This document shows positions 1-64,000 of a stretch of 64,000 bases of DNA, in pieces. Each line of letters opens with the position of its first letter. Position 1 is the first letter of the stretch. The DNA is from Eukaryota sp. TZLM1-RC (Eukaryota > Protista > Metamonada: BaSk clade). A program made the position numbers and the translations under genes. The notes under the pieces were generated by a model. The model was not told the DNA's origin, did no database searches, and worked only from the letters and a program-made list of their open reading frames with translations. The stretch covers positions 866,881 to 930,880 of the forward strand of contig JAUPSS010000010.1 in the NCBI GenBank assembly GCA_040285825.1, in the 5' to 3' direction.

Positions 1-2562
1 CAAAACAATGCCATCTTTTTCTATAATATTACTGTTTCTAATGGACAATGACCCACTCACTACAGAATTAAAGTCAAAAGCATTGTGAGTTACGGTATCT
101 TTGTGGAAAAGAGAACGTACATTTGAAGGGAATGGGAAAACCACCTCTGCTCTCGAAGGCACCTTAAACTCAAACAACCCCCAACCTGACAAGAAATTGA
201 AAGAAGGCAAAAGCGAGGGATTCACAATGTAAGGTTGACCAATCCCTCCAAAATGCATGAAAACAATTTTGAATGTTTGATTTTGCGATGCAATCAAAAG
301 CGATCCAGGGGAAGCAAAATGAGCCCCATTTCGTGTAGACCGATGTTTTGTTTCCAAATTCAACCAGGCTCCAGTGACATACACCATATGATCTGTCATC
401 ATTGGTATGATACTAGGATACAATGGAAGCTTGTGAAATCGTCCACTCACGGAGGATTGCTCACATAGAAGATAATTATAAATAAATTCGCTTTCAAAGC
501 ATTTAGTTGTTGACGCAACAACAAAGGGAGGAAAATATCCTGAACTTGAAACTCCTGTGACAGAAATAGAGGGCAATTTTGAATCAATAGTCAAGGTACA
601 TCCTGAACCACTGGCCTCGAAATGACCAAGCAAAGCACCAGTTGGAGGTCGCAACGTTACTAACCGTGAGTAAGAAAACATGGTTCCACTTTCTAATGCA
701 AATGTAGGTAGCAATGGACTCAAAATTCCATTCCATGGAACAATTAATTTCTGAGTATGAGAATGTTCTGTGGAAGTCGATATAACAGTAGTAAAGCCAA
801 ACATGTTCACAAATGAGACAAGAAAGGGTCCTTCTCTTGAGCTTGGACAATAATACGAAAATTCCACCTCCAATCTTCCATAAGGTGCTTCTGCAGGGAA
901 GGTGTATTCTCCCCCCAGACCAGTTTTCCGAGCTGAAGAGAATAGTGGATAGTCTGTGAGAATGAAATGGTAATTAACTGTTGGTTGCCGTACCAGTTCG
1001 ACCACTTCAAACTGGTCAAAGTCATCTAAATTATCTAATGGCTCAAATACCCCCACGGTAAACTTTGAATGAGGGTCTCTGGAATGGGGTACGACTGGTC
1101 TTCCTGGTGAAAAAGATTCACTATAGCCCGTACGTAGTTCAAATGTTATTGAATTGGTTTCATCCTCTAAAACAGTTATTTCAGATTCAACCACAAACAT
1201 TGAGTATGTGTCCACGTAATTGTTTCCTCGATCGGTCCGTTTCAATAAATCAAAGGTGAAAAGGTCACCTTGAACAAAGAAAATAATCGACGTATCACAC
1301 ATTGAGCCTATTGGACAAAAATCAGAATCTTGAATTGCCGTGCGTACAAAGTAATCTTTCAAAGATCTCCCTGGTGATGACAGCCGAAGACCCACGTAAA
1401 AGGCTTTGCTTTCATCAACCACTGGCTCAGGAACAATATTACAGGGATCAATTAACCATAGATTCATAAGGTTCCTATCAAACAACGTGATGCCTGGGAT
1501 AGTACGATTTCGGAACAAAATTCGTTGAGTAATGTCTGTAATAGCAAGGCCCAAATCAAATCTGAATGCAAGTCCAAAATAGTTTTCACATTCTGTTTCC
1601 ACTGATAACCTAAAATATGGCTTGTATGATAAAGTAAGATTAGCCAAGTTTAGCAACTTTAAACCAGTTTTGAGTTCGAGGTCATATCCCAGATCCAAGG
1701 TCCCTCTTCCTTGGAGCTCATGCTGAAAGACAGGCATCAAGGATGCATTTTCTGTATTGGGTGTCAAACCGTTTTGCTTTGTCCAAACAACCTCCCTCAC
1801 AAATGTTCTGTCAAGGGATACAATGTCAATGCTTAACAAAAGATCGTCAAGATCTAAATTAGCAAACAGAGTCATATCAAGAAAGAGCTGCATTTGTATA
1901 GGTACTTGTCCTATCCAGATAATATAATCTTTTGCCAGCAAGGTGAAAAGACGATGTGACCATTCACGAGACAAATGTTTGGCTGAGAGTTCAATGTTGA
2001 TGCCAAAGTTCAGTGTAACCTCGTAACGAGCACCAATTTTAGTGATTCCATCGAGCTCGGTGTACTCCAATGATACAGATGCAACAGAATCAACACCTGC
2101 AAATGGTCCCACTTTCAAGAATGGGAGATCCTCAAATTCATACATTTTCTCGGCTTTCTGCAGTTCCTTGAGATAATTCATTGATTCCGACCAGGGAAAC
2201 TTAGCTTCATATTCGAATGATAATTCTGAGAAGAGAGATAGTGGATCGACTTCGTTGTACGTGCATTTATGGCTGCAGGAATACTGATAGACTGAACCAT
2301 CATGAACATAGAAGCTGCCAGGTGTCGCAGACGTGGAAGACGAACTAAAACCTTGATCTGACAAATTGATAGGTTCTGCAAGTTTTGAAACTCCTGTAGC
2401 ACGAAAGCTGGCCGCCTTATTGTCAAATGATATATTGAAACTCCCACAGGGAAGATTGGTTCCAAGTAATGCACTTTCTATAAAGCCAGGTGCAGTTTCC
2501 AAAGAGATGGTTGCGGCTGTCAAAAATAAACAAGCAACTAGTTGTATGAGCATGAGATTCAT
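1..2562 (-). CDS. Large putative secreted/surface protein, runs off the window start (>854 aa)
   Basis: ATG at 2562 (-) gives MNLMLIQLVACLFLTAATISLETAPGF..., a signal-peptide-like start. The frame is open in the stretches I translated (first ~230 codons and the window edge). It is absent from the ORF track, consistent with no stop inside the window. Confidence 0.75.
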   Translation of the reverse strand, partial: MNLMLIQLVACLFLTAATISLETAPGFIESALLGTNLPCGSFNISFDNKAASFRATGVSKLAEPINLSDQGFSSSSTSATPGSFYVHDGSVYQYSCSHKCTYNEVDPLSLFSELSFEYEAKFPWSESMNYLKELQKAEKMYEFEDLPFLKVGPFAGVDSVASVSLEYTELDGITKIGARYEVTLNFGINIELSAKHLSREWSHRLFTLLAKDYIIWIGQVPIQMQLFLDMTLFANLDLDDLLLSIDIVSLDRTFVREVVWTKQNGLTPNTENASLMPVFQHELQGRGTLDLGYDLELKTGLKLLNLANLTLSYKPYFRLSVETECENYFGLAFRFDLGLAITDITQRILFRNRTIPGITLFDRNLMNLWLIDPCNIVPEPVVDESKAFYVGLRLSSPGRSLKDYFVRTAIQDSDFCPIGSMCDTSIIFFVQGDLFTFDLLKRTDRGNNYVDTYSMFVVESEITVLEDETNSITFELRTGYSESFSPGRPVVPHSRDPHSKFTVGVFEPLDNLDDFDQFEVVELVRQPTVNYHFILTDYPLFSSARKTGLGGEYTFPAEAPYGRLEVEFSYYCPSSREGPFLVSFVNMFGFTTVISTSTEHSHTQKLIVPWNGILSPLLPTFALESGTMFSYSRLVTLRPPTGALLGHFEASGSGCTLTIDSKLPSISVTGVSSSGYFPPFVVASTTKCFESEFIYNYLLCEQSSVSGRFHKLPLYPSIIPMMTDHMVYVTGAWLNLETKHRSTRNGAHFASPGSLLIASQNQTFKIVFMHFGGIGQPYIVNPSLLPSFNFLSGWGLFEFKVPSRAEVVFPFPSNVRSLFHKDTVTHNAFDFNSVVSGSLSIRNSNIIEKDGIVL

Positions 2563-2585
2563 TGCTCGACTATTTTTCTTGTTCA

Positions 2586-3776
2586 ATGAGAGTCGATGAA
2601 TCTAAATTGCTGGTGTGCTTCTGCGTTCCTTTCAGTTCCACAAACCGTTTGGGAAAATATGCTCTTGTTGCTTCTCGAATACTATTCACATTACTTGTAT
2701 TAGTACTCATTATTCTGTTCTTTTGCTTAATAGTGTTCTCTCCGCGTGGCGGATGGTTCTATCGCATTCCAAGGAAACAAAAACTGCAAGTGTATGGTGT
2801 GGATGATGAAGGGAACTTTCAATTGATTGATCTTGAACATAATTCTGTGATCAATGGCCATCTAGAAGAGGGATACCTTGCTCTGTCATTCCTCACTCAC
2901 ACAACTTCTTTTTATTCAGGCCATAAGCTGCCTTCATCCGTTCCTCGTTGGCTCTATGAAAATCTTGAATCAAAGACAGTGTGTGTTGTGGAAACTCAGT
3001 CCGAACCGTTACGTTTTCCCTCTTTGCTACAGGTGAATGAGTCATTTGATGTGGATTCGAATTCTTTTTTCCATCCATGCAGAAGCTACTCACTCAACGA
3101 TGACATGACATCTGATGATGTGTCACCAAGTACACAGAGAATAACACATGACTCAACATTACCTAAGTCTCTTATTGATGTCTGTTTGAAGAACGGTTTA
3201 ATCGTACAGTATAGGGTAAGTGGCCAAAGTCAATATAAAGTTCCAAATCATACATTTACCAGACAAAAACAAATCTCCAAAGAGCCCTTTGATACTCATG
3301 TTGACCGTTTTTGTGAAGATTTTATAACGCAAGAAAAGCTGTATGAAGCAGTTCAAAAAAGAGATGGTCAGGAAATTTTACGAGTTTTTGATTTTTCAAA
3401 TTTTCGATTTTTGGAAGTTCATGAAGATCATCATTATTTGACACACTATGATGAATTCAGTTTAACCAATCTTAGTGGGAAAAGGTTCACAATTGATCAT
3501 TCAGATGGATCATGTTCTTCCTCATCAGTGACCAATGGAGATGAACATGATCTGCTTTTAAAGAACATGTGGCTCAGTGATGAATATGAGTCAAAAAACA
3601 TAAATGGCATGAATTCTCTATGTTTTTCCAAGCACACTGGGAACAAATTGTGTGTTGATAAAGAACATGGTTATACGACGAAGCTGTGCATATCTTCTAA
3701 TTGTTCGACATTCAGTGAGCACAAAATTATTGGTGAGGATGATAATCGATTAAAAATCCCTCATTATTGTGAATAG
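2586..3776 (+). CDS. Hypothetical single-pass membrane protein
   Basis: Long ORF with first ATG at 2586 and a hydrophobic segment ILFTLLVLVLIILFFCLIVF. Confidence 0.65.
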   Translation: MRVDESKLLVCFCVPFSSTNRLGKYALVASRILFTLLVLVLIILFFCLIVFSPRGGWFYRIPRKQKLQVYGVDDEGNFQLIDLEHNSVINGHLEEGYLALSFLTHTTSFYSGHKLPSSVPRWLYENLESKTVCVVETQSEPLRFPSLLQVNESFDVDSNSFFHPCRSYSLNDDMTSDDVSPSTQRITHDSTLPKSLIDVCLKNGLIVQYRVSGQSQYKVPNHTFTRQKQISKEPFDTHVDRFCEDFITQEKLYEAVQKRDGQEILRVFDFSNFRFLEVHEDHHYLTHYDEFSLTNLSGKRFTIDHSDGSCSSSSVTNGDEHDLLLKNMWLSDEYESKNINGMNSLCFSKHTGNKLCVDKEHGYTTKLCISSNCSTFSEHKIIGEDDNRLKIPHYCE

Positions 3777-4484
3777 TTTTTCTTTTGAGGCAAAATGAAA
3801 GTGTTTATTTTGGCTTTGTAAAAATAAGAATTCTAATTTATTTTTCAACTGCAGAGTGATATAACACGATTTCATGCATCTTCTTGCAAAAGAAATGAAG
3901 GACATTATATACGCTATACTGCATTGTTTGTAATATGACAGATACCATATTATTAAATAACATGTTTTTTACTGAATTGGACAAACTATCATAAAGTTTG
4001 TCCAAAAAATAAATAAAAACAAGTTTGTTGTAGATAACTTTTCTTCAACATCACGTGAATTCAATTTTTATAGTTCGTGGAGTTGTAGGTGAATTCTTTG
4101 TTGAATGATTTCAATGAATATAGAGAAGATTAAGAGACGTCTCAAATGTAATCGAAAATACGTCTAAATATAAAAGGAATCAATGCAGAGTTATCTGCTG
4201 ATCTTAATCACTGCACAAAATTTCCATTGTTAACAATGTCAACATATTGCATAATGAAGTTGCAAGTTTAATTTAAATTGCAGAATGTTATATTATTTTC
4301 AGTGAACAGTTGAAATTTGCACTTTGTAGAAAGTGACACTCAATAGTGTTCTGTTTCAAAATTAGTCCCTTTTATGACTCTAATTTCGTTAGAGATTTGT
4401 AACCATCTGTTTGTTTTGGATTCACATTATGAATGAAAATAGTAATGAATACATTGAGCCAGAATTGTATCCTTGGTTAAACAA

Positions 4485-6089
4485 TGTTGGCGCCCTAAGG
4501 CTTATATGTTATGATTAGAAAATAAATCAACTTTTCCTCATTCTCTTTATCTCAACCACATTTGCAACCTAAGGCAACAATAATTATTGGCCGTATTAGG
4601 TTATAGGTATACCGCTTACACAACTTACAGCAATCAAACAGAGGATATCTTCAGCAGATATCATGTCAGTCTCTCCTCGCCAGGACACTGACTCTTGTCA
4701 AATTTTTTACATTGAACAGATGCAACAGTACGATAGAGATGCTTCTAGCATACATACAACATCAGTAGGGACTGAAGAGTCGAATAAAGAAGAGGACTCG
4801 GGCTCGAGACCACCCTCCGCCCCTCCTCATGAGAAAGATATGGAACCAGGCACGGAACCACCTCCCGCCTCTTCCTAATCAAAATCTACGGATCCAGGCA
4901 CGGAACCACCTCCCGCCTCTTACATGTCCAACAAACCAGATAAGGTTTCAGGAACGGGACCACCCCCCTCCTCACCTAAAGAAAATGTTGGGTTAAGCTC
5001 AGATACTTCGTCTGTTCTAAAGGACTACGAAGAACTTCAGTCCGTCTTAGAAGAAATGGACGACAAAGAGAAAGAGCTTCGCCAACAGATAATGATGGAC
5101 GCGGAAGCCCACCTTGAACCAACAGATTACTGTTTGTTTGAGCAGCTCCCTCCTTTATGGAAGCAAATCCAAACGAAAGGTAGAAACGTTGGATTTCAAA
5201 CACTGGAAATGAGGCTACGGGTATAGACCCCTCCTCCATCAAAACGACAACAAAAAAACCGGGTCATGAGGGTTCTAGTGTAGAATCCTCCTCCCCCACT
5301 CAATGTACGAGGTTACGATTACAAACCCCACCTCCAACAATAATGAATTACAAGGGCAGATATACGGAACTTGCTCCCTCCCCCCTTCCTTTTTAAAAAA
5401 AGTCAAGGTTAAGTAATGGGATACAGGTACAGTCATCGAGCTCACCTCTTCCAGCGAATGGGAACGACGATGTATTTCAACCCTCCCACTTTAACAATTT
5501 TTGTAGACAGGCAGTACTTTAACAACAAATGATGCCTCTTTCAGATTTTTGAACTTTGTTACTTTGTTTACTGTTGTTTTCAGTCCATCACAGACCCTGC
5601 ATATTTGTTAGCGAATCCATTATTCGATTCCATAATAACTATACTAAACGACACTACCACGTTACTCGTCTTCGAAAAAAGGAAAAAGCAGAACGTCATT
5701 ATGTAACGACTAAAGCTAATACAACAAAGTATTCAAACACATGGATCTTGGAACGAGTTCTTTTACGTTATTGCTCACTCCTTTATTCTACATTATTGTT
5801 AAAGGGATATAATACATCAACTATCAAGAAGTAAGACCCGTGTTTTTGTGAATCCAGTGCGAAAATAATAGTAGACATCAGGAAACATTAGAATTTAATA
5901 TTTAGTTCTTAGTTTTTATAGTTATTTAGTTATTTGTTATAGTTTTGTTTCATATTCATATAAGCTGATTTATTTTGAAAAAGGGAAGAAGCAGTGTTGG
6001 CGCCCTAAGGCTTATATGTTATGATTAGAAAATAAATCAACTTTTCCTCTTTCTCTTTATCTCAACCACATTTGCAACCTAAGGCAACA
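4485..6089 (+). mobile_element. Non-autonomous LTR retroelement 1 (95-bp LTRs, 4-bp TSD ACAA)
   Basis: Direct repeats 4485-4579 and 5995-6089 (TGTTG...CAACA, 1 mismatch). Polypurine tract GAAAAAGGGAAGAAGCAG precedes the 3' LTR. ACAA lies at 4481-4484 and 6090-6093. No pol. Confidence 0.9.
4663..5226 (+). pseudogene. Internal Pro/Ser/Glu-rich ORF of LTR element 1, split by one in-frame TAA
   Basis: ORFs 4663-4878 and 4924-5226 are in the same frame, with repeated PGTEPPPAS-type units. Confidence 0.55.
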
Positions 6090-6925
6090 ACAAAACTATT
6101 TCAAGCAAACAAACCAGAATTTGCCACTTTTAATGATTAAGTATTGCCAGTTCCCCCGATTTTAAGCTCTTCAAGGAAGTTAAACTATCAAATCCTCATT
6201 TGTTCTTAAGTCCAAGCCAACCTGCCACTTATTAGTTTTATTGTCTTATTGATATAAAAACACATCAAATTTACCATTATAAGACTGTGTTTTAGTTCCA
6301 ATTCTAGTTCCAACCTCACTAGACCTTTGAATTACGTGCAAAAGTTCTGTCTCAATTACTGGGATGTAAAATGTTTCAAATTCCAGATCATGCTTACTTT
6401 AGTCCACATTATGGCGATTTAGGGTGAACGAAGGCTTCTATGCTTACCTCGTGGGCTTTTGTTGGTGGATGCAGAATTGCAATTTTTGAGTTTTCCGAAA
6501 GATTTGCAGATTGGGAAGATTTATTGATGACAACGCAAAGTTCCACTGTTTTTGCTTTAAATGAAGAAATTTCAAAAATTGATGTAGAAAAATGGGGTCG
6601 ATGTTTTCCCCAATCATGCAATGGCAATATTCCAGAAAAAATGTTTTAAATTTGAAGTACACTCTTCCAACATTACAGAAAAGATTGACTGGAATGTATG
6701 AAAAAGATTTTTATAATAATATATGCAGCTCGGCTGTTGTAAATCAAGATCTTTACTCATTGTTATTGGAAAAGGGTGTTAGTGAAAACAAGTCGTCAGA
6801 TTCTTCACTTTTTGTAACCATTGTACCACGAAGATGTGGATTGTGTGCCACTAATGAAGCATTTATAACAAAAATGAGATTATATTTGAATATCCCCATT
6901 AATCAATTATTATCAAAAGAAAAAT

Positions 6926-8027
6926 TGTTGTTGTTGAACTCAAATTGAATTAGTAGGTTTCTTTGTATTTCGACTGATGACGTGATACTCATTTATGAAT
7001 CAGTTTTAGTAATAAACTACAGATTTCTCTCTCTCCTTCGTGTGTTCATCTGCCTAACGGCATCAATAATTATTGGCCCTTCTTATTTCAGATGATTGTT
7101 CTCTCTGTTAACCTGACGTCTCTTTCTTCCATGAAAGTTGACAGTGTTCTTCTGTTCCTATAGGAGTGAAAGATTTATTCTTCGGTGACTCCTAAGAAAG
7201 AGCTTGTTCCAGCAAGACTCTTGGTCGATTCTTTTCTGTTAGAGTCCTATCTCTCCAGAAATCCGACGTCTCATCCAGTGACGATGTTCTTCTCAGACAT
7301 CTACAATCTGTCGTATCGTTCGTCACGTACAAAGATTTTAGTCTGGCTATGTCAGAACTGAAGCTTGATGTCCGTATTGGTGACGTCCGAGAACGCATGT
7401 CCTGTTACCTGCGACGTTTCCTCCAGGTAAAGAGTAGGGCTTCCGGACTGAAGTTGCCAGACATAGCTTTTCTGAACCGATTTGCCAGAGGAATTCTTCC
7501 CGTAGGTCTTCAACGTTCTCTACTAGCGAGAATTCGAGATGATGTATTCCCAGATCTTCACTCTCTTGTCGAAACCACTACTGATGAGCTGTTGGACTGC
7601 TCTAGGGTTGCTTCATGGACTCGTGGTTTCAAAACCTCAGTGAATGATGTGGAACGTACGGCTGGCACTAAAACGAGGTCCTCTTGCCGCTCTCAGGATT
7701 TAAAAAATCAATCGTGCTTCAAGTGCCACAAGCCTGGACACATCTCCCGTGATTGTCCATCTAAAATCAAACATGAGGTAAATTATTTGTGTCACACAAA
7801 CGATGCACCAAAGAGTTTAACAAACCCCATATCTTCCCTCTATTGAGCCAGTACTGTATTTGTCCTCAGAAAAGTGGGAAAAAGTAGTGTTGTTGTTGAA
7901 CTCAAATTGAATTAGTAGGTTTCTTTGTATTTCGACTGATGACGTGATACTCATTTATGAATCAGTTTTAGTAATAAACTACAGATTTCTCTCTCTCCTT
8001 CGTGTGTTCATCTGCCTAACGGCATCA
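6926..8027 (+). mobile_element. Non-autonomous gag-only LTR retroelement 2 (140-bp apparently identical LTRs, 4-bp TSD AAAT)
   Basis: LTRs 6926-7065 and 7888-8027 (TGTTG...CATCA). PPT AGAAAAGTGGGAAAAAGTAG. AAAT at 6922-6925 and 8028-8031. Removing it restores AAAGAAAAATGTATTTG as in other family A copies. Confidence 0.93.
7092..7846 (+). pseudogene. gag: Degenerate retrotransposon gag with CCHC zinc knuckle
   Basis: CFKCHKPGHISRDC knuckle in 7349-7846. Upstream part from ATG 7092 has TAG and TGA stops and a frameshift near 7260. Confidence 0.75.
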
Positions 8028-9061
8028 AAATGTATTTGTTCGAATTCACCTCAACTCACTTTGCGCCATGCTCTGAATTGTTCTAAAATGATAACTTATC
8101 GTTCTTCATTACATGATGCTGTTAGAGACACTGTTTTCAATATGGCTCAAACTGCAAGGATATCGTGTATCAAAGAGCCCCTGCTGAAGGAAACACTTTC
8201 TCTGAATAATTTTGGTTCTGATGATAGAGGTGATGTATACTGTAATAGGATTGATAATTCTGAAGCTATTGTTGACTTTGTCTCATGTAATGTTGCAAAT
8301 GATACTTTGGTTCACAGAAGAAAACTTAATCCTGTGGCTACTCTGGATTTTTAAGCAAAAGAGAAATATAGAAAATATGATAAAGATATTGAAGAGGCTA
8401 ATGTCGATAGAAATACACAGCTGGTTTTTATTGCTTTCCCATTTTCGATAAATGGAAGATTATCAGTTGCAGCAGAAACTTTTTTGGATGACTTCCAAAA
8501 AATGGTGCAAGAAAAAACAATGAAAAGATTTGATATTTTTTTATGGCGTTCACGGATTCAATTTGCCATTATTAATAGATTGCCACGTTTTTTCAATCGA
8601 ATAAGAGAAGCTTTAGCTAGACAGCAAGCATATCAAGATTTTGTAGAGGAAATCTTGGTTCAATGATAGTCGTCCCATTAGTTATGAGTTAATTTAATTA
8701 AGTGTGCAAATTCAATAAATACAGTTTTTTATTGTCCTTGAATACAGAGTTTCTGAACAAGTATTAAACGAAGTTATTGCTTTTGAACGTTCTAATTTAT
8801 ATACCCAGCGGAACAAATTGGATTTAAAAAAAGTTAAATGTATGCCCTGTAAGAATACAAAGTTTGTTTGCTACGTTTCGAAGGAGACATTCTTTCAAAA
8901 GATGATCTATTCCAACCATGGAAGAAGCTAAAAAGAAATGCTGAATAATTAGCTCATGAGTAAAATGAACCACCCTTCGACTTTCCAAAAGAACGAAATG
9001 TAATAATTGAATCAATAGAAAAAAGGTTGCTCCATCATTCAACAATCAAATCATTCAAAGC

Positions 9062-9472
9062 ATGGAGCCTGACCGTTCACAACTAGAACTCTGCGAGGAG
9101 TTCAGTGAACTGATACTTTCCCCTCCACGACGTAAAGCTAATGTGAATCAAAGGAAAGAAACATGGAGTATTTATGTTTACCATGTCCTTCGTCAAGTGA
9201 ACCAAGATCTCACTATTTCTGTTAAAGGCATGGCACTGATGAACAACATATTGTTTGAAATCTTTGAACGGATCGCCTCTGAAGCATCCCAACTTCTTCG
9301 ACGCAGCCAGAAATCCACACTGTCACACTGCGAAATACAAACTGCAGTGAGATTACTTTTTCCTCGTAGACTATCTACTAGTGCCGTAGCTGCAGGTAAT
9401 AGAGCTATTCAACAAATTCGTGATGCCAAGCATGATGAGCATTCCGAACAGTCGGATCCAGATTTTGATTAA
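9062..9472 (+). CDS. H2B: Divergent histone H2B variant
   Basis: RKETWSIYVYHVLRQV...ISVKGMALMN...IFERIASEASQL...STLSHCEIQTAVRLLFP matches the H2B histone fold. Confidence 0.88.
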   Translation: MEPDRSQLELCEEFSELILSPPRRKANVNQRKETWSIYVYHVLRQVNQDLTISVKGMALMNNILFEIFERIASEASQLLRRSQKSTLSHCEIQTAVRLLFPRRLSTSAVAAGNRAIQQIRDAKHDEHSEQSDPDFD

Positions 9473-10066
9473 ATCTTTACCACTCCTCTGAAATAGCACA
9501 AGGTATCAAACCATTATTGTTTCCCTTGTACACTTGGTCGTTGTCACTGTGATATGGAAGTTCTTGAGATTGTTCATTGTGCACAGTTTGAAACAAATAC
9601 TTCTTACTACTTTGTTTTTCTTTCATCACCACTATATATGTCAACTATATAGGAAGATAAGTTGTGATCTTACTCAGAATCGCAATCTGAGAATGACTGG
9701 AACACCATACCATCAATGGCATGAATTATCTGGAATTTAGGTAAATTTTGCTTTTCGGTTTGATTGTTATAATACTTAAATTTGATTAATTCACATTCTG
9801 AAGATAAAGATTTGATTTTAAGCTAATTGTGGATCACATAGTAATGATTGTTCTGTCTGTTTTGCATTTTAACAATATATGTGTAATATGGGTAAAACAA
9901 TGAGTGCAACAATTCATGGAATGGTCTACATGCAACCCTATTCTGTAGAGCTCTGTCATATAGACAAAACAAGTAGTGGTAGTAGATTAGATTAACAAAA
10001 CAAAACAAATAGTTGTAGTGGTAGTAGATTGCAATCAAATTTGAAAAGCACTGACTACAAAACCTA

Positions 10067-11335
10067 ATGCTACCAGACCAATATGATATCGTCATTGTAG
10101 GGACATCTCCTACAAACACATATCTTAGCTATGTCGCTGCTGCTCATGGCAAGTCTGTCCTTGTGCTAGATCCAACTAACACTTATGGCTCTTGGTCTTC
10201 TACTCATTCGCTCTCTACACTTCAAACTCGTCTTGATGACTGCTCCTTGGAGGGAAAGCTTTTCCATAATTTTCGTCTCCACACTTCCAACCTACCCGAG
10301 GACTTTGCCATGCGTAAGACCATGGTTGACCTCATTCCATTGCTTCATCCCACTAACTCTACCTCCATATCCTACATCACAGCATCCGGTTTAACACCAT
10401 ACATGGCATTCCAGAATCCTGGGGAACTCGGAGTGCTGGTGGATGACGTCGTGACACGTGTACCTTTAACCAAGAGTGATGTATTTAGAGAGAAAAGTCT
10501 AGGGCCTCGTCAAAAACGGCAACTGGTCAAATATATCCAATCAGCCTGTCAATCTGATGACATCACCGATGACGTGATTGATTGTTCTGACCTGCCTCAT
10601 TCGGCCAACATAGCCCTTACCCATCTGTTACCCTATTTGTGTCCATTTTCCGCTTTCTTCCAAGGTTTAGGTAAGTTTGGGGTCTCCTCTGGCATTTTGA
10701 TTAATAAATTCGGCTCGAGTGAAATTTCCCAAGCCAATTCAAGACTTTGTTGTGTTTTTGGGGGGATTTATCTATTAAATTCGAAAGTTTTAAATATTGA
10801 TAAAAGTGATAAATGTTTGGAAATTGAGTCTGAATTCAGTGATGTTCCGGGAGTGATCAAATATGATTGGTTGATCAATGATCTGGTGTCTGACCCTGAA
10901 AAGTCCTTGTCCGTCAACAGTTTGATTGGGAGAATGATAGTTATTTCCAAAGAAAAATTACCAATGAATTTTGTTTGCTTGTTTTTTAAAGAAAAGCCAG
11001 TATATTTGCTACAATACACTTTTGAAAATTCTGCAAATATTTCAAAGGATTCTTATTTAATCTACATATGGGCTCATTTCAGTCTGGATGAATATTTGGA
11101 CGAATATTTGGACGAAGTTTTTGAATATTTGAAGAATTACAACTTCATTAAGCCTATATATGTGGTCTCTTATCGTCAAAATGTTTTTGAAAATTTGGTT
11201 GATTATGAAGAAGATGCTAACATATTGAATATTGTAGATGTACCGGAAATACCGACCTTTGACGTTTCTTTTGACCTAGCTCAAAAATCTATGACTTTTA
11301 TTGACTCCACTATTGAGATGCCTTTTCAAAGGTAA
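10067..11335 (+). CDS. Rab escort protein / GDI-family protein
   Basis: N-terminal YDIVIVGT...GKSVLVLDP..TYG, VDLIP, and FGSSEISQANSRLCCVFGGIYLL motifs. Confidence 0.8.
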   Translation: MLPDQYDIVIVGTSPTNTYLSYVAAAHGKSVLVLDPTNTYGSWSSTHSLSTLQTRLDDCSLEGKLFHNFRLHTSNLPEDFAMRKTMVDLIPLLHPTNSTSISYITASGLTPYMAFQNPGELGVLVDDVVTRVPLTKSDVFREKSLGPRQKRQLVKYIQSACQSDDITDDVIDCSDLPHSANIALTHLLPYLCPFSAFFQGLGKFGVSSGILINKFGSSEISQANSRLCCVFGGIYLLNSKVLNIDKSDKCLEIESEFSDVPGVIKYDWLINDLVSDPEKSLSVNSLIGRMIVISKEKLPMNFVCLFFKEKPVYLLQYTFENSANISKDSYLIYIWAHFSLDEYLDEYLDEVFEYLKNYNFIKPIYVVSYRQNVFENLVDYEEDANILNIVDVPEIPTFDVSFDLAQKSMTFIDSTIEMPFQR

Positions 11336-14300
11336 TTTAGCATAGTATTTTATAAGTTTTTTTAAACAAATTTCATCAGTTACTTTTACTTTAGTTCCTC
11401 ATCAGTTTATATTTGCCTTTTCTGATGTTCAACTCTTGCGGGGAAAATTTATCACAAGTATTTTAAACTAATTTAAACTTATAAATCCAAAAACCCCGTT
11501 CAACCCATTACAATGTTATAAATTAATTTCCTCCTTCTTTATTGAATGTATACCATAAGTAATCAAAAATTTTGAAAACCAACCACAACTAATGCAAGTT
11601 CCTTTAAAACGGTCTTTCTAGCAAAAATGTTATTTCAAAATCTTAGAATGTACATCCACTACTACAGAGAGCACCAGATAATTGAGGTACTATGTGAACA
11701 AATTGTAACAAGAATTACCAATAATTTTTGAAGGTTTGGATTTTAATGTTCGCCAAAACTGATGCTCCCGCTTTCGCTAATTTTTTGTGAGGTGCTCAAA
11801 ATAGTTCTTCATCTTGTTTTCTTACTCAAATGAATGGACTTTATTAGATGATACCAGATTTTGTTGTACCATGTGCCTTCGATGTTTCATTTGGCCTGAT
11901 AACGTGCCTCGTAAATTGACCTGAAGTAAACTTAGTATCTTATTAGTTAACTTCCTTCTATTGAGAACATTGAGATTTGCCACGTCATCAATTTCATTCA
12001 GATATTCTCAATACATTCTTTCGATTTCTCAACATTGAGGCACGCATGAACCAAAACTTACATGTTCTGTGATCAACATTTTGTCAATGTTGTTTTAGCT
12101 TCGTCATGCCTCTCCTTGTTTTGATAATAAGTCTTCTGAATCCCAACACAGTGTCTCTCCCAATGATGTTCTTCACCCGAAGAGTTTTATCTATGAGTCT
12201 CGCACTCTGTATTCGTTTACCTTGTCCGTAGGGTTAACCCAATCCATAGTTTGTGAGGTCACCGATGCTCCATGGGAATAGTTGACCAAGTCATGCCATG
12301 TCACTGCCCTGTTCCTGTTGGTCTCCGATTACGCTCTCTCAGCTGATCTCCAACGTTGCCAACCTTTTCATGACATTTTATAATTATTTTTTATTATTTA
12401 CGTTCTGGGTATATCAATAACATTGGATAATGCTTCCTGTTTTTGGGTGAAAGTTGATCTTGTCTAATTTTCCATTACCTCAATACTCCATAACTAAACA
12501 GTGCCATCATCAAGTCTTGTAAGAATAATCTACCCACCAGTGGTAATCTGAACGATATTGGATAATGTACTTACAGGAGTAGGAATGCTCTATCTCTTTA
12601 CCCTTGTGGTGAGGACATCTAGGTTGGGAGATATTGGGCTTTCATCGAGGGGGATGATGGTGTGGGATTGGAAAACCTGAAACACTTTTTGGTTGAGGTT
12701 TCAAAATCAGATATTTTTGGTTAGCCACCAGCCGCTCAAATGTTTTGTGGTTTGAGGTCACTTTGACCAATGTTGTTGGAGGGTTGATCACAAAACATGT
12801 AAGTTTTAATTTAACAACTGTTTTCTTTTTCTTTGAAATATATTTATTTATGAGAAAACTAGTAAATCAACATCTAAATAATCCATTTCTCTCAAAACAG
12901 AACAACTCTCTCATATTATCTATTATATTATCGATTGTTTTATTTCAAATTGATAACTGTTTTCTGTTTTATAAATGTTGTGTATAATAATTAAGTTTTA
13001 TTGTTGCTCAACTATTACACCTTGCAGTGTGATCCATTTGCGGTTAATTGGCCATTATAGGTAATTCTTATTATCTTGTTTTATTAAGTAGACCAAAAAT
13101 TATATATAAATTGTGAATTTTGTTTTTCTGTGACCAGAAAGCTAAATTCTGCTTTTGAATTCTGTCTTGATCATTACAGCAATCTTTCTCATTTCTACTG
13201 ATGTTTTTGTTTCGAAATTTTAAGGTTGTATGGGTTGTACATCACGTGATTCGTTGAATGTCACAGCATAAATGAAATCATTTATTCCCATTGCTATAAG
13301 GTTGAAAATTTACTTCATAATAGCCAAAAGTTATGATCACCATTTTATCAAATTGGACTAGTTTTGGAATTTTCGGCACTCTTTACCCATTAGGACCAAA
13401 CTCAACTATGTTCGAGACGGACTCTTAACATTGAATCTGTTGAATTCGTTCATTTCACAAAGATCGCTGTTCAAAGATTAGGAATCTGTTATCCAACATC
13501 TAAATGAACAGCAATTTTGCTCATAGTATTTGCTTACATGAACTCAAGTGTTTCATCATCAATTTATTGTAGTGGGTCTCCGCAGGAGTTGTCAAAGTTC
13601 GTCCAGATGAACCATTCAGATTAATTTGACAAAAAGACTGAAAACTATGGGTACTACTTGCAAATTAATTTGTTTTGAAGACATGAAGCTGTGCATTCTT
13701 TGCATCTACACTATCCAATAAATGGTCTTAGTCAAAGTCCACACAAAAGAAATCAATTGTAATTCGGCTACTGGTTTCCAAACTTTAAAATAAAATTAAT
13801 TTTTCTGTTTATTCATTTAATAACGAATATGAAAACACGACATACACAGCTAAAACTAAATATCCTCAAAATCTGCCTCCCCTACAACAAAACAATTAAT
13901 TACCAAAGATTCAGAAAATTTCCCCAAGGAAGAGAGTGGAACAGAAATTAATATCACCATTCCCTTGGAAAAAGAAAATAGAATCCTGTTTTGCCAGTAA
14001 ACACGATTGAAAATTCTTCCAGATCTTTCCTTTTCAACTACAACAACATCCTCAAGGAAATCTATAACAGTCTTCCCCAGAGATTGAGCAAAGATAAAAA
14101 GAGACATAAACTATATTGGACATGAGAATTTTCATTTGCTGAGGAAATGGGCTTCGCATATTTAGCAATTTTACATTTTTCGCCAGCAAGAAGAAAATTA
14201 TTTACATCTGAGTTAATGAAAACCCGGTTTCTAAACCTTATATCATCATTGTATAAATATGTTTTATTTAAGCAAGATTTTGTATTATAATATTAAAAAT

Positions 14301-14423
14301 AACAGTGAGGAACATGCCCTGTGCTGTTAATTGAAACATGGATGTTAGGCAGTTGGCGTTGATGAATGATCCCCCTCGACCTAATCATCCCAAATTGCAA
14401 TAATTTCTTTTAACACTCCACCA

Positions 14424-14747
14424 ATGGCGACCTTGGAGGATGAGTTTGTGTATCTATAGATTGACATTAGAATGGAAGAACAACAAGACAGACATTATCA
14501 GGGTCTTCACGAAGTTGAAGAATGCACAATTCACAGCTCCCTTCCCTTTGGCTTAGGTCATTTTGCCTTATATGGCATCCCTCTCATTGGGTTGATCTTT
14601 TTGTGGACAAATATGCACTCCCATGATGACAGTGATCCATCTGTTGGGCGTAAAGTGTGTCTGATTGTTCTTTGGCAATTTGTAGTGACTTCATCGTTAA
14701 TCATGATTGTTGACACATTTCAGCCTCAGGAAGCACTGGCTCTTTGA
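14424..14747 (+). CDS. Small 2-TM protein (98 aa), one 27-nt intron (14444-14470)
   Basis: Splicing GTTTGTG...TTGACATTAG joins MATLEDE to MEEQQ in frame. Paralog of 15633-15938. Confidence 0.7.
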
Positions 14748-15632
14748 TTGTTTAATTGTTAAGAATTTTAACCTTTTCAGTTCCTTGTATTACTCATAGG
14801 TGAAGCTCACTCCAGATGGTAAACATCTGGTTGTGGAGAAAATGTCGCTTTTCAAGTGTTTTAACATGTTTTAGTGCATTGATATGGTGATAGAGGTGAA
14901 CGCTTTCAATATTCTAGGATGATGGAAAAAGTATTGATGATATTTTGCATTAGATAAAGCACCTTTTTTGACATAGTCAATTTATTTTTCCAATTGCGAT
15001 TCTTTTTTTCACAAATCAATAAGTTAGAACAAAATAGTTAAATCCTAAGATATTGGATATTATTATTGATCAGTACCTGCACTATTTTCTTTTCTTTTTC
15101 TGTTCTAGTTTGTTCTAAATGCCGTGCCCTAGTAGATAACAACCTGTTTTTGAATACGTTTCCCCTAATAATGCTTATGCTGAGGTTTGATTATTCAACA
15201 GTACGCCTTCATGTCATATGTGACTTTTGTCACAAACAATTCAAGAGCTTTCCCGGTAAGGTGGCTGACATCTAGTTGTCCAAAACCGTTGCTCCTTGAA
15301 ACTCTTCGACTGTTTAGGAAATCTCACAAACAGCGGTTCTTGTGATCTGTCCTATCCTGTTTAAATAAAGGTGTTTTGTTTCAATGGTTATAGTTTTAGT
15401 AGTTGGGGGGGGGGATCAACATAATCAATCACAATGAGCAATCAGTTAGTGAGTAACAACATTTGATGTGCTGAACACCACACTTCAATGTATTTCACAC
15501 TTACCTCCATGGGAAAAGTTCCGAAATTCTTGCTGATATTAATGTTTCATATTGTCAAACTGAATCAAATCTGATCTGAGAGGAAAATCAATCATTATTT
15601 TGATTCCAATTCAATTTTGTCTGTTCACACCA

Positions 15633-15938
15633 ATGGTCTCCTCTGAAGATCAGTTTGTATCTCTCTAGTTTAACGGTAGAATGCAAGCACAGTATCACCA
15701 TCATCACCAACAACTTCAACGAGCTCGTGAAGAACGTATGAGTAATGGACCACGTCCCTTTGGCACTCCTGAATATGTATTGTATGGTCTACCAATTATC
15801 GGGTTACTGTTTTTGTGGGCTAATTTTGATTACCACGATAACCGAGATGCCTCTGTTGCATGTAAAGCTTGTTTGCTTATACTTTGGCAAGTTGTTGTGG
15901 TTATATTAATCTTGTTCATTGCTGAAACCTTTTTCTAG
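15633..15938 (+). CDS. Small 2-TM protein (92 aa), one 27-nt intron (15653-15679)
   Basis: Same intron position and length as the paralog. Shared PFG....LYG.P.IGL.FLW.N...HD..D.SV..K.CL..LWQ motif. Confidence 0.72.
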
Positions 15939-16559
15939 GAAGGTTTGCGCTAAGAATAATCTATTTTGTGTTTGTAAATCTTTGATGTCCTAAGATGTCT
16001 AGTTTTTGGATCGCAAAACCACTTTTAATACCGTACGGGTTGGAGTTGAGGTAAGGTGTGCATTGTGTCAATTTTAACTGTTCAAGTGTCATCCGTAACG
16101 ACCTCAGCACCCACCGTGCAGGAGCTGTGGTTGTTGAAAGTGTTCAATAAATTCAATTAAAGTTCGCAGAACCAATGAAAGCCAGAAGTTTGAGGAAGTT
16201 TGAGGTTATAGTCATTTTCAACTTTATGTGCAACTTTATCTTGATAAATGGAATCTTTATTCCATATTGTTTATGGCCGTTTTATCAAAATGCAAAATTG
16301 AATTCTGTTGTTTTGTGAAAAGACGTGTTGCAACTTTCGTAGAATGACCAATGGCCAACCTATTGCAGTTGCTCATGCAAAGTTCAAAATACTCAAACTT
16401 GACTTTGTCGCCGATGACTGTGTTTTTCATTAGGTTTGAGTATCAAGAAAGAGCTCGAAGTCATGGAGACCCTTAAATTTGAAACACATCGTGAGTATTT
16501 TTCCTTTAAAAATATGTTTTGCTGGAAAAAGGCCCATTTATTTTAATCACTACCTCCAT

Positions 16560-16990
16560 CCATAACGTACAATTTTTGTAGACAATTTGACAAAATATGT
16601 ACAGATTTTTTGGTCTATTTAATGTCTGTTGATCCATAAATTTTGCAAAATCATATTTTTGCTGATATTGAACTTGGTGGTGCTGGTTTGAATTCATCAA
16701 AATATTTGATCAAAGCTGCATTCAGTGGTAGTGGAAAAAACCTTGTTCGTAAAATTCCAAGAAGATATCCTTTTTGCCAAAAATCTTTAAACTACAGATG
16801 GTTTATTGTTTGGATAACTTGAGATACAAACAGCAAGTTTATCTCCTGAACTATGACAACCACGTTTCTCTTTAGCTATTCAAGAGAGTACAGAAAGAAG
16901 TTTGTCTTCATTGATATTTGTGTTGAAAACACTCCAACGACATCTTTTGAAAAACTTTGACAGTAAGGATTGTATTGTTCGATTAAGCAC
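16560..16990 (+). mobile_element. Degraded CRE-like retrotransposon fragment (family D)
   Basis: Translates to HIFADIELGGAGLNSSKYLIKAAFSGSGKN, matching the RT-thumb motif of families A-C. Boundaries approximate. Confidence 0.5.
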
Positions 16991-17029
16991 GTCTCAGCAA
17001 GAAAATTTTGTGTTTGCTAATTTTTTCAA

Positions 17030-18458
17030 TTGATTTGAATTTTGTCGATTTTTTAATGAACAAAGAACCAATTTTTTAGCAAAATTATTGGAAATTGATG
17101 CATTTCAGTTACGAAGCCACAGTTTTTATGGTACAAATTATGGTGGTGTCGATTTTTATAAATCAAGCTACCTTTGTGAAGCTGCCATTATTGGAGGCGG
17201 TAAAAACTTTATTTTTGTATTTGTGAATCGCTTTCCCAACATTGATTTCATTGAAAATTGTGGCAGCTTATGTCTTATTTCTTTGCAACAGGAAATTGAC
17301 TCTTTTTCACCAAATATTTGGTCTAAATGTTTTCCTTCTGATATTGTGGAACTTTCTTCAAGATACTTGCTCTCTTTGCGACTGACTTTTGCAAAATTGC
17401 ACGAAAATATTCTTAATAGTTTTAAAAAACATGGATTATATTGTATGTCTCAGCTTGGGTCAAGAAAAAAATCCCTTTTTTGCAAACTTTTTGATTGATC
17501 TTGAAGACAGTTGCTCAGGTTTCTTAATCTTTTAAATTTCCAACATTTACGGTGTTCTACTTAATGATCACCAATGGACCACTGCAATGAGAATGAGATG
17601 TTTCTTATGGCCATGTTCGTTACCAATGATTTAGTTTGTCGCTGCAAGAGTGTGGTTACGCTTTCCCATATTTTAAACTGCGAATGATGCCGTTAGGCAG
17701 AAATACCAAAAATGAAAAGAAGGAAAAGAACTTTATTAATAAAAATACTTGTTCTTGAACAAGTGCCACGTCATAATGTAAATTCCTCATCTGTCTACCA
17801 AGTTAGTTAATTAGTAACAACAACACAAATTTTGTATAACTTATTAATCAATTGTTCATGACTCAGTTCGTGATCAATTGTATGCCATGTTATGTAGTGC
17901 AAAACTTTCAATATAGAGGCATTTATTGAACCGTTCGTACGTAAGCTATCTCTAAATCAAACTGACGAGTCCTTTGATAAAAGAAGGGCAAATTCAGTAA
18001 CTCCAGGGATCGATTATGTTCTCAACGTTGTGGATGGTGTCTCAGTAAATGTGTGCAAAAATTCTGCTGCTCGTTTGGTGTATTCGGCTGTTTCGCCACA
18101 TGCTAATGCCAAAAAAATAAAAATATGAAGAAACAGTGGCACAGTTAGGTAGAGTGGAACATGTGAAATATCAGTTTGTGCCGTTTGCAATTTCTCTTTT
18201 AAGCAAAATTGGACTTTCAGGATTTCGTTTTTTAGAAAATTTCAAGACAGCTTTACTGAATGGATCTCGTAAAAAATGATTTCCACTTTCTGGTTAAATA
18301 AAAATGTTTTTTGCATTTTCAAGTCTATTCCAACAATGATTTCTGAAGCTCTTTTAGCTATTGGTGTAGAATATGAACAAAATGCTGTGAGTAGGTTTAG
18401 TATTAGTGACGCTTGTTTGGAGGATATTGAATACTAGATAGAATTGTATTTCAATAAA
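17030..18458 (+). mobile_element. Degraded CRE-like retrotransposon family C, 5'-truncated, with solo LTR insertion
   Basis: NYGGVDF..SSYLCEAAIIGG thumb, WTTAMRMR, CRC...HILNC, VHDSVRD, FVPFAIS. Ends TTCAATAAA. Confidence 0.75.
17685..17825 (-). mobile_element. Solo LTR related to LTR element 2
   Basis: Reverse complement starts TGTTGTTGTT and ends TCTGCCTAACGGCATCA like LTR2, 141 bp. Flanks CGAA/CAAA form a 4-bp TSD with one mismatch. Removal restores NCKFCITY. Confidence 0.85.
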
Positions 18459-18622
18459 AATACAGTACAAACAAAATAGAGCACATTTTTTGACACGGAA
18501 ATCAAACAATCTAATTTTGCAATTCCCATTCCACTGTTTAACAGAATAATAAGTTTGAACAAAATAGTGAAAATCAGTATTGGATATCTGTGGAGAACTT
18601 TTTCGATTCCAATTCATTTTTG

Positions 18623-18931
18623 GCTGGTCTCACCAAGAGATCACTTTTTATCACTCTAGTTTAACAGTAGAATGTAAGCACAATATCACCATCATCACCA
18701 ACAACTTCAAGGCGCTCGTGAAGAACGTATGAGTAATGAGTAATGGACCACGACCCTTTGGCACTCCTGAATTAGTATTGTATGGAGTACCAATCATCGG
18801 GTTACTGCGTTTGTGGGCTAATTTGGATTACCACGAAAACAGTGATGTATGCATGCACAGCTTGTTTGCTTATACTTTGGCAAGTTGTTGTGGTTATATT
18901 AATCTTGTTCATTGCCGAAACCTTTTTATAG
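18623..18931 (+). pseudogene. Pseudogene copy of the 15633-15938 small TM gene
   Basis: High similarity to 15633-15938 and its downstream flank. Start codon and 5' splice site are mutated; CAA>TAA change and indels. Confidence 0.8.
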
Positions 18932-20312
18932 GATGAGTTGGTCCAGGAAAATCTATTTTGTGTTTGTTAATGTTTCATATCCAAATTTGTCTAGTTTTTG
19001 GATCACAAAACCACTTTTATAACCACTATGGTCTACATTATGACAATTGTGACTATTTAAGTGTCATCTGTAATGACCTAAACACCCATCGTGAAGGTGT
19101 TATAGTGGTTGAAGGAGTTAGAGAAATTTAATGGAAGCGCTTCTTTTGATAAACGCAGAACCAATTAAAGAAAGAAGTTCGGAAATTTGGTTGAATAATA
19201 GTGGAGTTATCAATTCCTTTGCGTTTGGAAATGCTGGTTCAATAATGAAATCGAAATACTTACAGGCCATGAAACCAATGACAAAACCATTTGTTCTGAT
19301 AACCTCACTTTAATCAGACGACATATCACTAAATGTACTCACATATAATAGGTGTATTTAGGTACTTATTCTACAAATGAATTTGGCAAGTGATTGTATC
19401 TACCAAAACGTAAGGGATCTTGTTTTTTTTCCAAAAAAATTAATTTATATAAAGCGAATAGAAACCCTCTAATATCAGCCAACCTCTTGCTAATTCAACA
19501 ATTGGTATCCAATACAGCTTTTTATCATTTCATCAAACAAGTTTCATTCTAAATCGTGAATAATGAAAACAAATAAACTGGATTAGACCACAAAACATCC
19601 CAACCAAAAGCACTATTGGGTTTTGAAATCTGCAAAGTTTTTCATACCCAAATACATTTACTGTTTGTAGGTGATCAATAGAATAACTTACTCCTAACTT
19701 ACTTTTTTCTGGTTTCTTCGCAAATCCCAACCGATGTTTTTGTTGAAGACAGAAATGAGTGAACTACCGCTGAGTTACCTTCACAATTGTTCAAAGCTTC
19801 ATTACATAAAGGTTTATTACTTTTTGGCACTCTTTTCAATATATTTTTATAAAAAACCAACACGACATACAAGGTTTACGATCATTAATAACAATAGTGA
19901 AAATACTATGAACCACTATTATAAAATCCATATTATAGAACCCTTCAAATTTGGTGGCTTTGTTATTGAAAGGAAACAAGATTTTCCTTTTCCAGGCTCT
20001 GAAGATTACCGTTGATACGAATCATTAATAAGTAATTAGTGATCCAACCATTTCAAACAAACAGAAATAAATTCTTTAATAGTGTTTTTGGAGTGAAATC
20101 ATTTAATAAAAACAATCGCAGTTACAAAATTTTACGAAATATGAGTTTTCATCAACTAGTCTTCAATTAAAGATTATCAGTTGTGGAAAATTGTTTGGAC
20201 AGGGCAAGTAGACCAGCATGTCTGGTTTAGAAGAGTTTTAGTTTTGTTTTGTGTTTCCCATCAGCTAACAACAATTTTTTAATAGATTTAGACACATTCA
20301 AAATTTGTAGTT

Positions 20313-21620
20313 ATGAGGTTCGAACTGTCCGGCACTGACACCCTCAACAAACTCTATGCTTCCCAAAAGCTCTCAGACCACACTCTATTGTTCCACGAAC
20401 ATTCCTTCAAGGTACATCGAAATCTCCTCGCCACTCAGTCCTCTTTCTTTGATCAATGCTTTACTTTTGGTTATGCAGACCAATATGAACATGAACACGA
20501 TCTATCAGAACTACCAATTGATATTGAGATCTTTGAATCATTCATTAAACTATTCTATGGATTCCCAGTAACCCTCACCCTCTCCAATGTCTACCATTAC
20601 TATTACTGTGCGCGTTACTTTGGTGTTCCCTCTCTTCTAGAAAGCACTCTTTCACTAATGAAGAATAATGCCAACCTCCCGGAATTCATGTGTCCTTTGC
20701 TTGGCCAAGCCCAAGAATGGAATGATTTACAGGTGTTTGAAGCCATTAATGGAAAACAGGAAGATTTGGATTTAAAAGTTGCAATTAATAATTTATTCTC
20801 AAAGATAAATAAACCAATGGAACCACTTAACATAAAACCTGACACATTTCAGCTTCTTGCTCCTTCATCCAGGAACAACCAGTGTTTAACAGAATGGTTA
20901 GCTCTGTCTCTAGTAAAGTCTGCTTCTGCAGATGAAAAACGATGGACAGGAGCGGTTGTGGAAGAGGCTTTAGGAGCTTTAGACTTGGAGGTGGTTAGCT
21001 TGGAGATTATTTATGATTCACTTTTGTTGCCTTTATATAAACCAGAAGATTTAGAGGATTTGTTGGATAAATTTGGGGGGAAAGTTGTACTACCTTTGTT
21101 TAGAAAGAATATGGAGAGAGAAAGCAATAAGAGAGAGCAAGAAGAAGGGAAGTTGCTTGAAGGGAATACACAAATACTATTTTCCCAAAGAAAAAAGAGT
21201 TCCAATATCAATGTCTCTGATGATCAACGCACCATTACTAGGACAACAGGTTCTAATGGAGGAATTGTTGGAAGTGAAGTACTGGAGAATGGAAGGATTC
21301 ATAGATACCAGGTTTCGGTTGATGAGACTGGCGATTATACTGCTTATATCGGAGCTGTTTGCCTTTCAAATTTTTGTCCCAGTGATACAACTGTTGGCTG
21401 CGGTCATTGGTGTGGTAGTGACGCGCTTCTACTGAATTTGAATGGTAGTATAGGCAGATGGCACAAGGGCGATGTTTTCAGTGTAACAGTTGATCTAATC
21501 ACAAACAGAATCACTATCAATAACAATAGAAATTTTGATGTTAGCGCTGACCTCGCTAGTGGGGAGGATTGGGTTCCTTACTTTTATATACATGGAAGAT
21601 GGAAATTGTCCCTCATCTAA
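20313..21620 (+). CDS. BTB/POZ domain protein with C-terminal SPRY-like domain
   Basis: SDHTLL....FKVHRNLLATQSSFF BTB motif. C-terminal beta-rich ..GDVFSVTVDL...RITI...WVPYF. Confidence 0.8.
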   Translation: MRFELSGTDTLNKLYASQKLSDHTLLFHEHSFKVHRNLLATQSSFFDQCFTFGYADQYEHEHDLSELPIDIEIFESFIKLFYGFPVTLTLSNVYHYYYCARYFGVPSLLESTLSLMKNNANLPEFMCPLLGQAQEWNDLQVFEAINGKQEDLDLKVAINNLFSKINKPMEPLNIKPDTFQLLAPSSRNNQCLTEWLALSLVKSASADEKRWTGAVVEEALGALDLEVVSLEIIYDSLLLPLYKPEDLEDLLDKFGGKVVLPLFRKNMERESNKREQEEGKLLEGNTQILFSQRKKSSNINVSDDQRTITRTTGSNGGIVGSEVLENGRIHRYQVSVDETGDYTAYIGAVCLSNFCPSDTTVGCGHWCGSDALLLNLNGSIGRWHKGDVFSVTVDLITNRITINNNRNFDVSADLASGEDWVPYFYIHGRWKLSLI

Positions 21621-22538
21621 TTGTTCGCATTAGCTTTAAGGGGGGTTGGATTTATAAACTCTGAATACAGAGGCTGTATTAAATTACTCTATATGTATTT
21701 ATTTTTTCTTAAATCATTATGATATCCAACTTTTGGAAAATAGTAATTAGCAATAGATTTTAAAACATGGTTAATTTAAAAAAAATTGTTAATCTTTTAC
21801 ATCCTTTCCTCATGATCATCATGCTATTTACTGTGACATTCACAATTACACAAATCATTAGGTAAATCTTCCATTAATTGAGACTTATTTGAGATCTGAT
21901 CTTATTCTTATGTCAAAAGCCTACACATTTTATGGAATATAACAGAATCCATCTCCAATCATGGGAGGTATATTGATCGCACTACAACTATTCTCCTGAA
22001 GAATTCAAATTTGTTGCGGAATGGACTTTTATATTTACCACTGTTATTTAGGGTGTTGTAAGCTCATGGATCACGTTGAATGTTAAGTGGAAAACTTGGT
22101 TTGTGCTTGTGCTTTTGATGTAATTAACCCTAACTAAGGTAATTTGTCGTCTCTTTCTTTACTCTATCTCACTGACATTCAGGTTGTTTGATAAATATTT
22201 GGGAGTTTTTGTCATATATTTTGCATAAGATGACACCGAAAATTATGATCATAACTATAGTAACGAAGGGATGATTATGTTGACAACAGAGGCAGGATGA
22301 CCCATTTATCTTAAAAGTTGGTTTATAAATAGCAAATATTTAATTATATGCCAAATTGCTCTATTATTATATTAAAATTATATTAAAATTATATTAATAT
22401 TTGAATAAATATTTTTGCCAAATTGCTCTACACCCAATAACCAAATTTGAATCATTTATAATGATCAAACATTTATGATTCCAAAGGTTATTGATGAAAG
22501 AACAAAATTTATTACAAAATATTTACAATAAAAACCAT

Positions 22539-24475
22539 CTACAAATCTCTTACACTTTGAAATCTAACACCAAACTCAGTAATTTCTGTAACATTAATCT
22601 CATCATGATCTACCTTGTGGTGAACAAAAAACTGCTGACCACCAAAAACATTACCCATACTAACAATGGTCAATAGTTTTCCACCAATAGAAAGATAGTC
22701 TGCCCAAGAAGCTCCATCACCCATCTCTAAAGCTCCACAACAAATAATACAATCATACAAACGACCACTTTCGTCAATGGAATCACCAACATGTTCTTCA
22801 TTCTCCATGTCTTCCACCAAGGAAGTATCAATGCGATGTTGAAAGGGAATATCATTACAACGTTCTCTGTTGATATCAATCAATTGTTGGCTTCCTGAAA
22901 ATAAATGGACAAACCCATTTAGGCCAACCAGCTGGCAGATCAAAGCCAAGATATAACCGCCCTTTGCACCAATCAACGCAACAGAATGTCCCTGTTCGAT
23001 TGAAACAAGTGAAAGTTGGACCGCTATAATCTCTGGGGAACTCTCATTGCTTATGGGAGTGGCAGGAATTGGCCTACAAGGGTCATAACTCATATCAATG
23101 GCTGCTTCGTCATCACAATCATTAGCTCGTGGTCTGAGGTGAGTTGATGGTAGATGACAAACCTATATAGGTATAAATGGCGAGGAACATGGGTCATTGC
23201 AGTGAGAACAGTATCCAAAGCCATTGAGCCAAAATGAGAGGACCTGATAGCTTCAACCATTGACACCCTTGCCTCTTTTGAATTGAGCAACTCCTTGTTG
23301 TCGGGCCATTGGATTGAAATGGTAGGATAGTTAGTGGGGTTTTGACTTTCAATCAACATTCCTGCTGGAACTCTGTTAATTCTACCACGTGCTCTTCCAT
23401 GTGCTTGACTTGGCTGGGATGGTGATGATAACTGTTGGAGGCATGATTCGAATTCATTGAGTTTCGTCCTCTTATCTGGATCAGCATCCATTCCTCTTTC
23501 AATCAGTGGTCTTAGTGATTCTGGTACTGATTCTGGAATGACTGGCCTCTTTCCACTGGATACCAACATCATGACTTGCATCATGTTGGCTGTTGGAGAC
23601 CCTTCAAAGTAAGGCTCTATACCAGAGAAAAGAAAGATTAGCACATTTGAGACTGAATAAACATCAGATTCGAGAGTTAAATGACCCATACCCGGATTGA
23701 AAAGCTCAGGCGCTGCATATTTTACCGTAAACTGGGAACTAGTGTTAGTTCTAATTGTGTGAATAATCTTTGAAGTTCCAAAATCTGCAATCTTTGGAAT
23801 CCACTTTCCTCTATCATTCTTCTTCATCAACACATTCTAAGGTTAGGGTAGGGTTAGGCTTAGACAAACTTCTGGTTTGACATCCCGATGAACAATGTTC
23901 CGGGAATGGAGAAACAACATTCCTGATATGATTCCCTGAGCTACATGGAGCTTTTCCGTGTCTGTAAGGTTTACTTCGTTGAGAGTAGCATCGCAGAGTT
24001 CCATTACAATTCCCATTCTTTTGTTGTGAGTGATGACACCATAGACTTTGACAATGTTGGTACAATTGAGCCCAATGGCTAGATTCACCTCACGTTGAAA
24101 CTTCTTGAGGAGATCTTCCTTGTTGTTAGAGAAACGGAGTAGTTTGACAGCGACCTTTGTACCATTATAGTCTGCTTTATGGACATCTGCGAAGGAACCT
24201 TGGGAAAAGGCATCTGGTTCAATAGAGATTTCGGCGGGAGAGATTTCTGGAACCTGATTAACAGATTTAGTGATAGAAGAGGCAATTCGCATAAGTTCGA
24301 TGTTAGGGATGGGAGATGCAAGGAGATCACAGCGGTAAGGACATTTGCTCAGACTTGGAGAACATGTGGAGCAGATACAATGTCCATTAGCACAAACAGT
24401 TAATGGTTTACGATCATTGTCATTGAATGACTCTGCACATATTGCACAATCTAAGGAGAATTGGGACTCTGCCAT
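22539..24475 (-). CDS. RING finger - TKL-like protein kinase - PIMT(PCMT)-like fusion, 624 aa, 3 exons (24475-23870, 23836-23163, 23133-22539)
   Basis: RING CAIC...C..GH..CSTC...CPYRC. Kinase QGSFADV, VAVK, HRDVKPE|NVL, DFG, APE. PIMT-like AMTHVPRH...VALIGAKGGY...YDCI...GGKL...VRF. Two GTTTGT...YAG introns give a continuous 1875-nt frame. Confidence 0.85.
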
Positions 24476-24580
24476 GAGTTACAGATGATGTCTATAACAA
24501 TGAAATAAGTGTCCTTTTGTAGAGGGACTGAATTTTTGGAAAGTGGAAGATTTTCTCCTTGATACCTTTTTCTTTGAACC

Positions 24581-25691
24581 TTAGTCAACCTTGATTCTCT
24601 GCAGGTATCCTGGTCTATCTCCACCTTTTACATGTGCTTCCCACACTGCCAACATATTCAGCGAATCATTTCGATTGCTATTCCACAAACCTTTCGCATG
24701 ATTTACACATGGTAAGCCCGTGACGAATAGACATCTCATGCCTCTTCCATGGCCTAGGATTTCTGCACCACCGGAATGTTTCAACTGTCTTCCGAGCTTT
24801 CTTACAGTTGAATCAACAGCAACTGGTTCAAAACTCTTCAATCAAAAAGATCTTATAACCAGCCTTTTTAAATAGAATTCTCAACTCTTTTCCTTTGGTA
24901 GTTTCTTTGAATTTCATGTGTTTTTGTTGTTCCCAGTCTCTGATTCCGACAAGTACTTGAGCTGAATCACCAATTTCTGATTTGAATCTCAGAATCATCT
25001 TCGCCTCAGATGTTTTGCGATTAATCTCAGCCCACCATCTTGTTTCCTAAATGTTTTTGATGATAGACTTCACCAACAATACTATTCACAAAATTGTTCT
25101 GTTTAATATACTCCATAAGTCTATCAAACCTGTAGCTTTTGGAATTGAATTGGGATAAAGCTGCATGCCATTCTTCTACAGATTTAGTTTTTTTGTTTAT
25201 TGTTACTCAAATTTAATGAGTAATCAATTTCGTGGGGGAATATTGATATCTTGAGGTACTTCACCTCTTAATAAACTACTTGTTCTTTCAGTCATTTGAT
25301 TGATTATAATGCTGCTTAAATCCATTCTTTGTTGTTGCTCTTCAGATGGTTCATAATTGATTCCTTTTTGATAAAACTTTTGGAACAAGTATTTCTTTTA
25401 AGTGTTGGCGATAGAATTCCAGCAATGGCGCACAACGAGAATTTTGCAAAGCTGTTTTTGTCTTTGCGTTTAGGGAACTTTGCTCCTCACTTTGAGACGT
25501 GACCACATGAAAAGCGGCACAAAAAGATTACGTTTTAATTTTTTGAACAACATCATTAGGGTTTTAGTCACAAAGATGCAAATAATAACTACAACTGAAT
25601 ATTGAACCAACAATAGAAATTGTTGACACCAAATTACTACCTCAGCGATCACGTCAAGCATTTTCGGATCTCTGATTACATTTCTTAGACT
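24581..25691 (-). pseudogene. Fanzor1 (TnpB-like RNA-guided nuclease), internally deleted and frameshifted
   Basis: Reconstructed C-terminus: FRKQRWWAEINRKTSEAKMI...GIRDWEQQKHMKFKETTKGKELRILFKKAGYKIFLIEEF*TSCC*FNC...FRWCRNPRPWK...HGLTMCKSC..LWNSNRNDSLNM...GGDRPGYLQR. N-terminus: SLRNVIRDP...LLEFYRQHLK. Confidence 0.85.
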
Positions 25692-26520
25692 GTCATCACC
25701 ATCAGAAGATTTATATTTTACGGTTTCGATGAATTGGACATTATTAAATTTCTTTAATAGTTTCATGGTTAAATCGGTATCCCTCAGATAATAAACTGCA
25801 ACTACAGTTCTTCTTTGGGATAAGGAAAAATCCAAGAAGGGATCATGTTCTTAAAGCTTCCAATACTTTGCAATACACTGAGGATCAAGGTCAATTTTAC
25901 TTTCCCTAATATAAATTTAGAAAATGTTTTTAGTTTGTGCTGTAGGTAATAAATTGCGTCAACACTACAAGTATCAGCAACCGATTGACCAGCGATTGAA
26001 AGGTTCAAGTGTTTGTGATTCAATTCTATTAAATTTGAGTTATAGTATTGAACCCATTCACTAGCATGGATTTCACCCTTAAAAAAGTCCTCATTTTCAG
26101 AATATTTCACAATATGTGGGATGTTAAATTTGACAATATTGAAACCAAATATTATATGAAGATTATAAGTTTGTAATAGTTTTTTAAAAGAACTAAGCAA
26201 TTCTTTGTCAGAGGTATGATGATATAAAGTGTTATTGTTATTATCAACTGTGCCATATTGTTCATTTCAGCTTGTTGACTTTTCTACAAGCTCAGAAAAA
26301 CAAAGATTTAATTCAATGTGTTCTCGAGTAAAAATATGAATAACAGCATTCGCAACAATCTTCCTTGTAGATTGAAAGTAAGAGATGGAATGTTCTCTTG
26401 CAGAAAAGACAATTTTTTCATCGTCATCACTGAGCTTTTTACCCAACACCAAAGTTTCAATATCAAAATGTAAAATTCTGAGAGTAAATTGTGTTTTGAC
26501 ATTTGATGGTGTCACAAAAA
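25692..26520 (-). pseudogene. Family-B DNA polymerase-type 3'-5' exonuclease domain (no polymerase domain)
   Basis: ExoI ILHFDIET, ExoII ELLSSF...IIFGFNIVKFNIPHI, KIDLDPQ, ExoIII RRTVVAVYYLRDTDLTMKL. Confidence 0.8.
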
Positions 26521-26729
26521 GGTTTTTATATCGAGTCAGTGGATTCTCATTGAACGGGGTTTCACACGTTTCAAACGTGTGTTCAATAACGTGTGCTCGC
26601 CTTCTTCCGATGGTTTCATGTACAGAGGAGTATATCTTCGTCTCAATCGATTTTCGTTCATTGTCATCACAGCTATGAAAACATCTTTTGTCTTGATTGA
26701 CAAAATGTTTAATATGAGCTGAATCAATT

Positions 26730-27110
26730 GAATTGAGTTGATTTTACAAATACAAATTGATCATTCTTTTTGCAAACAATATGGTGAATATTGCACAATC
26801 GTACAAATTAGATTGAAAAAATTCAGATAAATTCTGTCTGATATTAATTCCAAGTTTTCCAAAAATTGTTGGATTAATTTTTTGATGTTGTTCTCAATTG
26901 TGACGAAGACTATCAAAAAGAAAAACTTTTGCTGTTCTGGATTTTCAACAAGTACCCAATGTTGAATTGCTCGTTAACAGATACAATCAACTTTGATTGA
27001 TGAAATGCATCATAATGGGGTAGAAGAATTATTTGTCTAATGATGTAAAAATGGCAAGAAATGTTTCATTTGTGTAATTTTTGGAATCCCGAATTTTGTT
27101 TAAACTATAA
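26730..27110 (-). pseudogene. Ulp1/SENP-like (clan CE) cysteine protease remnant
   Basis: HWVLV (26947-26961), VFLFDSL and QSNLYDCAIF (QSNLYDC at 26795-26815) in the expected catalytic order H-D-Q-C. Confidence 0.7.
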
Positions 27111-27111
27111 T

Positions 27112-27605
27112 TTCTTGAACAAGAATTCTGTCTAATATTCAATATCCTCCAGACAAGCGTCACTATTACTAAACCTACTCACAGCATTTCGTTCATATTC
27201 TACACCAATAGCTAAAAGAGCTTCAGAAATCATTGTTGGAATTTACTTGAAACTGCAAAAAACAATTCTATTTAACCAGAAAGTGGAATTCATTTTTTTA
27301 CGAAATCTATTCAGTAAAACTGTCTTGACATTTTCAAAAAAAAGCGAAATTTTGAAGGTGCAATTTTGCTTAAAAGAGAAATTGCAAACGGCACAAACTG
27401 ATATTTCACATGTTCGTTTCTACCTAATTGTGTCAAAGGTTCTTCATATTTTTATTTTGTTTTTATTTTTTTTTGACATTAGATAGTGGCGAATTAGCTG
27501 AATACATCAAACGAGCAGCAGTATTTTTGCACACATTTAATAAGACACCATCCACAACGTTGAGAACATCATCGATCTCTCGAGTTACTGAATCTGCCAT
27601 TATTT
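27112..27605 (-). mobile_element. CRE-like family C 3' fragment
   Basis: Reverse complement closely matches about 17960-18455. Confidence 0.8.
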
Positions 27606-29594
27606 TACGAAAGGACTCGTCGATATGATTCAGATAGAGCATCCAATTCTCTGCGTGATTTAAGATAGCTTAAATCAGCAACTTCGGAAAGGTAGCTATA
27701 CTGATGATGAGTTATAGCAGGAAGTACTAACTTCACTAGTGGCGTGGGTAATTGTTCTATGTACAACTCATAATCGACTCTCAAAGACTTGAGACTTGAT
27801 AAATGTGCCAAGTTTAGGGGAAATCCACCAGATTTACATCTACCATCAAGCATAACAACCTCAAGGTTTGGGAAAAATGACAACAGTTGTGGATCATAAG
27901 GAACATTATCATAATAAACATCAAGATTTCTAATTCTAGTATTAAGTACCTCGGGAACATAGTGAAAAGTAGACAATCGCAATTGTAAAAAAACAAATAT
28001 CTTCATTTAAATTTAAATCTTGAGGATCTTTTAAAAACAGCTTATTGTGAATTGGGTGGGCAAGGTACACTTCATTAGCAAATTTGAATACTCTGCTACT
28101 AATTGAACTTTTGGTAAGGAACCTGGCCCTTGTGTAAGGGTGCTGACCAAACAAGTTCTTCAAATGATTCAAATATTCAAAGTAGATTAATTTGATAAGA
28201 CAACTGAACAAGGTACCCACAGGTTGGTTCGGACAATTAAAACTTCCAAAAATGTCGGAACCACAAATTTTGACAGGTTGAGGTCGATCAATCAGATCAC
28301 CTGTACCTAATTGACCTCTATCATTCCTTCCCCGGGCCCAAACAGTGTTTTTGTTGTAAGCAAAAAGGAAGTCATTTCCTACAGAAATGCCTTCTATACT
28401 AGTGAAGACTTCAATACAACCTGGTTCATTACGCAGACGTTCTTCATACCCTTCACTAATTAAACCCAACCTACCCCATACAAAGACCTTGCCATTGGTA
28501 TCAATAGCAGCATTGATACCAATCCCTCCAGAACTACTAAGATAGCCACCAACTGTCACAATTTCATTCAAACCTTCAAGTTTGGTGGGCTCACTGTTCG
28601 AGAATTTCCAAAGATTACCATCATTATCAATAACGAATAGTTGCACTGTAACACCAAGACAAGTTCTTTTTCGCACACTTCTTAAAATCTTTTTGTATGC
28701 TACAATCAATAAAACTGAATCTTTAAACGGTTGTTTTGGAGTTATGTATTGAGTAACTGGTATCTTTGTTACATGATTTCTGTCCCAAAAAATGAAATCA
28801 CCATTACCGTCAACAGCTACAAAAAGATCATGATCAACAGCAAGGTACACAACATCATCCAACCCTTCAAGTAACTCAAATGATTTTCTGTTTCCCCATT
28901 GAACAACTTGACCTTCTTGGGTCAGTGCAAATGAACAGCGTTCACCACCATAAACTTCCTTAACACTATAAGGAATGTTTATAAGGGTGATTGGAAGTGA
29001 AGTAATGCTTGACATATCAATCTGCTTATCATCATTACAACCCCAACCATATAACTCACCTTCAGAAGAGAGGGCAAAGGAATGGAGACTACCAGTTGAA
29101 ATGGAGACGATGTTGTTCAAGGGTAATTTGATTGGTGATTTGATTGCTCTGAGTTCGTTATAAAAAACTTGACCTGAATCATTATAACCCCACCCATACA
29201 CCTCACCAGAATAGGTGAGAAGAAGAGAGTGTCCATAGTTGCTGGAAATGCATTTGACTCCATATTTTGGATCCGACCGATCGGAAAACGAGCAATGTCG
29301 TTCCCTGTACATAACTGAAGGAGGCGAGCTTGAATGAGGAGGAGAGGAAGCATCATGAAGCATGGATGATTCTCCTTCAAAAGGTTCTTGAAGAGGAGAT
29401 GATTCACTGGTTTCCTGGACAGGAGCAGAGGAAACAATGTACGACTGTTGTGTAGAATTGAAATAGAAATGGTTACTGTCTGATTGATTGCAACATGGAG
29501 TGGCAGACATTGAGCATTGGTCATGGCAATCTAAATGGTGATGATACCTACATGAAGTGTCAGAGTTTTGAACATGAGCATCGTTGCGACTCAT
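27605..29594 (-). CDS. RCC1-repeat protein with C-terminal LRRs; frameshift in a T7 run near 27990, 3' end cut by a retro fragment (possibly pseudogene)
   Basis: HSLLLT.SGEVYGWGYN..GQ and GRNDRGQLGTGD RCC1 repeats. LRR-like FPNLEVVML and LSSLKSLRV in the shifted frame 27605-28006. Confidence 0.7.
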
Positions 29595-29689
29595 TGATGA
29601 ATTGTGGTTGAGTAAACTGTGTCTAGCAATGACTTACTGTAAAGTCGATTTCTTTTCTGCATATCTGACCTTATCTATCCTTTTCCTTA

Positions 29690-30300
29690 AGCTAAACATT
29701 CCTTACAGTGTTAAAGAAGTTTAAGGTGGTGAAAGTTGTTCATTGACCCAAGAAGGTGAAGTTGTCCAGTGGGGAGGTGGTAATTCAGTTGAATTAATCA
29801 AAGGGTTGGATACCATTGATCATGTTTATATTTATGACGATTCATTTGTAGCTATTGATCGTGATGGTGATTACTTCTGTAAAATTGGAAACCAGTTCAT
29901 CAGTAAGATACCAGCAACTCAATACATAACTCCAAAACAACCAATAAAAAGTTTTGTTTCATTGATTGTAAGAACCTCCCCATTCACAACTCACTGTTGC
30001 GATGAGTTGTTTATATCAATATTTTATTACATATTAACTGTAATATATTAATCGTTGTTATAATATCACTGAATTTGATAACACATTTCAACTGTTTGTT
30101 ATTGATATTGAAAAAAAAGTTGATATTATACTAATTTTTGCAAGTTCAGTAACAATGAACCCGCCAAAATTGAATAATTATCTAGAAAAGTTTTTATAAA
30201 TGGTATTTCTTCTGCTAGAAGTAATAATAGGTATTGGAAGTTGTAAAGAAACTTTCTGTTTTTTGTTTGAATATAAGTGTACTGCTAGAGGATTGCTGAA
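29690..30300 (+). pseudogene. Inverted partial duplicate of the RCC1 gene
   Basis: NIPYSVKEV*GG..LTQEGEVVQWG...KIPATQYITPKQP matches about 28720-28980 on the opposite strand; contains stops. Confidence 0.75.
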
Positions 30301-30494
30301 CCAATTGGAAAAAATGACGGATATTTCTATTCTTTAATTGTGCTGGAAGGGTTTGTGTTCTGTATTTTATCTTCGTGTTTTTCAGCGCAGTAAGCAGTTT
30401 CCAAATATGGTCTCACATATAGTTACTGAAATTCAAAAGAAACTTTATTGAAAAAAACACTGAATGAGTATAACATTTTGCACCAATGTTGTTG

Positions 30495-31157
30495 TTACAA
30501 TTCAGGCAGCCACTTCAACAAATTGTCTGTGTTCCTTGTAAAGGGATTCAGACGCATATGATGATAGTTGTAACCAGAACCACTGCTTTCTGAGGAATAC
30601 AAATCTACTGCAAAGTACATATTGTGAACTAAGCACTTGTAATTTCTAAATGAGTGCAACTTTCTTGAAGGTGTAAAGTCTACTTCATTTAACTGACCGT
30701 GCTTCAGGGAAAAGTATTTTGTATGAAGCATAGGACCATTGTCTACCTGTGCTTTGACTTCAAAAATAACGTTAGGATGATGACCTCTCCTTCCTAGTAG
30801 ATCGGTGAACGTGGAATCTCGTTCAAAACGTCTTGGGTTCTTCGGTTGCATTCTAGAACAGCATGGAAAAGTACTTGGGTACTTGCTATGGTCAACAGCT
30901 TCAATATTTAATGAACTGGGGGAAATCGTATCATTATAGCAAACCGAGAATCCAGGCATCATCTTCTCCTTGTACGTTGATAGACTGTCGGGCACTGGAT
31001 AGAATTCATGTATCTCATTGGTTTCAAAATCCACGATGACTGAACCGAATAATGCTGTTTTTGACTTTTGAACAGTGAGCGCAAGGCCCTTGTCAGTTTT
31101 CATACCTTTTCGTTCGCAAAAGGAGCGAACGACGTCAACTACTTCAGTCTCAGACAT
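30495..31157 (-). CDS. Hypothetical protein (220 aa)
   Basis: ATG-initiated ORF with coding-like composition; no family recognised. Confidence 0.55.
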   Translation of the reverse strand: MSETEVVDVVRSFCERKGMKTDKGLALTVQKSKTALFGSVIVDFETNEIHEFYPVPDSLSTYKEKMMPGFSVCYNDTISPSSLNIEAVDHSKYPSTFPCCSRMQPKNPRRFERDSTFTDLLGRRGHHPNVIFEVKAQVDNGPMLHTKYFSLKHGQLNEVDFTPSRKLHSFRNYKCLVHNMYFAVDLYSSESSGSGYNYHHMRLNPFTRNTDNLLKWLPEL

Positions 31158-32207
31158 AGTAATTACTCAATAGACGCACTTCTATTTGTCATTTCATTTG
31201 AAATCTGAGAAGACTTTGGACGAATCACTGTAGAATGCATCAGTCACTGTATGTCAATAAGATTAAATTTGATTTCTAAATATGAAATTTAGAGGAAATG
31301 TCAATTTGACCATTTTGGTCATTTTTGCATTTTTTAAGACACACTGCTTTTACACATTCACTGAATCTTACACGGAAACAGCTAAATGTTCATTGGCCGA
31401 TGGAATTATTGCATCTACTCTGGTTTCGACAAAAAGGATTTAAAAACTTTTTTTTTGATTCGATCTAATACTTTGATCGATGAAGCACAATATTATACAT
31501 CAAAAATGATGAAAAGCATGTAGTAATCTTTTGATCAAGTAGACAAATTAAAAGCAATAAAAGTAACTGTGAACGAGAAGTCATTTGCCTTTTACCAAAG
31601 TTTAATATTAATAATATTAATAATTTTAATATACTTTCGACGTGTAATTTGATAAAAGAGAGTTAATTGACACAAATTGTCAGATTCAAGAACAAATGTT
31701 TGTTGTTAGTCCAATAATTCATATTTGTCAATTCAAACAATTCAGTGCTTTCAAATTTGTTGAAGAAAATGAGATGCGCTTATATTGTGTAATTAGGGTT
31801 TTACATTGGTTAAATGGAATAGAATTAATTTGTTTTCAAGACTCATTAGGCCGATTAACAAGAAAAAATAATACACAAATCAATAATGTTGGTGGATGTA
31901 TGGCTTAACAATAATTAATGAGTTATTATAGTAGTAAGGCTTTGTATGTTTAATTATCAATAAATATTAACTGTGACAAACAACAGAAACAAAACAAGTT
32001 GTCTACCTATTTGAGGAACATTGAATTCTGTAAATAGCAATAACTGTATTCAAATTAATCATAATGAAAAAAAAAGATATTAAATTAACAAATTAATTAA
32101 CACTGTCATAAAGGTGTAAATAACAAGCTCCTGATCATGGTCCAATTAAATGATGTAGAACAACATCAACAAACTAAATTAACCCTAACAATTAACTCAA
32201 ACCCTAA

Positions 32208-32879
32208 TCAACGTTTCCTTCCCCTCTTTCTAACAGCTTCCAGCCTCGACATCACCGTCTTTACCATACCCTGATCTCCTTCTCTGTACCCTTCAAGGAA
32301 ATACTCCATCAACAACTCAGCATTAGGATGTGCGGACACAAAGGCCTTCTCCAGGACTCCAAGATCAACTGCCCTTTCTTCACAAGAACTACTGTGTTGG
32401 GCGAGGCCAAAGTCAATGAGGACTATGTTGTCAACATTGAGAGAAGAATTGTGATCAGGAAAGCAGTCCTTGACTAGAGCATTGGAAGTGGTTAGGTCGC
32501 CATGAACCAAACCAGAAAAATGAAGAATGGAAACGATTTTGCCAAACGATTTGCAGCATTTTTGGATAAGTTTCTGTGATTCGGTATCGTTTTGTGTGAG
32601 TAAATGGTTGAGAACAACTCTGAGAGGAGTGCCATCAATGTATTCCATAAAGATTTTGCATTGGACAGTGTCTACAACAAATATAGAGGGAACAAGAATG
32701 CCGAAATCTCGAGCTCTTGTGAGCGCCTTGACTTCTGCAGATGTACGTTTGTCTCGAAGAGTAGTATCCAAGGTAGGATGTCTATAAGATTTGGGAAAGC
32801 GATGTTTCACTACACATTGTCGACCATGGAAGTCGCAGAGATGTACTCGTGCCTCTGCTCCTTGTGCCAAGAGTTTCAT
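32208..32879 (-). CDS. BUD32: KEOPS complex kinase Bud32/TP53RK
   Basis: QGAEA, K.RFPKSYRHP.LD, HGDLTTSN, IDFGL, E.RAVDL.VLEKAF.SAHP, RGRKR. Confidence 0.96.
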   Translation of the reverse strand: MKLLAQGAEARVHLCDFHGRQCVVKHRFPKSYRHPTLDTTLRDKRTSAEVKALTRARDFGILVPSIFVVDTVQCKIFMEYIDGTPLRVVLNHLLTQNDTESQKLIQKCCKSFGKIVSILHFSGLVHGDLTTSNALVKDCFPDHNSSLNVDNIVLIDFGLAQHSSSCEERAVDLGVLEKAFVSAHPNAELLMEYFLEGYREGDQGMVKTVMSRLEAVRKRGRKR

Positions 32880-32936
32880 AGGATTTCGTAAAAGAAATTA
32901 ATTTGAGAAGAGCAAATCTCCCCCCATCTTGACACA

Positions 32937-34242
32937 ATGACGCAACCAGATGTCTTTTCACGCCTCTCCGAACTTCTGGAGGAGGACGTCTCTAACCTTC
33001 CTGCAGAACTATTACTTCAGCGCAAGGAGGCATTCCAATCCGAAATAACAGTCTTTAGAACTATGATCGAACAGCTTAGAGCCGATATAGGTAACATGGA
33101 ATCTGTCATCAGTGAAAATACAGACAAACTCAAGGTCAATCGCTCCTTGCCATTCCTTGTTGGAAATATAGGTGAAATACTTGATCTTGATGTAGAGGAG
33201 GGCGATGAAGAAGGCGATGCCGTCGATATCACCACACAAAAGACCAAAACAGTTATTGTGAAAACCTCAACCAGACAGAACGTATTTCTCCCTCTTCCAG
33301 GTTTTGTGTCTGTGGAGAAACTACGACCTGGAGATCTTGTTGGTCTCAACAAGGATTCCTACCTCGTTCTAGACACACTTCCCCCAGAGTATGATCACAG
33401 GATTAAAGCCATGGAAGTTGATGAAAAACCAACAGAAACTTTTGCTGATATCGGTGGACTTGATAAACAACTCCAGGAACTCATGGAAGCTATTGTATTG
33501 CCTATGGAGCATGCTGATAAATTTGAAACTATTGGAATAACCCCACCCAAGGGAGTACTGCTGTACGGACCTCCCGGAACTGGTTTGTGTTCCCAAGTCA
33601 CGTCATCTTACCTCAGGAAAGACTCTTATGGCTAGAGCATGTGCTTCTCAGGTCAATGCCACGTTTTTGAAGCTTGCTGCTCCTCAACTTGTTCAAATGT
33701 TCATTGGTGATGGTGCCCGTATGATTCGTGATGCTTTTGCGCTGGCCAAGGAGAAGAAACCTGCTATCATTTTTATTGATGAGCTCGACGCTGTTGGACA
33801 GAAGAGAGCTGGTGGCGATAAGGGTGGCGATAAGGAAGTTCAGCGAACAATGCTTGAGCTACTGAACCAACTTGATGGCTTTACATCCAATGAAGATGTT
33901 AAAGTGATTGCTGCCACCAATAGAGTGGATATCCTCGATCCAGCTCTGCTCAGATCTGGTCGTCTTGATCGTAAGGTGGAATTGCCTTTGCCTGATTTGG
34001 AATCTCGAATGACTATCCTTCAAATTCATTCTCGCAAGATGAATGTTTCTGCTAAAGTGTCATTTAAAGAACTTGCCCGGGCTACTGAAGATTTCAATGG
34101 TGCCCAATTGAAAGCTGTTTGTGTAGAAGCTGGAATGTTTGCCCTGAGGAGATCTGCTAGTGAAATTGTACATGAAGATTTTGTGGAAGGAATTACTGCT
34201 GTACAGTCCAAAAAGAAGGCCAAGATCAAGTATTATGCATAA
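32937..34242 (+). CDS. RPT5: 26S proteasome AAA-ATPase Rpt5/PSMC3, 423 aa, 34-nt intron 33583-33616
   Basis: Splicing restores [15 protein letters not shown]. Also [33 protein letters not shown] and the C-terminal HbYX motif YYA. Confidence 0.96.
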
Positions 34243-34746
34243 ATTTTTCTTTTTAGTGGATGATAAAAAAGTTTTAACCATTTGAGTTTTGTTATATTTA
34301 GGTTGTACAATAGTTTTGAATAATTTTCAGAGATAAAATTCGACACGTAACATAATAATCATCAATTTGCTTGACATTTTGCAACTAAATTCTTCCAGAA
34401 ATTGATCCCAAAATTCTATGGTGCTTTGAATGGTTTGCCAGAATGGTCAAACCTCAGCGTTTGTTAGTTGATCTCAATGGAACATCACAATCTTTGTGCA
34501 TTTACAATAATTAATGATAGATTAATGCATTGTCCCTGTAATCGACATCCTTAAATTTGGAAATTGGTATTGTTGGCTTTTATATAACAGGAATTATCCA
34601 GAAACTTCATGCAAAGGTGTTGAAGAGGGTAATTTCGTAAGGATTGTACATTCTGGACAGTTTGAATGAAGTATATGAATTCTGAGTTTGCGAATTGCCA
34701 CAAAAGCTAAATTAAATGCCAAATTTTTGTTTTCCTCCTCAAACCA

Positions 34747-36673
34747 ATGTCTGATGAGGACCGTGATGCAACATCACCTAATTTACCCCGCGATGAATCA
34801 GTTGTCTTTGACAATGATGTTCTTTCTGATGCCTGCTCAGCTGGTTCATCCTGTGACATCCATGATAACGATCTCTTCCGTGCTCTGTACGAAACAACCA
34901 TGATGAAGTACTGCAAGGAGTTTGTTTTCAGTTACTGACTACATTACCCTCCAACAAACAGGAACGAATGCAATGGTTACATCACTTCGATAGAAACTTT
35001 TGCCTGACTGAACATTCCTACTTGTGTATTGACGAACGGTTCTCTCTGAGGATGAACTCTCTTGTAAGCCATTCAATGCCAGAGCTAAATTGCTTTCATT
35101 ACTCAGTACTAACGGGACACTGAAGCCTCGCAGAACACGTCGGAAACAAAAGCAAATCCATCTTCCAAACGTTCTCTTGGTTGTTGTATTTGCTCGTCGT
35201 TTAAATGATGATCTAAACCGTTTGCCTGCTGATCGTTTTGCACATTGGAAGTCTCTTACGTAACACGCTGCTCTCGTGAGCATCCGCTTCATGGTAGCAT
35301 TTCTTGAAGGGCTCTTGGGGAGTAGACAAGTTGCCACATTGGACTTTACTTCCATTGTCAAGAGAATGTTAAGCGTTGGCCTTTTCGCTCATTAAAACTC
35401 GGCAAAATACGAATTACTGCTGTGTAAAGTGTCAGCTACAGCTCGTAATAATGTAATCATAATCTCTATGAACTTGAATTGTGTACACAACGTGTACTCA
35501 ACGCCACTAACGCCGACAGTGCGAATCTTTAAAATAACCAGCGCATACATATTGTTTTTGATGAATACCTTTCCCAGAAGAGATGCTGCTTCCCTGAAGC
35601 ATCACCTGAGGCAGCACCTCCATCACTTTATTCACGGTAATGTTTATTGTTTGTAAACGCTAAAATCATTGCAGCTTAAATCCAGTTCTTACGAAGAGAT
35701 TATTCCAGTTCCTTTTGAGTTCTTTTCATCCTTGCAGAGGTTGGTCGCTGATGGGGAAATGGTTACTGCTCATCGTTATCTCAAGGATCTCAGAGAGTTG
35801 GAAATTCGGATTGACGAAGTGAAGCCCATTATAGATACTTCAGAGTGTAGATTGTTGGAGGTGTTGAAAATCGACCATGACAATCATTGGCTTGTTCAAG
35901 CCGAAATTGGTCTTGTTAACAATGTTATGCTTCGGCAAATGGAGCTTTTACTTACAAATGTTAACTCATTCCCAGAATCTAAGTTTCTCAATATGAAGAT
36001 CTTCCGAACGGAACGACGAATGGGTTCTGACCATGTCCTCGAACTGGTGAAAATGAGGCCTTATTTGGAAGAACTAACAATTGTGGGAACTCGTCATGTA
36101 TTCAATGAATTGCCAATATTAAAGCACTTGAAATCATTGGATTTAGGTTTTATAAAAGACTACAAAAACTTGTCAATTCTCCAACTGTTCCCAAATCTCA
36201 ACTACTTGGTTTTGAGTAGCCAGAACAACCTTGTCATTGAGTCATGCGAGAAATTGTCTGTAGTAGAACTTGAATTGAGGTTACCTTTTAATAAGGCCAA
36301 TTACCAGATGATTCTCAATAACTGTCCGGATCTTATGCATTTACAAACAACCTTTGATGTTTATTGTAAAATGTTCACATCATTGGTTCAAATGTTACAA
36401 CATATTCCAAATTTTTGTGTTAGTTTTTGGGCAGATGCTCTACCCAGAGCAATCAAAAGATTGACATATGCGGCAAATCTTGCATTGAATAATTCCTTTG
36501 AAGCAAAATTGAAATTGTTGTACACTTTACTCGAAATCAATGTAAATGCAATCTTTGAATGGATAGACTTTTTGAAACATGATGAAGAGCTGTCAGGAAA
36601 GGAAAAGAAAGTTGTTGTCGAAGTCGAAAGAATCTTGGGAGTTCAACAATTGCTGGATGAATTACTCCAGTGA
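34747..36673 (+). pseudogene. Disrupted LRR-containing protein
   Basis: 35669-36673 has LRR-like LKHLKSLDL and FPNLNYLVL. Upstream coding-like frames carry TAA stops and frameshifts. Confidence 0.5.
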
Positions 36674-37063
36674 TGAAAATTTTCAAGATTGTTCGAATAT
36701 TTGAAACAATAATAAATTAAAGAATATTTGACAAAAATGTGTTCGCTGTATAAAAATAAATTTTTCTTGATATACATCGTTTCTGAATCAATTTCTTGAC
36801 TTATTGATACGGAGCTGTAATTGTAACAAGTCCCGTTCACTTTTAGTAAAAGGACAAAGAAGAAAACTACATCTAGAACAAAGTTGGAACCGTAATGTCA
36901 TTACTATCCTCACATGTTAATCTTCAATCATCTTGATGTTGATACATACTCACGTTAGCATCTGTGACGACAATGTCAATCACAAACGTCATCATATATT
37001 ATCGCAAAGTAATAGAACAACCATCAGCAAAATAATATGCCAAGGAATAAAACAGTTGTAGAA

Positions 37064-37134
37064 TATAGGTAAACTATAGCTAAACTATAGGTAAAATGTA
37101 GGTAAACTAAACTATAGGTAAGCTATAGGTAAAC
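37064..37134 (+). repeat. Minisatellite, ~11-bp unit TATAGGTAAAC, about 6 degenerate copies
   Basis: Directly visible tandem repeats. Confidence 0.8.
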
Positions 37135-37235
37135 CCTTTTCAAATAACACAAATGATTATCTTCCACGTTTCCATCAAAGATATCCTCAATGTTAAAATG
37201 ATATCTTGTGATGGTTGTCATATGTGACATCACCA

Positions 37236-38369
37236 ATGCAAGCATTGACACCAGTGCTGAAGATGACATTCTTGACAGAGCAGCCAATGGTTTCAACTGC
37301 AACCTTACCAGAAGTTGAAGAAGAGGCTACTGTTTCTGAAGTTCCCGAATTGGAATACAGTGTGCCCAGTAGATTCGATCACATAGTGCATCTGGATCCG
37401 CTTTTACATGTAAGATTGAGTTATAAATCACCTCCCATCAAACGATTCCACAGTAAAACTGTTACTTCGCTGACCCTCCCCTCTCTTGATGAAAGTTCGT
37501 TGGCTGGTCAAGCCTTTACAGATGCGAGAGAGATGGTGAAAAGGCGCCCAGAAGGTAATTTGAAACTGACTGCATTTAAAAGACACCGAGAATTGTTGAC
37601 TAAGAGCAAAGTCACCATATCGGGAATGCCATCAATGGACTGCACAACACAATCGCTTGCTTGGAAGCGCTGGTTAACTGTGATTGATGTGATCTTTTAT
37701 AGAATGAGACAGAAGCGTGTCCGTCGTCTTGTACTATTGGCAGCTTCCCAGTTTTTGTCAAATGTTAAAACTTCAAAATTAAAGGTGCCCGAAATCATAG
37801 ACAATCGTGAACGTGGAATGAGCTTTGTGAACAACCAATCTGAGTTAATTCAAAAATCCACCAATCACACTTCTCAAACCAAGCTCAACAGAGGTACTAG
37901 AACAGTTCCGAAACTGCCGATGGTGCAGTCAACACAGGGTACCAGCTTGCAACCACACCACCATAACCGTCAATTGTCACATGCAATCAACGTCACTTTG
38001 AAAATCAGTAAGAAACATGAGTTGAAATGTACTTGCAAAATATGCAAAAAGATCGCAGCCAAAAAACAACAACAAGAAGATCTGGCGAAATTATCCCTGC
38101 AAGATCAAATACGGCTTGCTGAGCTGCGGTTATTGGAAAAATGGACGTCTGATGACAACAACAGAGCTGTCAGCAGGGTGCACGATCCTCTCGACTCACT
38201 CTTGACAACCCTGTGCATGGAAGAAAAAAGACGTTTCCATGGACAAGAGAGTAGTCATGATAAGCTTCAATGGTTGCGTAAAGAGGTGCAAAAAATTGTC
38301 AAAATACCTTTATCAATGGATGCAGCTGCTGTGAGGATACAAAGACAATGGAGGAGTCGTAGAACATGA
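37236..38369 (+). CDS. Hypothetical basic protein with C-terminal IQ motif
   Basis: Long ORF, first in-frame ATG 37236, ending AAAVRIQRQWRSRR. Confidence 0.65.
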   Translation: MQALTPVLKMTFLTEQPMVSTATLPEVEEEATVSEVPELEYSVPSRFDHIVHLDPLLHVRLSYKSPPIKRFHSKTVTSLTLPSLDESSLAGQAFTDAREMVKRRPEGNLKLTAFKRHRELLTKSKVTISGMPSMDCTTQSLAWKRWLTVIDVIFYRMRQKRVRRLVLLAASQFLSNVKTSKLKVPEIIDNRERGMSFVNNQSELIQKSTNHTSQTKLNRGTRTVPKLPMVQSTQGTSLQPHHHNRQLSHAINVTLKISKKHELKCTCKICKKIAAKKQQQEDLAKLSLQDQIRLAELRLLEKWTSDDNNRAVSRVHDPLDSLLTTLCMEEKRRFHGQESSHDKLQWLRKEVQKIVKIPLSMDAAAVRIQRQWRSRRT

Positions 38370-39099
38370 GAAACAAATCAAACACCGTAATGGATTGAAA
38401 ACTTTGTGCAGTGTTGTAATTCACAACTTGTCAATAAGCAATGATTATTTATAATTCCTCTTGAATACAGTAATGGAATATTCTGAAAATTGAAGGAACA
38501 ATTCTCAAAATTGGATACCTGTAATCATGGATCAGGTTCTCTCTGAAAAATGAACCCCCGAAGGTGATCTTTCGCCAAAAAACATGACAGAAGAGTGATT
38601 TTTTAAATAACTTTTGACATTGAAAATCAACAATAACAGTTTGTGTAAACAGTTGCAATTTGTCCTGTGAAAACAATATTTTTTTTCTATTTTGGACCCA
38701 AATGTTATTTCATCACCAGAATTTGATTGAGTTAAGGCTTCTTTTTGCCGGCTGATCATTGACTGATTCATCGATGTTCCACTTTCTTTATTGTTTGGTT
38801 CAATACTTTCCAGAATAGTTTGAAGTTGCAGCTCAGAAACTTTAAACCTTCATTGTTATAAGTAGAATAATACTTCAGTGTATTATTTTCAATCTGAAAG
38901 CGATAGGATTTGGAAATAGGATTTTTGTATATTTTTATTTTGATCTTTATTTTGCACTTTGCGCCTGCTCAAAATGAATTCATTGTCTGAATTGTAGCAG
39001 AGTGGAATATCGTTTTGAATACAGTAGGTAAAAATAATGGACAGAGATGCACACAGCTTAAAGCAAATGTTTTCTGCAGTAAAACTGAATAACATGTTA

Positions 39100-40010
39100 A
39101 TGTATCATTTCTCCAATCACACTAAGTCAAACTGATATTGTTTCTATTTCAGCTGGTAGAAAATACCTCCATAATCTCTCTTGTGAAGGTAAATTAGATG
39201 GTTGGGGCAGGAATATTTGCGACTCAATTACTTCATTTGGCAATGATTTCCTTGCACCTGCTCCCATACATATTTCCTATAGCATAAAGAAAATTTACGG
39301 TTTGTACGGTTTGACCCATGATGGTCAAATTTTTGAGTTGGAAAAAAATTAAAAAAATTGAAGAATTAAATAATTTTTGTTGTCATTTCTTTGATTCATA
39401 CATTTTTTGTAGCAATTGATGAAAGTGGCGAATTTTTAATTGTGATATTGTATCTGATGCATGTGATGATTATTTTACAGATGAAGAAAGGTCTAGTCAC
39501 GTAACCACCACCAAGATACCCATTAGCAAGTCTGTTTTTTCCAAGAACACCATTTCAGGGTTTTTTTCTTTTTAACGGTGAATTTTTTTGTGTATTGATA
39601 CTGATGGTTAAACTTAGACGTTTTTTCAAAAAAAATATGATGATGAAAATGCCATAGTGAATCCATCAAAATTCCAGGTTTTATGAATATTTTTACTGTC
39701 ACATGAGTATTATGGAATTCTTACTGTTATTGTCAGTAATGATAAGATTTTTGTTTGGGGCAACACTAGTGATTTTTACGAAGATATTGGTGAACCAAGG
39801 TGTATTGAAGCTTTCACTATTATAGAAAGTATATCAATAGGTGAAGACTTCCTTTTTTCCTACAGCGAAAACACTGTTTTGGCTTCGGGAAGGAATTATT
39901 GTGGTCAATTAGGTACAGGTGAATTGATCTATCGACCACAACCTCTTTTAAATTCTGGATCTGAAATTCGTGGCAATATTCATGATTCAAAACAACCTCT
40001 ATAAATTGTT
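39100..40010 (+). pseudogene. Degraded RCC1-family paralog
   Basis: SGRNYCGQLGTGELIYRPQP and EPRCIEAFTIIESISIGEDFLF match the 27942-29594 gene; many stops. Confidence 0.7.
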
Positions 40011-40089
40011 GAGTGGACTAATTCATTTCCTGTGATAAGGAATTTTCATCAATGACCCGACGACCAGGAATTCCTTTAATCGCAATGAT

Positions 40090-40490
40090 CGTTACCAAAC
40101 AGCAGTTCTTTAGTATAGAAAAGCTGCTGTCGTTGGACATTTTCTGGGGGCATGATTCAATTAGGTTATTGCTTTCACAAGGGTCATAATGCAGAATAGA
40201 ATTCTTTCCACAGCTTTTTGTTGAAACAGTAAGGCATCTGAAGTCCAACTTGGTTCTTCACAAGATATGTTTAATTTATTGCTTTGTTATAAAAGATGGT
40301 GAAGCTGTTGATCAAGATCCTGAACAAGCTATTTTTAGTTCAAAAAAGCAGCTCATAAAGGATAATTCAGGTTCAATGGATAGTGTAGTCTAGTGTTGGG
40401 GGTGTACTTTAAAACCTTGATCTAGCTAAAGAGTAGTATTATAAGGCCCATCAGGCTCTTCATCCATTAGTTATGTATGGGTTGAAAAGT
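40090..40490 (+). pseudogene. Degraded Sel1-like repeat gene
   Basis: YRKAA..GH, MFNL..CYK.G..VDQDPEQA...KKAA fragments across frames. Confidence 0.45.
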
Positions 40491-40563
40491 TGTAGTTGTT
40501 GTTCACTTTAATGAAATGCTCTCACATTTTTTGCCAATCATATTGGATTTTAACAGGAACAAG

Positions 40564-41350
40564 TAAGATTTGAATTGTGTGCCACTAATGAAGCATTTGT
40601 AACAAAAATGAGATTATATTTGAATATCCCCATTAATCAATTATTATCTAAAGAAAAATGTATTTGTTCGAATTCACCACAGCTCAGTTTGCGCCATGCT
40701 ATGAATTGTCCGAAATTGATAACTTATTGTTCTTCATTACATGATGCTGTTAGAGACACTGTTTTCAATATGGCACAAACTGCAAGGATATGGTGTATCA
40801 AAGAGCCCCTGCTGAAGGAAACACTTTCTCTGAATAATTTTGGTTCTGATGATAGAGGTGATGTATACTGTGATTGGATTGATAATTCTGAAGCTATTGT
40901 TGACTTTGTCTCATGAAATGTTGCAAACGATACTTTGGTTCACAGAAGAAAACTTAATCCTGTGGCTGCTCTGGATTTTAAAGCAAAAGAAAAACATAGA
41001 AAATATGATAAAGAAATTGAAGATGCAAATGTCGATAGAAATACACAGCTGGTTTTTATTGCTTTCCCATTTTCGATAAATGGAAGATTATCAGTTGAAG
41101 CAGAAACTTTTTTGGATGACTTCCAAAAAATGGTGAAAGAAAAAACAATGAAAAGATTTGATATTTTTTTATGGCGTTCACGAATTCAATTTGCCATTAC
41201 TAATAGATTACCGCGGTATTTCAATCGAATTAGAAAAGCTTTAGCTAGACAGCAAGCAGATCAAGATTTTGTAGAGGAAATCTTGGTTCAATGATTTTCG
41301 TCCCATTAATAATGAGTTTATTTTGTTAAGTGTGCAAATTCAATAAGTAT
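40564..41350 (+). mobile_element. CRE-like family A 3' fragment (zinc finger + REL)
   Basis: Near-identical to the 3' part of the other family A copies; one internal stop. Confidence 0.88.
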
Positions 41351-42112
41351 TAATAATAAATAAATAACAATTATATTCTCTAGTTGAAAAAATGAAATAT
41401 AAATGAAAAAAATTCACCAACCATCTCAATATCGAATAGGCACAACAATACGAATTGATTATTTTTTGTTTTCATTTTTTTTGAATCATACAAACGAATT
41501 AATACGATGACATTCAGTAGCAGCCGCTGATTGAAAGTTACTCTCTGTCCTTTTGAAGTTAAATAATCATTCGCTTTCAGAGTCGTCAAAACAAATGGTT
41601 TTGGTGCTTCAAAAAGTTATAAATATGGATAATCATATTGAAATATAACTGGAGGATTGGTTTTTACCTCTTAATTAAAAAAGCAAGAAATTACCACAGA
41701 TGACATCAAAAAATTACTTGAATTTCACTGAACATAATACGTCTTGGAAAGACTTCAAAGACTTAAAATGTACTGTGATCAAAAAGGACACCGAGTGAGA
41801 CTGCTGCCACAGCATGTGGACTTCCGTTATTCTGATATAAATAAGCTTGGTAGATAATCAAATTTTTTCCTGGTCTTACATTAAATTAAAGTCAAGTTTG
41901 CAACAATTTTGGTAAAGATTGCGTACTTAATTGATTTAATTCAATATATAAAGCAAGTAGAGAAACCTTTATAAAAGTTCTTTAGACATATTTATTTATT
42001 TATTCTTAAAGATTGAAAAATTTTGCTGTAAAGAGCCTCAAAAGAAAAAAAATAAATTAATCATTAAAATACACCAAAATCGCAATAATTTACAACTAAA
42101 TATACAAAAAAA

Positions 42113-45100
42113 TTAAATTTCCTCCTCAATGAATCCTTCACCTTCTTCAGAATCAACATCATCAAAAACAATCCTTTCAGCGATACCACCAACATCTTCC
42201 TCTTGAACCAAATCATTTACGGTTGCCTCATCCAAGTAAAGCGTCAAAGACAATTCCCGCTCTTTCATTTGCTCAATTAGCTTCAACGCAGTCTCCGCAT
42301 CCCCTGCAGATCTATAATATTCTACTAGCAAAGCTAGAACGTCTCCTTGACGAACAGGAGGTCTGGATTCAGAATTTTGTGTATCAAACTGATCAAGTTC
42401 ATCTAAAAGAACCATACAAATAGAAACCGAGCTATGAGGATCATTCTGGAAATTATCTCGAGCTTTAACAAAACGAGAAAGAACGTCTAGCTTCATTTTA
42501 ACTGTAGCTAGCTGCTCGCTTACATCCTGCTTCTGCATAGCCTTATCCCAGCATTTCTTGGCTTGGGTAAGGGATGCTAACCCCTTGTCGTAATCTCGAT
42601 ATTCATCAATTTCATAAGTGCAGGAAGATTCATAAAAGGAAGCTAAATGTGTGTAGGCTTTTGCTTTGAGGTAAAAATTTACAAGTTTTTCCAAATATTT
42701 GGGTTGACCTCGCCAATCTAATGTTTGTAAATAATTACCGGCAGCAATGTAAAGATCCACTTTTCTTGAAGCAAGAGCGAATGAGACAACTTTATCTGTA
42801 GCGCCAGACCTCACAAGACAAGCCATGGCCTTTTTACTCTTCCCTGCCTGGATAAATCTTTTTGCTGCAGAGTTGTAAGCGCCTTGAACTTCTAGAAGCT
42901 CAGCAATAGAGAGACAGACCGTAGTAAAACGTTCGTCTCCTTCAAGTTCTTTAAGTATAGAATCGGCCGTCTGGTCTGTTAGTTTCACACCATGCTTAGC
43001 GGCAAGCTCTAGGGCAGATTCGAACCGCTTACCTTTGGTCAAAAGCTCAACAGCTCGCTCCATTTCGCCATTGGTTAGACAATACTCGGCTACTCTGTTA
43101 TAGAGTGAAGGATCGGCTGTTTCAGGAAGTGATTCAATCAAATCACGTAGAGCTGAGAAACGACGTCCTTTGATGCAAAGATCTAGAGCACGTGCTATTA
43201 AATTAGCCTTTTGATATAGTAGAATTGCTGAATCAAGCTTATTTTTAGCTTCAAAATACTGAGCTCCATCAATTTTAATCTTGACTTCTGAAGAATTCAG
43301 GGCAAAACCAAGAACTTCCTGATCATTTCCCAATCGTTTTGCTAGTCTATAGGCAGCTGAACAATTCTCTACAATTTTATAAAGGTCAAGAGCCTTGTCT
43401 AATTCTCCTTTTTGTTCGACAAAACCAGCTACATTATAAGCAGCAGCTTTGGCTTCTTTTGAATTCTCTACGACGGCCCTCTTAACAACAACAATAGCTT
43501 TATCTATTTGTGATTGACTACATAAGAGTTTTGTTAAAGGAACAAAAGCGCCTATTGACTCGTAAAGACTGATCGCGTCATCATATTGACCTACTGATTC
43601 CAAATATTTACCCCACCATTTACCTAATTCTAAATCCGTTGTATCCTCGCACAATAATCGTAATTGCTCATAGTTGCCAGTGTTGTAATATAGTTTTGCT
43701 AGAGGAACAAGACTATTTCCACTTGAAGCAAGACTTTCTTTAGCTTTTTTCAAATCACCAAGAAACTCAAAATATTGGGCTTGTTTGTGAAATATTGCTG
43801 ATAAGCTAATTTTTGAGTGCTTTTGAGCAACAGTAATTGCATCTTCAAATCTACCTTGAGCACAATAAAGTTCAATTAAATATTTAAATTTTCCAGATTC
43901 AAAGAAATAGGTTTCAGCTTCACCATACATTAACAATTGAGCTGCAATCAAACCCAGACAGACAAGCTCTCTGGTAGCTGTAGATTCGTCTCTGAGCTCT
44001 TCTTCGGCTCTTCTAATGACCCTCAATGTTTTAACATTTCCCATTTTGGACAGACAAGTTCTAGCAACATCCAAACGACGAGCCTTAATGCACAAAACTA
44101 CCAAAGAAGCCCAAGCAGAAGAAGAATCTATTTTCAACACTGATTTGAATGCTTTTTCGAGGTTTCCCATACACAAATTTTTGGAAAATGAAATGATTGC
44201 TCCCCTCAGTGACGATGACTCTTTTTCTAAACCTTCGAAATCTGACATTACCTTTAATTCTAAATCTCGATTGTTTCCGTAAACAAATAAAGAATCTACG
44301 AAATGGAAATAAGGAGCATTCGAGCCAATCAAAATTGATTGATTACGATTGATTTCACTAAATGATTGGAAATGTATTCCATTTGTTACAAACAAAGTGC
44401 AAACTTTATCTTTTGGAACCACAGAGGATTCACTAACAGAATGGTCCAAAAGGGGTTCTACTTGCACAGTGAGAAGCGATGGTTCGAAATAATCAAAATT
44501 TAGAGTGACAGGCGAGAAGAGATCAAACTGCCACGTGTCAAATAGACCTGATGACGTGTCCATCACGTAAATAACTGGTTTTGTGCAATCATGGCCAACT
44601 AAAACACCAACATTAGAAGCATTTCTATTGATAACCACTTGTCTAATCGAATATTCCAACTGATTTCTAGAAGAACAAACCTCATTCAACACATTAATCT
44701 TACCCATGCTCTCTCTTTCTTGCTTTTTGAAATAGTCCAATTTGTCCACCTGCAGGACACCTACATAACCATTGGAGGTACCATAAGTAAGGTAGGAACC
44801 ACAAGAGGAAAGAGATGTGATTGTCCCAAAACGGGTCGAGACTCTGTACATTTCTAAGGGTTTTTTAGAAACTTTGGAATCGGAAATTTTGGAAGGTGAT
44901 CCTTCCTTGATTTGTTCTAAAGAGTAGACAACTAGAGCTCGGCCCATGGAAATAATTAAGGAATCAGATAATACAGTTACAAGGTGACAAGAAGAGCTCA
45001 AACTAAACCAAAATGAAATATTGGGCGTGTCAGACCGAATATCTTCTAATTTATAACAATCTAGATTTTTTGAATCAAAAACAACTACATACTGACCATT

Positions 45101-46501
45101 TGTGGCAACTCCAGAGACATAATTGACTGTTTCTAAATCAGGTAACATCAATCGATGACGTATTTGATTGTCGTAGAGCAAGACTTCGCAGGACTTCAAA
45201 CCCTGTTGAATTACACTAACAGAAAGTGGTTCTTCATGAATATTCTCTTTTAAGTTATAAACCAAATTTTCAAAAATTCCGTTGCACGTTGACACATCAA
45301 ATTTTCGACACAGTATGATCTCTTCTTGGGTAACCACTGAAAACAACAAAGAATCTTCAGTTTCAAATCGACCAATTTTGATATTTGAAATACAACTACC
45401 AAACTCCAAAACATCAACCAAATCCCAATGACGTGGCGAGTTGATCACGTCATCACCTTCCACGTCACCAGTACGAGTGATGACGTCATCAGCTGTTGGC
45501 CGAGAGTTATAAACCAACAATCTACCTTCCTCAGTTCCTGAAAACAAAACATTATAATAGCCCCCATATTCGATACTAGCGCAATTGAACCTATCGGTAC
45601 TGCTACTTCTTCTTGGGTCCTTTGGGTCTAATAATGATAATAAAGAAAAAGAACCTTCATCAGAGAGTGACCATAACCGCAGCACTTGCTCTTTGGTAAT
45701 TGTGAGTAAAATGCTATTTTTCAAGTCACCAAAGAAGGCATCGATTAGAGCAGAGCAAGACGTGGATAATTGAGCTGTCGAATCAGAATTAATTTGACCG
45801 TCTGTTTTGATCTGATGACGTGATAGTAGGAGATTTGAAGTCAGGGTGATTGTTGTTCCGTCTGAATCTGCTTGACCAATGAAGATTATTGAGCTGTTGA
45901 GGGAAAACAGTTGAAGATGCTCCCCACTTTCCGAAACTAAATGTACCCAACCATCATTACAACCTACAAAAACACCATTCCCAAGGGAAGTGGAAGCTGG
46001 AGCTAGTGGTTGAACCACAGGGGTGATGGTAGAGATTGGGGAGGAAAGACGTATGGTGGAAGTGGAGATGAGACGTTCATCTTTGAGTGACCATATAGCT
46101 AGAGTACCAGAAGTGCAAGCAGAGAAGAGGGTCAATGCAGGAGAGAAAGTGAGTGATGATATGGGAGAAGTTTGAGAGGAAGCATCGTGATAGGAGTTTG
46201 TATCTGTGTTGAGAATGGTGAGAGAGCCGTCCTGCCACCCTACGATAAGGATAGCTTCAGTGGGATGCCATAAAAGTGAAGTAGGGTGAACAGGGCGTGA
46301 TAGGGAGAAAATGGGTTCATCAGGTTCAGATGAGGAGAAAGTAGAGGGTGAAACTCGAAAAACATAGAGAAAGCCTGTTGAAGAACCAACGGCTATGATG
46401 GGTTCCGATGAATGCCATGAAGAGCAGGTGACAGAAGATCCTTCACCTGAGTCTGGGAGAGGTAGTCTACATTTCTGGTAGACAGAGCTGTGTATTGACA
46501 T
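42113..46501 (-). CDS. IFT140: Intraflagellar transport protein 140
   Basis: 1462 aa, N-terminal WD40 and C-terminal TPR. Motifs RRLDVA..CL.KM, WWGKYLES, GNYLQTLDWR, EIDEYRDY.K. Confidence 0.95.
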   Translation of the reverse strand: MSIHSSVYQKCRLPLPDSGEGSSVTCSSWHSSEPIIAVGSSTGFLYVFRVSPSTFSSSEPDEPIFSLSRPVHPTSLLWHPTEAILIVGWQDGSLTILNTDTNSYHDASSQTSPISSLTFSPALTLFSACTSGTLAIWSLKDERLISTSTIRLSSPISTITPVVQPLAPASTSLGNGVFVGCNDGWVHLVSESGEHLQLFSLNSSIIFIGQADSDGTTITLTSNLLLSRHQIKTDGQINSDSTAQLSTSCSALIDAFFGDLKNSILLTITKEQVLRLWSLSDEGSFSLLSLLDPKDPRRSSSTDRFNCASIEYGGYYNVLFSGTEEGRLLVYNSRPTADDVITRTGDVEGDDVINSPRHWDLVDVLEFGSCISNIKIGRFETEDSLLFSVVTQEEIILCRKFDVSTCNGIFENLVYNLKENIHEEPLSVSVIQQGLKSCEVLLYDNQIRHRLMLPDLETVNYVSGVATNGQYVVVFDSKNLDCYKLEDIRSDTPNISFWFSLSSSCHLVTVLSDSLIISMGRALVVYSLEQIKEGSPSKISDSKVSKKPLEMYRVSTRFGTITSLSSCGSYLTYGTSNGYVGVLQVDKLDYFKKQERESMGKINVLNEVCSSRNQLEYSIRQVVINRNASNVGVLVGHDCTKPVIYVMDTSSGLFDTWQFDLFSPVTLNFDYFEPSLLTVQVEPLLDHSVSESSVVPKDKVCTLFVTNGIHFQSFSEINRNQSILIGSNAPYFHFVDSLFVYGNNRDLELKVMSDFEGLEKESSSLRGAIISFSKNLCMGNLEKAFKSVLKIDSSSAWASLVVLCIKARRLDVARTCLSKMGNVKTLRVIRRAEEELRDESTATRELVCLGLIAAQLLMYGEAETYFFESGKFKYLIELYCAQGRFEDAITVAQKHSKISLSAIFHKQAQYFEFLGDLKKAKESLASSGNSLVPLAKLYYNTGNYEQLRLLCEDTTDLELGKWWGKYLESVGQYDDAISLYESIGAFVPLTKLLCSQSQIDKAIVVVKRAVVENSKEAKAAAYNVAGFVEQKGELDKALDLYKIVENCSAAYRLAKRLGNDQEVLGFALNSSEVKIKIDGAQYFEAKNKLDSAILLYQKANLIARALDLCIKGRRFSALRDLIESLPETADPSLYNRVAEYCLTNGEMERAVELLTKGKRFESALELAAKHGVKLTDQTADSILKELEGDERFTTVCLSIAELLEVQGAYNSAAKRFIQAGKSKKAMACLVRSGATDKVVSFALASRKVDLYIAAGNYLQTLDWRGQPKYLEKLVNFYLKAKAYTHLASFYESSCTYEIDEYRDYDKGLASLTQAKKCWDKAMQKQDVSEQLATVKMKLDVLSRFVKARDNFQNDPHSSVSICMVLLDELDQFDTQNSESRPPVRQGDVLALLVEYYRSAGDAETALKLIEQMKERELSLTLYLDEATVNDLVQEEDVGGIAERIVFDDVDSEEGEGFIEEEI

Positions 46502-46743
46502 CGGCTAATAGCTTAATAACGACTAGTTGTAACTCCTTGAAATTGCTAGAAATCAATAGAGTTGACCTTTACCAAATTAAATTTGATAAAATGGTTGTCC
46601 GCCCACAAATTGTTTCAATGCTGGAGAGGTGGGGTTTGATGCTATGGATCTTTTCTGGTGGCATGAACAGTTCCTTTCGTTGTTGAAGAAAATAGTCAAT
46701 TAAGAAAATAATTTCATATAATTTCATTGTGTTTTCTTGATCC

Positions 46744-48575
46744 ATTTATTGGAATTTTTATTTATTTTCTACGAAGAATCAAATAAAAACAAAACAAACT
46801 AAAACACATAAGAAACTAAATTCTCCACGCCAACTCTTAATGAATCCTTATAAAGTTTGGACATCATTAAACTCAAGTACTTGGGAACACTTCTGTACAA
46901 AACGAAAATGATACGATTTTTCCATAAATTCTCTGCAAAATTCTTACCACTTGAACGACATAAATTACCAAAATCATTGATGAAATTCAAGGCGGATTGT
47001 CCAATGTTGCCAAAAATTGAAAAGGCAAAAGGAACAAACGAAAACTTCGAATGAAGGTTCTTATTTAAATCATTTAATATCTCAGTATATTTATCTCTGA
47101 TACGATCTTCAGCCTTGTTTAAATGACCATTAGTACTAAGTAAAACATCATCACGATAAACAAAAGCAAAGGGATCAACTGTAGTGAAATCAACAACAAC
47201 TTGAGAGGAATCCACAAAAGGAGCAATTAAATCACCTCGACGTGAATTAAACAGATTATCATCACTATAATGCTTCAACAAAGGTTCTACTTTGCAACTA
47301 AAATTATAACACTTGAACATCTCATATGTCACATCACGAACGGCATTATGAAGAACTGACCTATATTGGAGAAATTTCTTACAGCTCACAATATGACGGA
47401 AATTGGCAGTAGGTTTTTTGTTACAAATACAATAAGAATTGTCCAAAAGACCACTTGGATACATCCCTAATCTCAACCGCATATTTTGTTTCCAAGCTTC
47501 ATTTGTTAAGTGAAGACCAAATGGCCTTGGTTGCTGAGATATTAAACCAGTACAGTTCTGAATGTCTGATAAAAAGGCAGCAAAGACGGGATTATTAATC
47601 TTAGTCACACTAAGTCGTTTGATAAAATCCAGGTCTTCAAAACCAATAAGAACAGACTTCTGTAATTTCACAACAGCAAGATGAAGATTGGTGAAAGATC
47701 TCAAAGGCACAGCAGGCAAACTTGAAGGAAAACTCCTATTCCAAATATCAACATGTAGTTCTTGCACCATTTTTTCAAGAGAAATTAATAAAGGATGTGA
47801 TTCAATTAAAGGAATATGATCAAAACGAAGTTTCCATTCAAAAAGAAAATTTTTCATACCAACAATAAAAGCACTTTTGCATAAATACTCTGCTTTTGAA
47901 AAACCAACTCCACCAAATTTAGGACTAAAAAATGCATGATAAGGAATTTTAGATGGACAAACTTCTACTAAATTTCCTAAGAAATTTGTTCTCAAAGTAT
48001 TGAATTGACGTGCAAAATCATGAGAAATTGTGGGAGATAAAGAACGAAGAAGATGATTAATTTTTGATCCAAAACACACATTTAGGACCGAAAACGCTAA
48101 ATGTTTGTCAATTTCTAGATCTTGAATAGCCAAAAGTTGCTCTTCGATTTTTTCCAAAATACCTGACAAAATCGATTTAACTTTTTCACTATTTCCAAAA
48201 TAAGATCCAAGAAACCGAATAGCATCTTCCTCGTAATCAACGTATTTGATAAAAGTTTCATTAAATGCCACCACCGCATGCTGATTACCAATAATGAAAC
48301 ACTTGGGCAATTTAATGTCTAACCCTATTTGTTTGGCCAGAAAAACAAAATGTTGTAACCCGTGTTGTAAAAGAGACAAAGGGCCGATAAGTGATAAATC
48401 ATCTGCATAAGCACATATATGAATGTCAGGAAAATCCGACTTAAATTTTACCAAAACTGATTGCAGTGCTAAGCAAAAGAAAAATGGACCCAATGGATCC
48501 CCTTGTTTGACGCCTCTTGACGAAACAATATTCTCAGAATGAAAAATTAAGTTAGAGGGTGATCCATACATCAAT
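46744..48575 (-). mobile_element. CRE-like non-LTR retrotransposon family B, 5'-truncated but with an open 591-aa RT-ZnF-REL frame
   Basis: GVKQGDPLGP, YADD, FLG, FGGVG, CIC...HIVSC, HNAVRD, VEP, RRGD, VDFT, FVPFAFS. Ends TTCCAATAAAT. Confidence 0.92.
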
Positions 48576-48589
48576 TATTGGAATTCATT

Positions 48590-48740
48590 CAAAAAAATTT
48601 CTGCTTCATCTGATAATCTTCCATTAATTGAAAATGGGAAAGCAATAAAAACCAGCTGTGTATTTCTATCAGCATTAGCCTCTTCAATATCTTGATCATA
48701 TTTTCTATGTTTTTCTTTTGCTTTGAAATCAAGAGCACTG
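48590..48740 (-). mobile_element. Short CRE family A REL fragment
   Basis: Matches the LDFKAKEKHRKY...LSDEAE region of family A. Confidence 0.75.
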
Positions 48741-48846
48741 ACAGATAATAATCACAGAACAAATAATTACAATAAAAATAGAATAATACCATTTTCAATA
48801 ATCTTTATTGAACACCCTCAAATTTAGGGGCTCTTCATCTTACATC

Positions 48847-50598
48847 ATGCAACTGTACCAGTCCTTTTCTGAGGTAATTGCTACGCATCTCTGTCATGAG
48901 ATTGAAGCCCCTGTGGTTGTTCGTCTCTTGTCCGATCCCCAAAACATCCCTTCATTTGTTTCCATTATTAAACAAGCATTCCAACAGAGTCTTACCCCCA
49001 CCCAATTCAAAAACATTTATCGTTTCTGCTCAATTTTTGCTCCACAGCTCCCCCCTGCAACTATCTCCTCTCTCCTGGAATCACTCTCATTCCTTGCATC
49101 CTCCTCCAAAGTTGCTCACGTGACCAAATCATTAGAACTTATTTCTTCTCTCATTCCCAATAACCCACCTCAACTCACCCTCCCTCCCGATCTTCTTGAC
49201 TTTACTCTTGAAGCTCTGTACGACGGCTACCTCACCGCTATTAAAATCCTTGGAAAGCTTAATTATACTGATCATCTAATTGAATTCGCCCCTTCTATAC
49301 CTTTTGATTCCCCAACACACCTTGACCTTATCCCTTACATAGGGAACTCCATGACTTACCTCACCCACCCTATCTCAGAGTTTAGGAAGCTTGCATGTGA
49401 TTTATTTGAGCCAGAGGAAGAGTTTGTTGACGAAGTTTATTCTATTCAACACTGTTTTGGGGAAGTTTTTATTAAACCCAGGGTTTATTCAAGTGTATAT
49501 TCGCCAATATTAATTAATGGTTACTTAAGCGAAGATGATTTGGCCCAATTAAATATTGCTAATTTTGAAGGTGATTTAATACCAATTGTGGAAAATGTTT
49601 TTTCCGAGTTTAATTTAGATAATTTTAATATATTTGAATTTGTGAATTTTGTCAATATTATTTTGCCTAATTTTGATTCTTTTGGAGTCAATGTGGTTTT
49701 GCAGAATTTAAAGAACAAGGTATTTCCTATCATTAATTCGTTTAATGAACCAAAGCAATTGTTGTATTTCACGAAATTATTCTGCTCGAAATTAATTTCT
49801 GAGGATGTAGAGTTAATTACACAACTAAAAGAAGTAATTTATAAGCTATTACCAACAAATTCTTTGGAGTTACAATTAATTTCCCTGATTTATTTAATTC
49901 CGTTCGAGGATAATATTAAAGATATTTGGGCGAATACTGTCTCTGAAATTGATTTTGATGATCTATCAGAACTGCAATCACTTTTGATTGTTACCTTTGT
50001 TCGTGATTATGCGAGGGTCAAAAAAGAATTGATTTTAGAAGAAAGTGTTCTATTAAACATCCTTCATCCACATTTTATTATGAACAACTTAATTTGTGAT
50101 TTATTAGTGTTGCTAAATCTTCAGCATGAAGTTGAATTTCTATCATTTATGACTCTAAATTCTGTTCCGCAACAATTAACAGAACCAATTCCTTTTTTCA
50201 AAGATTATTTATTTGTTAAACACAAAGATTTAAATCAATTTTTGTTTTCTTATCTTAATTCTAGAAAGAATATTATTGCTGATTTATTTGAATTAATTTG
50301 CAATCAAATTGATGGTGAAAATTGCTTGGTTTTACGCAATTTATTTAATTATTTACCTTTATTAACTGATATTGATGCAGAAAGTTATTCAAATTGTGTA
50401 GCAATTCTTTTTAAATCTTTGTTTGATTCATTTGAACTCATAGGCAAGGAAGTTTTCTTGTCTATTTTGAAGGAATTAAAGATCAAATCTATTGATTATG
50501 ATTTAAAGACGCAATTAGTCAAAAAATTGGGTTCGTTTGGGCTTAACAAAACAGATTTAGGCTCAGTAGACAAGGTCTTGAATAGTGTTTTTGAATAA
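48847..50598 (+). CDS. Hypothetical Leu-rich helical protein (583 aa)
   Basis: Long ORF, first ATG 48847; no family recognised. Confidence 0.65.
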   Translation: MQLYQSFSEVIATHLCHEIEAPVVVRLLSDPQNIPSFVSIIKQAFQQSLTPTQFKNIYRFCSIFAPQLPPATISSLLESLSFLASSSKVAHVTKSLELISSLIPNNPPQLTLPPDLLDFTLEALYDGYLTAIKILGKLNYTDHLIEFAPSIPFDSPTHLDLIPYIGNSMTYLTHPISEFRKLACDLFEPEEEFVDEVYSIQHCFGEVFIKPRVYSSVYSPILINGYLSEDDLAQLNIANFEGDLIPIVENVFSEFNLDNFNIFEFVNFVNIILPNFDSFGVNVVLQNLKNKVFPIINSFNEPKQLLYFTKLFCSKLISEDVELITQLKEVIYKLLPTNSLELQLISLIYLIPFEDNIKDIWANTVSEIDFDDLSELQSLLIVTFVRDYARVKKELILEESVLLNILHPHFIMNNLICDLLVLLNLQHEVEFLSFMTLNSVPQQLTEPIPFFKDYLFVKHKDLNQFLFSYLNSRKNIIADLFELICNQIDGENCLVLRNLFNYLPLLTDIDAESYSNCVAILFKSLFDSFELIGKEVFLSILKELKIKSIDYDLKTQLVKKLGSFGLNKTDLGSVDKVLNSVFE

Positions 50599-50753
50599 CG
50601 TTTTTTTCAGTGTTTCGTTTTTTGATTGTATTATATGGTTCATAAATATACAGATTTTATCTTTGCTTTTAAAGCAGTGAGCATTCTGCTCTATTTGTGT
50701 CTTGAAATTGATTTCTTTTGAAAACGATCAATTATTTTACAATTATTCCTTTT

Positions 50754-50950
50754 ATTTATTGAATTTGCACACTTAATTAAATTAACTCAATACTAACGGG
50801 ATGACTATCATTGAACCAAGATTTCCTCTACAAAATCTTGATCTGCTTGCTGTCTAGCTAAAGCTTCTCTTATTCGATTGAAAAACCGTGGTAATCTACT
50901 AATAATGGCAAATGGAATCCGTGAACGCCATAAAAATATATTAAATGTTT
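50754..50950 (-). mobile_element. CRE family A extreme 3' fragment
   Basis: WRSRI...EEILVQ* plus 3' UTR ending TTCAATAAAT. Confidence 0.85.
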
Positions 50951-50955
50951 CAGAA

Positions 50956-51883
50956 ATGTCAGGGTCGGTGTCTCCTCTGGTATTGGCTATCACGTCACAT
51001 TTGCGTCATCTTTTTGACCCTTCTATTATTAGTAACAGTCGGAGGTCAACTGACAGTCAACAATCAAATAATTTCAGTATTCAAGAATTATTTTCCGTAA
51101 TTACAGAGTTTAAAAGCCAATTGGTTTGCCTAGAAGTCAACAGAATTCCATTGAAAAGTAGAATCAGCGCAATTACTTCTATTAATTCTTTATTTGGAGT
51201 CTTTATAATGTTTCAGAAACTTAATCTATTTAATTTTTCTTCTTTTTTCCGTCTATATGAACCAATTTATGAACTCACCACTTATCTCTTCCAAAAGGCA
51301 ACCTTTGACCCTGATCAACAATCAAATATATCAATGACAGTCAGCAAAGTTAAATGGGATGATCAGTTGTCTATGGAAGTCAGTTCTGATTTTGTTGATG
51401 TTGCTTTCACATATTGGGGAGAATTTAATCAACGTTTCTTGGGCAATTTAACTATTTTCCCAAAAGAATTATTAGATGAATTAAAATTAAGTTGGTTAAA
51501 TAATTTATTTAGTTTTATTCTATTAGGCCTTGGAAAAGTGAAAAAATTTGGAAATTCTGGACTGGCGAGGCTTTCTTTAGATATTCAGTTACTCAGGAAG
51601 GAGTTATTAACTGGGTTACCTCAATCAAATTGTCGATCACTTTCCGAACTTGAATCATTTTCCAAAGTTCTGTGGATGGCTGATTTCCAAGACTTTTTGT
51701 CGTTTATCAAAAGCAAGTGAGCTATCTGTGGAAGCCGCCCAAGCTGCTTTTAAATCTGGTTTGGTAAGTTCAGTTTCTAAAAAGAAGAAAAGTTTTGAAT
51801 TATTGACTGAAATTAAGGAAGTTATTACCCGAAAAAATGAACAGCAAGTGTACAAATGGATTGAAATTATAAGGAACATTTGA
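50956..51883 (+). pseudogene. VPS50: VPS50/syndetin C-terminal domain fragment, frameshift near 51715
   Basis: VSKVKWD......SDFVD......EFNQR...GLGKVKKFGNSGLARLSLDIQ resembles VPS50 NVKWD...YVD...FNRR...[21 protein letters not shown]. The N-terminal part is absent. Confidence 0.65.
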
Positions 51884-52240
51884 TTGAGATTTTGATTGAG
51901 TGGATGGGAGATTTTATTTTATATTATTCAACTTTACTTTTGTGTTACTTTGCGCATTGGATTTTAATCAAATTGTTTTTTCAACATTTTCAAGAGTTGT
52001 TTAATATATTTTATTATTTTCATTGTTTTCTTTGTCTATACGTTATAAATAAAAAAATAATAAAATAAATATAAAACTAACCTTTTTTCTTGACAATTTG
52101 AAGTTGAAAATCCGAATATTATCACACGCTATCTGCTTTCACAAAACTTTCTCAGTATTCTGATTGCTACCTTTTTGAAATTGATAAATATTTGAATTTT
52201 CCATTCTGAAAATACAAAATTCTGGGTATCAATATTAAAT

Positions 52241-52500
52241 ATTTATTGAACTTCCAAACTTAACAAAATAAACTCATATCTAATGGGACGAAATTCATTG
52301 AACCAATGTTTCCTCTACAACATCTTGATCTGCTTGCTTTTTAGCTACAGCTTTCTTATTCGATTGAAAAACCGCGATAATATATTAATAATGGCAAATT
52401 GAATTCGAGAACGCACTAAAAAATATCAAATTTTTTCATTGTTTTTTGTTGAACCATTTTTTGGAAGTCATTAAAAAAACTTTCTGCTTCTACTGATAGT
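52241..52500 (-). mobile_element. Degraded CRE family A 3' fragment
   Basis: Diverged match to 52781-53040. Confidence 0.8.
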
Positions 52501-52509
52501 CTCAAATTA

Positions 52510-52772
52510 TAAAGTTCTCGTTTGACTGCACTTGTCAAGAATTCAAAATTGGATCTTCGTCTTATTGCGGTCTCTGAAAGCATACATAATTTTTGTTTCT
52601 GCTTGTTGCTTAAACAGGTTCAATGGAAAAACAAAAACGATTTTGTTGCCGTTCCAGCACGGAATTAATATCACTGATGGAGTTTCTTCAACTATATTTG
52701 CTACAGATGTATTATTTCATCAAAATGAATCCAATATTGGAATGTTGTTGGATTTTAGTAACGCCTTGAATT
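52510..52772 (+). mobile_element. CRE family A RT N-terminal fragment in inverted orientation
   Basis: SRLTALVKNSKLDLRLIAVSE and LLPFQHG..TDGV...LDFSNALN; matches 54710-54840 on the other strand. Confidence 0.75.
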
Positions 52773-52780
52773 AATATTAT

Positions 52781-54842
52781 ATTTATTGAATTTGCACACT
52801 TGATTAAATTAAATCATAACTAATGGGACGACTATCATTAAACCAAGATTTCCTCTACAAAATCTTGATTTGCTTGCTGTCTAGCTAAAGCTTCTCTAAT
52901 TCGATTGAAAAACCGCGGTAATCTATTAATAATGGCAAATTGAATCCGTGAACGCCATAAAAAAATATCAAATCTTTTCATTGTTTTTTCTTTCACCATT
53001 TTTTGGAAGTCATCCAAAAAAGTTTCTGCTTCAACTGATAATTTTCCATTTATCGAAAATGGGAAAGCAATAAAAACCAACTGTGTATTTCTATCAGCAT
53101 TTGCATCTTCAATTTCTTTATCATATTTTCTATGTTTTTCTTTTGCTTTAAAATCCAGAGCAGCCACAGCATTAAGTTTTCGTCTGTGAACCAAAGTATC
53201 GTTTGCAACATTACATGAGACAAAGTCAACAATAGCTTCAGAATTATCAATCCAATCACAGTATACATCACCTCTATCATCAGAACCAAAATTATTCAGA
53301 GAAAGTGTTTCTTTCAGCAGGGGCTCTTTGATACACGATATCCTTGCAGTTTGTGCCATATTGAAAACAGTGTCTCTAACAGCATCATGTAATGAAGAAC
53401 GATAAATTATCAATTTAGAGCAATTTAGAGCATGGCGCAAAGTGAGTTGAGGTGAATTCGAACAAATACATTTTTCTTTTGATAATAATTGATTAATGGG
53501 GATGTTCAAATATAATCTCATTTTTGTTACAAATGCTTCATTAGTGGCACACAATCCAAATCTTCGTGGTACAATGGTTACAACAAGTGCAGAATCTGAT
53601 GACTTGTTTTCACAAACACCCTTTTCCAATAACAATCAGTGAAGATCTTGATTTAAAACAGCCGAGCTGCATATATTATTATAAAGATCTTTTTCATACA
53701 TTCCAGTCAATCGTTTCTGTAATGTTCGAAGAGTGTGCTTCAAATTTAAAACATTTTTTTCTGGAATATTGCCATTGAATGATTGGGGAAAACATCGACC
53801 CCATTTTTCTACATCAATTTTTGAAATTTCTTCATTTAATGCAAAAACAGCGGAACTTTGCGTTGTCATCAATAAATCTTCCCAATCTGCAAATCTTTCG
53901 GAAACTCAAAGATTACATTTCTGCATCCACCAACAAAAGCACACGAGGTAAGAATAGAAGCCTTCGTCCACCCTAAACCACCATAATGTGGACTAAGGTA
54001 AGCATGATCTGGAATTTGAAACATTTTACATCCCAGTAATTGAGACAGAACTTTTGCACGTAACTCATTAAACTTTTGAGCCAAAGGTCTAGTGACAAGA
54101 GGATTTGTAGATCGAAATATATGATTAAAATTGGAACTAAAACACAGTCTTATAATGGTAAATTTGATGTGTTTTTTTAAATCAAAACACATCATTCGGT
54201 CAATTTTGTCAGAAATTGAGTTCAACTTTTCAAACAATTTTTTGGTAATTTCATCATTATTTCCCAAAAACGAACCCAAATGACGAATAGCATCAATTGA
54301 ATATAATTTGGCTTGAATTTCAATACCATCAACAATTGTGGAAACTGGAGAATTCGATAACAAAACACATTTAAGTAAATTAAGTCGGAGACCAATTTTG
54401 GTAAATAATTCTTTAAAACATACAGTGGCTTGTTTCACAATATTTAAATCACCAATAAGCACAACATCATCTATATATGCAATCATTTTTAGTGAAGGAA
54501 ACATCTCTTGAATTTGCAGTAAAATAGGATGAATGGCCAAGCAAAACAAAAGAGGCCCTAACGGATCTCCTTGCTTTACACCACTTGATGAACTCAAAAT
54601 GTTGTTACCAAAATGTAAATTAGAATATGTGCAATATGTTGATTGAAAATACGGTATTAATTCTGGCATATATTGCAATAGAGCACCATGGATACTGCGA
54701 CGACTTAGTGAATTGAAAGCATTACTAAAATCCAATGACATACAAACATTGGATTCATTTTGGCGAAATAAAACATCAGTAGCAAATATCGCTGAAGAGA
54801 CTCCATCTGTAGTATTTATACCATATTGAAAGGGTAATAAAA
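52781..54842 (-). mobile_element. Longest CRE-like family A copy (RT-ZnF-REL), 5'-truncated, one frameshift and one stop
   Basis: DFSNAFN, GVKQGDPLGP, YIDD, HLG, YGGLG, CIC...HALNC, DDRGD, VDFV, KHRKY. Ends TTCAATAAAT. Confidence 0.92.
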
Positions 54843-55855
54843 GTTTTTACAATTATTCAAAATCCAAATTTTCTACAATTTGCCGAAAAAAGTTGTATTC
54901 TCGATGTGAATTGAAAGCAGCAATAGCAATCAAATTTGTCTAAGTTATTCCTTCTGAATAATTTAATCATCAGTTGTGATCACGCAAATTATTCACTCCA
55001 TACATATTAAGTCAAAATGCAAAAAGTCAAAACAAATGACGTGCTTGTTTGATGCATTCTAACAAACTGACGACACAGATTACTATCAGTTACTGATTAG
55101 TTTCTTCAGCCAAGCTAAACGTTGATTTATGATTGATCTACTTTTTATCTGGATAGTTTTGCTTCCAGTACACATTTTTCAGTCCGATTTCATGGTTTAT
55201 GATACTTTCAGGCGCTTATCCGTCATAAATTTGTGTCATTGTTGAGTTTGAGTATTGCATAGTTGTTGACGCCAAATACCCATTTTAAGAATATGTTGCA
55301 AGTTGCTACTGTTTCAAAAAAATATGGACGAATCAGTTTTTGTCGATTCAATTTGATGACGCTGTTTAAAAATTTTAAGGTAATCACTATTGCTTATCTT
55401 AATTTGTATGAATAATGTAGTGTTTGCTTTCAATAACTTTTCTTTATGTATGAGTGAGGCTGTGAAACTTGAGGTTGTGTATATTGAATATCTTCCTTAA
55501 ATTACCTGATTCTGCTGTTCAACTTTTGACATCATATAATTTAATGAGATCAACGTACTGAACTTTCTCTTACAATGATCAGAACTAATTAACAACTTGA
55601 CTCAAAGCCTGGCGATAAATTAAACCAGTATTCCAGGTCATGAATCACACAATTCAAGGTTGTTTTAAACAGTTGTTGGAACACAGATTTACAATGGTGA
55701 AATTAAACTAATATTGGATTTTCCCACTTTAACTCTATCAAAATATGATAAAATTTTAGAAAATTTATAAGGTTGAATGTAAATTAGTAAGATAATTGTA
55801 GAAATTCTACAAAAAATTCACAAATATTAACCTCGAAAACCAATTTATTGACAAA

Positions 55856-57898
55856 CTAAATACCTTTACTAGCCCATACAATAGAATTGGCAAACAACCT
55901 GTGACCATCAGTTGAGCTTTGCCAGCCATTACTATTAACATCACTACTCCAATAAACACATCCAAACTCCACAATTCTACCTTGTCCTATTTCATTCTTT
56001 GCAATCAAAGGACTTCCATTAGACACACTTGCCAACAAGGTTCCATTGACAAGTTGGGCATCTTTACGAGCCCAGGGAACAGCAAAAGAGTTGACATTTG
56101 TGAATATTGGGTCATTTGCCTTTGTTTTAACAATGTTTTGTAGTGATCCAAGGAAAGCCCAATTACCCCCACTAAAGCAAGAGTAATTAAACCCTTGGGG
56201 GCTTGATGATGGATAGAAGTTGAACAATACCAAACCTTTACCAGCTTCTAACAGCTGGTTTAGGTATTGGCCGGGACAAGAGACCTGGTAAGGACACAAC
56301 ACCACCACATCAAAGGGTTCAAGTTCGTTGTAATTGTTGATGGCGTTACTACTTGAATTAATAACAACTTCTAAATCCCCCCAATTTTCAGTTAAACCTT
56401 TATTAAGCTTGGTGGGTAGTTCCGTTATCCAACCTGAATCAACCCAAACCCCAACACTAATTGTTTTGGTCATCAATTCCCTTCCTAATAAACTTCTGGA
56501 AATTTCACCAATATTGTCCCTTGAACAATTCTTTTTAATTACCTTCTCCAACCATTCTTCTTTCATTTTATTTAAAGAATTTGTTAAAGTGATGCTTGAT
56601 AATAAATTACCTGGAATAGTTGGTAATTCTGGAACTATTTCAAACGAATAATTATCAATAACCTTGCTTAATAACAAAGAAGTAGAATGTTGAATTGCAT
56701 AATTAACAATATTAATAAATTCTTGATTGGAAAACCTACCAAATTCCAATTTAGAAATAACTAAATCAAAATCAATATTGGAAACTAAATTAGATTCAAG
56801 GTTAAAGAGCCAAATAAAATCTGAAACATTAATTGATTTTGAATTATTAATAAAATTGATAATTAATTTTTGTTTTAATTCAAAGTCAATTTCAAGAGGA
56901 ATTAATTCATCAATTTCATCTCTTGAAGGGACACAATCATGACCAATTTGGGCAGCAAAGACAAGTTCTTGAGCTCTTTTTGAAATATTCAGCTTGTCAA
57001 CATCAATCAACTCCTTGCCAAGTAATTTACCTAATAAATATAGCTTAAAACCAATAGTTTCAGATTCTAAATTATCAAAACAAGAAAATAAAGTAGTTTT
57101 AAATTCATCAACTACATTATAAATCTTTTGAATCTCTTCTTGAGCTCTTCCCTTGGCAGCACCATCAAAAGCAAGTGATTCTTCGACAGTATTTGAGGAC
57201 TCTAACTGCTGAATCTTGAGCCCTGATTGTCTAATCAAATCACCAATCAAATCATGTAGTATTGATTGGGATTGATTGAGGGTTTCCCTCACGACAGATT
57301 CCACTTTATCCCCTGATTGAACTAACAAGGGGGTAATAGTAGAAGTATTGGCTTGAAACTCTTGAACTTGCTTTGTGAAGGCTTCCTTGGCTTGTGAAAA
57401 AGAAACGAGAGCTTCATGGTGAAGTGAGTGGCCTTGGAGCAAGCCACATGAATCACAGAGAGCAACCTTGCACTTGGTGCAATAATGCTCGATTTGCTTA
57501 GCCTTATGGTGAGGACATTTTGGTAGGGAGACATTTGAGCGTTCGGAGAGGGGTACGATGTTGTGGGATTGGAACAGTTTAACAGAATGGACAAGAACAG
57601 AACATTTCTGACAGAAACAAGCATCACAATCAGAGCAGAAGAGGTTGGCAGGAGCTTCTTCGCATCCTTTGCAGAGTTGGGGTTCAGGAGAGTGTTGAGT
57701 GGAGGATTCAATGATGTCGCGAAGAGTGATGTTAATACGGTGGCACATCGAAGGAATCACCTCGCGACACTGAGGACAGGTAGAGCTATGCTTCTTTGAG
57801 GGCAACAGACAGCGATCACGACAGAAGCTATGACCACAAGGCAGCGTAGTCGGTTGCTCCATGATCTGAAGGCATATTCCGCATTCTAGATGAGACAT
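55856..57898 (-). CDS. TRIM-like protein: RING, two B-boxes, coiled coil, C-terminal GATase-I-like/ThuA-like domain
   Basis: CGIC...CGHSFC..C...CPQCR; CKGC...C..C..CFC..C...H...H; CPHH...YC..C..LC..C...H..H. ATG at 57898. Confidence 0.85.
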   Translation of the reverse strand: MSHLECGICLQIMEQPTTLPCGHSFCRDRCLLPSKKHSSTCPQCREVIPSMCHRINITLRDIIESSTQHSPEPQLCKGCEEAPANLFCSDCDACFCQKCSVLVHSVKLFQSHNIVPLSERSNVSLPKCPHHKAKQIEHYCTKCKVALCDSCGLLQGHSLHHEALVSFSQAKEAFTKQVQEFQANTSTITPLLVQSGDKVESVVRETLNQSQSILHDLIGDLIRQSGLKIQQLESSNTVEESLAFDGAAKGRAQEEIQKIYNVVDEFKTTLFSCFDNLESETIGFKLYLLGKLLGKELIDVDKLNISKRAQELVFAAQIGHDCVPSRDEIDELIPLEIDFELKQKLIINFINNSKSINVSDFIWLFNLESNLVSNIDFDLVISKLEFGRFSNQEFINIVNYAIQHSTSLLLSKVIDNYSFEIVPELPTIPGNLLSSITLTNSLNKMKEEWLEKVIKKNCSRDNIGEISRSLLGRELMTKTISVGVWVDSGWITELPTKLNKGLTENWGDLEVVINSSSNAINNYNELEPFDVVVLCPYQVSCPGQYLNQLLEAGKGLVLFNFYPSSSPQGFNYSCFSGGNWAFLGSLQNIVKTKANDPIFTNVNSFAVPWARKDAQLVNGTLLASVSNGSPLIAKNEIGQGRIVEFGCVYWSSDVNSNGWQSSTDGHRLFANSIVWASKGI

Positions 57899-58794
57899 GA
57901 AGAGATGAATATGAGATTTTGAATGATGAAACAAAATATTTCAAGGGTTTTTCGTCATGCTTACGTGTCGTTGTTGATGATGGTTTCTCCCCATCAACAG
58001 GCACAAAAATCGTTAAGAACTCACTTAAAAAGCAATACATTAAAAACAAGCTAAAAAGGATAAAAATAAATAAAACAGCTGGAATTACTCTTCGGCAGAT
58101 AAAGAAAGGTTCAATCTTCACCGAAACCATTCTGAAATGGCACGCTGACACTATTTGCTCTTTTTTGGATGATTTTGTTGAAATTGTGAAACAACGGACG
58201 GGAATTTTTGATAAAAAATTCCGTTTTTGTTAGATGTTGGATAACATCAAATCACGTGTGATGACGTGGCGATAGTTTAAGTTTAGTTTTTGCAATTTAA
58301 TAAAGCTTTTTTTTGTCACTGCAGTGGAAGCCAACGTTTTGGCAGAACGGAATTGTATTTTCATTTCTTAAATGTGTTGTCCCGTTAATGTCTTCTTATT
58401 TATTATCTGTTTGTCGTTTTTATAAAGGAAAATCTTCCAATCAATTCTTTTTGGCTCAGTTGGGATATCAAGATTTAGAATTTTAATATTGTTGTTTAGT
58501 TTCTCGGTGGAATAAATTAAATTGTATTAAAAGATTCAAATGAAAATTGTAATATTTATTTTATTCAGCAAGTATTTAATATTTAATCTGGGTCTCTATA
58601 ATGGTGAAAGAGCATACTAAGATCAATTGCTCAATAACAAAGATTTAATATTTTCGACTATGATACAAAATTTTAAAAAACTTATTTCTGTTTTTAGTTG
58701 TCTTTAGTTTTGGCAGCAATCCATGTATCAAGGATTTGAAGGAAATGGAATCAGAGATATACAACCACAAACAGACCAAATTTTCAAAATTTAT

Positions 58795-60099
58795 TTACAA
58801 ACCAGTAGAACAGCTCAAGTCCAAAGAAACATCAGGAGCAACACCCCCAACTTCCAAACTATTCCTAAACAAGCAAAGAAAATGCTTCATTGCAGACTTT
58901 AAACTTGATTCCTTAACAAACCCCTTACCGAGCAACCCTTCATATACCAATTCTGCAGTTTCTTCCCGAACATCCTGAGATAACAAAGAAGCAAGTGGAG
59001 AATCTATGGGATTTGGATAGACCAACAGACCCATAATGTCAGCAAGTGTCGGTAGTCCAGGGTGTTGGGTTTGGATCCACAAATCCCAGTGCGGAGAAAG
59101 AAGAGTTCTAGCAGTTTGAATAGCTTTTTCTTGGTTATTTCGTCGCACTTCTTCCAGAAAAACCTGCATTTTAAGCCTCATTACTGGCGTCGACTCTTCT
59201 TTCATTAAATGACCTTCATTTTCTTCTAAATATTTCAAAGCAAACTCACTATTTCCAGCTCTAATTGCATTAAAAACCGTCCTCCTATGGGTGATATTAC
59301 GTTTCATATGCTCAATTTGTTGTGGGGGTAATCCAATAGTTTTAGCAAATGACTCAAACGCATCTGGAAGAGAGGAATGGTATAAGTGTAAGAGTACTAA
59401 ATTGAGAGATAGTTTGTGAGTTTCTTGTAGTGATTGTGAGCTGCTGACGTGATCTAGCTGTCCAATTGATTGTTCAATCAAATAAGATTGACATGTGTCG
59501 ATGAAATTTTCAACATCAAAAACAAAATTTCCAGAAAAATTAACCCGGACCTTTTCCTCTGGTGAATGCAAACCTACTGTTGGAAAGAGATCAATCAGAT
59601 CAGATTTTGAAATATTCATTGGACTTCCCATGACCATTCCATTTTTAGTAAAGATTAACTTCCCTGTCGGTATAACAATTCCAGCACCAATAACATCATT
59701 GGTCGTGCACTTTGGATATCCAAGGTCTCTTCCTGATCCACTGTTATGGAAGAACTTCCCGTCATCAGCGTGGTAGCCGTATGAACCGGCTTTCCAGCCA
59801 GGTTGAGAGTGGAGGTTGTATCCACGTGGGGTAAAGCCAATGGCTACAGCACAGATATTACCAGGGTGAAGTATGGTAGCCTCAAAGTAGTAAAAGAGAG
59901 AGTCTAGTGGGATAGGGTGGTTTGATTGAACAGCACCTACAGTTGAGCTTCCTTCACCAGATCCAGTGTATTTTACTTCAAGGTGATCCGTGCTGAGAGT
60001 GTAGTAGTCATTGTATCTCTGGTTCAAAGCAAACTGAGAAGGAGTAGGAAGATTGTTATTGTTCGATATCCTCAGTAGGGAGTGTAAAGTGTTGGTCAT
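58795..60099 (-). CDS. RanBP9/10-like SPRY-LisH-CTLH-CRA protein (CTLH/GID complex)
   Basis: YYFE, IGF, QPGW..GSYGYHADDG, DVIG.G, FTKNG, LFPTVGL.S.EE.V.VNF, Q.FLE.VR, GLL.Y.NP..SPL..LL. Confidence 0.88.
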   Translation of the reverse strand: MTNTLHSLLRISNNNNLPTPSQFALNQRYNDYYTLSTDHLEVKYTGSGEGSSTVGAVQSNHPIPLDSLFYYFEATILHPGNICAVAIGFTPRGYNLHSQPGWKAGSYGYHADDGKFFHNSGSGRDLGYPKCTTNDVIGAGIVIPTGKLIFTKNGMVMGSPMNISKSDLIDLFPTVGLHSPEEKVRVNFSGNFVFDVENFIDTCQSYLIEQSIGQLDHVSSSQSLQETHKLSLNLVLLHLYHSSLPDAFESFAKTIGLPPQQIEHMKRNITHRRTVFNAIRAGNSEFALKYLEENEGHLMKEESTPVMRLKMQVFLEEVRRNNQEKAIQTARTLLSPHWDLWIQTQHPGLPTLADIMGLLVYPNPIDSPLASLLSQDVREETAELVYEGLLGKGFVKESSLKSAMKHFLCLFRNSLEVGGVAPDVSLDLSCSTGL

Positions 60100-60732
60100 T
60101 GTGGTAAAGAGAGTATCCAAAGTCCGATTAACTGAGAAATTGAATTTTGGTCATCCACTAATCACAAATGGCCTCACTGAAATTAGCTGACATCAACAGT
60201 TAAGTCGTAACTGACAACCTTGATCATCATCAATTGTGCTTCTCCACAACACACAGAATATTTGAAGAAATTTGAAAGAAAATACTGGTCTTCTAAAAAT
60301 AACTAACTATCACTTTTTATAACTATCTTGTTTTGCACTGCTGTTTCTATTTCTCAAATTGTTCATGTACAAGTTGATAATGAGCAATGTGGAAGGACAT
60401 ATTCAAAATGTCAGACAAAATCATTTAAAAGTGCTATAACAGCAAGTACATAAACATAAAAGATGTATAAAAATTGATTTTAAGCACATGAAAATCTAGA
60501 TATAGAAGAAAACTTAAATCTTTAGGTGTTGTAAGGCACTTCAATTGTAGAGAATTGGTAAGAACGAGGTATAAATGGCTGAGTTATAGAAATTGGTCAA
60601 CAAATAGAGAAATTAAGATTGAAAGACCAAAAATTTATAAATGAGTAACATAAATATAATACAGGAAAAATACAAAGCTAAGAACGAAAAAAAATCCAAT
60701 AAAAGCACAAAAAACACTAAATAAAGCCATAA

Positions 60733-61860
60733 TTACCCATCAAACAATGACCCTATAAACTTGCTCTCTTCTGCTTCAAGCTGATCCAAAGTAAGCCTTG
60801 GTTTAGGAGCCAAATCAAGTTTCAAAGTAGGTTTAGTTGGGCTGGTGAACTGACTCTTAGGTTTTTTAAACTTTTCCAAATCTGCGGACACTCTAACTGT
60901 CCAATAATTACGTCCCATTTCAACTATTTCATCTAATTCAGTTCTACATTTATTATACTTTTCAGATAAATGGTCCAATTCTTTCTGAAGATAATCAACT
61001 TTAATCAATGACGTGTTACAATGATCACATGACGTCATGGTTTCCGTCTGGACTTCCTGCGAGACAGAATCCATTCTAGTCCGCATTGTGAACATTGGTC
61101 TCATCTTACAGTTGGGGTTAGGGTTAGTTTTGGAAAGTCTAAATGTTGACGTTTCCAACTCATTCCATAACCGTGATTCCAAATCAGGCGGATCATCACC
61201 ACTTACGGGAAGCTTAGCAAGAGCACTCTCTGTGGCTGAGAGAAGATGTCTTGATGAAGGAGAAAGGCATCGGTAAAGAACATCGATTGGGGATGTAGAT
61301 TCAGTACCAGCAGAAGGCGGAGGAGATAAGTTAAGGTGAGATTTGGGGTTAGAGTTAGGGTTAGGGTTAGGGTTAGGGTTGGTACTGGGTTGATCAAATG
61401 GAGTCGGAGAGTTGACAGGTGCAACTGATTCTGGACTGGGTGAAGGAATAACGATGGAAGCACGAGGTGGTTCCCCAGAGTCTGTCTTGGGAGAGAATGG
61501 TGGTTGTGGTGAAGTTTGCTCAGTGGTAGATTGGGCTGGTGAGGGAGGAGATGTTGCTATATTGGTAGATGGAGCCACAGAGGTGAGAGTTGGTTGTGGT
61601 TTAGGTGGTGATCGTAATGGAGATACAGAGCGAGCTCTAGAGGGAGACGCTGAACATGTTGGCGATTTTGAAGACCTTCGGGCTCGTATTAGTGGTTTCT
61701 TACGAAACGATGGAGTCTGAGAAACTGGAGATTTGTTGTTAGTATTTGTAGAGACTGGTGATCGTGTACGACTGTTATTAGATTGCTGTGTGGTCTTTTG
61801 TACAGATTGAGCAAGCCTCTGTAATTCATCCAAGCTCTTCAACTGAAATACTGGAGGCAT
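60733..61860 (-). CDS. Ser/Pro-rich disordered protein with C-terminal coiled coil
   Basis: 375-aa ORF; a paralog at 63615 supports coding status. Confidence 0.75.
   Translation of the reverse strand: MPPVFQLKSLDELQRLAQSVQKTTQQSNNSRTRSPVSTNTNNKSPVSQTPSFRKKPLIRARRSSKSPTCSASPSRARSVSPLRSPPKPQPTLTSVAPSTNIATSPPSPAQSTTEQTSPQPPFSPKTDSGEPPRASIVIPSPSPESVAPVNSPTPFDQPSTNPNPNPNPNSNPKSHLNLSPPPSAGTESTSPIDVLYRCLSPSSRHLLSATESALAKLPVSGDDPPDLESRLWNELETSTFRLSKTNPNPNCKMRPMFTMRTRMDSVSQEVQTETMTSCDHCNTSLIKVDYLQKELDHLSEKYNKCRTELDEIVEMGRNYWTVRVSADLEKFKKPKSQFTSPTKPTLKLDLAPKPRLTLDQLEAEESKFIGSLFDG
61349..61380 (+). repeat. Telomere-type (TTAGGG)4 repeat inside a CDS (encodes NPNPNPNP on the minus strand)
   Basis: TTAGAG TTAGGG TTAGGG TTAGGG TTAGGG TT. 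Confidence 0.85.
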
Positions 61861-63614
61861 CTAGGCATAATCAAACCAAAGTTGCTAAATTTGGAAATTT
61901 TGTTGTAAATTCATAAAACAACACACAATAAAGATGACTGCATTGGACAGTCGTTGCTTTGATGTCGTTATCACGGTTGTCCTAATATTGTTCTCAATTA
62001 AGTTGGTTTATTTGTGATTAATTAGGCTTTTGTGTAGGTATCTCACTGGTATGTCCCTTATCATAGGTTTAAATAAAATTATCTTAACCGGCCATATCAT
62101 ATAGGCATACATATCGGCAACATTTGCCAGATAAGTGGGACCATTGTGATACCATAGTATCATTTTTATCTCTTTCATTATCTTTATCGAATTATCCTCC
62201 TCAGTTCTTTTTGCATTTATTTTGAGAATACCTGAATTTTTCAAACTCCTTCAAGCTAATTTATGTCATATCAAGAGATATGAGTCATATTTATATCAGG
62301 AAATGTCCATAACGTACCGGCAATCAATGAACTTTTTCTTCATTTCATTGACTTTCTATTAGCTATAAATTAGAATTAAACTTTGATAAATGTATTAATA
62401 CAAGTTGTTCATTTTTATCAAAAAGCATTACTCAAAATGGTCATCCGCATTTGCGGAGGACCGAACAGTCTCTAAGGAGTACCAATTTCGGTTTACGAGT
62501 AGAAACGGCTCAAAATCCATGCAACAGTGAAACGAATTGCCTCTGTATGCACCATGGCAAGATTTTGCGTGATTAAACAACCGTTCCACAATTTTGAAGT
62601 GGCTGGAATCCGGGCTCATTCAGGGAAAAATATCACAACGGACCACAAAGTTGAGAGAGAGAGAGTTGAAAAAAAAGAGAGAGTTGATCTACTTGAAGAC
62701 TTCACCTTATAATCACATTATAATTTCATTCCACTATTTTGAGTTTCTTCAAAAATGGACAACTCATCAAGAAATTTTCACGGCATTGTTCCTTCAGAAA
62801 CGGTTGACATTATGTCAGTGACCTTTTGTTAAAACTTCACAATTGTTTTACAAATATTGAACTTTTTTCAATAAAATTCAATAAAAGAGAGTCCCAAAAT
62901 TCACAACTGTTTCCACAACTTTTTAGTTTCACAACGTGTCATTTGCGACCTTTATCCTTAGATCTTCATTTTGAACCGATGACTGGCATATCCCACCATT
63001 GTAAACCCCAGACGATGTGCAATAATAATAATTATAATACCATTTGTTGTTTCAAGAAAGGAAAACCCATTTTACTTGCTCTTAAACTCGTTTACAATTG
63101 ATAAATGATAAGAAATTCTCAGTAAGACTGTTGTGGTCGCTTTTCTTTGGATCTCAATATCTGTTTTCAAGTTGAAATGGACGTTTTTGATGTAGAAAAC
63201 AAGGCTTGTACACCCTCTGGTTGTTAGCTTCCAGCTGATTGTTTCACAACGGAAAATGTAAATGAATCTTTCTGGAGGTTTTGAAGCATCAAGATTGTAA
63301 GTTAATCGAGGTTGTAGCTGTTGGTAAGGAACACCGCTGTATACTTGTTTTGTGTCAAAAGTCACTAGATAGGTAAATGAGAAGGTAGCAAAGATTGATT
63401 TGGATATTGAGAAAGGACAAAAGGCTAAACACTCTACATTCTGCTTTGGATGTGAGTTGATGATGTTACATAATGGTTATTGTGAACCCTTATGGTAATT
63501 CTGAGTTCGTTGAAGTAAGGTAGCCATTGAAGGACCATCGATAATTGATCGACAAAAGAGGTTCGATTGATTCAATATTGAAATTCCGGATATCAATATA
63601 TGCATTATGAATGT

Positions 63615-64000
63615 ATGCTTCCAGTATTTCAGATGAAGAGCTTGGACGAACTACAGATGCTTGCTCAATCCTTATACAAGACAACTCAACAATCTCACGG
63701 TAGTCGTTCGCAATCACCAGATTCGACAACAACCAACGACTCTCCACTGTATGAGACTCCTTCTTTTCCCAAGAAACCACTTATACGAACAAGGCGGTCT
63801 TCGAAATCCCCAATGCGTTCTACCTCTCCGTCCAGAGCTTCTTCTGTTTCCCCGTTACGATCTCCTCCACACTCGACAGATACCCATGAATTGACTCCAA
63901 ATGTTTCTCCATCACTCAAATCCTCTGTAGGAAAAAATACATCAGAAGTATCTCCATCTACTAAGTCAGATCACGAAAGTCCACATAGTCCCTGCTTCAT
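63615..64000 (+). CDS. Inverted paralog of the 60733-61860 gene, runs off the window end
   Basis: MLPVFQMKSLDELQMLAQSLYKTTQQS...KKPLIRTRRSSKSP versus MPPVFQLKSLDELQRLAQSVQKTTQQS...KKPLIRARRSSKSP. Confidence 0.85.
   Translation, partial: MLPVFQMKSLDELQMLAQSLYKTTQQSHGSRSQSPDSTTTNDSPLYETPSFPKKPLIRTRRSSKSPMRSTSPSRASSVSPLRSPPHSTDTHELTPNVSPSLKSSVGKNTSEVSPSTKSDHESPHSPCF

What the first reader, a model, noticed from the sequence alone, without database searches (positions are those of the whole stretch)
24581..27110. Decayed Ulp1 protease - PolB exonuclease - Fanzor1 polyprotein: candidate new RNA-guided nuclease element
Seen: three domains follow one another on the minus strand. The protease (HW..DS..QSNLYDC) runs into the exonuclease (FDIET) in the same frame through one TAA. 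ExoI and ExoII share a frame through one TGA. ExoIII (AVYYLRDTDLTMKL) runs with no stop or shift into a Fanzor1-like N-terminus (SLRNVIRDP), and no polymerase palm motifs are present. The Fanzor C-terminal half is clear (DWEQ..HMKFKE.TKGK, EF*TS, NPRPWK, HGL..C..C, WN, RP.YL). Known: Fanzors are eukaryotic TnpB homologs carried by diverse transposons and giant viruses; Ulp1 proteases are common transposon and viral cargo. Inference: the ancestor encoded one protease-exonuclease-Fanzor polyprotein, possibly self-processed, with the exonuclease trimming cut ends or the guide RNA. I do not know this architecture from the literature. This copy is dead: the RuvC-I region is deleted, WNRD is WNSN, and there are stops and shifts.
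Basis: partly seen in the sequence, partly recalled or inferred. Interest (0 to 1): 0.92.

Follow-up and report, generated by a model that had tools for sequence, protein, structure and literature searches.

The report
Fanzor fused to proofreading exonuclease, protease
This is a broken copy of a repeated jumping element in a single-celled eukaryote. In sister copies a DNA-polymerase proofreading domain runs in frame into a Fanzor nuclease, with a likely SUMO-type protease in front, so the ancestral protein would likely have cut DNA under RNA guidance and trimmed the cut end so that the element is copied back in.

Summary
The three domains are there, on the minus strand and in the stated order. 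The exonuclease matches Pfam DNA_pol_B_exo1. The C-terminal half matches solved Fanzor1 structures. The protease is only weakly supported: no Pfam hit, but it outscores all 1000 shuffles on a viral C48 profile.

The fusion is not peculiar to this copy. A separate copy, about 60-67% identical in protein, has one open frame across the exonuclease-Fanzor junction (P0040). Sister contigs have sense codons at both protease-region stops. Another sister keeps all three RuvC residues (P0155). Among related viral and metagenomic Fanzors, 0 of 148 full-start ORFs carry a long N-terminal extension.

This copy is dead: about 1 kb including RuvC-I is deleted and the 5' end is lost. No intact copy, transposase, element end or guide RNA was found, and function is untested. 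The most likely role is homing, with the exonuclease removing the short unmatched 3' tail that a Fanzor cut leaves. I found this architecture in none of the papers searched.

The parts
26747..27029 (-). Likely Ulp1/SENP-clan (C48) cysteine protease domain, 5'-truncated, with two 10-nt deletions (frameshifts) and one stop in this copy
   Evidence: His, Asp, Gln, Cys fall in register with an 82-sequence viral C48 profile, single-sequence E 5e-5, best of 1001 against shuffles. No Pfam hit. Sister contigs hold the missing letters and a sense codon at 26896, and leave the window's sequence at 27029.
26525..26746 (-). Linker, possibly including the end of a PolB N-terminal domain; in frame with both neighbours
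   Evidence: Same frame through one TAA. At 26745 all 3 contigs that cover it show the letter of a sense codon.
25730..26524 (-). Family-B polymerase 3'-5' proofreading exonuclease domain (ExoI, II, III), no polymerase domain behind it
   Evidence: PF03104 E 3.3e-8 over 26524-26105. The only PDB matches were yeast Pol delta, weak at E 0.22-0.53. The ExoIII helix aligns to a viral PolB profile and the match ends there.
25366..25729 (-). Fanzor1 N-terminal part, fused in frame to ExoIII; one frameshift near 25600
   Evidence: Maps weakly but in order to positions 16-127 of a 660-position Fanzor profile; P0040 residues 131-168 map to positions 5-42 at E 4e-6.
25355..25370 (-). Site of a deletion of roughly 1 kb (about 330 codons) that removes RuvC-I and the region before it
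   Evidence: The profile match jumps from 127 to 435, and P0155 residues 1-129 have no match in the window.
24517..25358 (-). Fanzor1 C-terminal half: RuvC-II Glu at 24836 (stop two codons later), zinc finger, RuvC-III Asp changed to Asn at 24676, basic tail
   Evidence: 81% identical to P0004; SpuFz1 E 5.8e-10, PpFz1 E 8.8e-10. At 24676-24677 all covering contigs (2 in X1, 3 in X2) show the letters for Arg-Asp.
24500..24580 (-). Right end of the element and candidate omega-RNA scaffold, overlapping the end of the ORF; boundary about 24500, estimated only
   Evidence: Sister-copy cover falls off within the bin 24388-24534; two sister contigs hold 8-9 letters missing at 24517 that by eye complete a short hairpin with a variable loop (tables 2 and 4). 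Folding of the window copy is mostly no better than shuffles; no Rfam match.
27093..27640 (-). Unrelated repeat upstream, likely the 3' end of a non-LTR retrotransposon; not part of the element
   Evidence: 86% identical over 549 nt to 17945-18477, where no protease follows. The retrotransposon label is recalled from motif likeness; no Pfam hit.

Best explanation
This is a dead, 5'-truncated copy of a multi-copy protist mobile element whose ancestral gene likely encoded one protein of more than 1,100 residues (likely C48 protease, PolB proofreading exonuclease, Fanzor1), predicted to promote homing by cutting an empty site under RNA guidance and then trimming the cut end. Shown: the domains, their order, several dispersed copies, an open frame across each junction in some sister copy, and an intact RuvC triad in one sister. 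Inferred steps: (1) an omega-RNA from the element's right end guides the Fanzor to an allele that has lost the element; (2) Fanzor1 cuts 16-21 bases beyond the TAM, so the TAM-side 3' end carries about 16 bases of right flank that do not match the donor at the element boundary; (3) the tethered 3'-5' exonuclease removes that tail so that host polymerase can copy the element in; (4) the protease likely strips SUMO or NEDD8 from host chromatin or repair proteins, rather than cutting the polyprotein. The mobilising enzyme is unknown and probably lay in the lost 5' part or acted in trans. My odds: exonuclease-Fanzor fusion as a family trait 0.9, three-domain ORF 0.8, tail-trimming role about 0.45.
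For: P0040, a different copy (59-67% identity over two aligned stretches), reads from the end of ExoII through ExoIII into the Fanzor start with no stop or shift. Five predicted proteins with distinct locus tags on three contigs belong to the family. Contigs 80-95% alike cover most of 24.4-27.0 kb, and one about 84% alike bridges 25490-25841. Both protease-region stops are sense codons in all covering sister contigs, 3 of 3 and 2 of 2. The join falls at domain limits: Fanzor starts about 20 residues after the ExoIII Tyr, whereas palm motif A follows 93-98 residues later in the 3 of 5 viral PolB rows where it lies downstream. P0155 keeps Asp, Glu, Asp. SpuFz1 cut positions are from PMC10432273 (passage). 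The polymerase proofreading exonuclease affects intron homing in phage T4 (PMC2988022, passage), and yeast Pol delta proofreading chews back up to 40 nt of an invading 3' end (PMC10868807, passage).
Against: No intact copy or full-length protein was found (blank; word-based, weak). All five named sisters are fragments of 142-381 aa. The ExoII Asp reads Asn here and no sister sequence covers it, so exonuclease activity is not shown even by motif. Differences between copies in 26515-26906 show no third-position excess (11 of 29, counted by hand), so there is no sign of selection among these copies. No TIR, target duplication or transposase was found. The guide RNA is not demonstrated. The protease has no Pfam support. 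In PMC10868807 the proofreading mutant did not alter the pattern tested there.
Confidence: 0.55

Rival explanations
1. Passive chimera: a Fanzor element captured, or inserted into, pieces of a protease gene and a PolB gene once, and the junk composite was then multiplied without the fusion protein ever mattering.
For: Only fragments are seen. No third-position excess among copies. The fusion is confined to one lineage.
Against: Two junctions are both in frame (1 in 9 by chance) and at domain limits, with no leftover spacer before the Fanzor. The exonuclease is far diverged from every PolB tested, yet keeps its ExoI and ExoIII residues.
Confidence: 0.2
2. Functional polyprotein, but with other jobs: the protease cuts it into separate proteins, and the exonuclease trims the guide RNA's 3' end or the transposon ends.
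For: Related viral proteases process polyproteins (recalled). DEDDh nucleases occur as accessory proteins of P and piggyBac transposons (PMC3627910, passage).
Against: No Gly-Gly at either junction in the window or P0040. PolB proofreading domains act on DNA (recalled). Stand-alone Fanzor1 relatives manage without it.
Confidence: 0.15
3. Remnant of an endogenous giant-virus or Polinton-like segment in which neighbouring protease, PolB and Fanzor genes were joined by deletions.
For: The nearest Fanzors outside the family are on giant-virus-type contigs (53-55% over about 200 aa; local support 91, long branch). One viral record, G005, holds PolB, Fanzor and C48 genes within 16 kb as separate genes.
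Against: The flanks are ordinary host genes (RCC1-repeat, RING-kinase, IFT140), and no viral gene was seen among the 30 frames scanned. Copies are dispersed over contigs. The viral PolB and C48 profiles match only weakly.
Confidence: 0.1

Closest known systems
Fanzor1: SpuFz1 (PDB 8GKH, 9CEU-9CEZ), PpFz1 (9CF0-9CF3), GtFz1 (9CER); PMC10432273, PMC3627910
   Same: RuvC with the Glu just before the zinc finger, C4 zinc finger, RuvC-III Arg-Asp, multi-copy in a eukaryote genome.
   Different: Those are stand-alone nucleases of about 600-870 aa. Here two enzyme domains are fused in front, and there is a family-specific insert of about 65-70 aa after the bridge-helix region.
Stand-alone Fanzor1 of giant-virus-type contigs (L001, L002, P0006, P0007)
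   Same: Nearest relatives of the nuclease domain outside the family.
   Different: No N-terminal fusion: 0 of 148 full-start ORFs extend more than 100 aa.
Family-B DNA polymerase proofreading domain (PF03104; Pol delta, T4 gp43)
   Same: ExoI-III layout. The proofreading activity is used in T4 intron homing and in yeast 3'-end removal.
   Different: Polymerase palm, fingers and thumb are absent; the domain belongs to the element and is tethered to the endonuclease.
FEN1/EXO1-fused Fanzor1 of fungi
   Same: An end-processing nuclease fused N-terminal to Fanzor1 in a repeated element.
   Different: Different fold and opposite polarity (5' nuclease), different host, no protease. Not checked by me.

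Membership tests
Fanzor1 | Sequence likeness to solved Fanzor1 rather than Fanzor2 or TnpB | tested here: met
   Only Fanzor1 structures score significantly: window E 5.8e-10, P0155 E 3.2e-21, P0007 E 1.5e-41.
Fanzor1 | RuvC triad Asp-Glu-Asp with the Glu just before the zinc finger, in the family | tested here: met
   P0155 holds all three, aligned to PpFz1; SpuFz1 residues from PMC10432273.
Fanzor1 | RuvC triad in this window's copy | tested here: not met
   RuvC-I deleted, RuvC-III Asp is Asn.
Fanzor1 | C4 zinc finger (OrfB_Zn_ribbon / PF07282) | tested here: met
   PF07282 above cut-off in P0004 and P0155. The window frame itself has no Pfam hit because of its stops.
Fanzor1 | Structured omega-RNA at the right end | tested here: inconclusive
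   Four of five folds no better than shuffles, one at z -2.0 that includes host sequence; no Rfam hit; hairpin hint from sister letters only.
Fanzor1 | Lies within a transposon with recognisable ends or a transposase | tested here: inconclusive
   Multi-copy, but the left end is lost and no TIR, TSD or transposase was found.
Fanzor1 | RNA-guided, TAM-dependent DNA cleavage | not testable with these tools
   Needs an intact copy and an assay.
Family-B DNA polymerase | ExoI, ExoII, ExoIII catalytic residues | tested here: inconclusive
   ExoI Asp/Glu and ExoIII Tyr/Asp present (ExoIII also in P0040); ExoII Asp reads Asn here, sisters not seen.
Family-B DNA polymerase | Palm motifs A, B, C | tested here: not met
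   None in six frames; Fanzor follows ExoIII directly. It is not a polymerase.
Ulp1/SENP protease (C48) | His-Asp-Cys triad and oxyanion Gln in order and spacing | tested here: met
   In register with a viral C48 profile, best of 1001; 7 shuffles scored higher with a 3-sequence profile; one frame in sister contigs.
Ulp1/SENP protease (C48) | Match to Pfam Peptidase_C48 | tested here: inconclusive
   No hit for single-frame fragments; the domain is split over three frames and truncated.

The most novel reading that the evidence does not exclude
Fanzor elements have more than once recruited their own end-processing nucleases. This lineage took the proofreading domain of a replicative polymerase and a SUMO-type protease to build a single cut, trim and de-silence homing protein, and a young intact copy still exists: a natural version of engineered exonuclease-Cas fusions, with 3'-5' polarity.
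Probability: 0.3. Interest if true: 0.82.

Novelty: new variant of a known kind. Interest (0 to 1): 0.63.

Why it matters
What Fanzors do for their eukaryotic transposons is still open; homing is inferred mainly from bacterial TnpB (PMC13565253, passage). A Fanzor cuts away from the element boundary and so leaves an unmatched 3' tail. Capture of the very domain that removes such tails would be natural evidence for the homing model, and it gives a direct test (exonuclease-dead against wild type). It would also supply a ready-made nuclease-exonuclease fusion for editing. The weight is limited by the lack of an intact copy and by its presence in one protist lineage only.

Tried and rejected
No whole genome is held, so copies could not be aligned. 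Searches for longer or fused proteins were blank: Fanzor region, 684-2000 aa; P0040, 301-2000 aa; protease-ExoI region, 131-419 aa. These are word-based and weak; one search missed long relatives that one search found. No close relative in viral contigs or prokaryote genomes. No RNA holder was listed, which says nothing on expression. The fold of the exonuclease part failed (pLDDT 32), so no fold search was run. P0001 and P0040 gave no meaningful PDB hit. Alignment A1 was wrong and not used. A loose protease motif count was not specific: 2 matches in the window, one of them an off-frame chance match at +33719. One search used a wrong frame for one piece and was redone. The first tree did not finish; the FastTree tree has local supports only, with 30 of the 80 viral loci used. 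The inverted pair 17945-18477 / 27093-27640 was considered as long TIRs and rejected: it looks like coding sequence with an A-rich end, and host genes lie between. Contig depth is higher at the 3' end but is not a copy number and was not used as one.

Full report
Setting. The window is eukaryotic: IFT140, a proteasome ATPase, RCC1-repeat, BTB, RING and kinase genes and reverse transcriptases among the 30 frames scanned. No whole genome is held. The feature lies on the minus strand between an RCC1-repeat gene (ORFs 27605-29633) and a RING-kinase gene that starts at 24475.

Observation. Translation shows the three parts in the order given. The exonuclease matches PF03104 at E 3.3e-8, above cut-off, with weak PolB matches in NCBIfam, in the ESM Atlas for P0040 and to yeast Pol delta in the PDB (E 0.22). 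The Fanzor frame finds 693 proteins at E<=0.001 and the solved SpuFz1 and PpFz1. Against a profile of 69 full-length relatives, the window maps weakly to positions 16-127, then from 435 onward, so about 330 codons with RuvC-I are missing. The copy is dead. The protease gave no Pfam hit in single frames. Read with X at its breaks, it aligns His, Asp, Gln and Cys in register with a profile of 82 viral C48 proteases and outscores all 1000 shuffles, though narrowly: 11.2 bits against 10.1. With a 3-sequence profile 7 shuffles scored higher. I call it likely, not certain.

Is the fusion a family trait? The closest proteins are predicted genes that the database names as from Eukaryota sp. TZLM1-RC: five records with distinct locus tags on three contigs. 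P0040 (171 aa) is one open frame running from just after ExoII, through ExoIII, into the Fanzor start. It is 67% and 59% identical to the window over two stretches, so it is another copy and not an allele, and it lacks the shift and stop that this copy has there. P0155 (381 aa) keeps the RuvC triad and the zinc finger. In runs X1 and X2 (one sample), short contigs identical to the host flanks show the organism is present. Contigs 80-95% alike cover most of the element, and one of 356 letters with 58 differences and 4 gaps bridges 25490-25841. On 26480-27130, 14 contigs were laid. All 3 that cover 26745 and both that cover 26895-26896 show sense codons. Their extra letters put the protease motifs in one frame, and two of them continue past 27029 into sequence the window lacks. 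These contigs are short and of low depth, and none spans all three domains. The three-domain ORF is therefore pieced together from overlapping evidence, not seen whole.

Is it found elsewhere? In the best 80 of 466 viral loci and the best 80 of 514 metagenomic loci, 172 Fanzor ORFs were found; of the 148 with a matched start, none extends more than 100 residues upstream. Of 156 proteins have a matched start and 1 extends more than 100 residues (P0140), with no PolB or C48 match. Two of the 160 loci hold a PolB gene scoring on the profile built from them and six a C48 gene, all as separate ORFs. The family's Fanzor sits on a long branch beside giant-virus-type sequences, at local support 91; this suggests but does not show a viral donor.

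Ends. The left end is missing. Upstream lie 63 unassigned bases and then a repeat with a second copy at 17945-18477, likely a retrotransposon 3' end (recalled likeness). The right end is estimated at about 24500 from the fall in sister cover, some 25 bases before the kinase start codon. Sister ORFs end near 24517, so any guide scaffold must overlap the coding tail. Two sister contigs hold 8-9 letters that this copy lacks and that by eye complete a hairpin. Folding and Rfam gave nothing firm. No transposase was found.

Mechanism. SpuFz1 cuts after base 16-17 on the non-target strand and 20-21 on the target strand (PMC10432273). If, as proposed for OMEGA systems (PMC13565253), the enzyme cuts an empty site so that the element is restored by recombination, the TAM-side 3' end carries about 16 bases that do not match the donor at the element boundary and must be removed before synthesis. 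Proofreading exonucleases do such work in T4 intron homing (PMC2988022) and in yeast, up to 40 nt (PMC10868807, though the mutant had no effect in that paper's own assay). A tethered PolB proofreading domain fits this need, and the fusion point lies right at the end of the domain. This step is inference. Against function: only fragments are known, the ExoII Asp is not seen intact, and differences between copies show no third-position excess (11 of 29, by hand). That last result is expected of dead copies but gives no evidence of selection. For the protease I favour action on host SUMO or NEDD8 conjugates over self-cleavage, because neither junction has a Gly-Gly site (specificity recalled).

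Literature. Searches (listings and abstract starts) showed no paper on a Fanzor fused to a PolB exonuclease or Ulp1 protease. I saw term-search passages only, not whole texts, of PMC3627910, PMC10530073, PMC10432273, 10.1101/2023.08.09.552727 (48), PMC13565253, PMC6338049, PMC11071296, PMC11316075, PMC2988022 and PMC10868807. Supplements of PMC10530073 and PMC10432273 had no occurrence of the domain names searched; one scanned PDF could not be read. bioRxiv supplements, Repbase and subscription journals were not seen. Gene calling after repeat masking (as in PMC11316075) can hide intact copies from protein databases. This scan's notes had nothing on this stretch, but several unreviewed ones describe FEN1/EXO1-type nucleases fused to fungal Fanzor1. 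They are leads only; if right, this element is a second, independent recruitment with opposite polarity.

Verdict. A real, apparently undescribed domain architecture of Fanzor1, shared by several decayed copies in one protist lineage. New variant of a known kind; interest 0.63.

Noticed in passing
window 24475-24500: The element's estimated right end lies about 25 bases before the start codon of a host RING-kinase gene, so the guide part of an omega-RNA would cover that gene's start.
   Followed up: partly
window 25230-25358; P0155 residues about 117-183: Family-specific insert of about 65-70 aa in the Fanzor after the bridge-helix region, absent from the profile of relatives.
   Followed up: no
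window 46799-48574, 53869-54846, with repeats at 8027-8721, 40565-41359, 52771-53564: A young reverse-transcriptase element family, copies about 95% identical, many short pieces sharing one end.
   Followed up: no
window 15598-16202 and 18601-19189: Two inverted-free copies, 78% identical, of an unidentified coding-like sequence.
   Followed up: no
window 30495-31166 (-), 2556-3776 (+), 48802-50598 (+), 60733-61860 (-): Open frames of 223-598 aa with no Pfam match at E 0.1.
   Followed up: no
G005:C1:37032-53050 (L077, L161, L166): A viral record with PolB, Fanzor1 and C48 protease as separate genes within 16 kb.
   Followed up: partly
P0140 residues 1-147; L087:978-3140: Fanzor1 relatives with N-terminal extensions of 145 and 58 aa; the first is Cys/His-rich and matches neither PolB nor C48.
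   Followed up: no
L081:5008-5892 and L157:5008-5892: A 295-aa ORF ends 3 bases before the Fanzor ORF; its start resembles a GIY-YIG nuclease (recalled), as in PGv-1.
   Followed up: no
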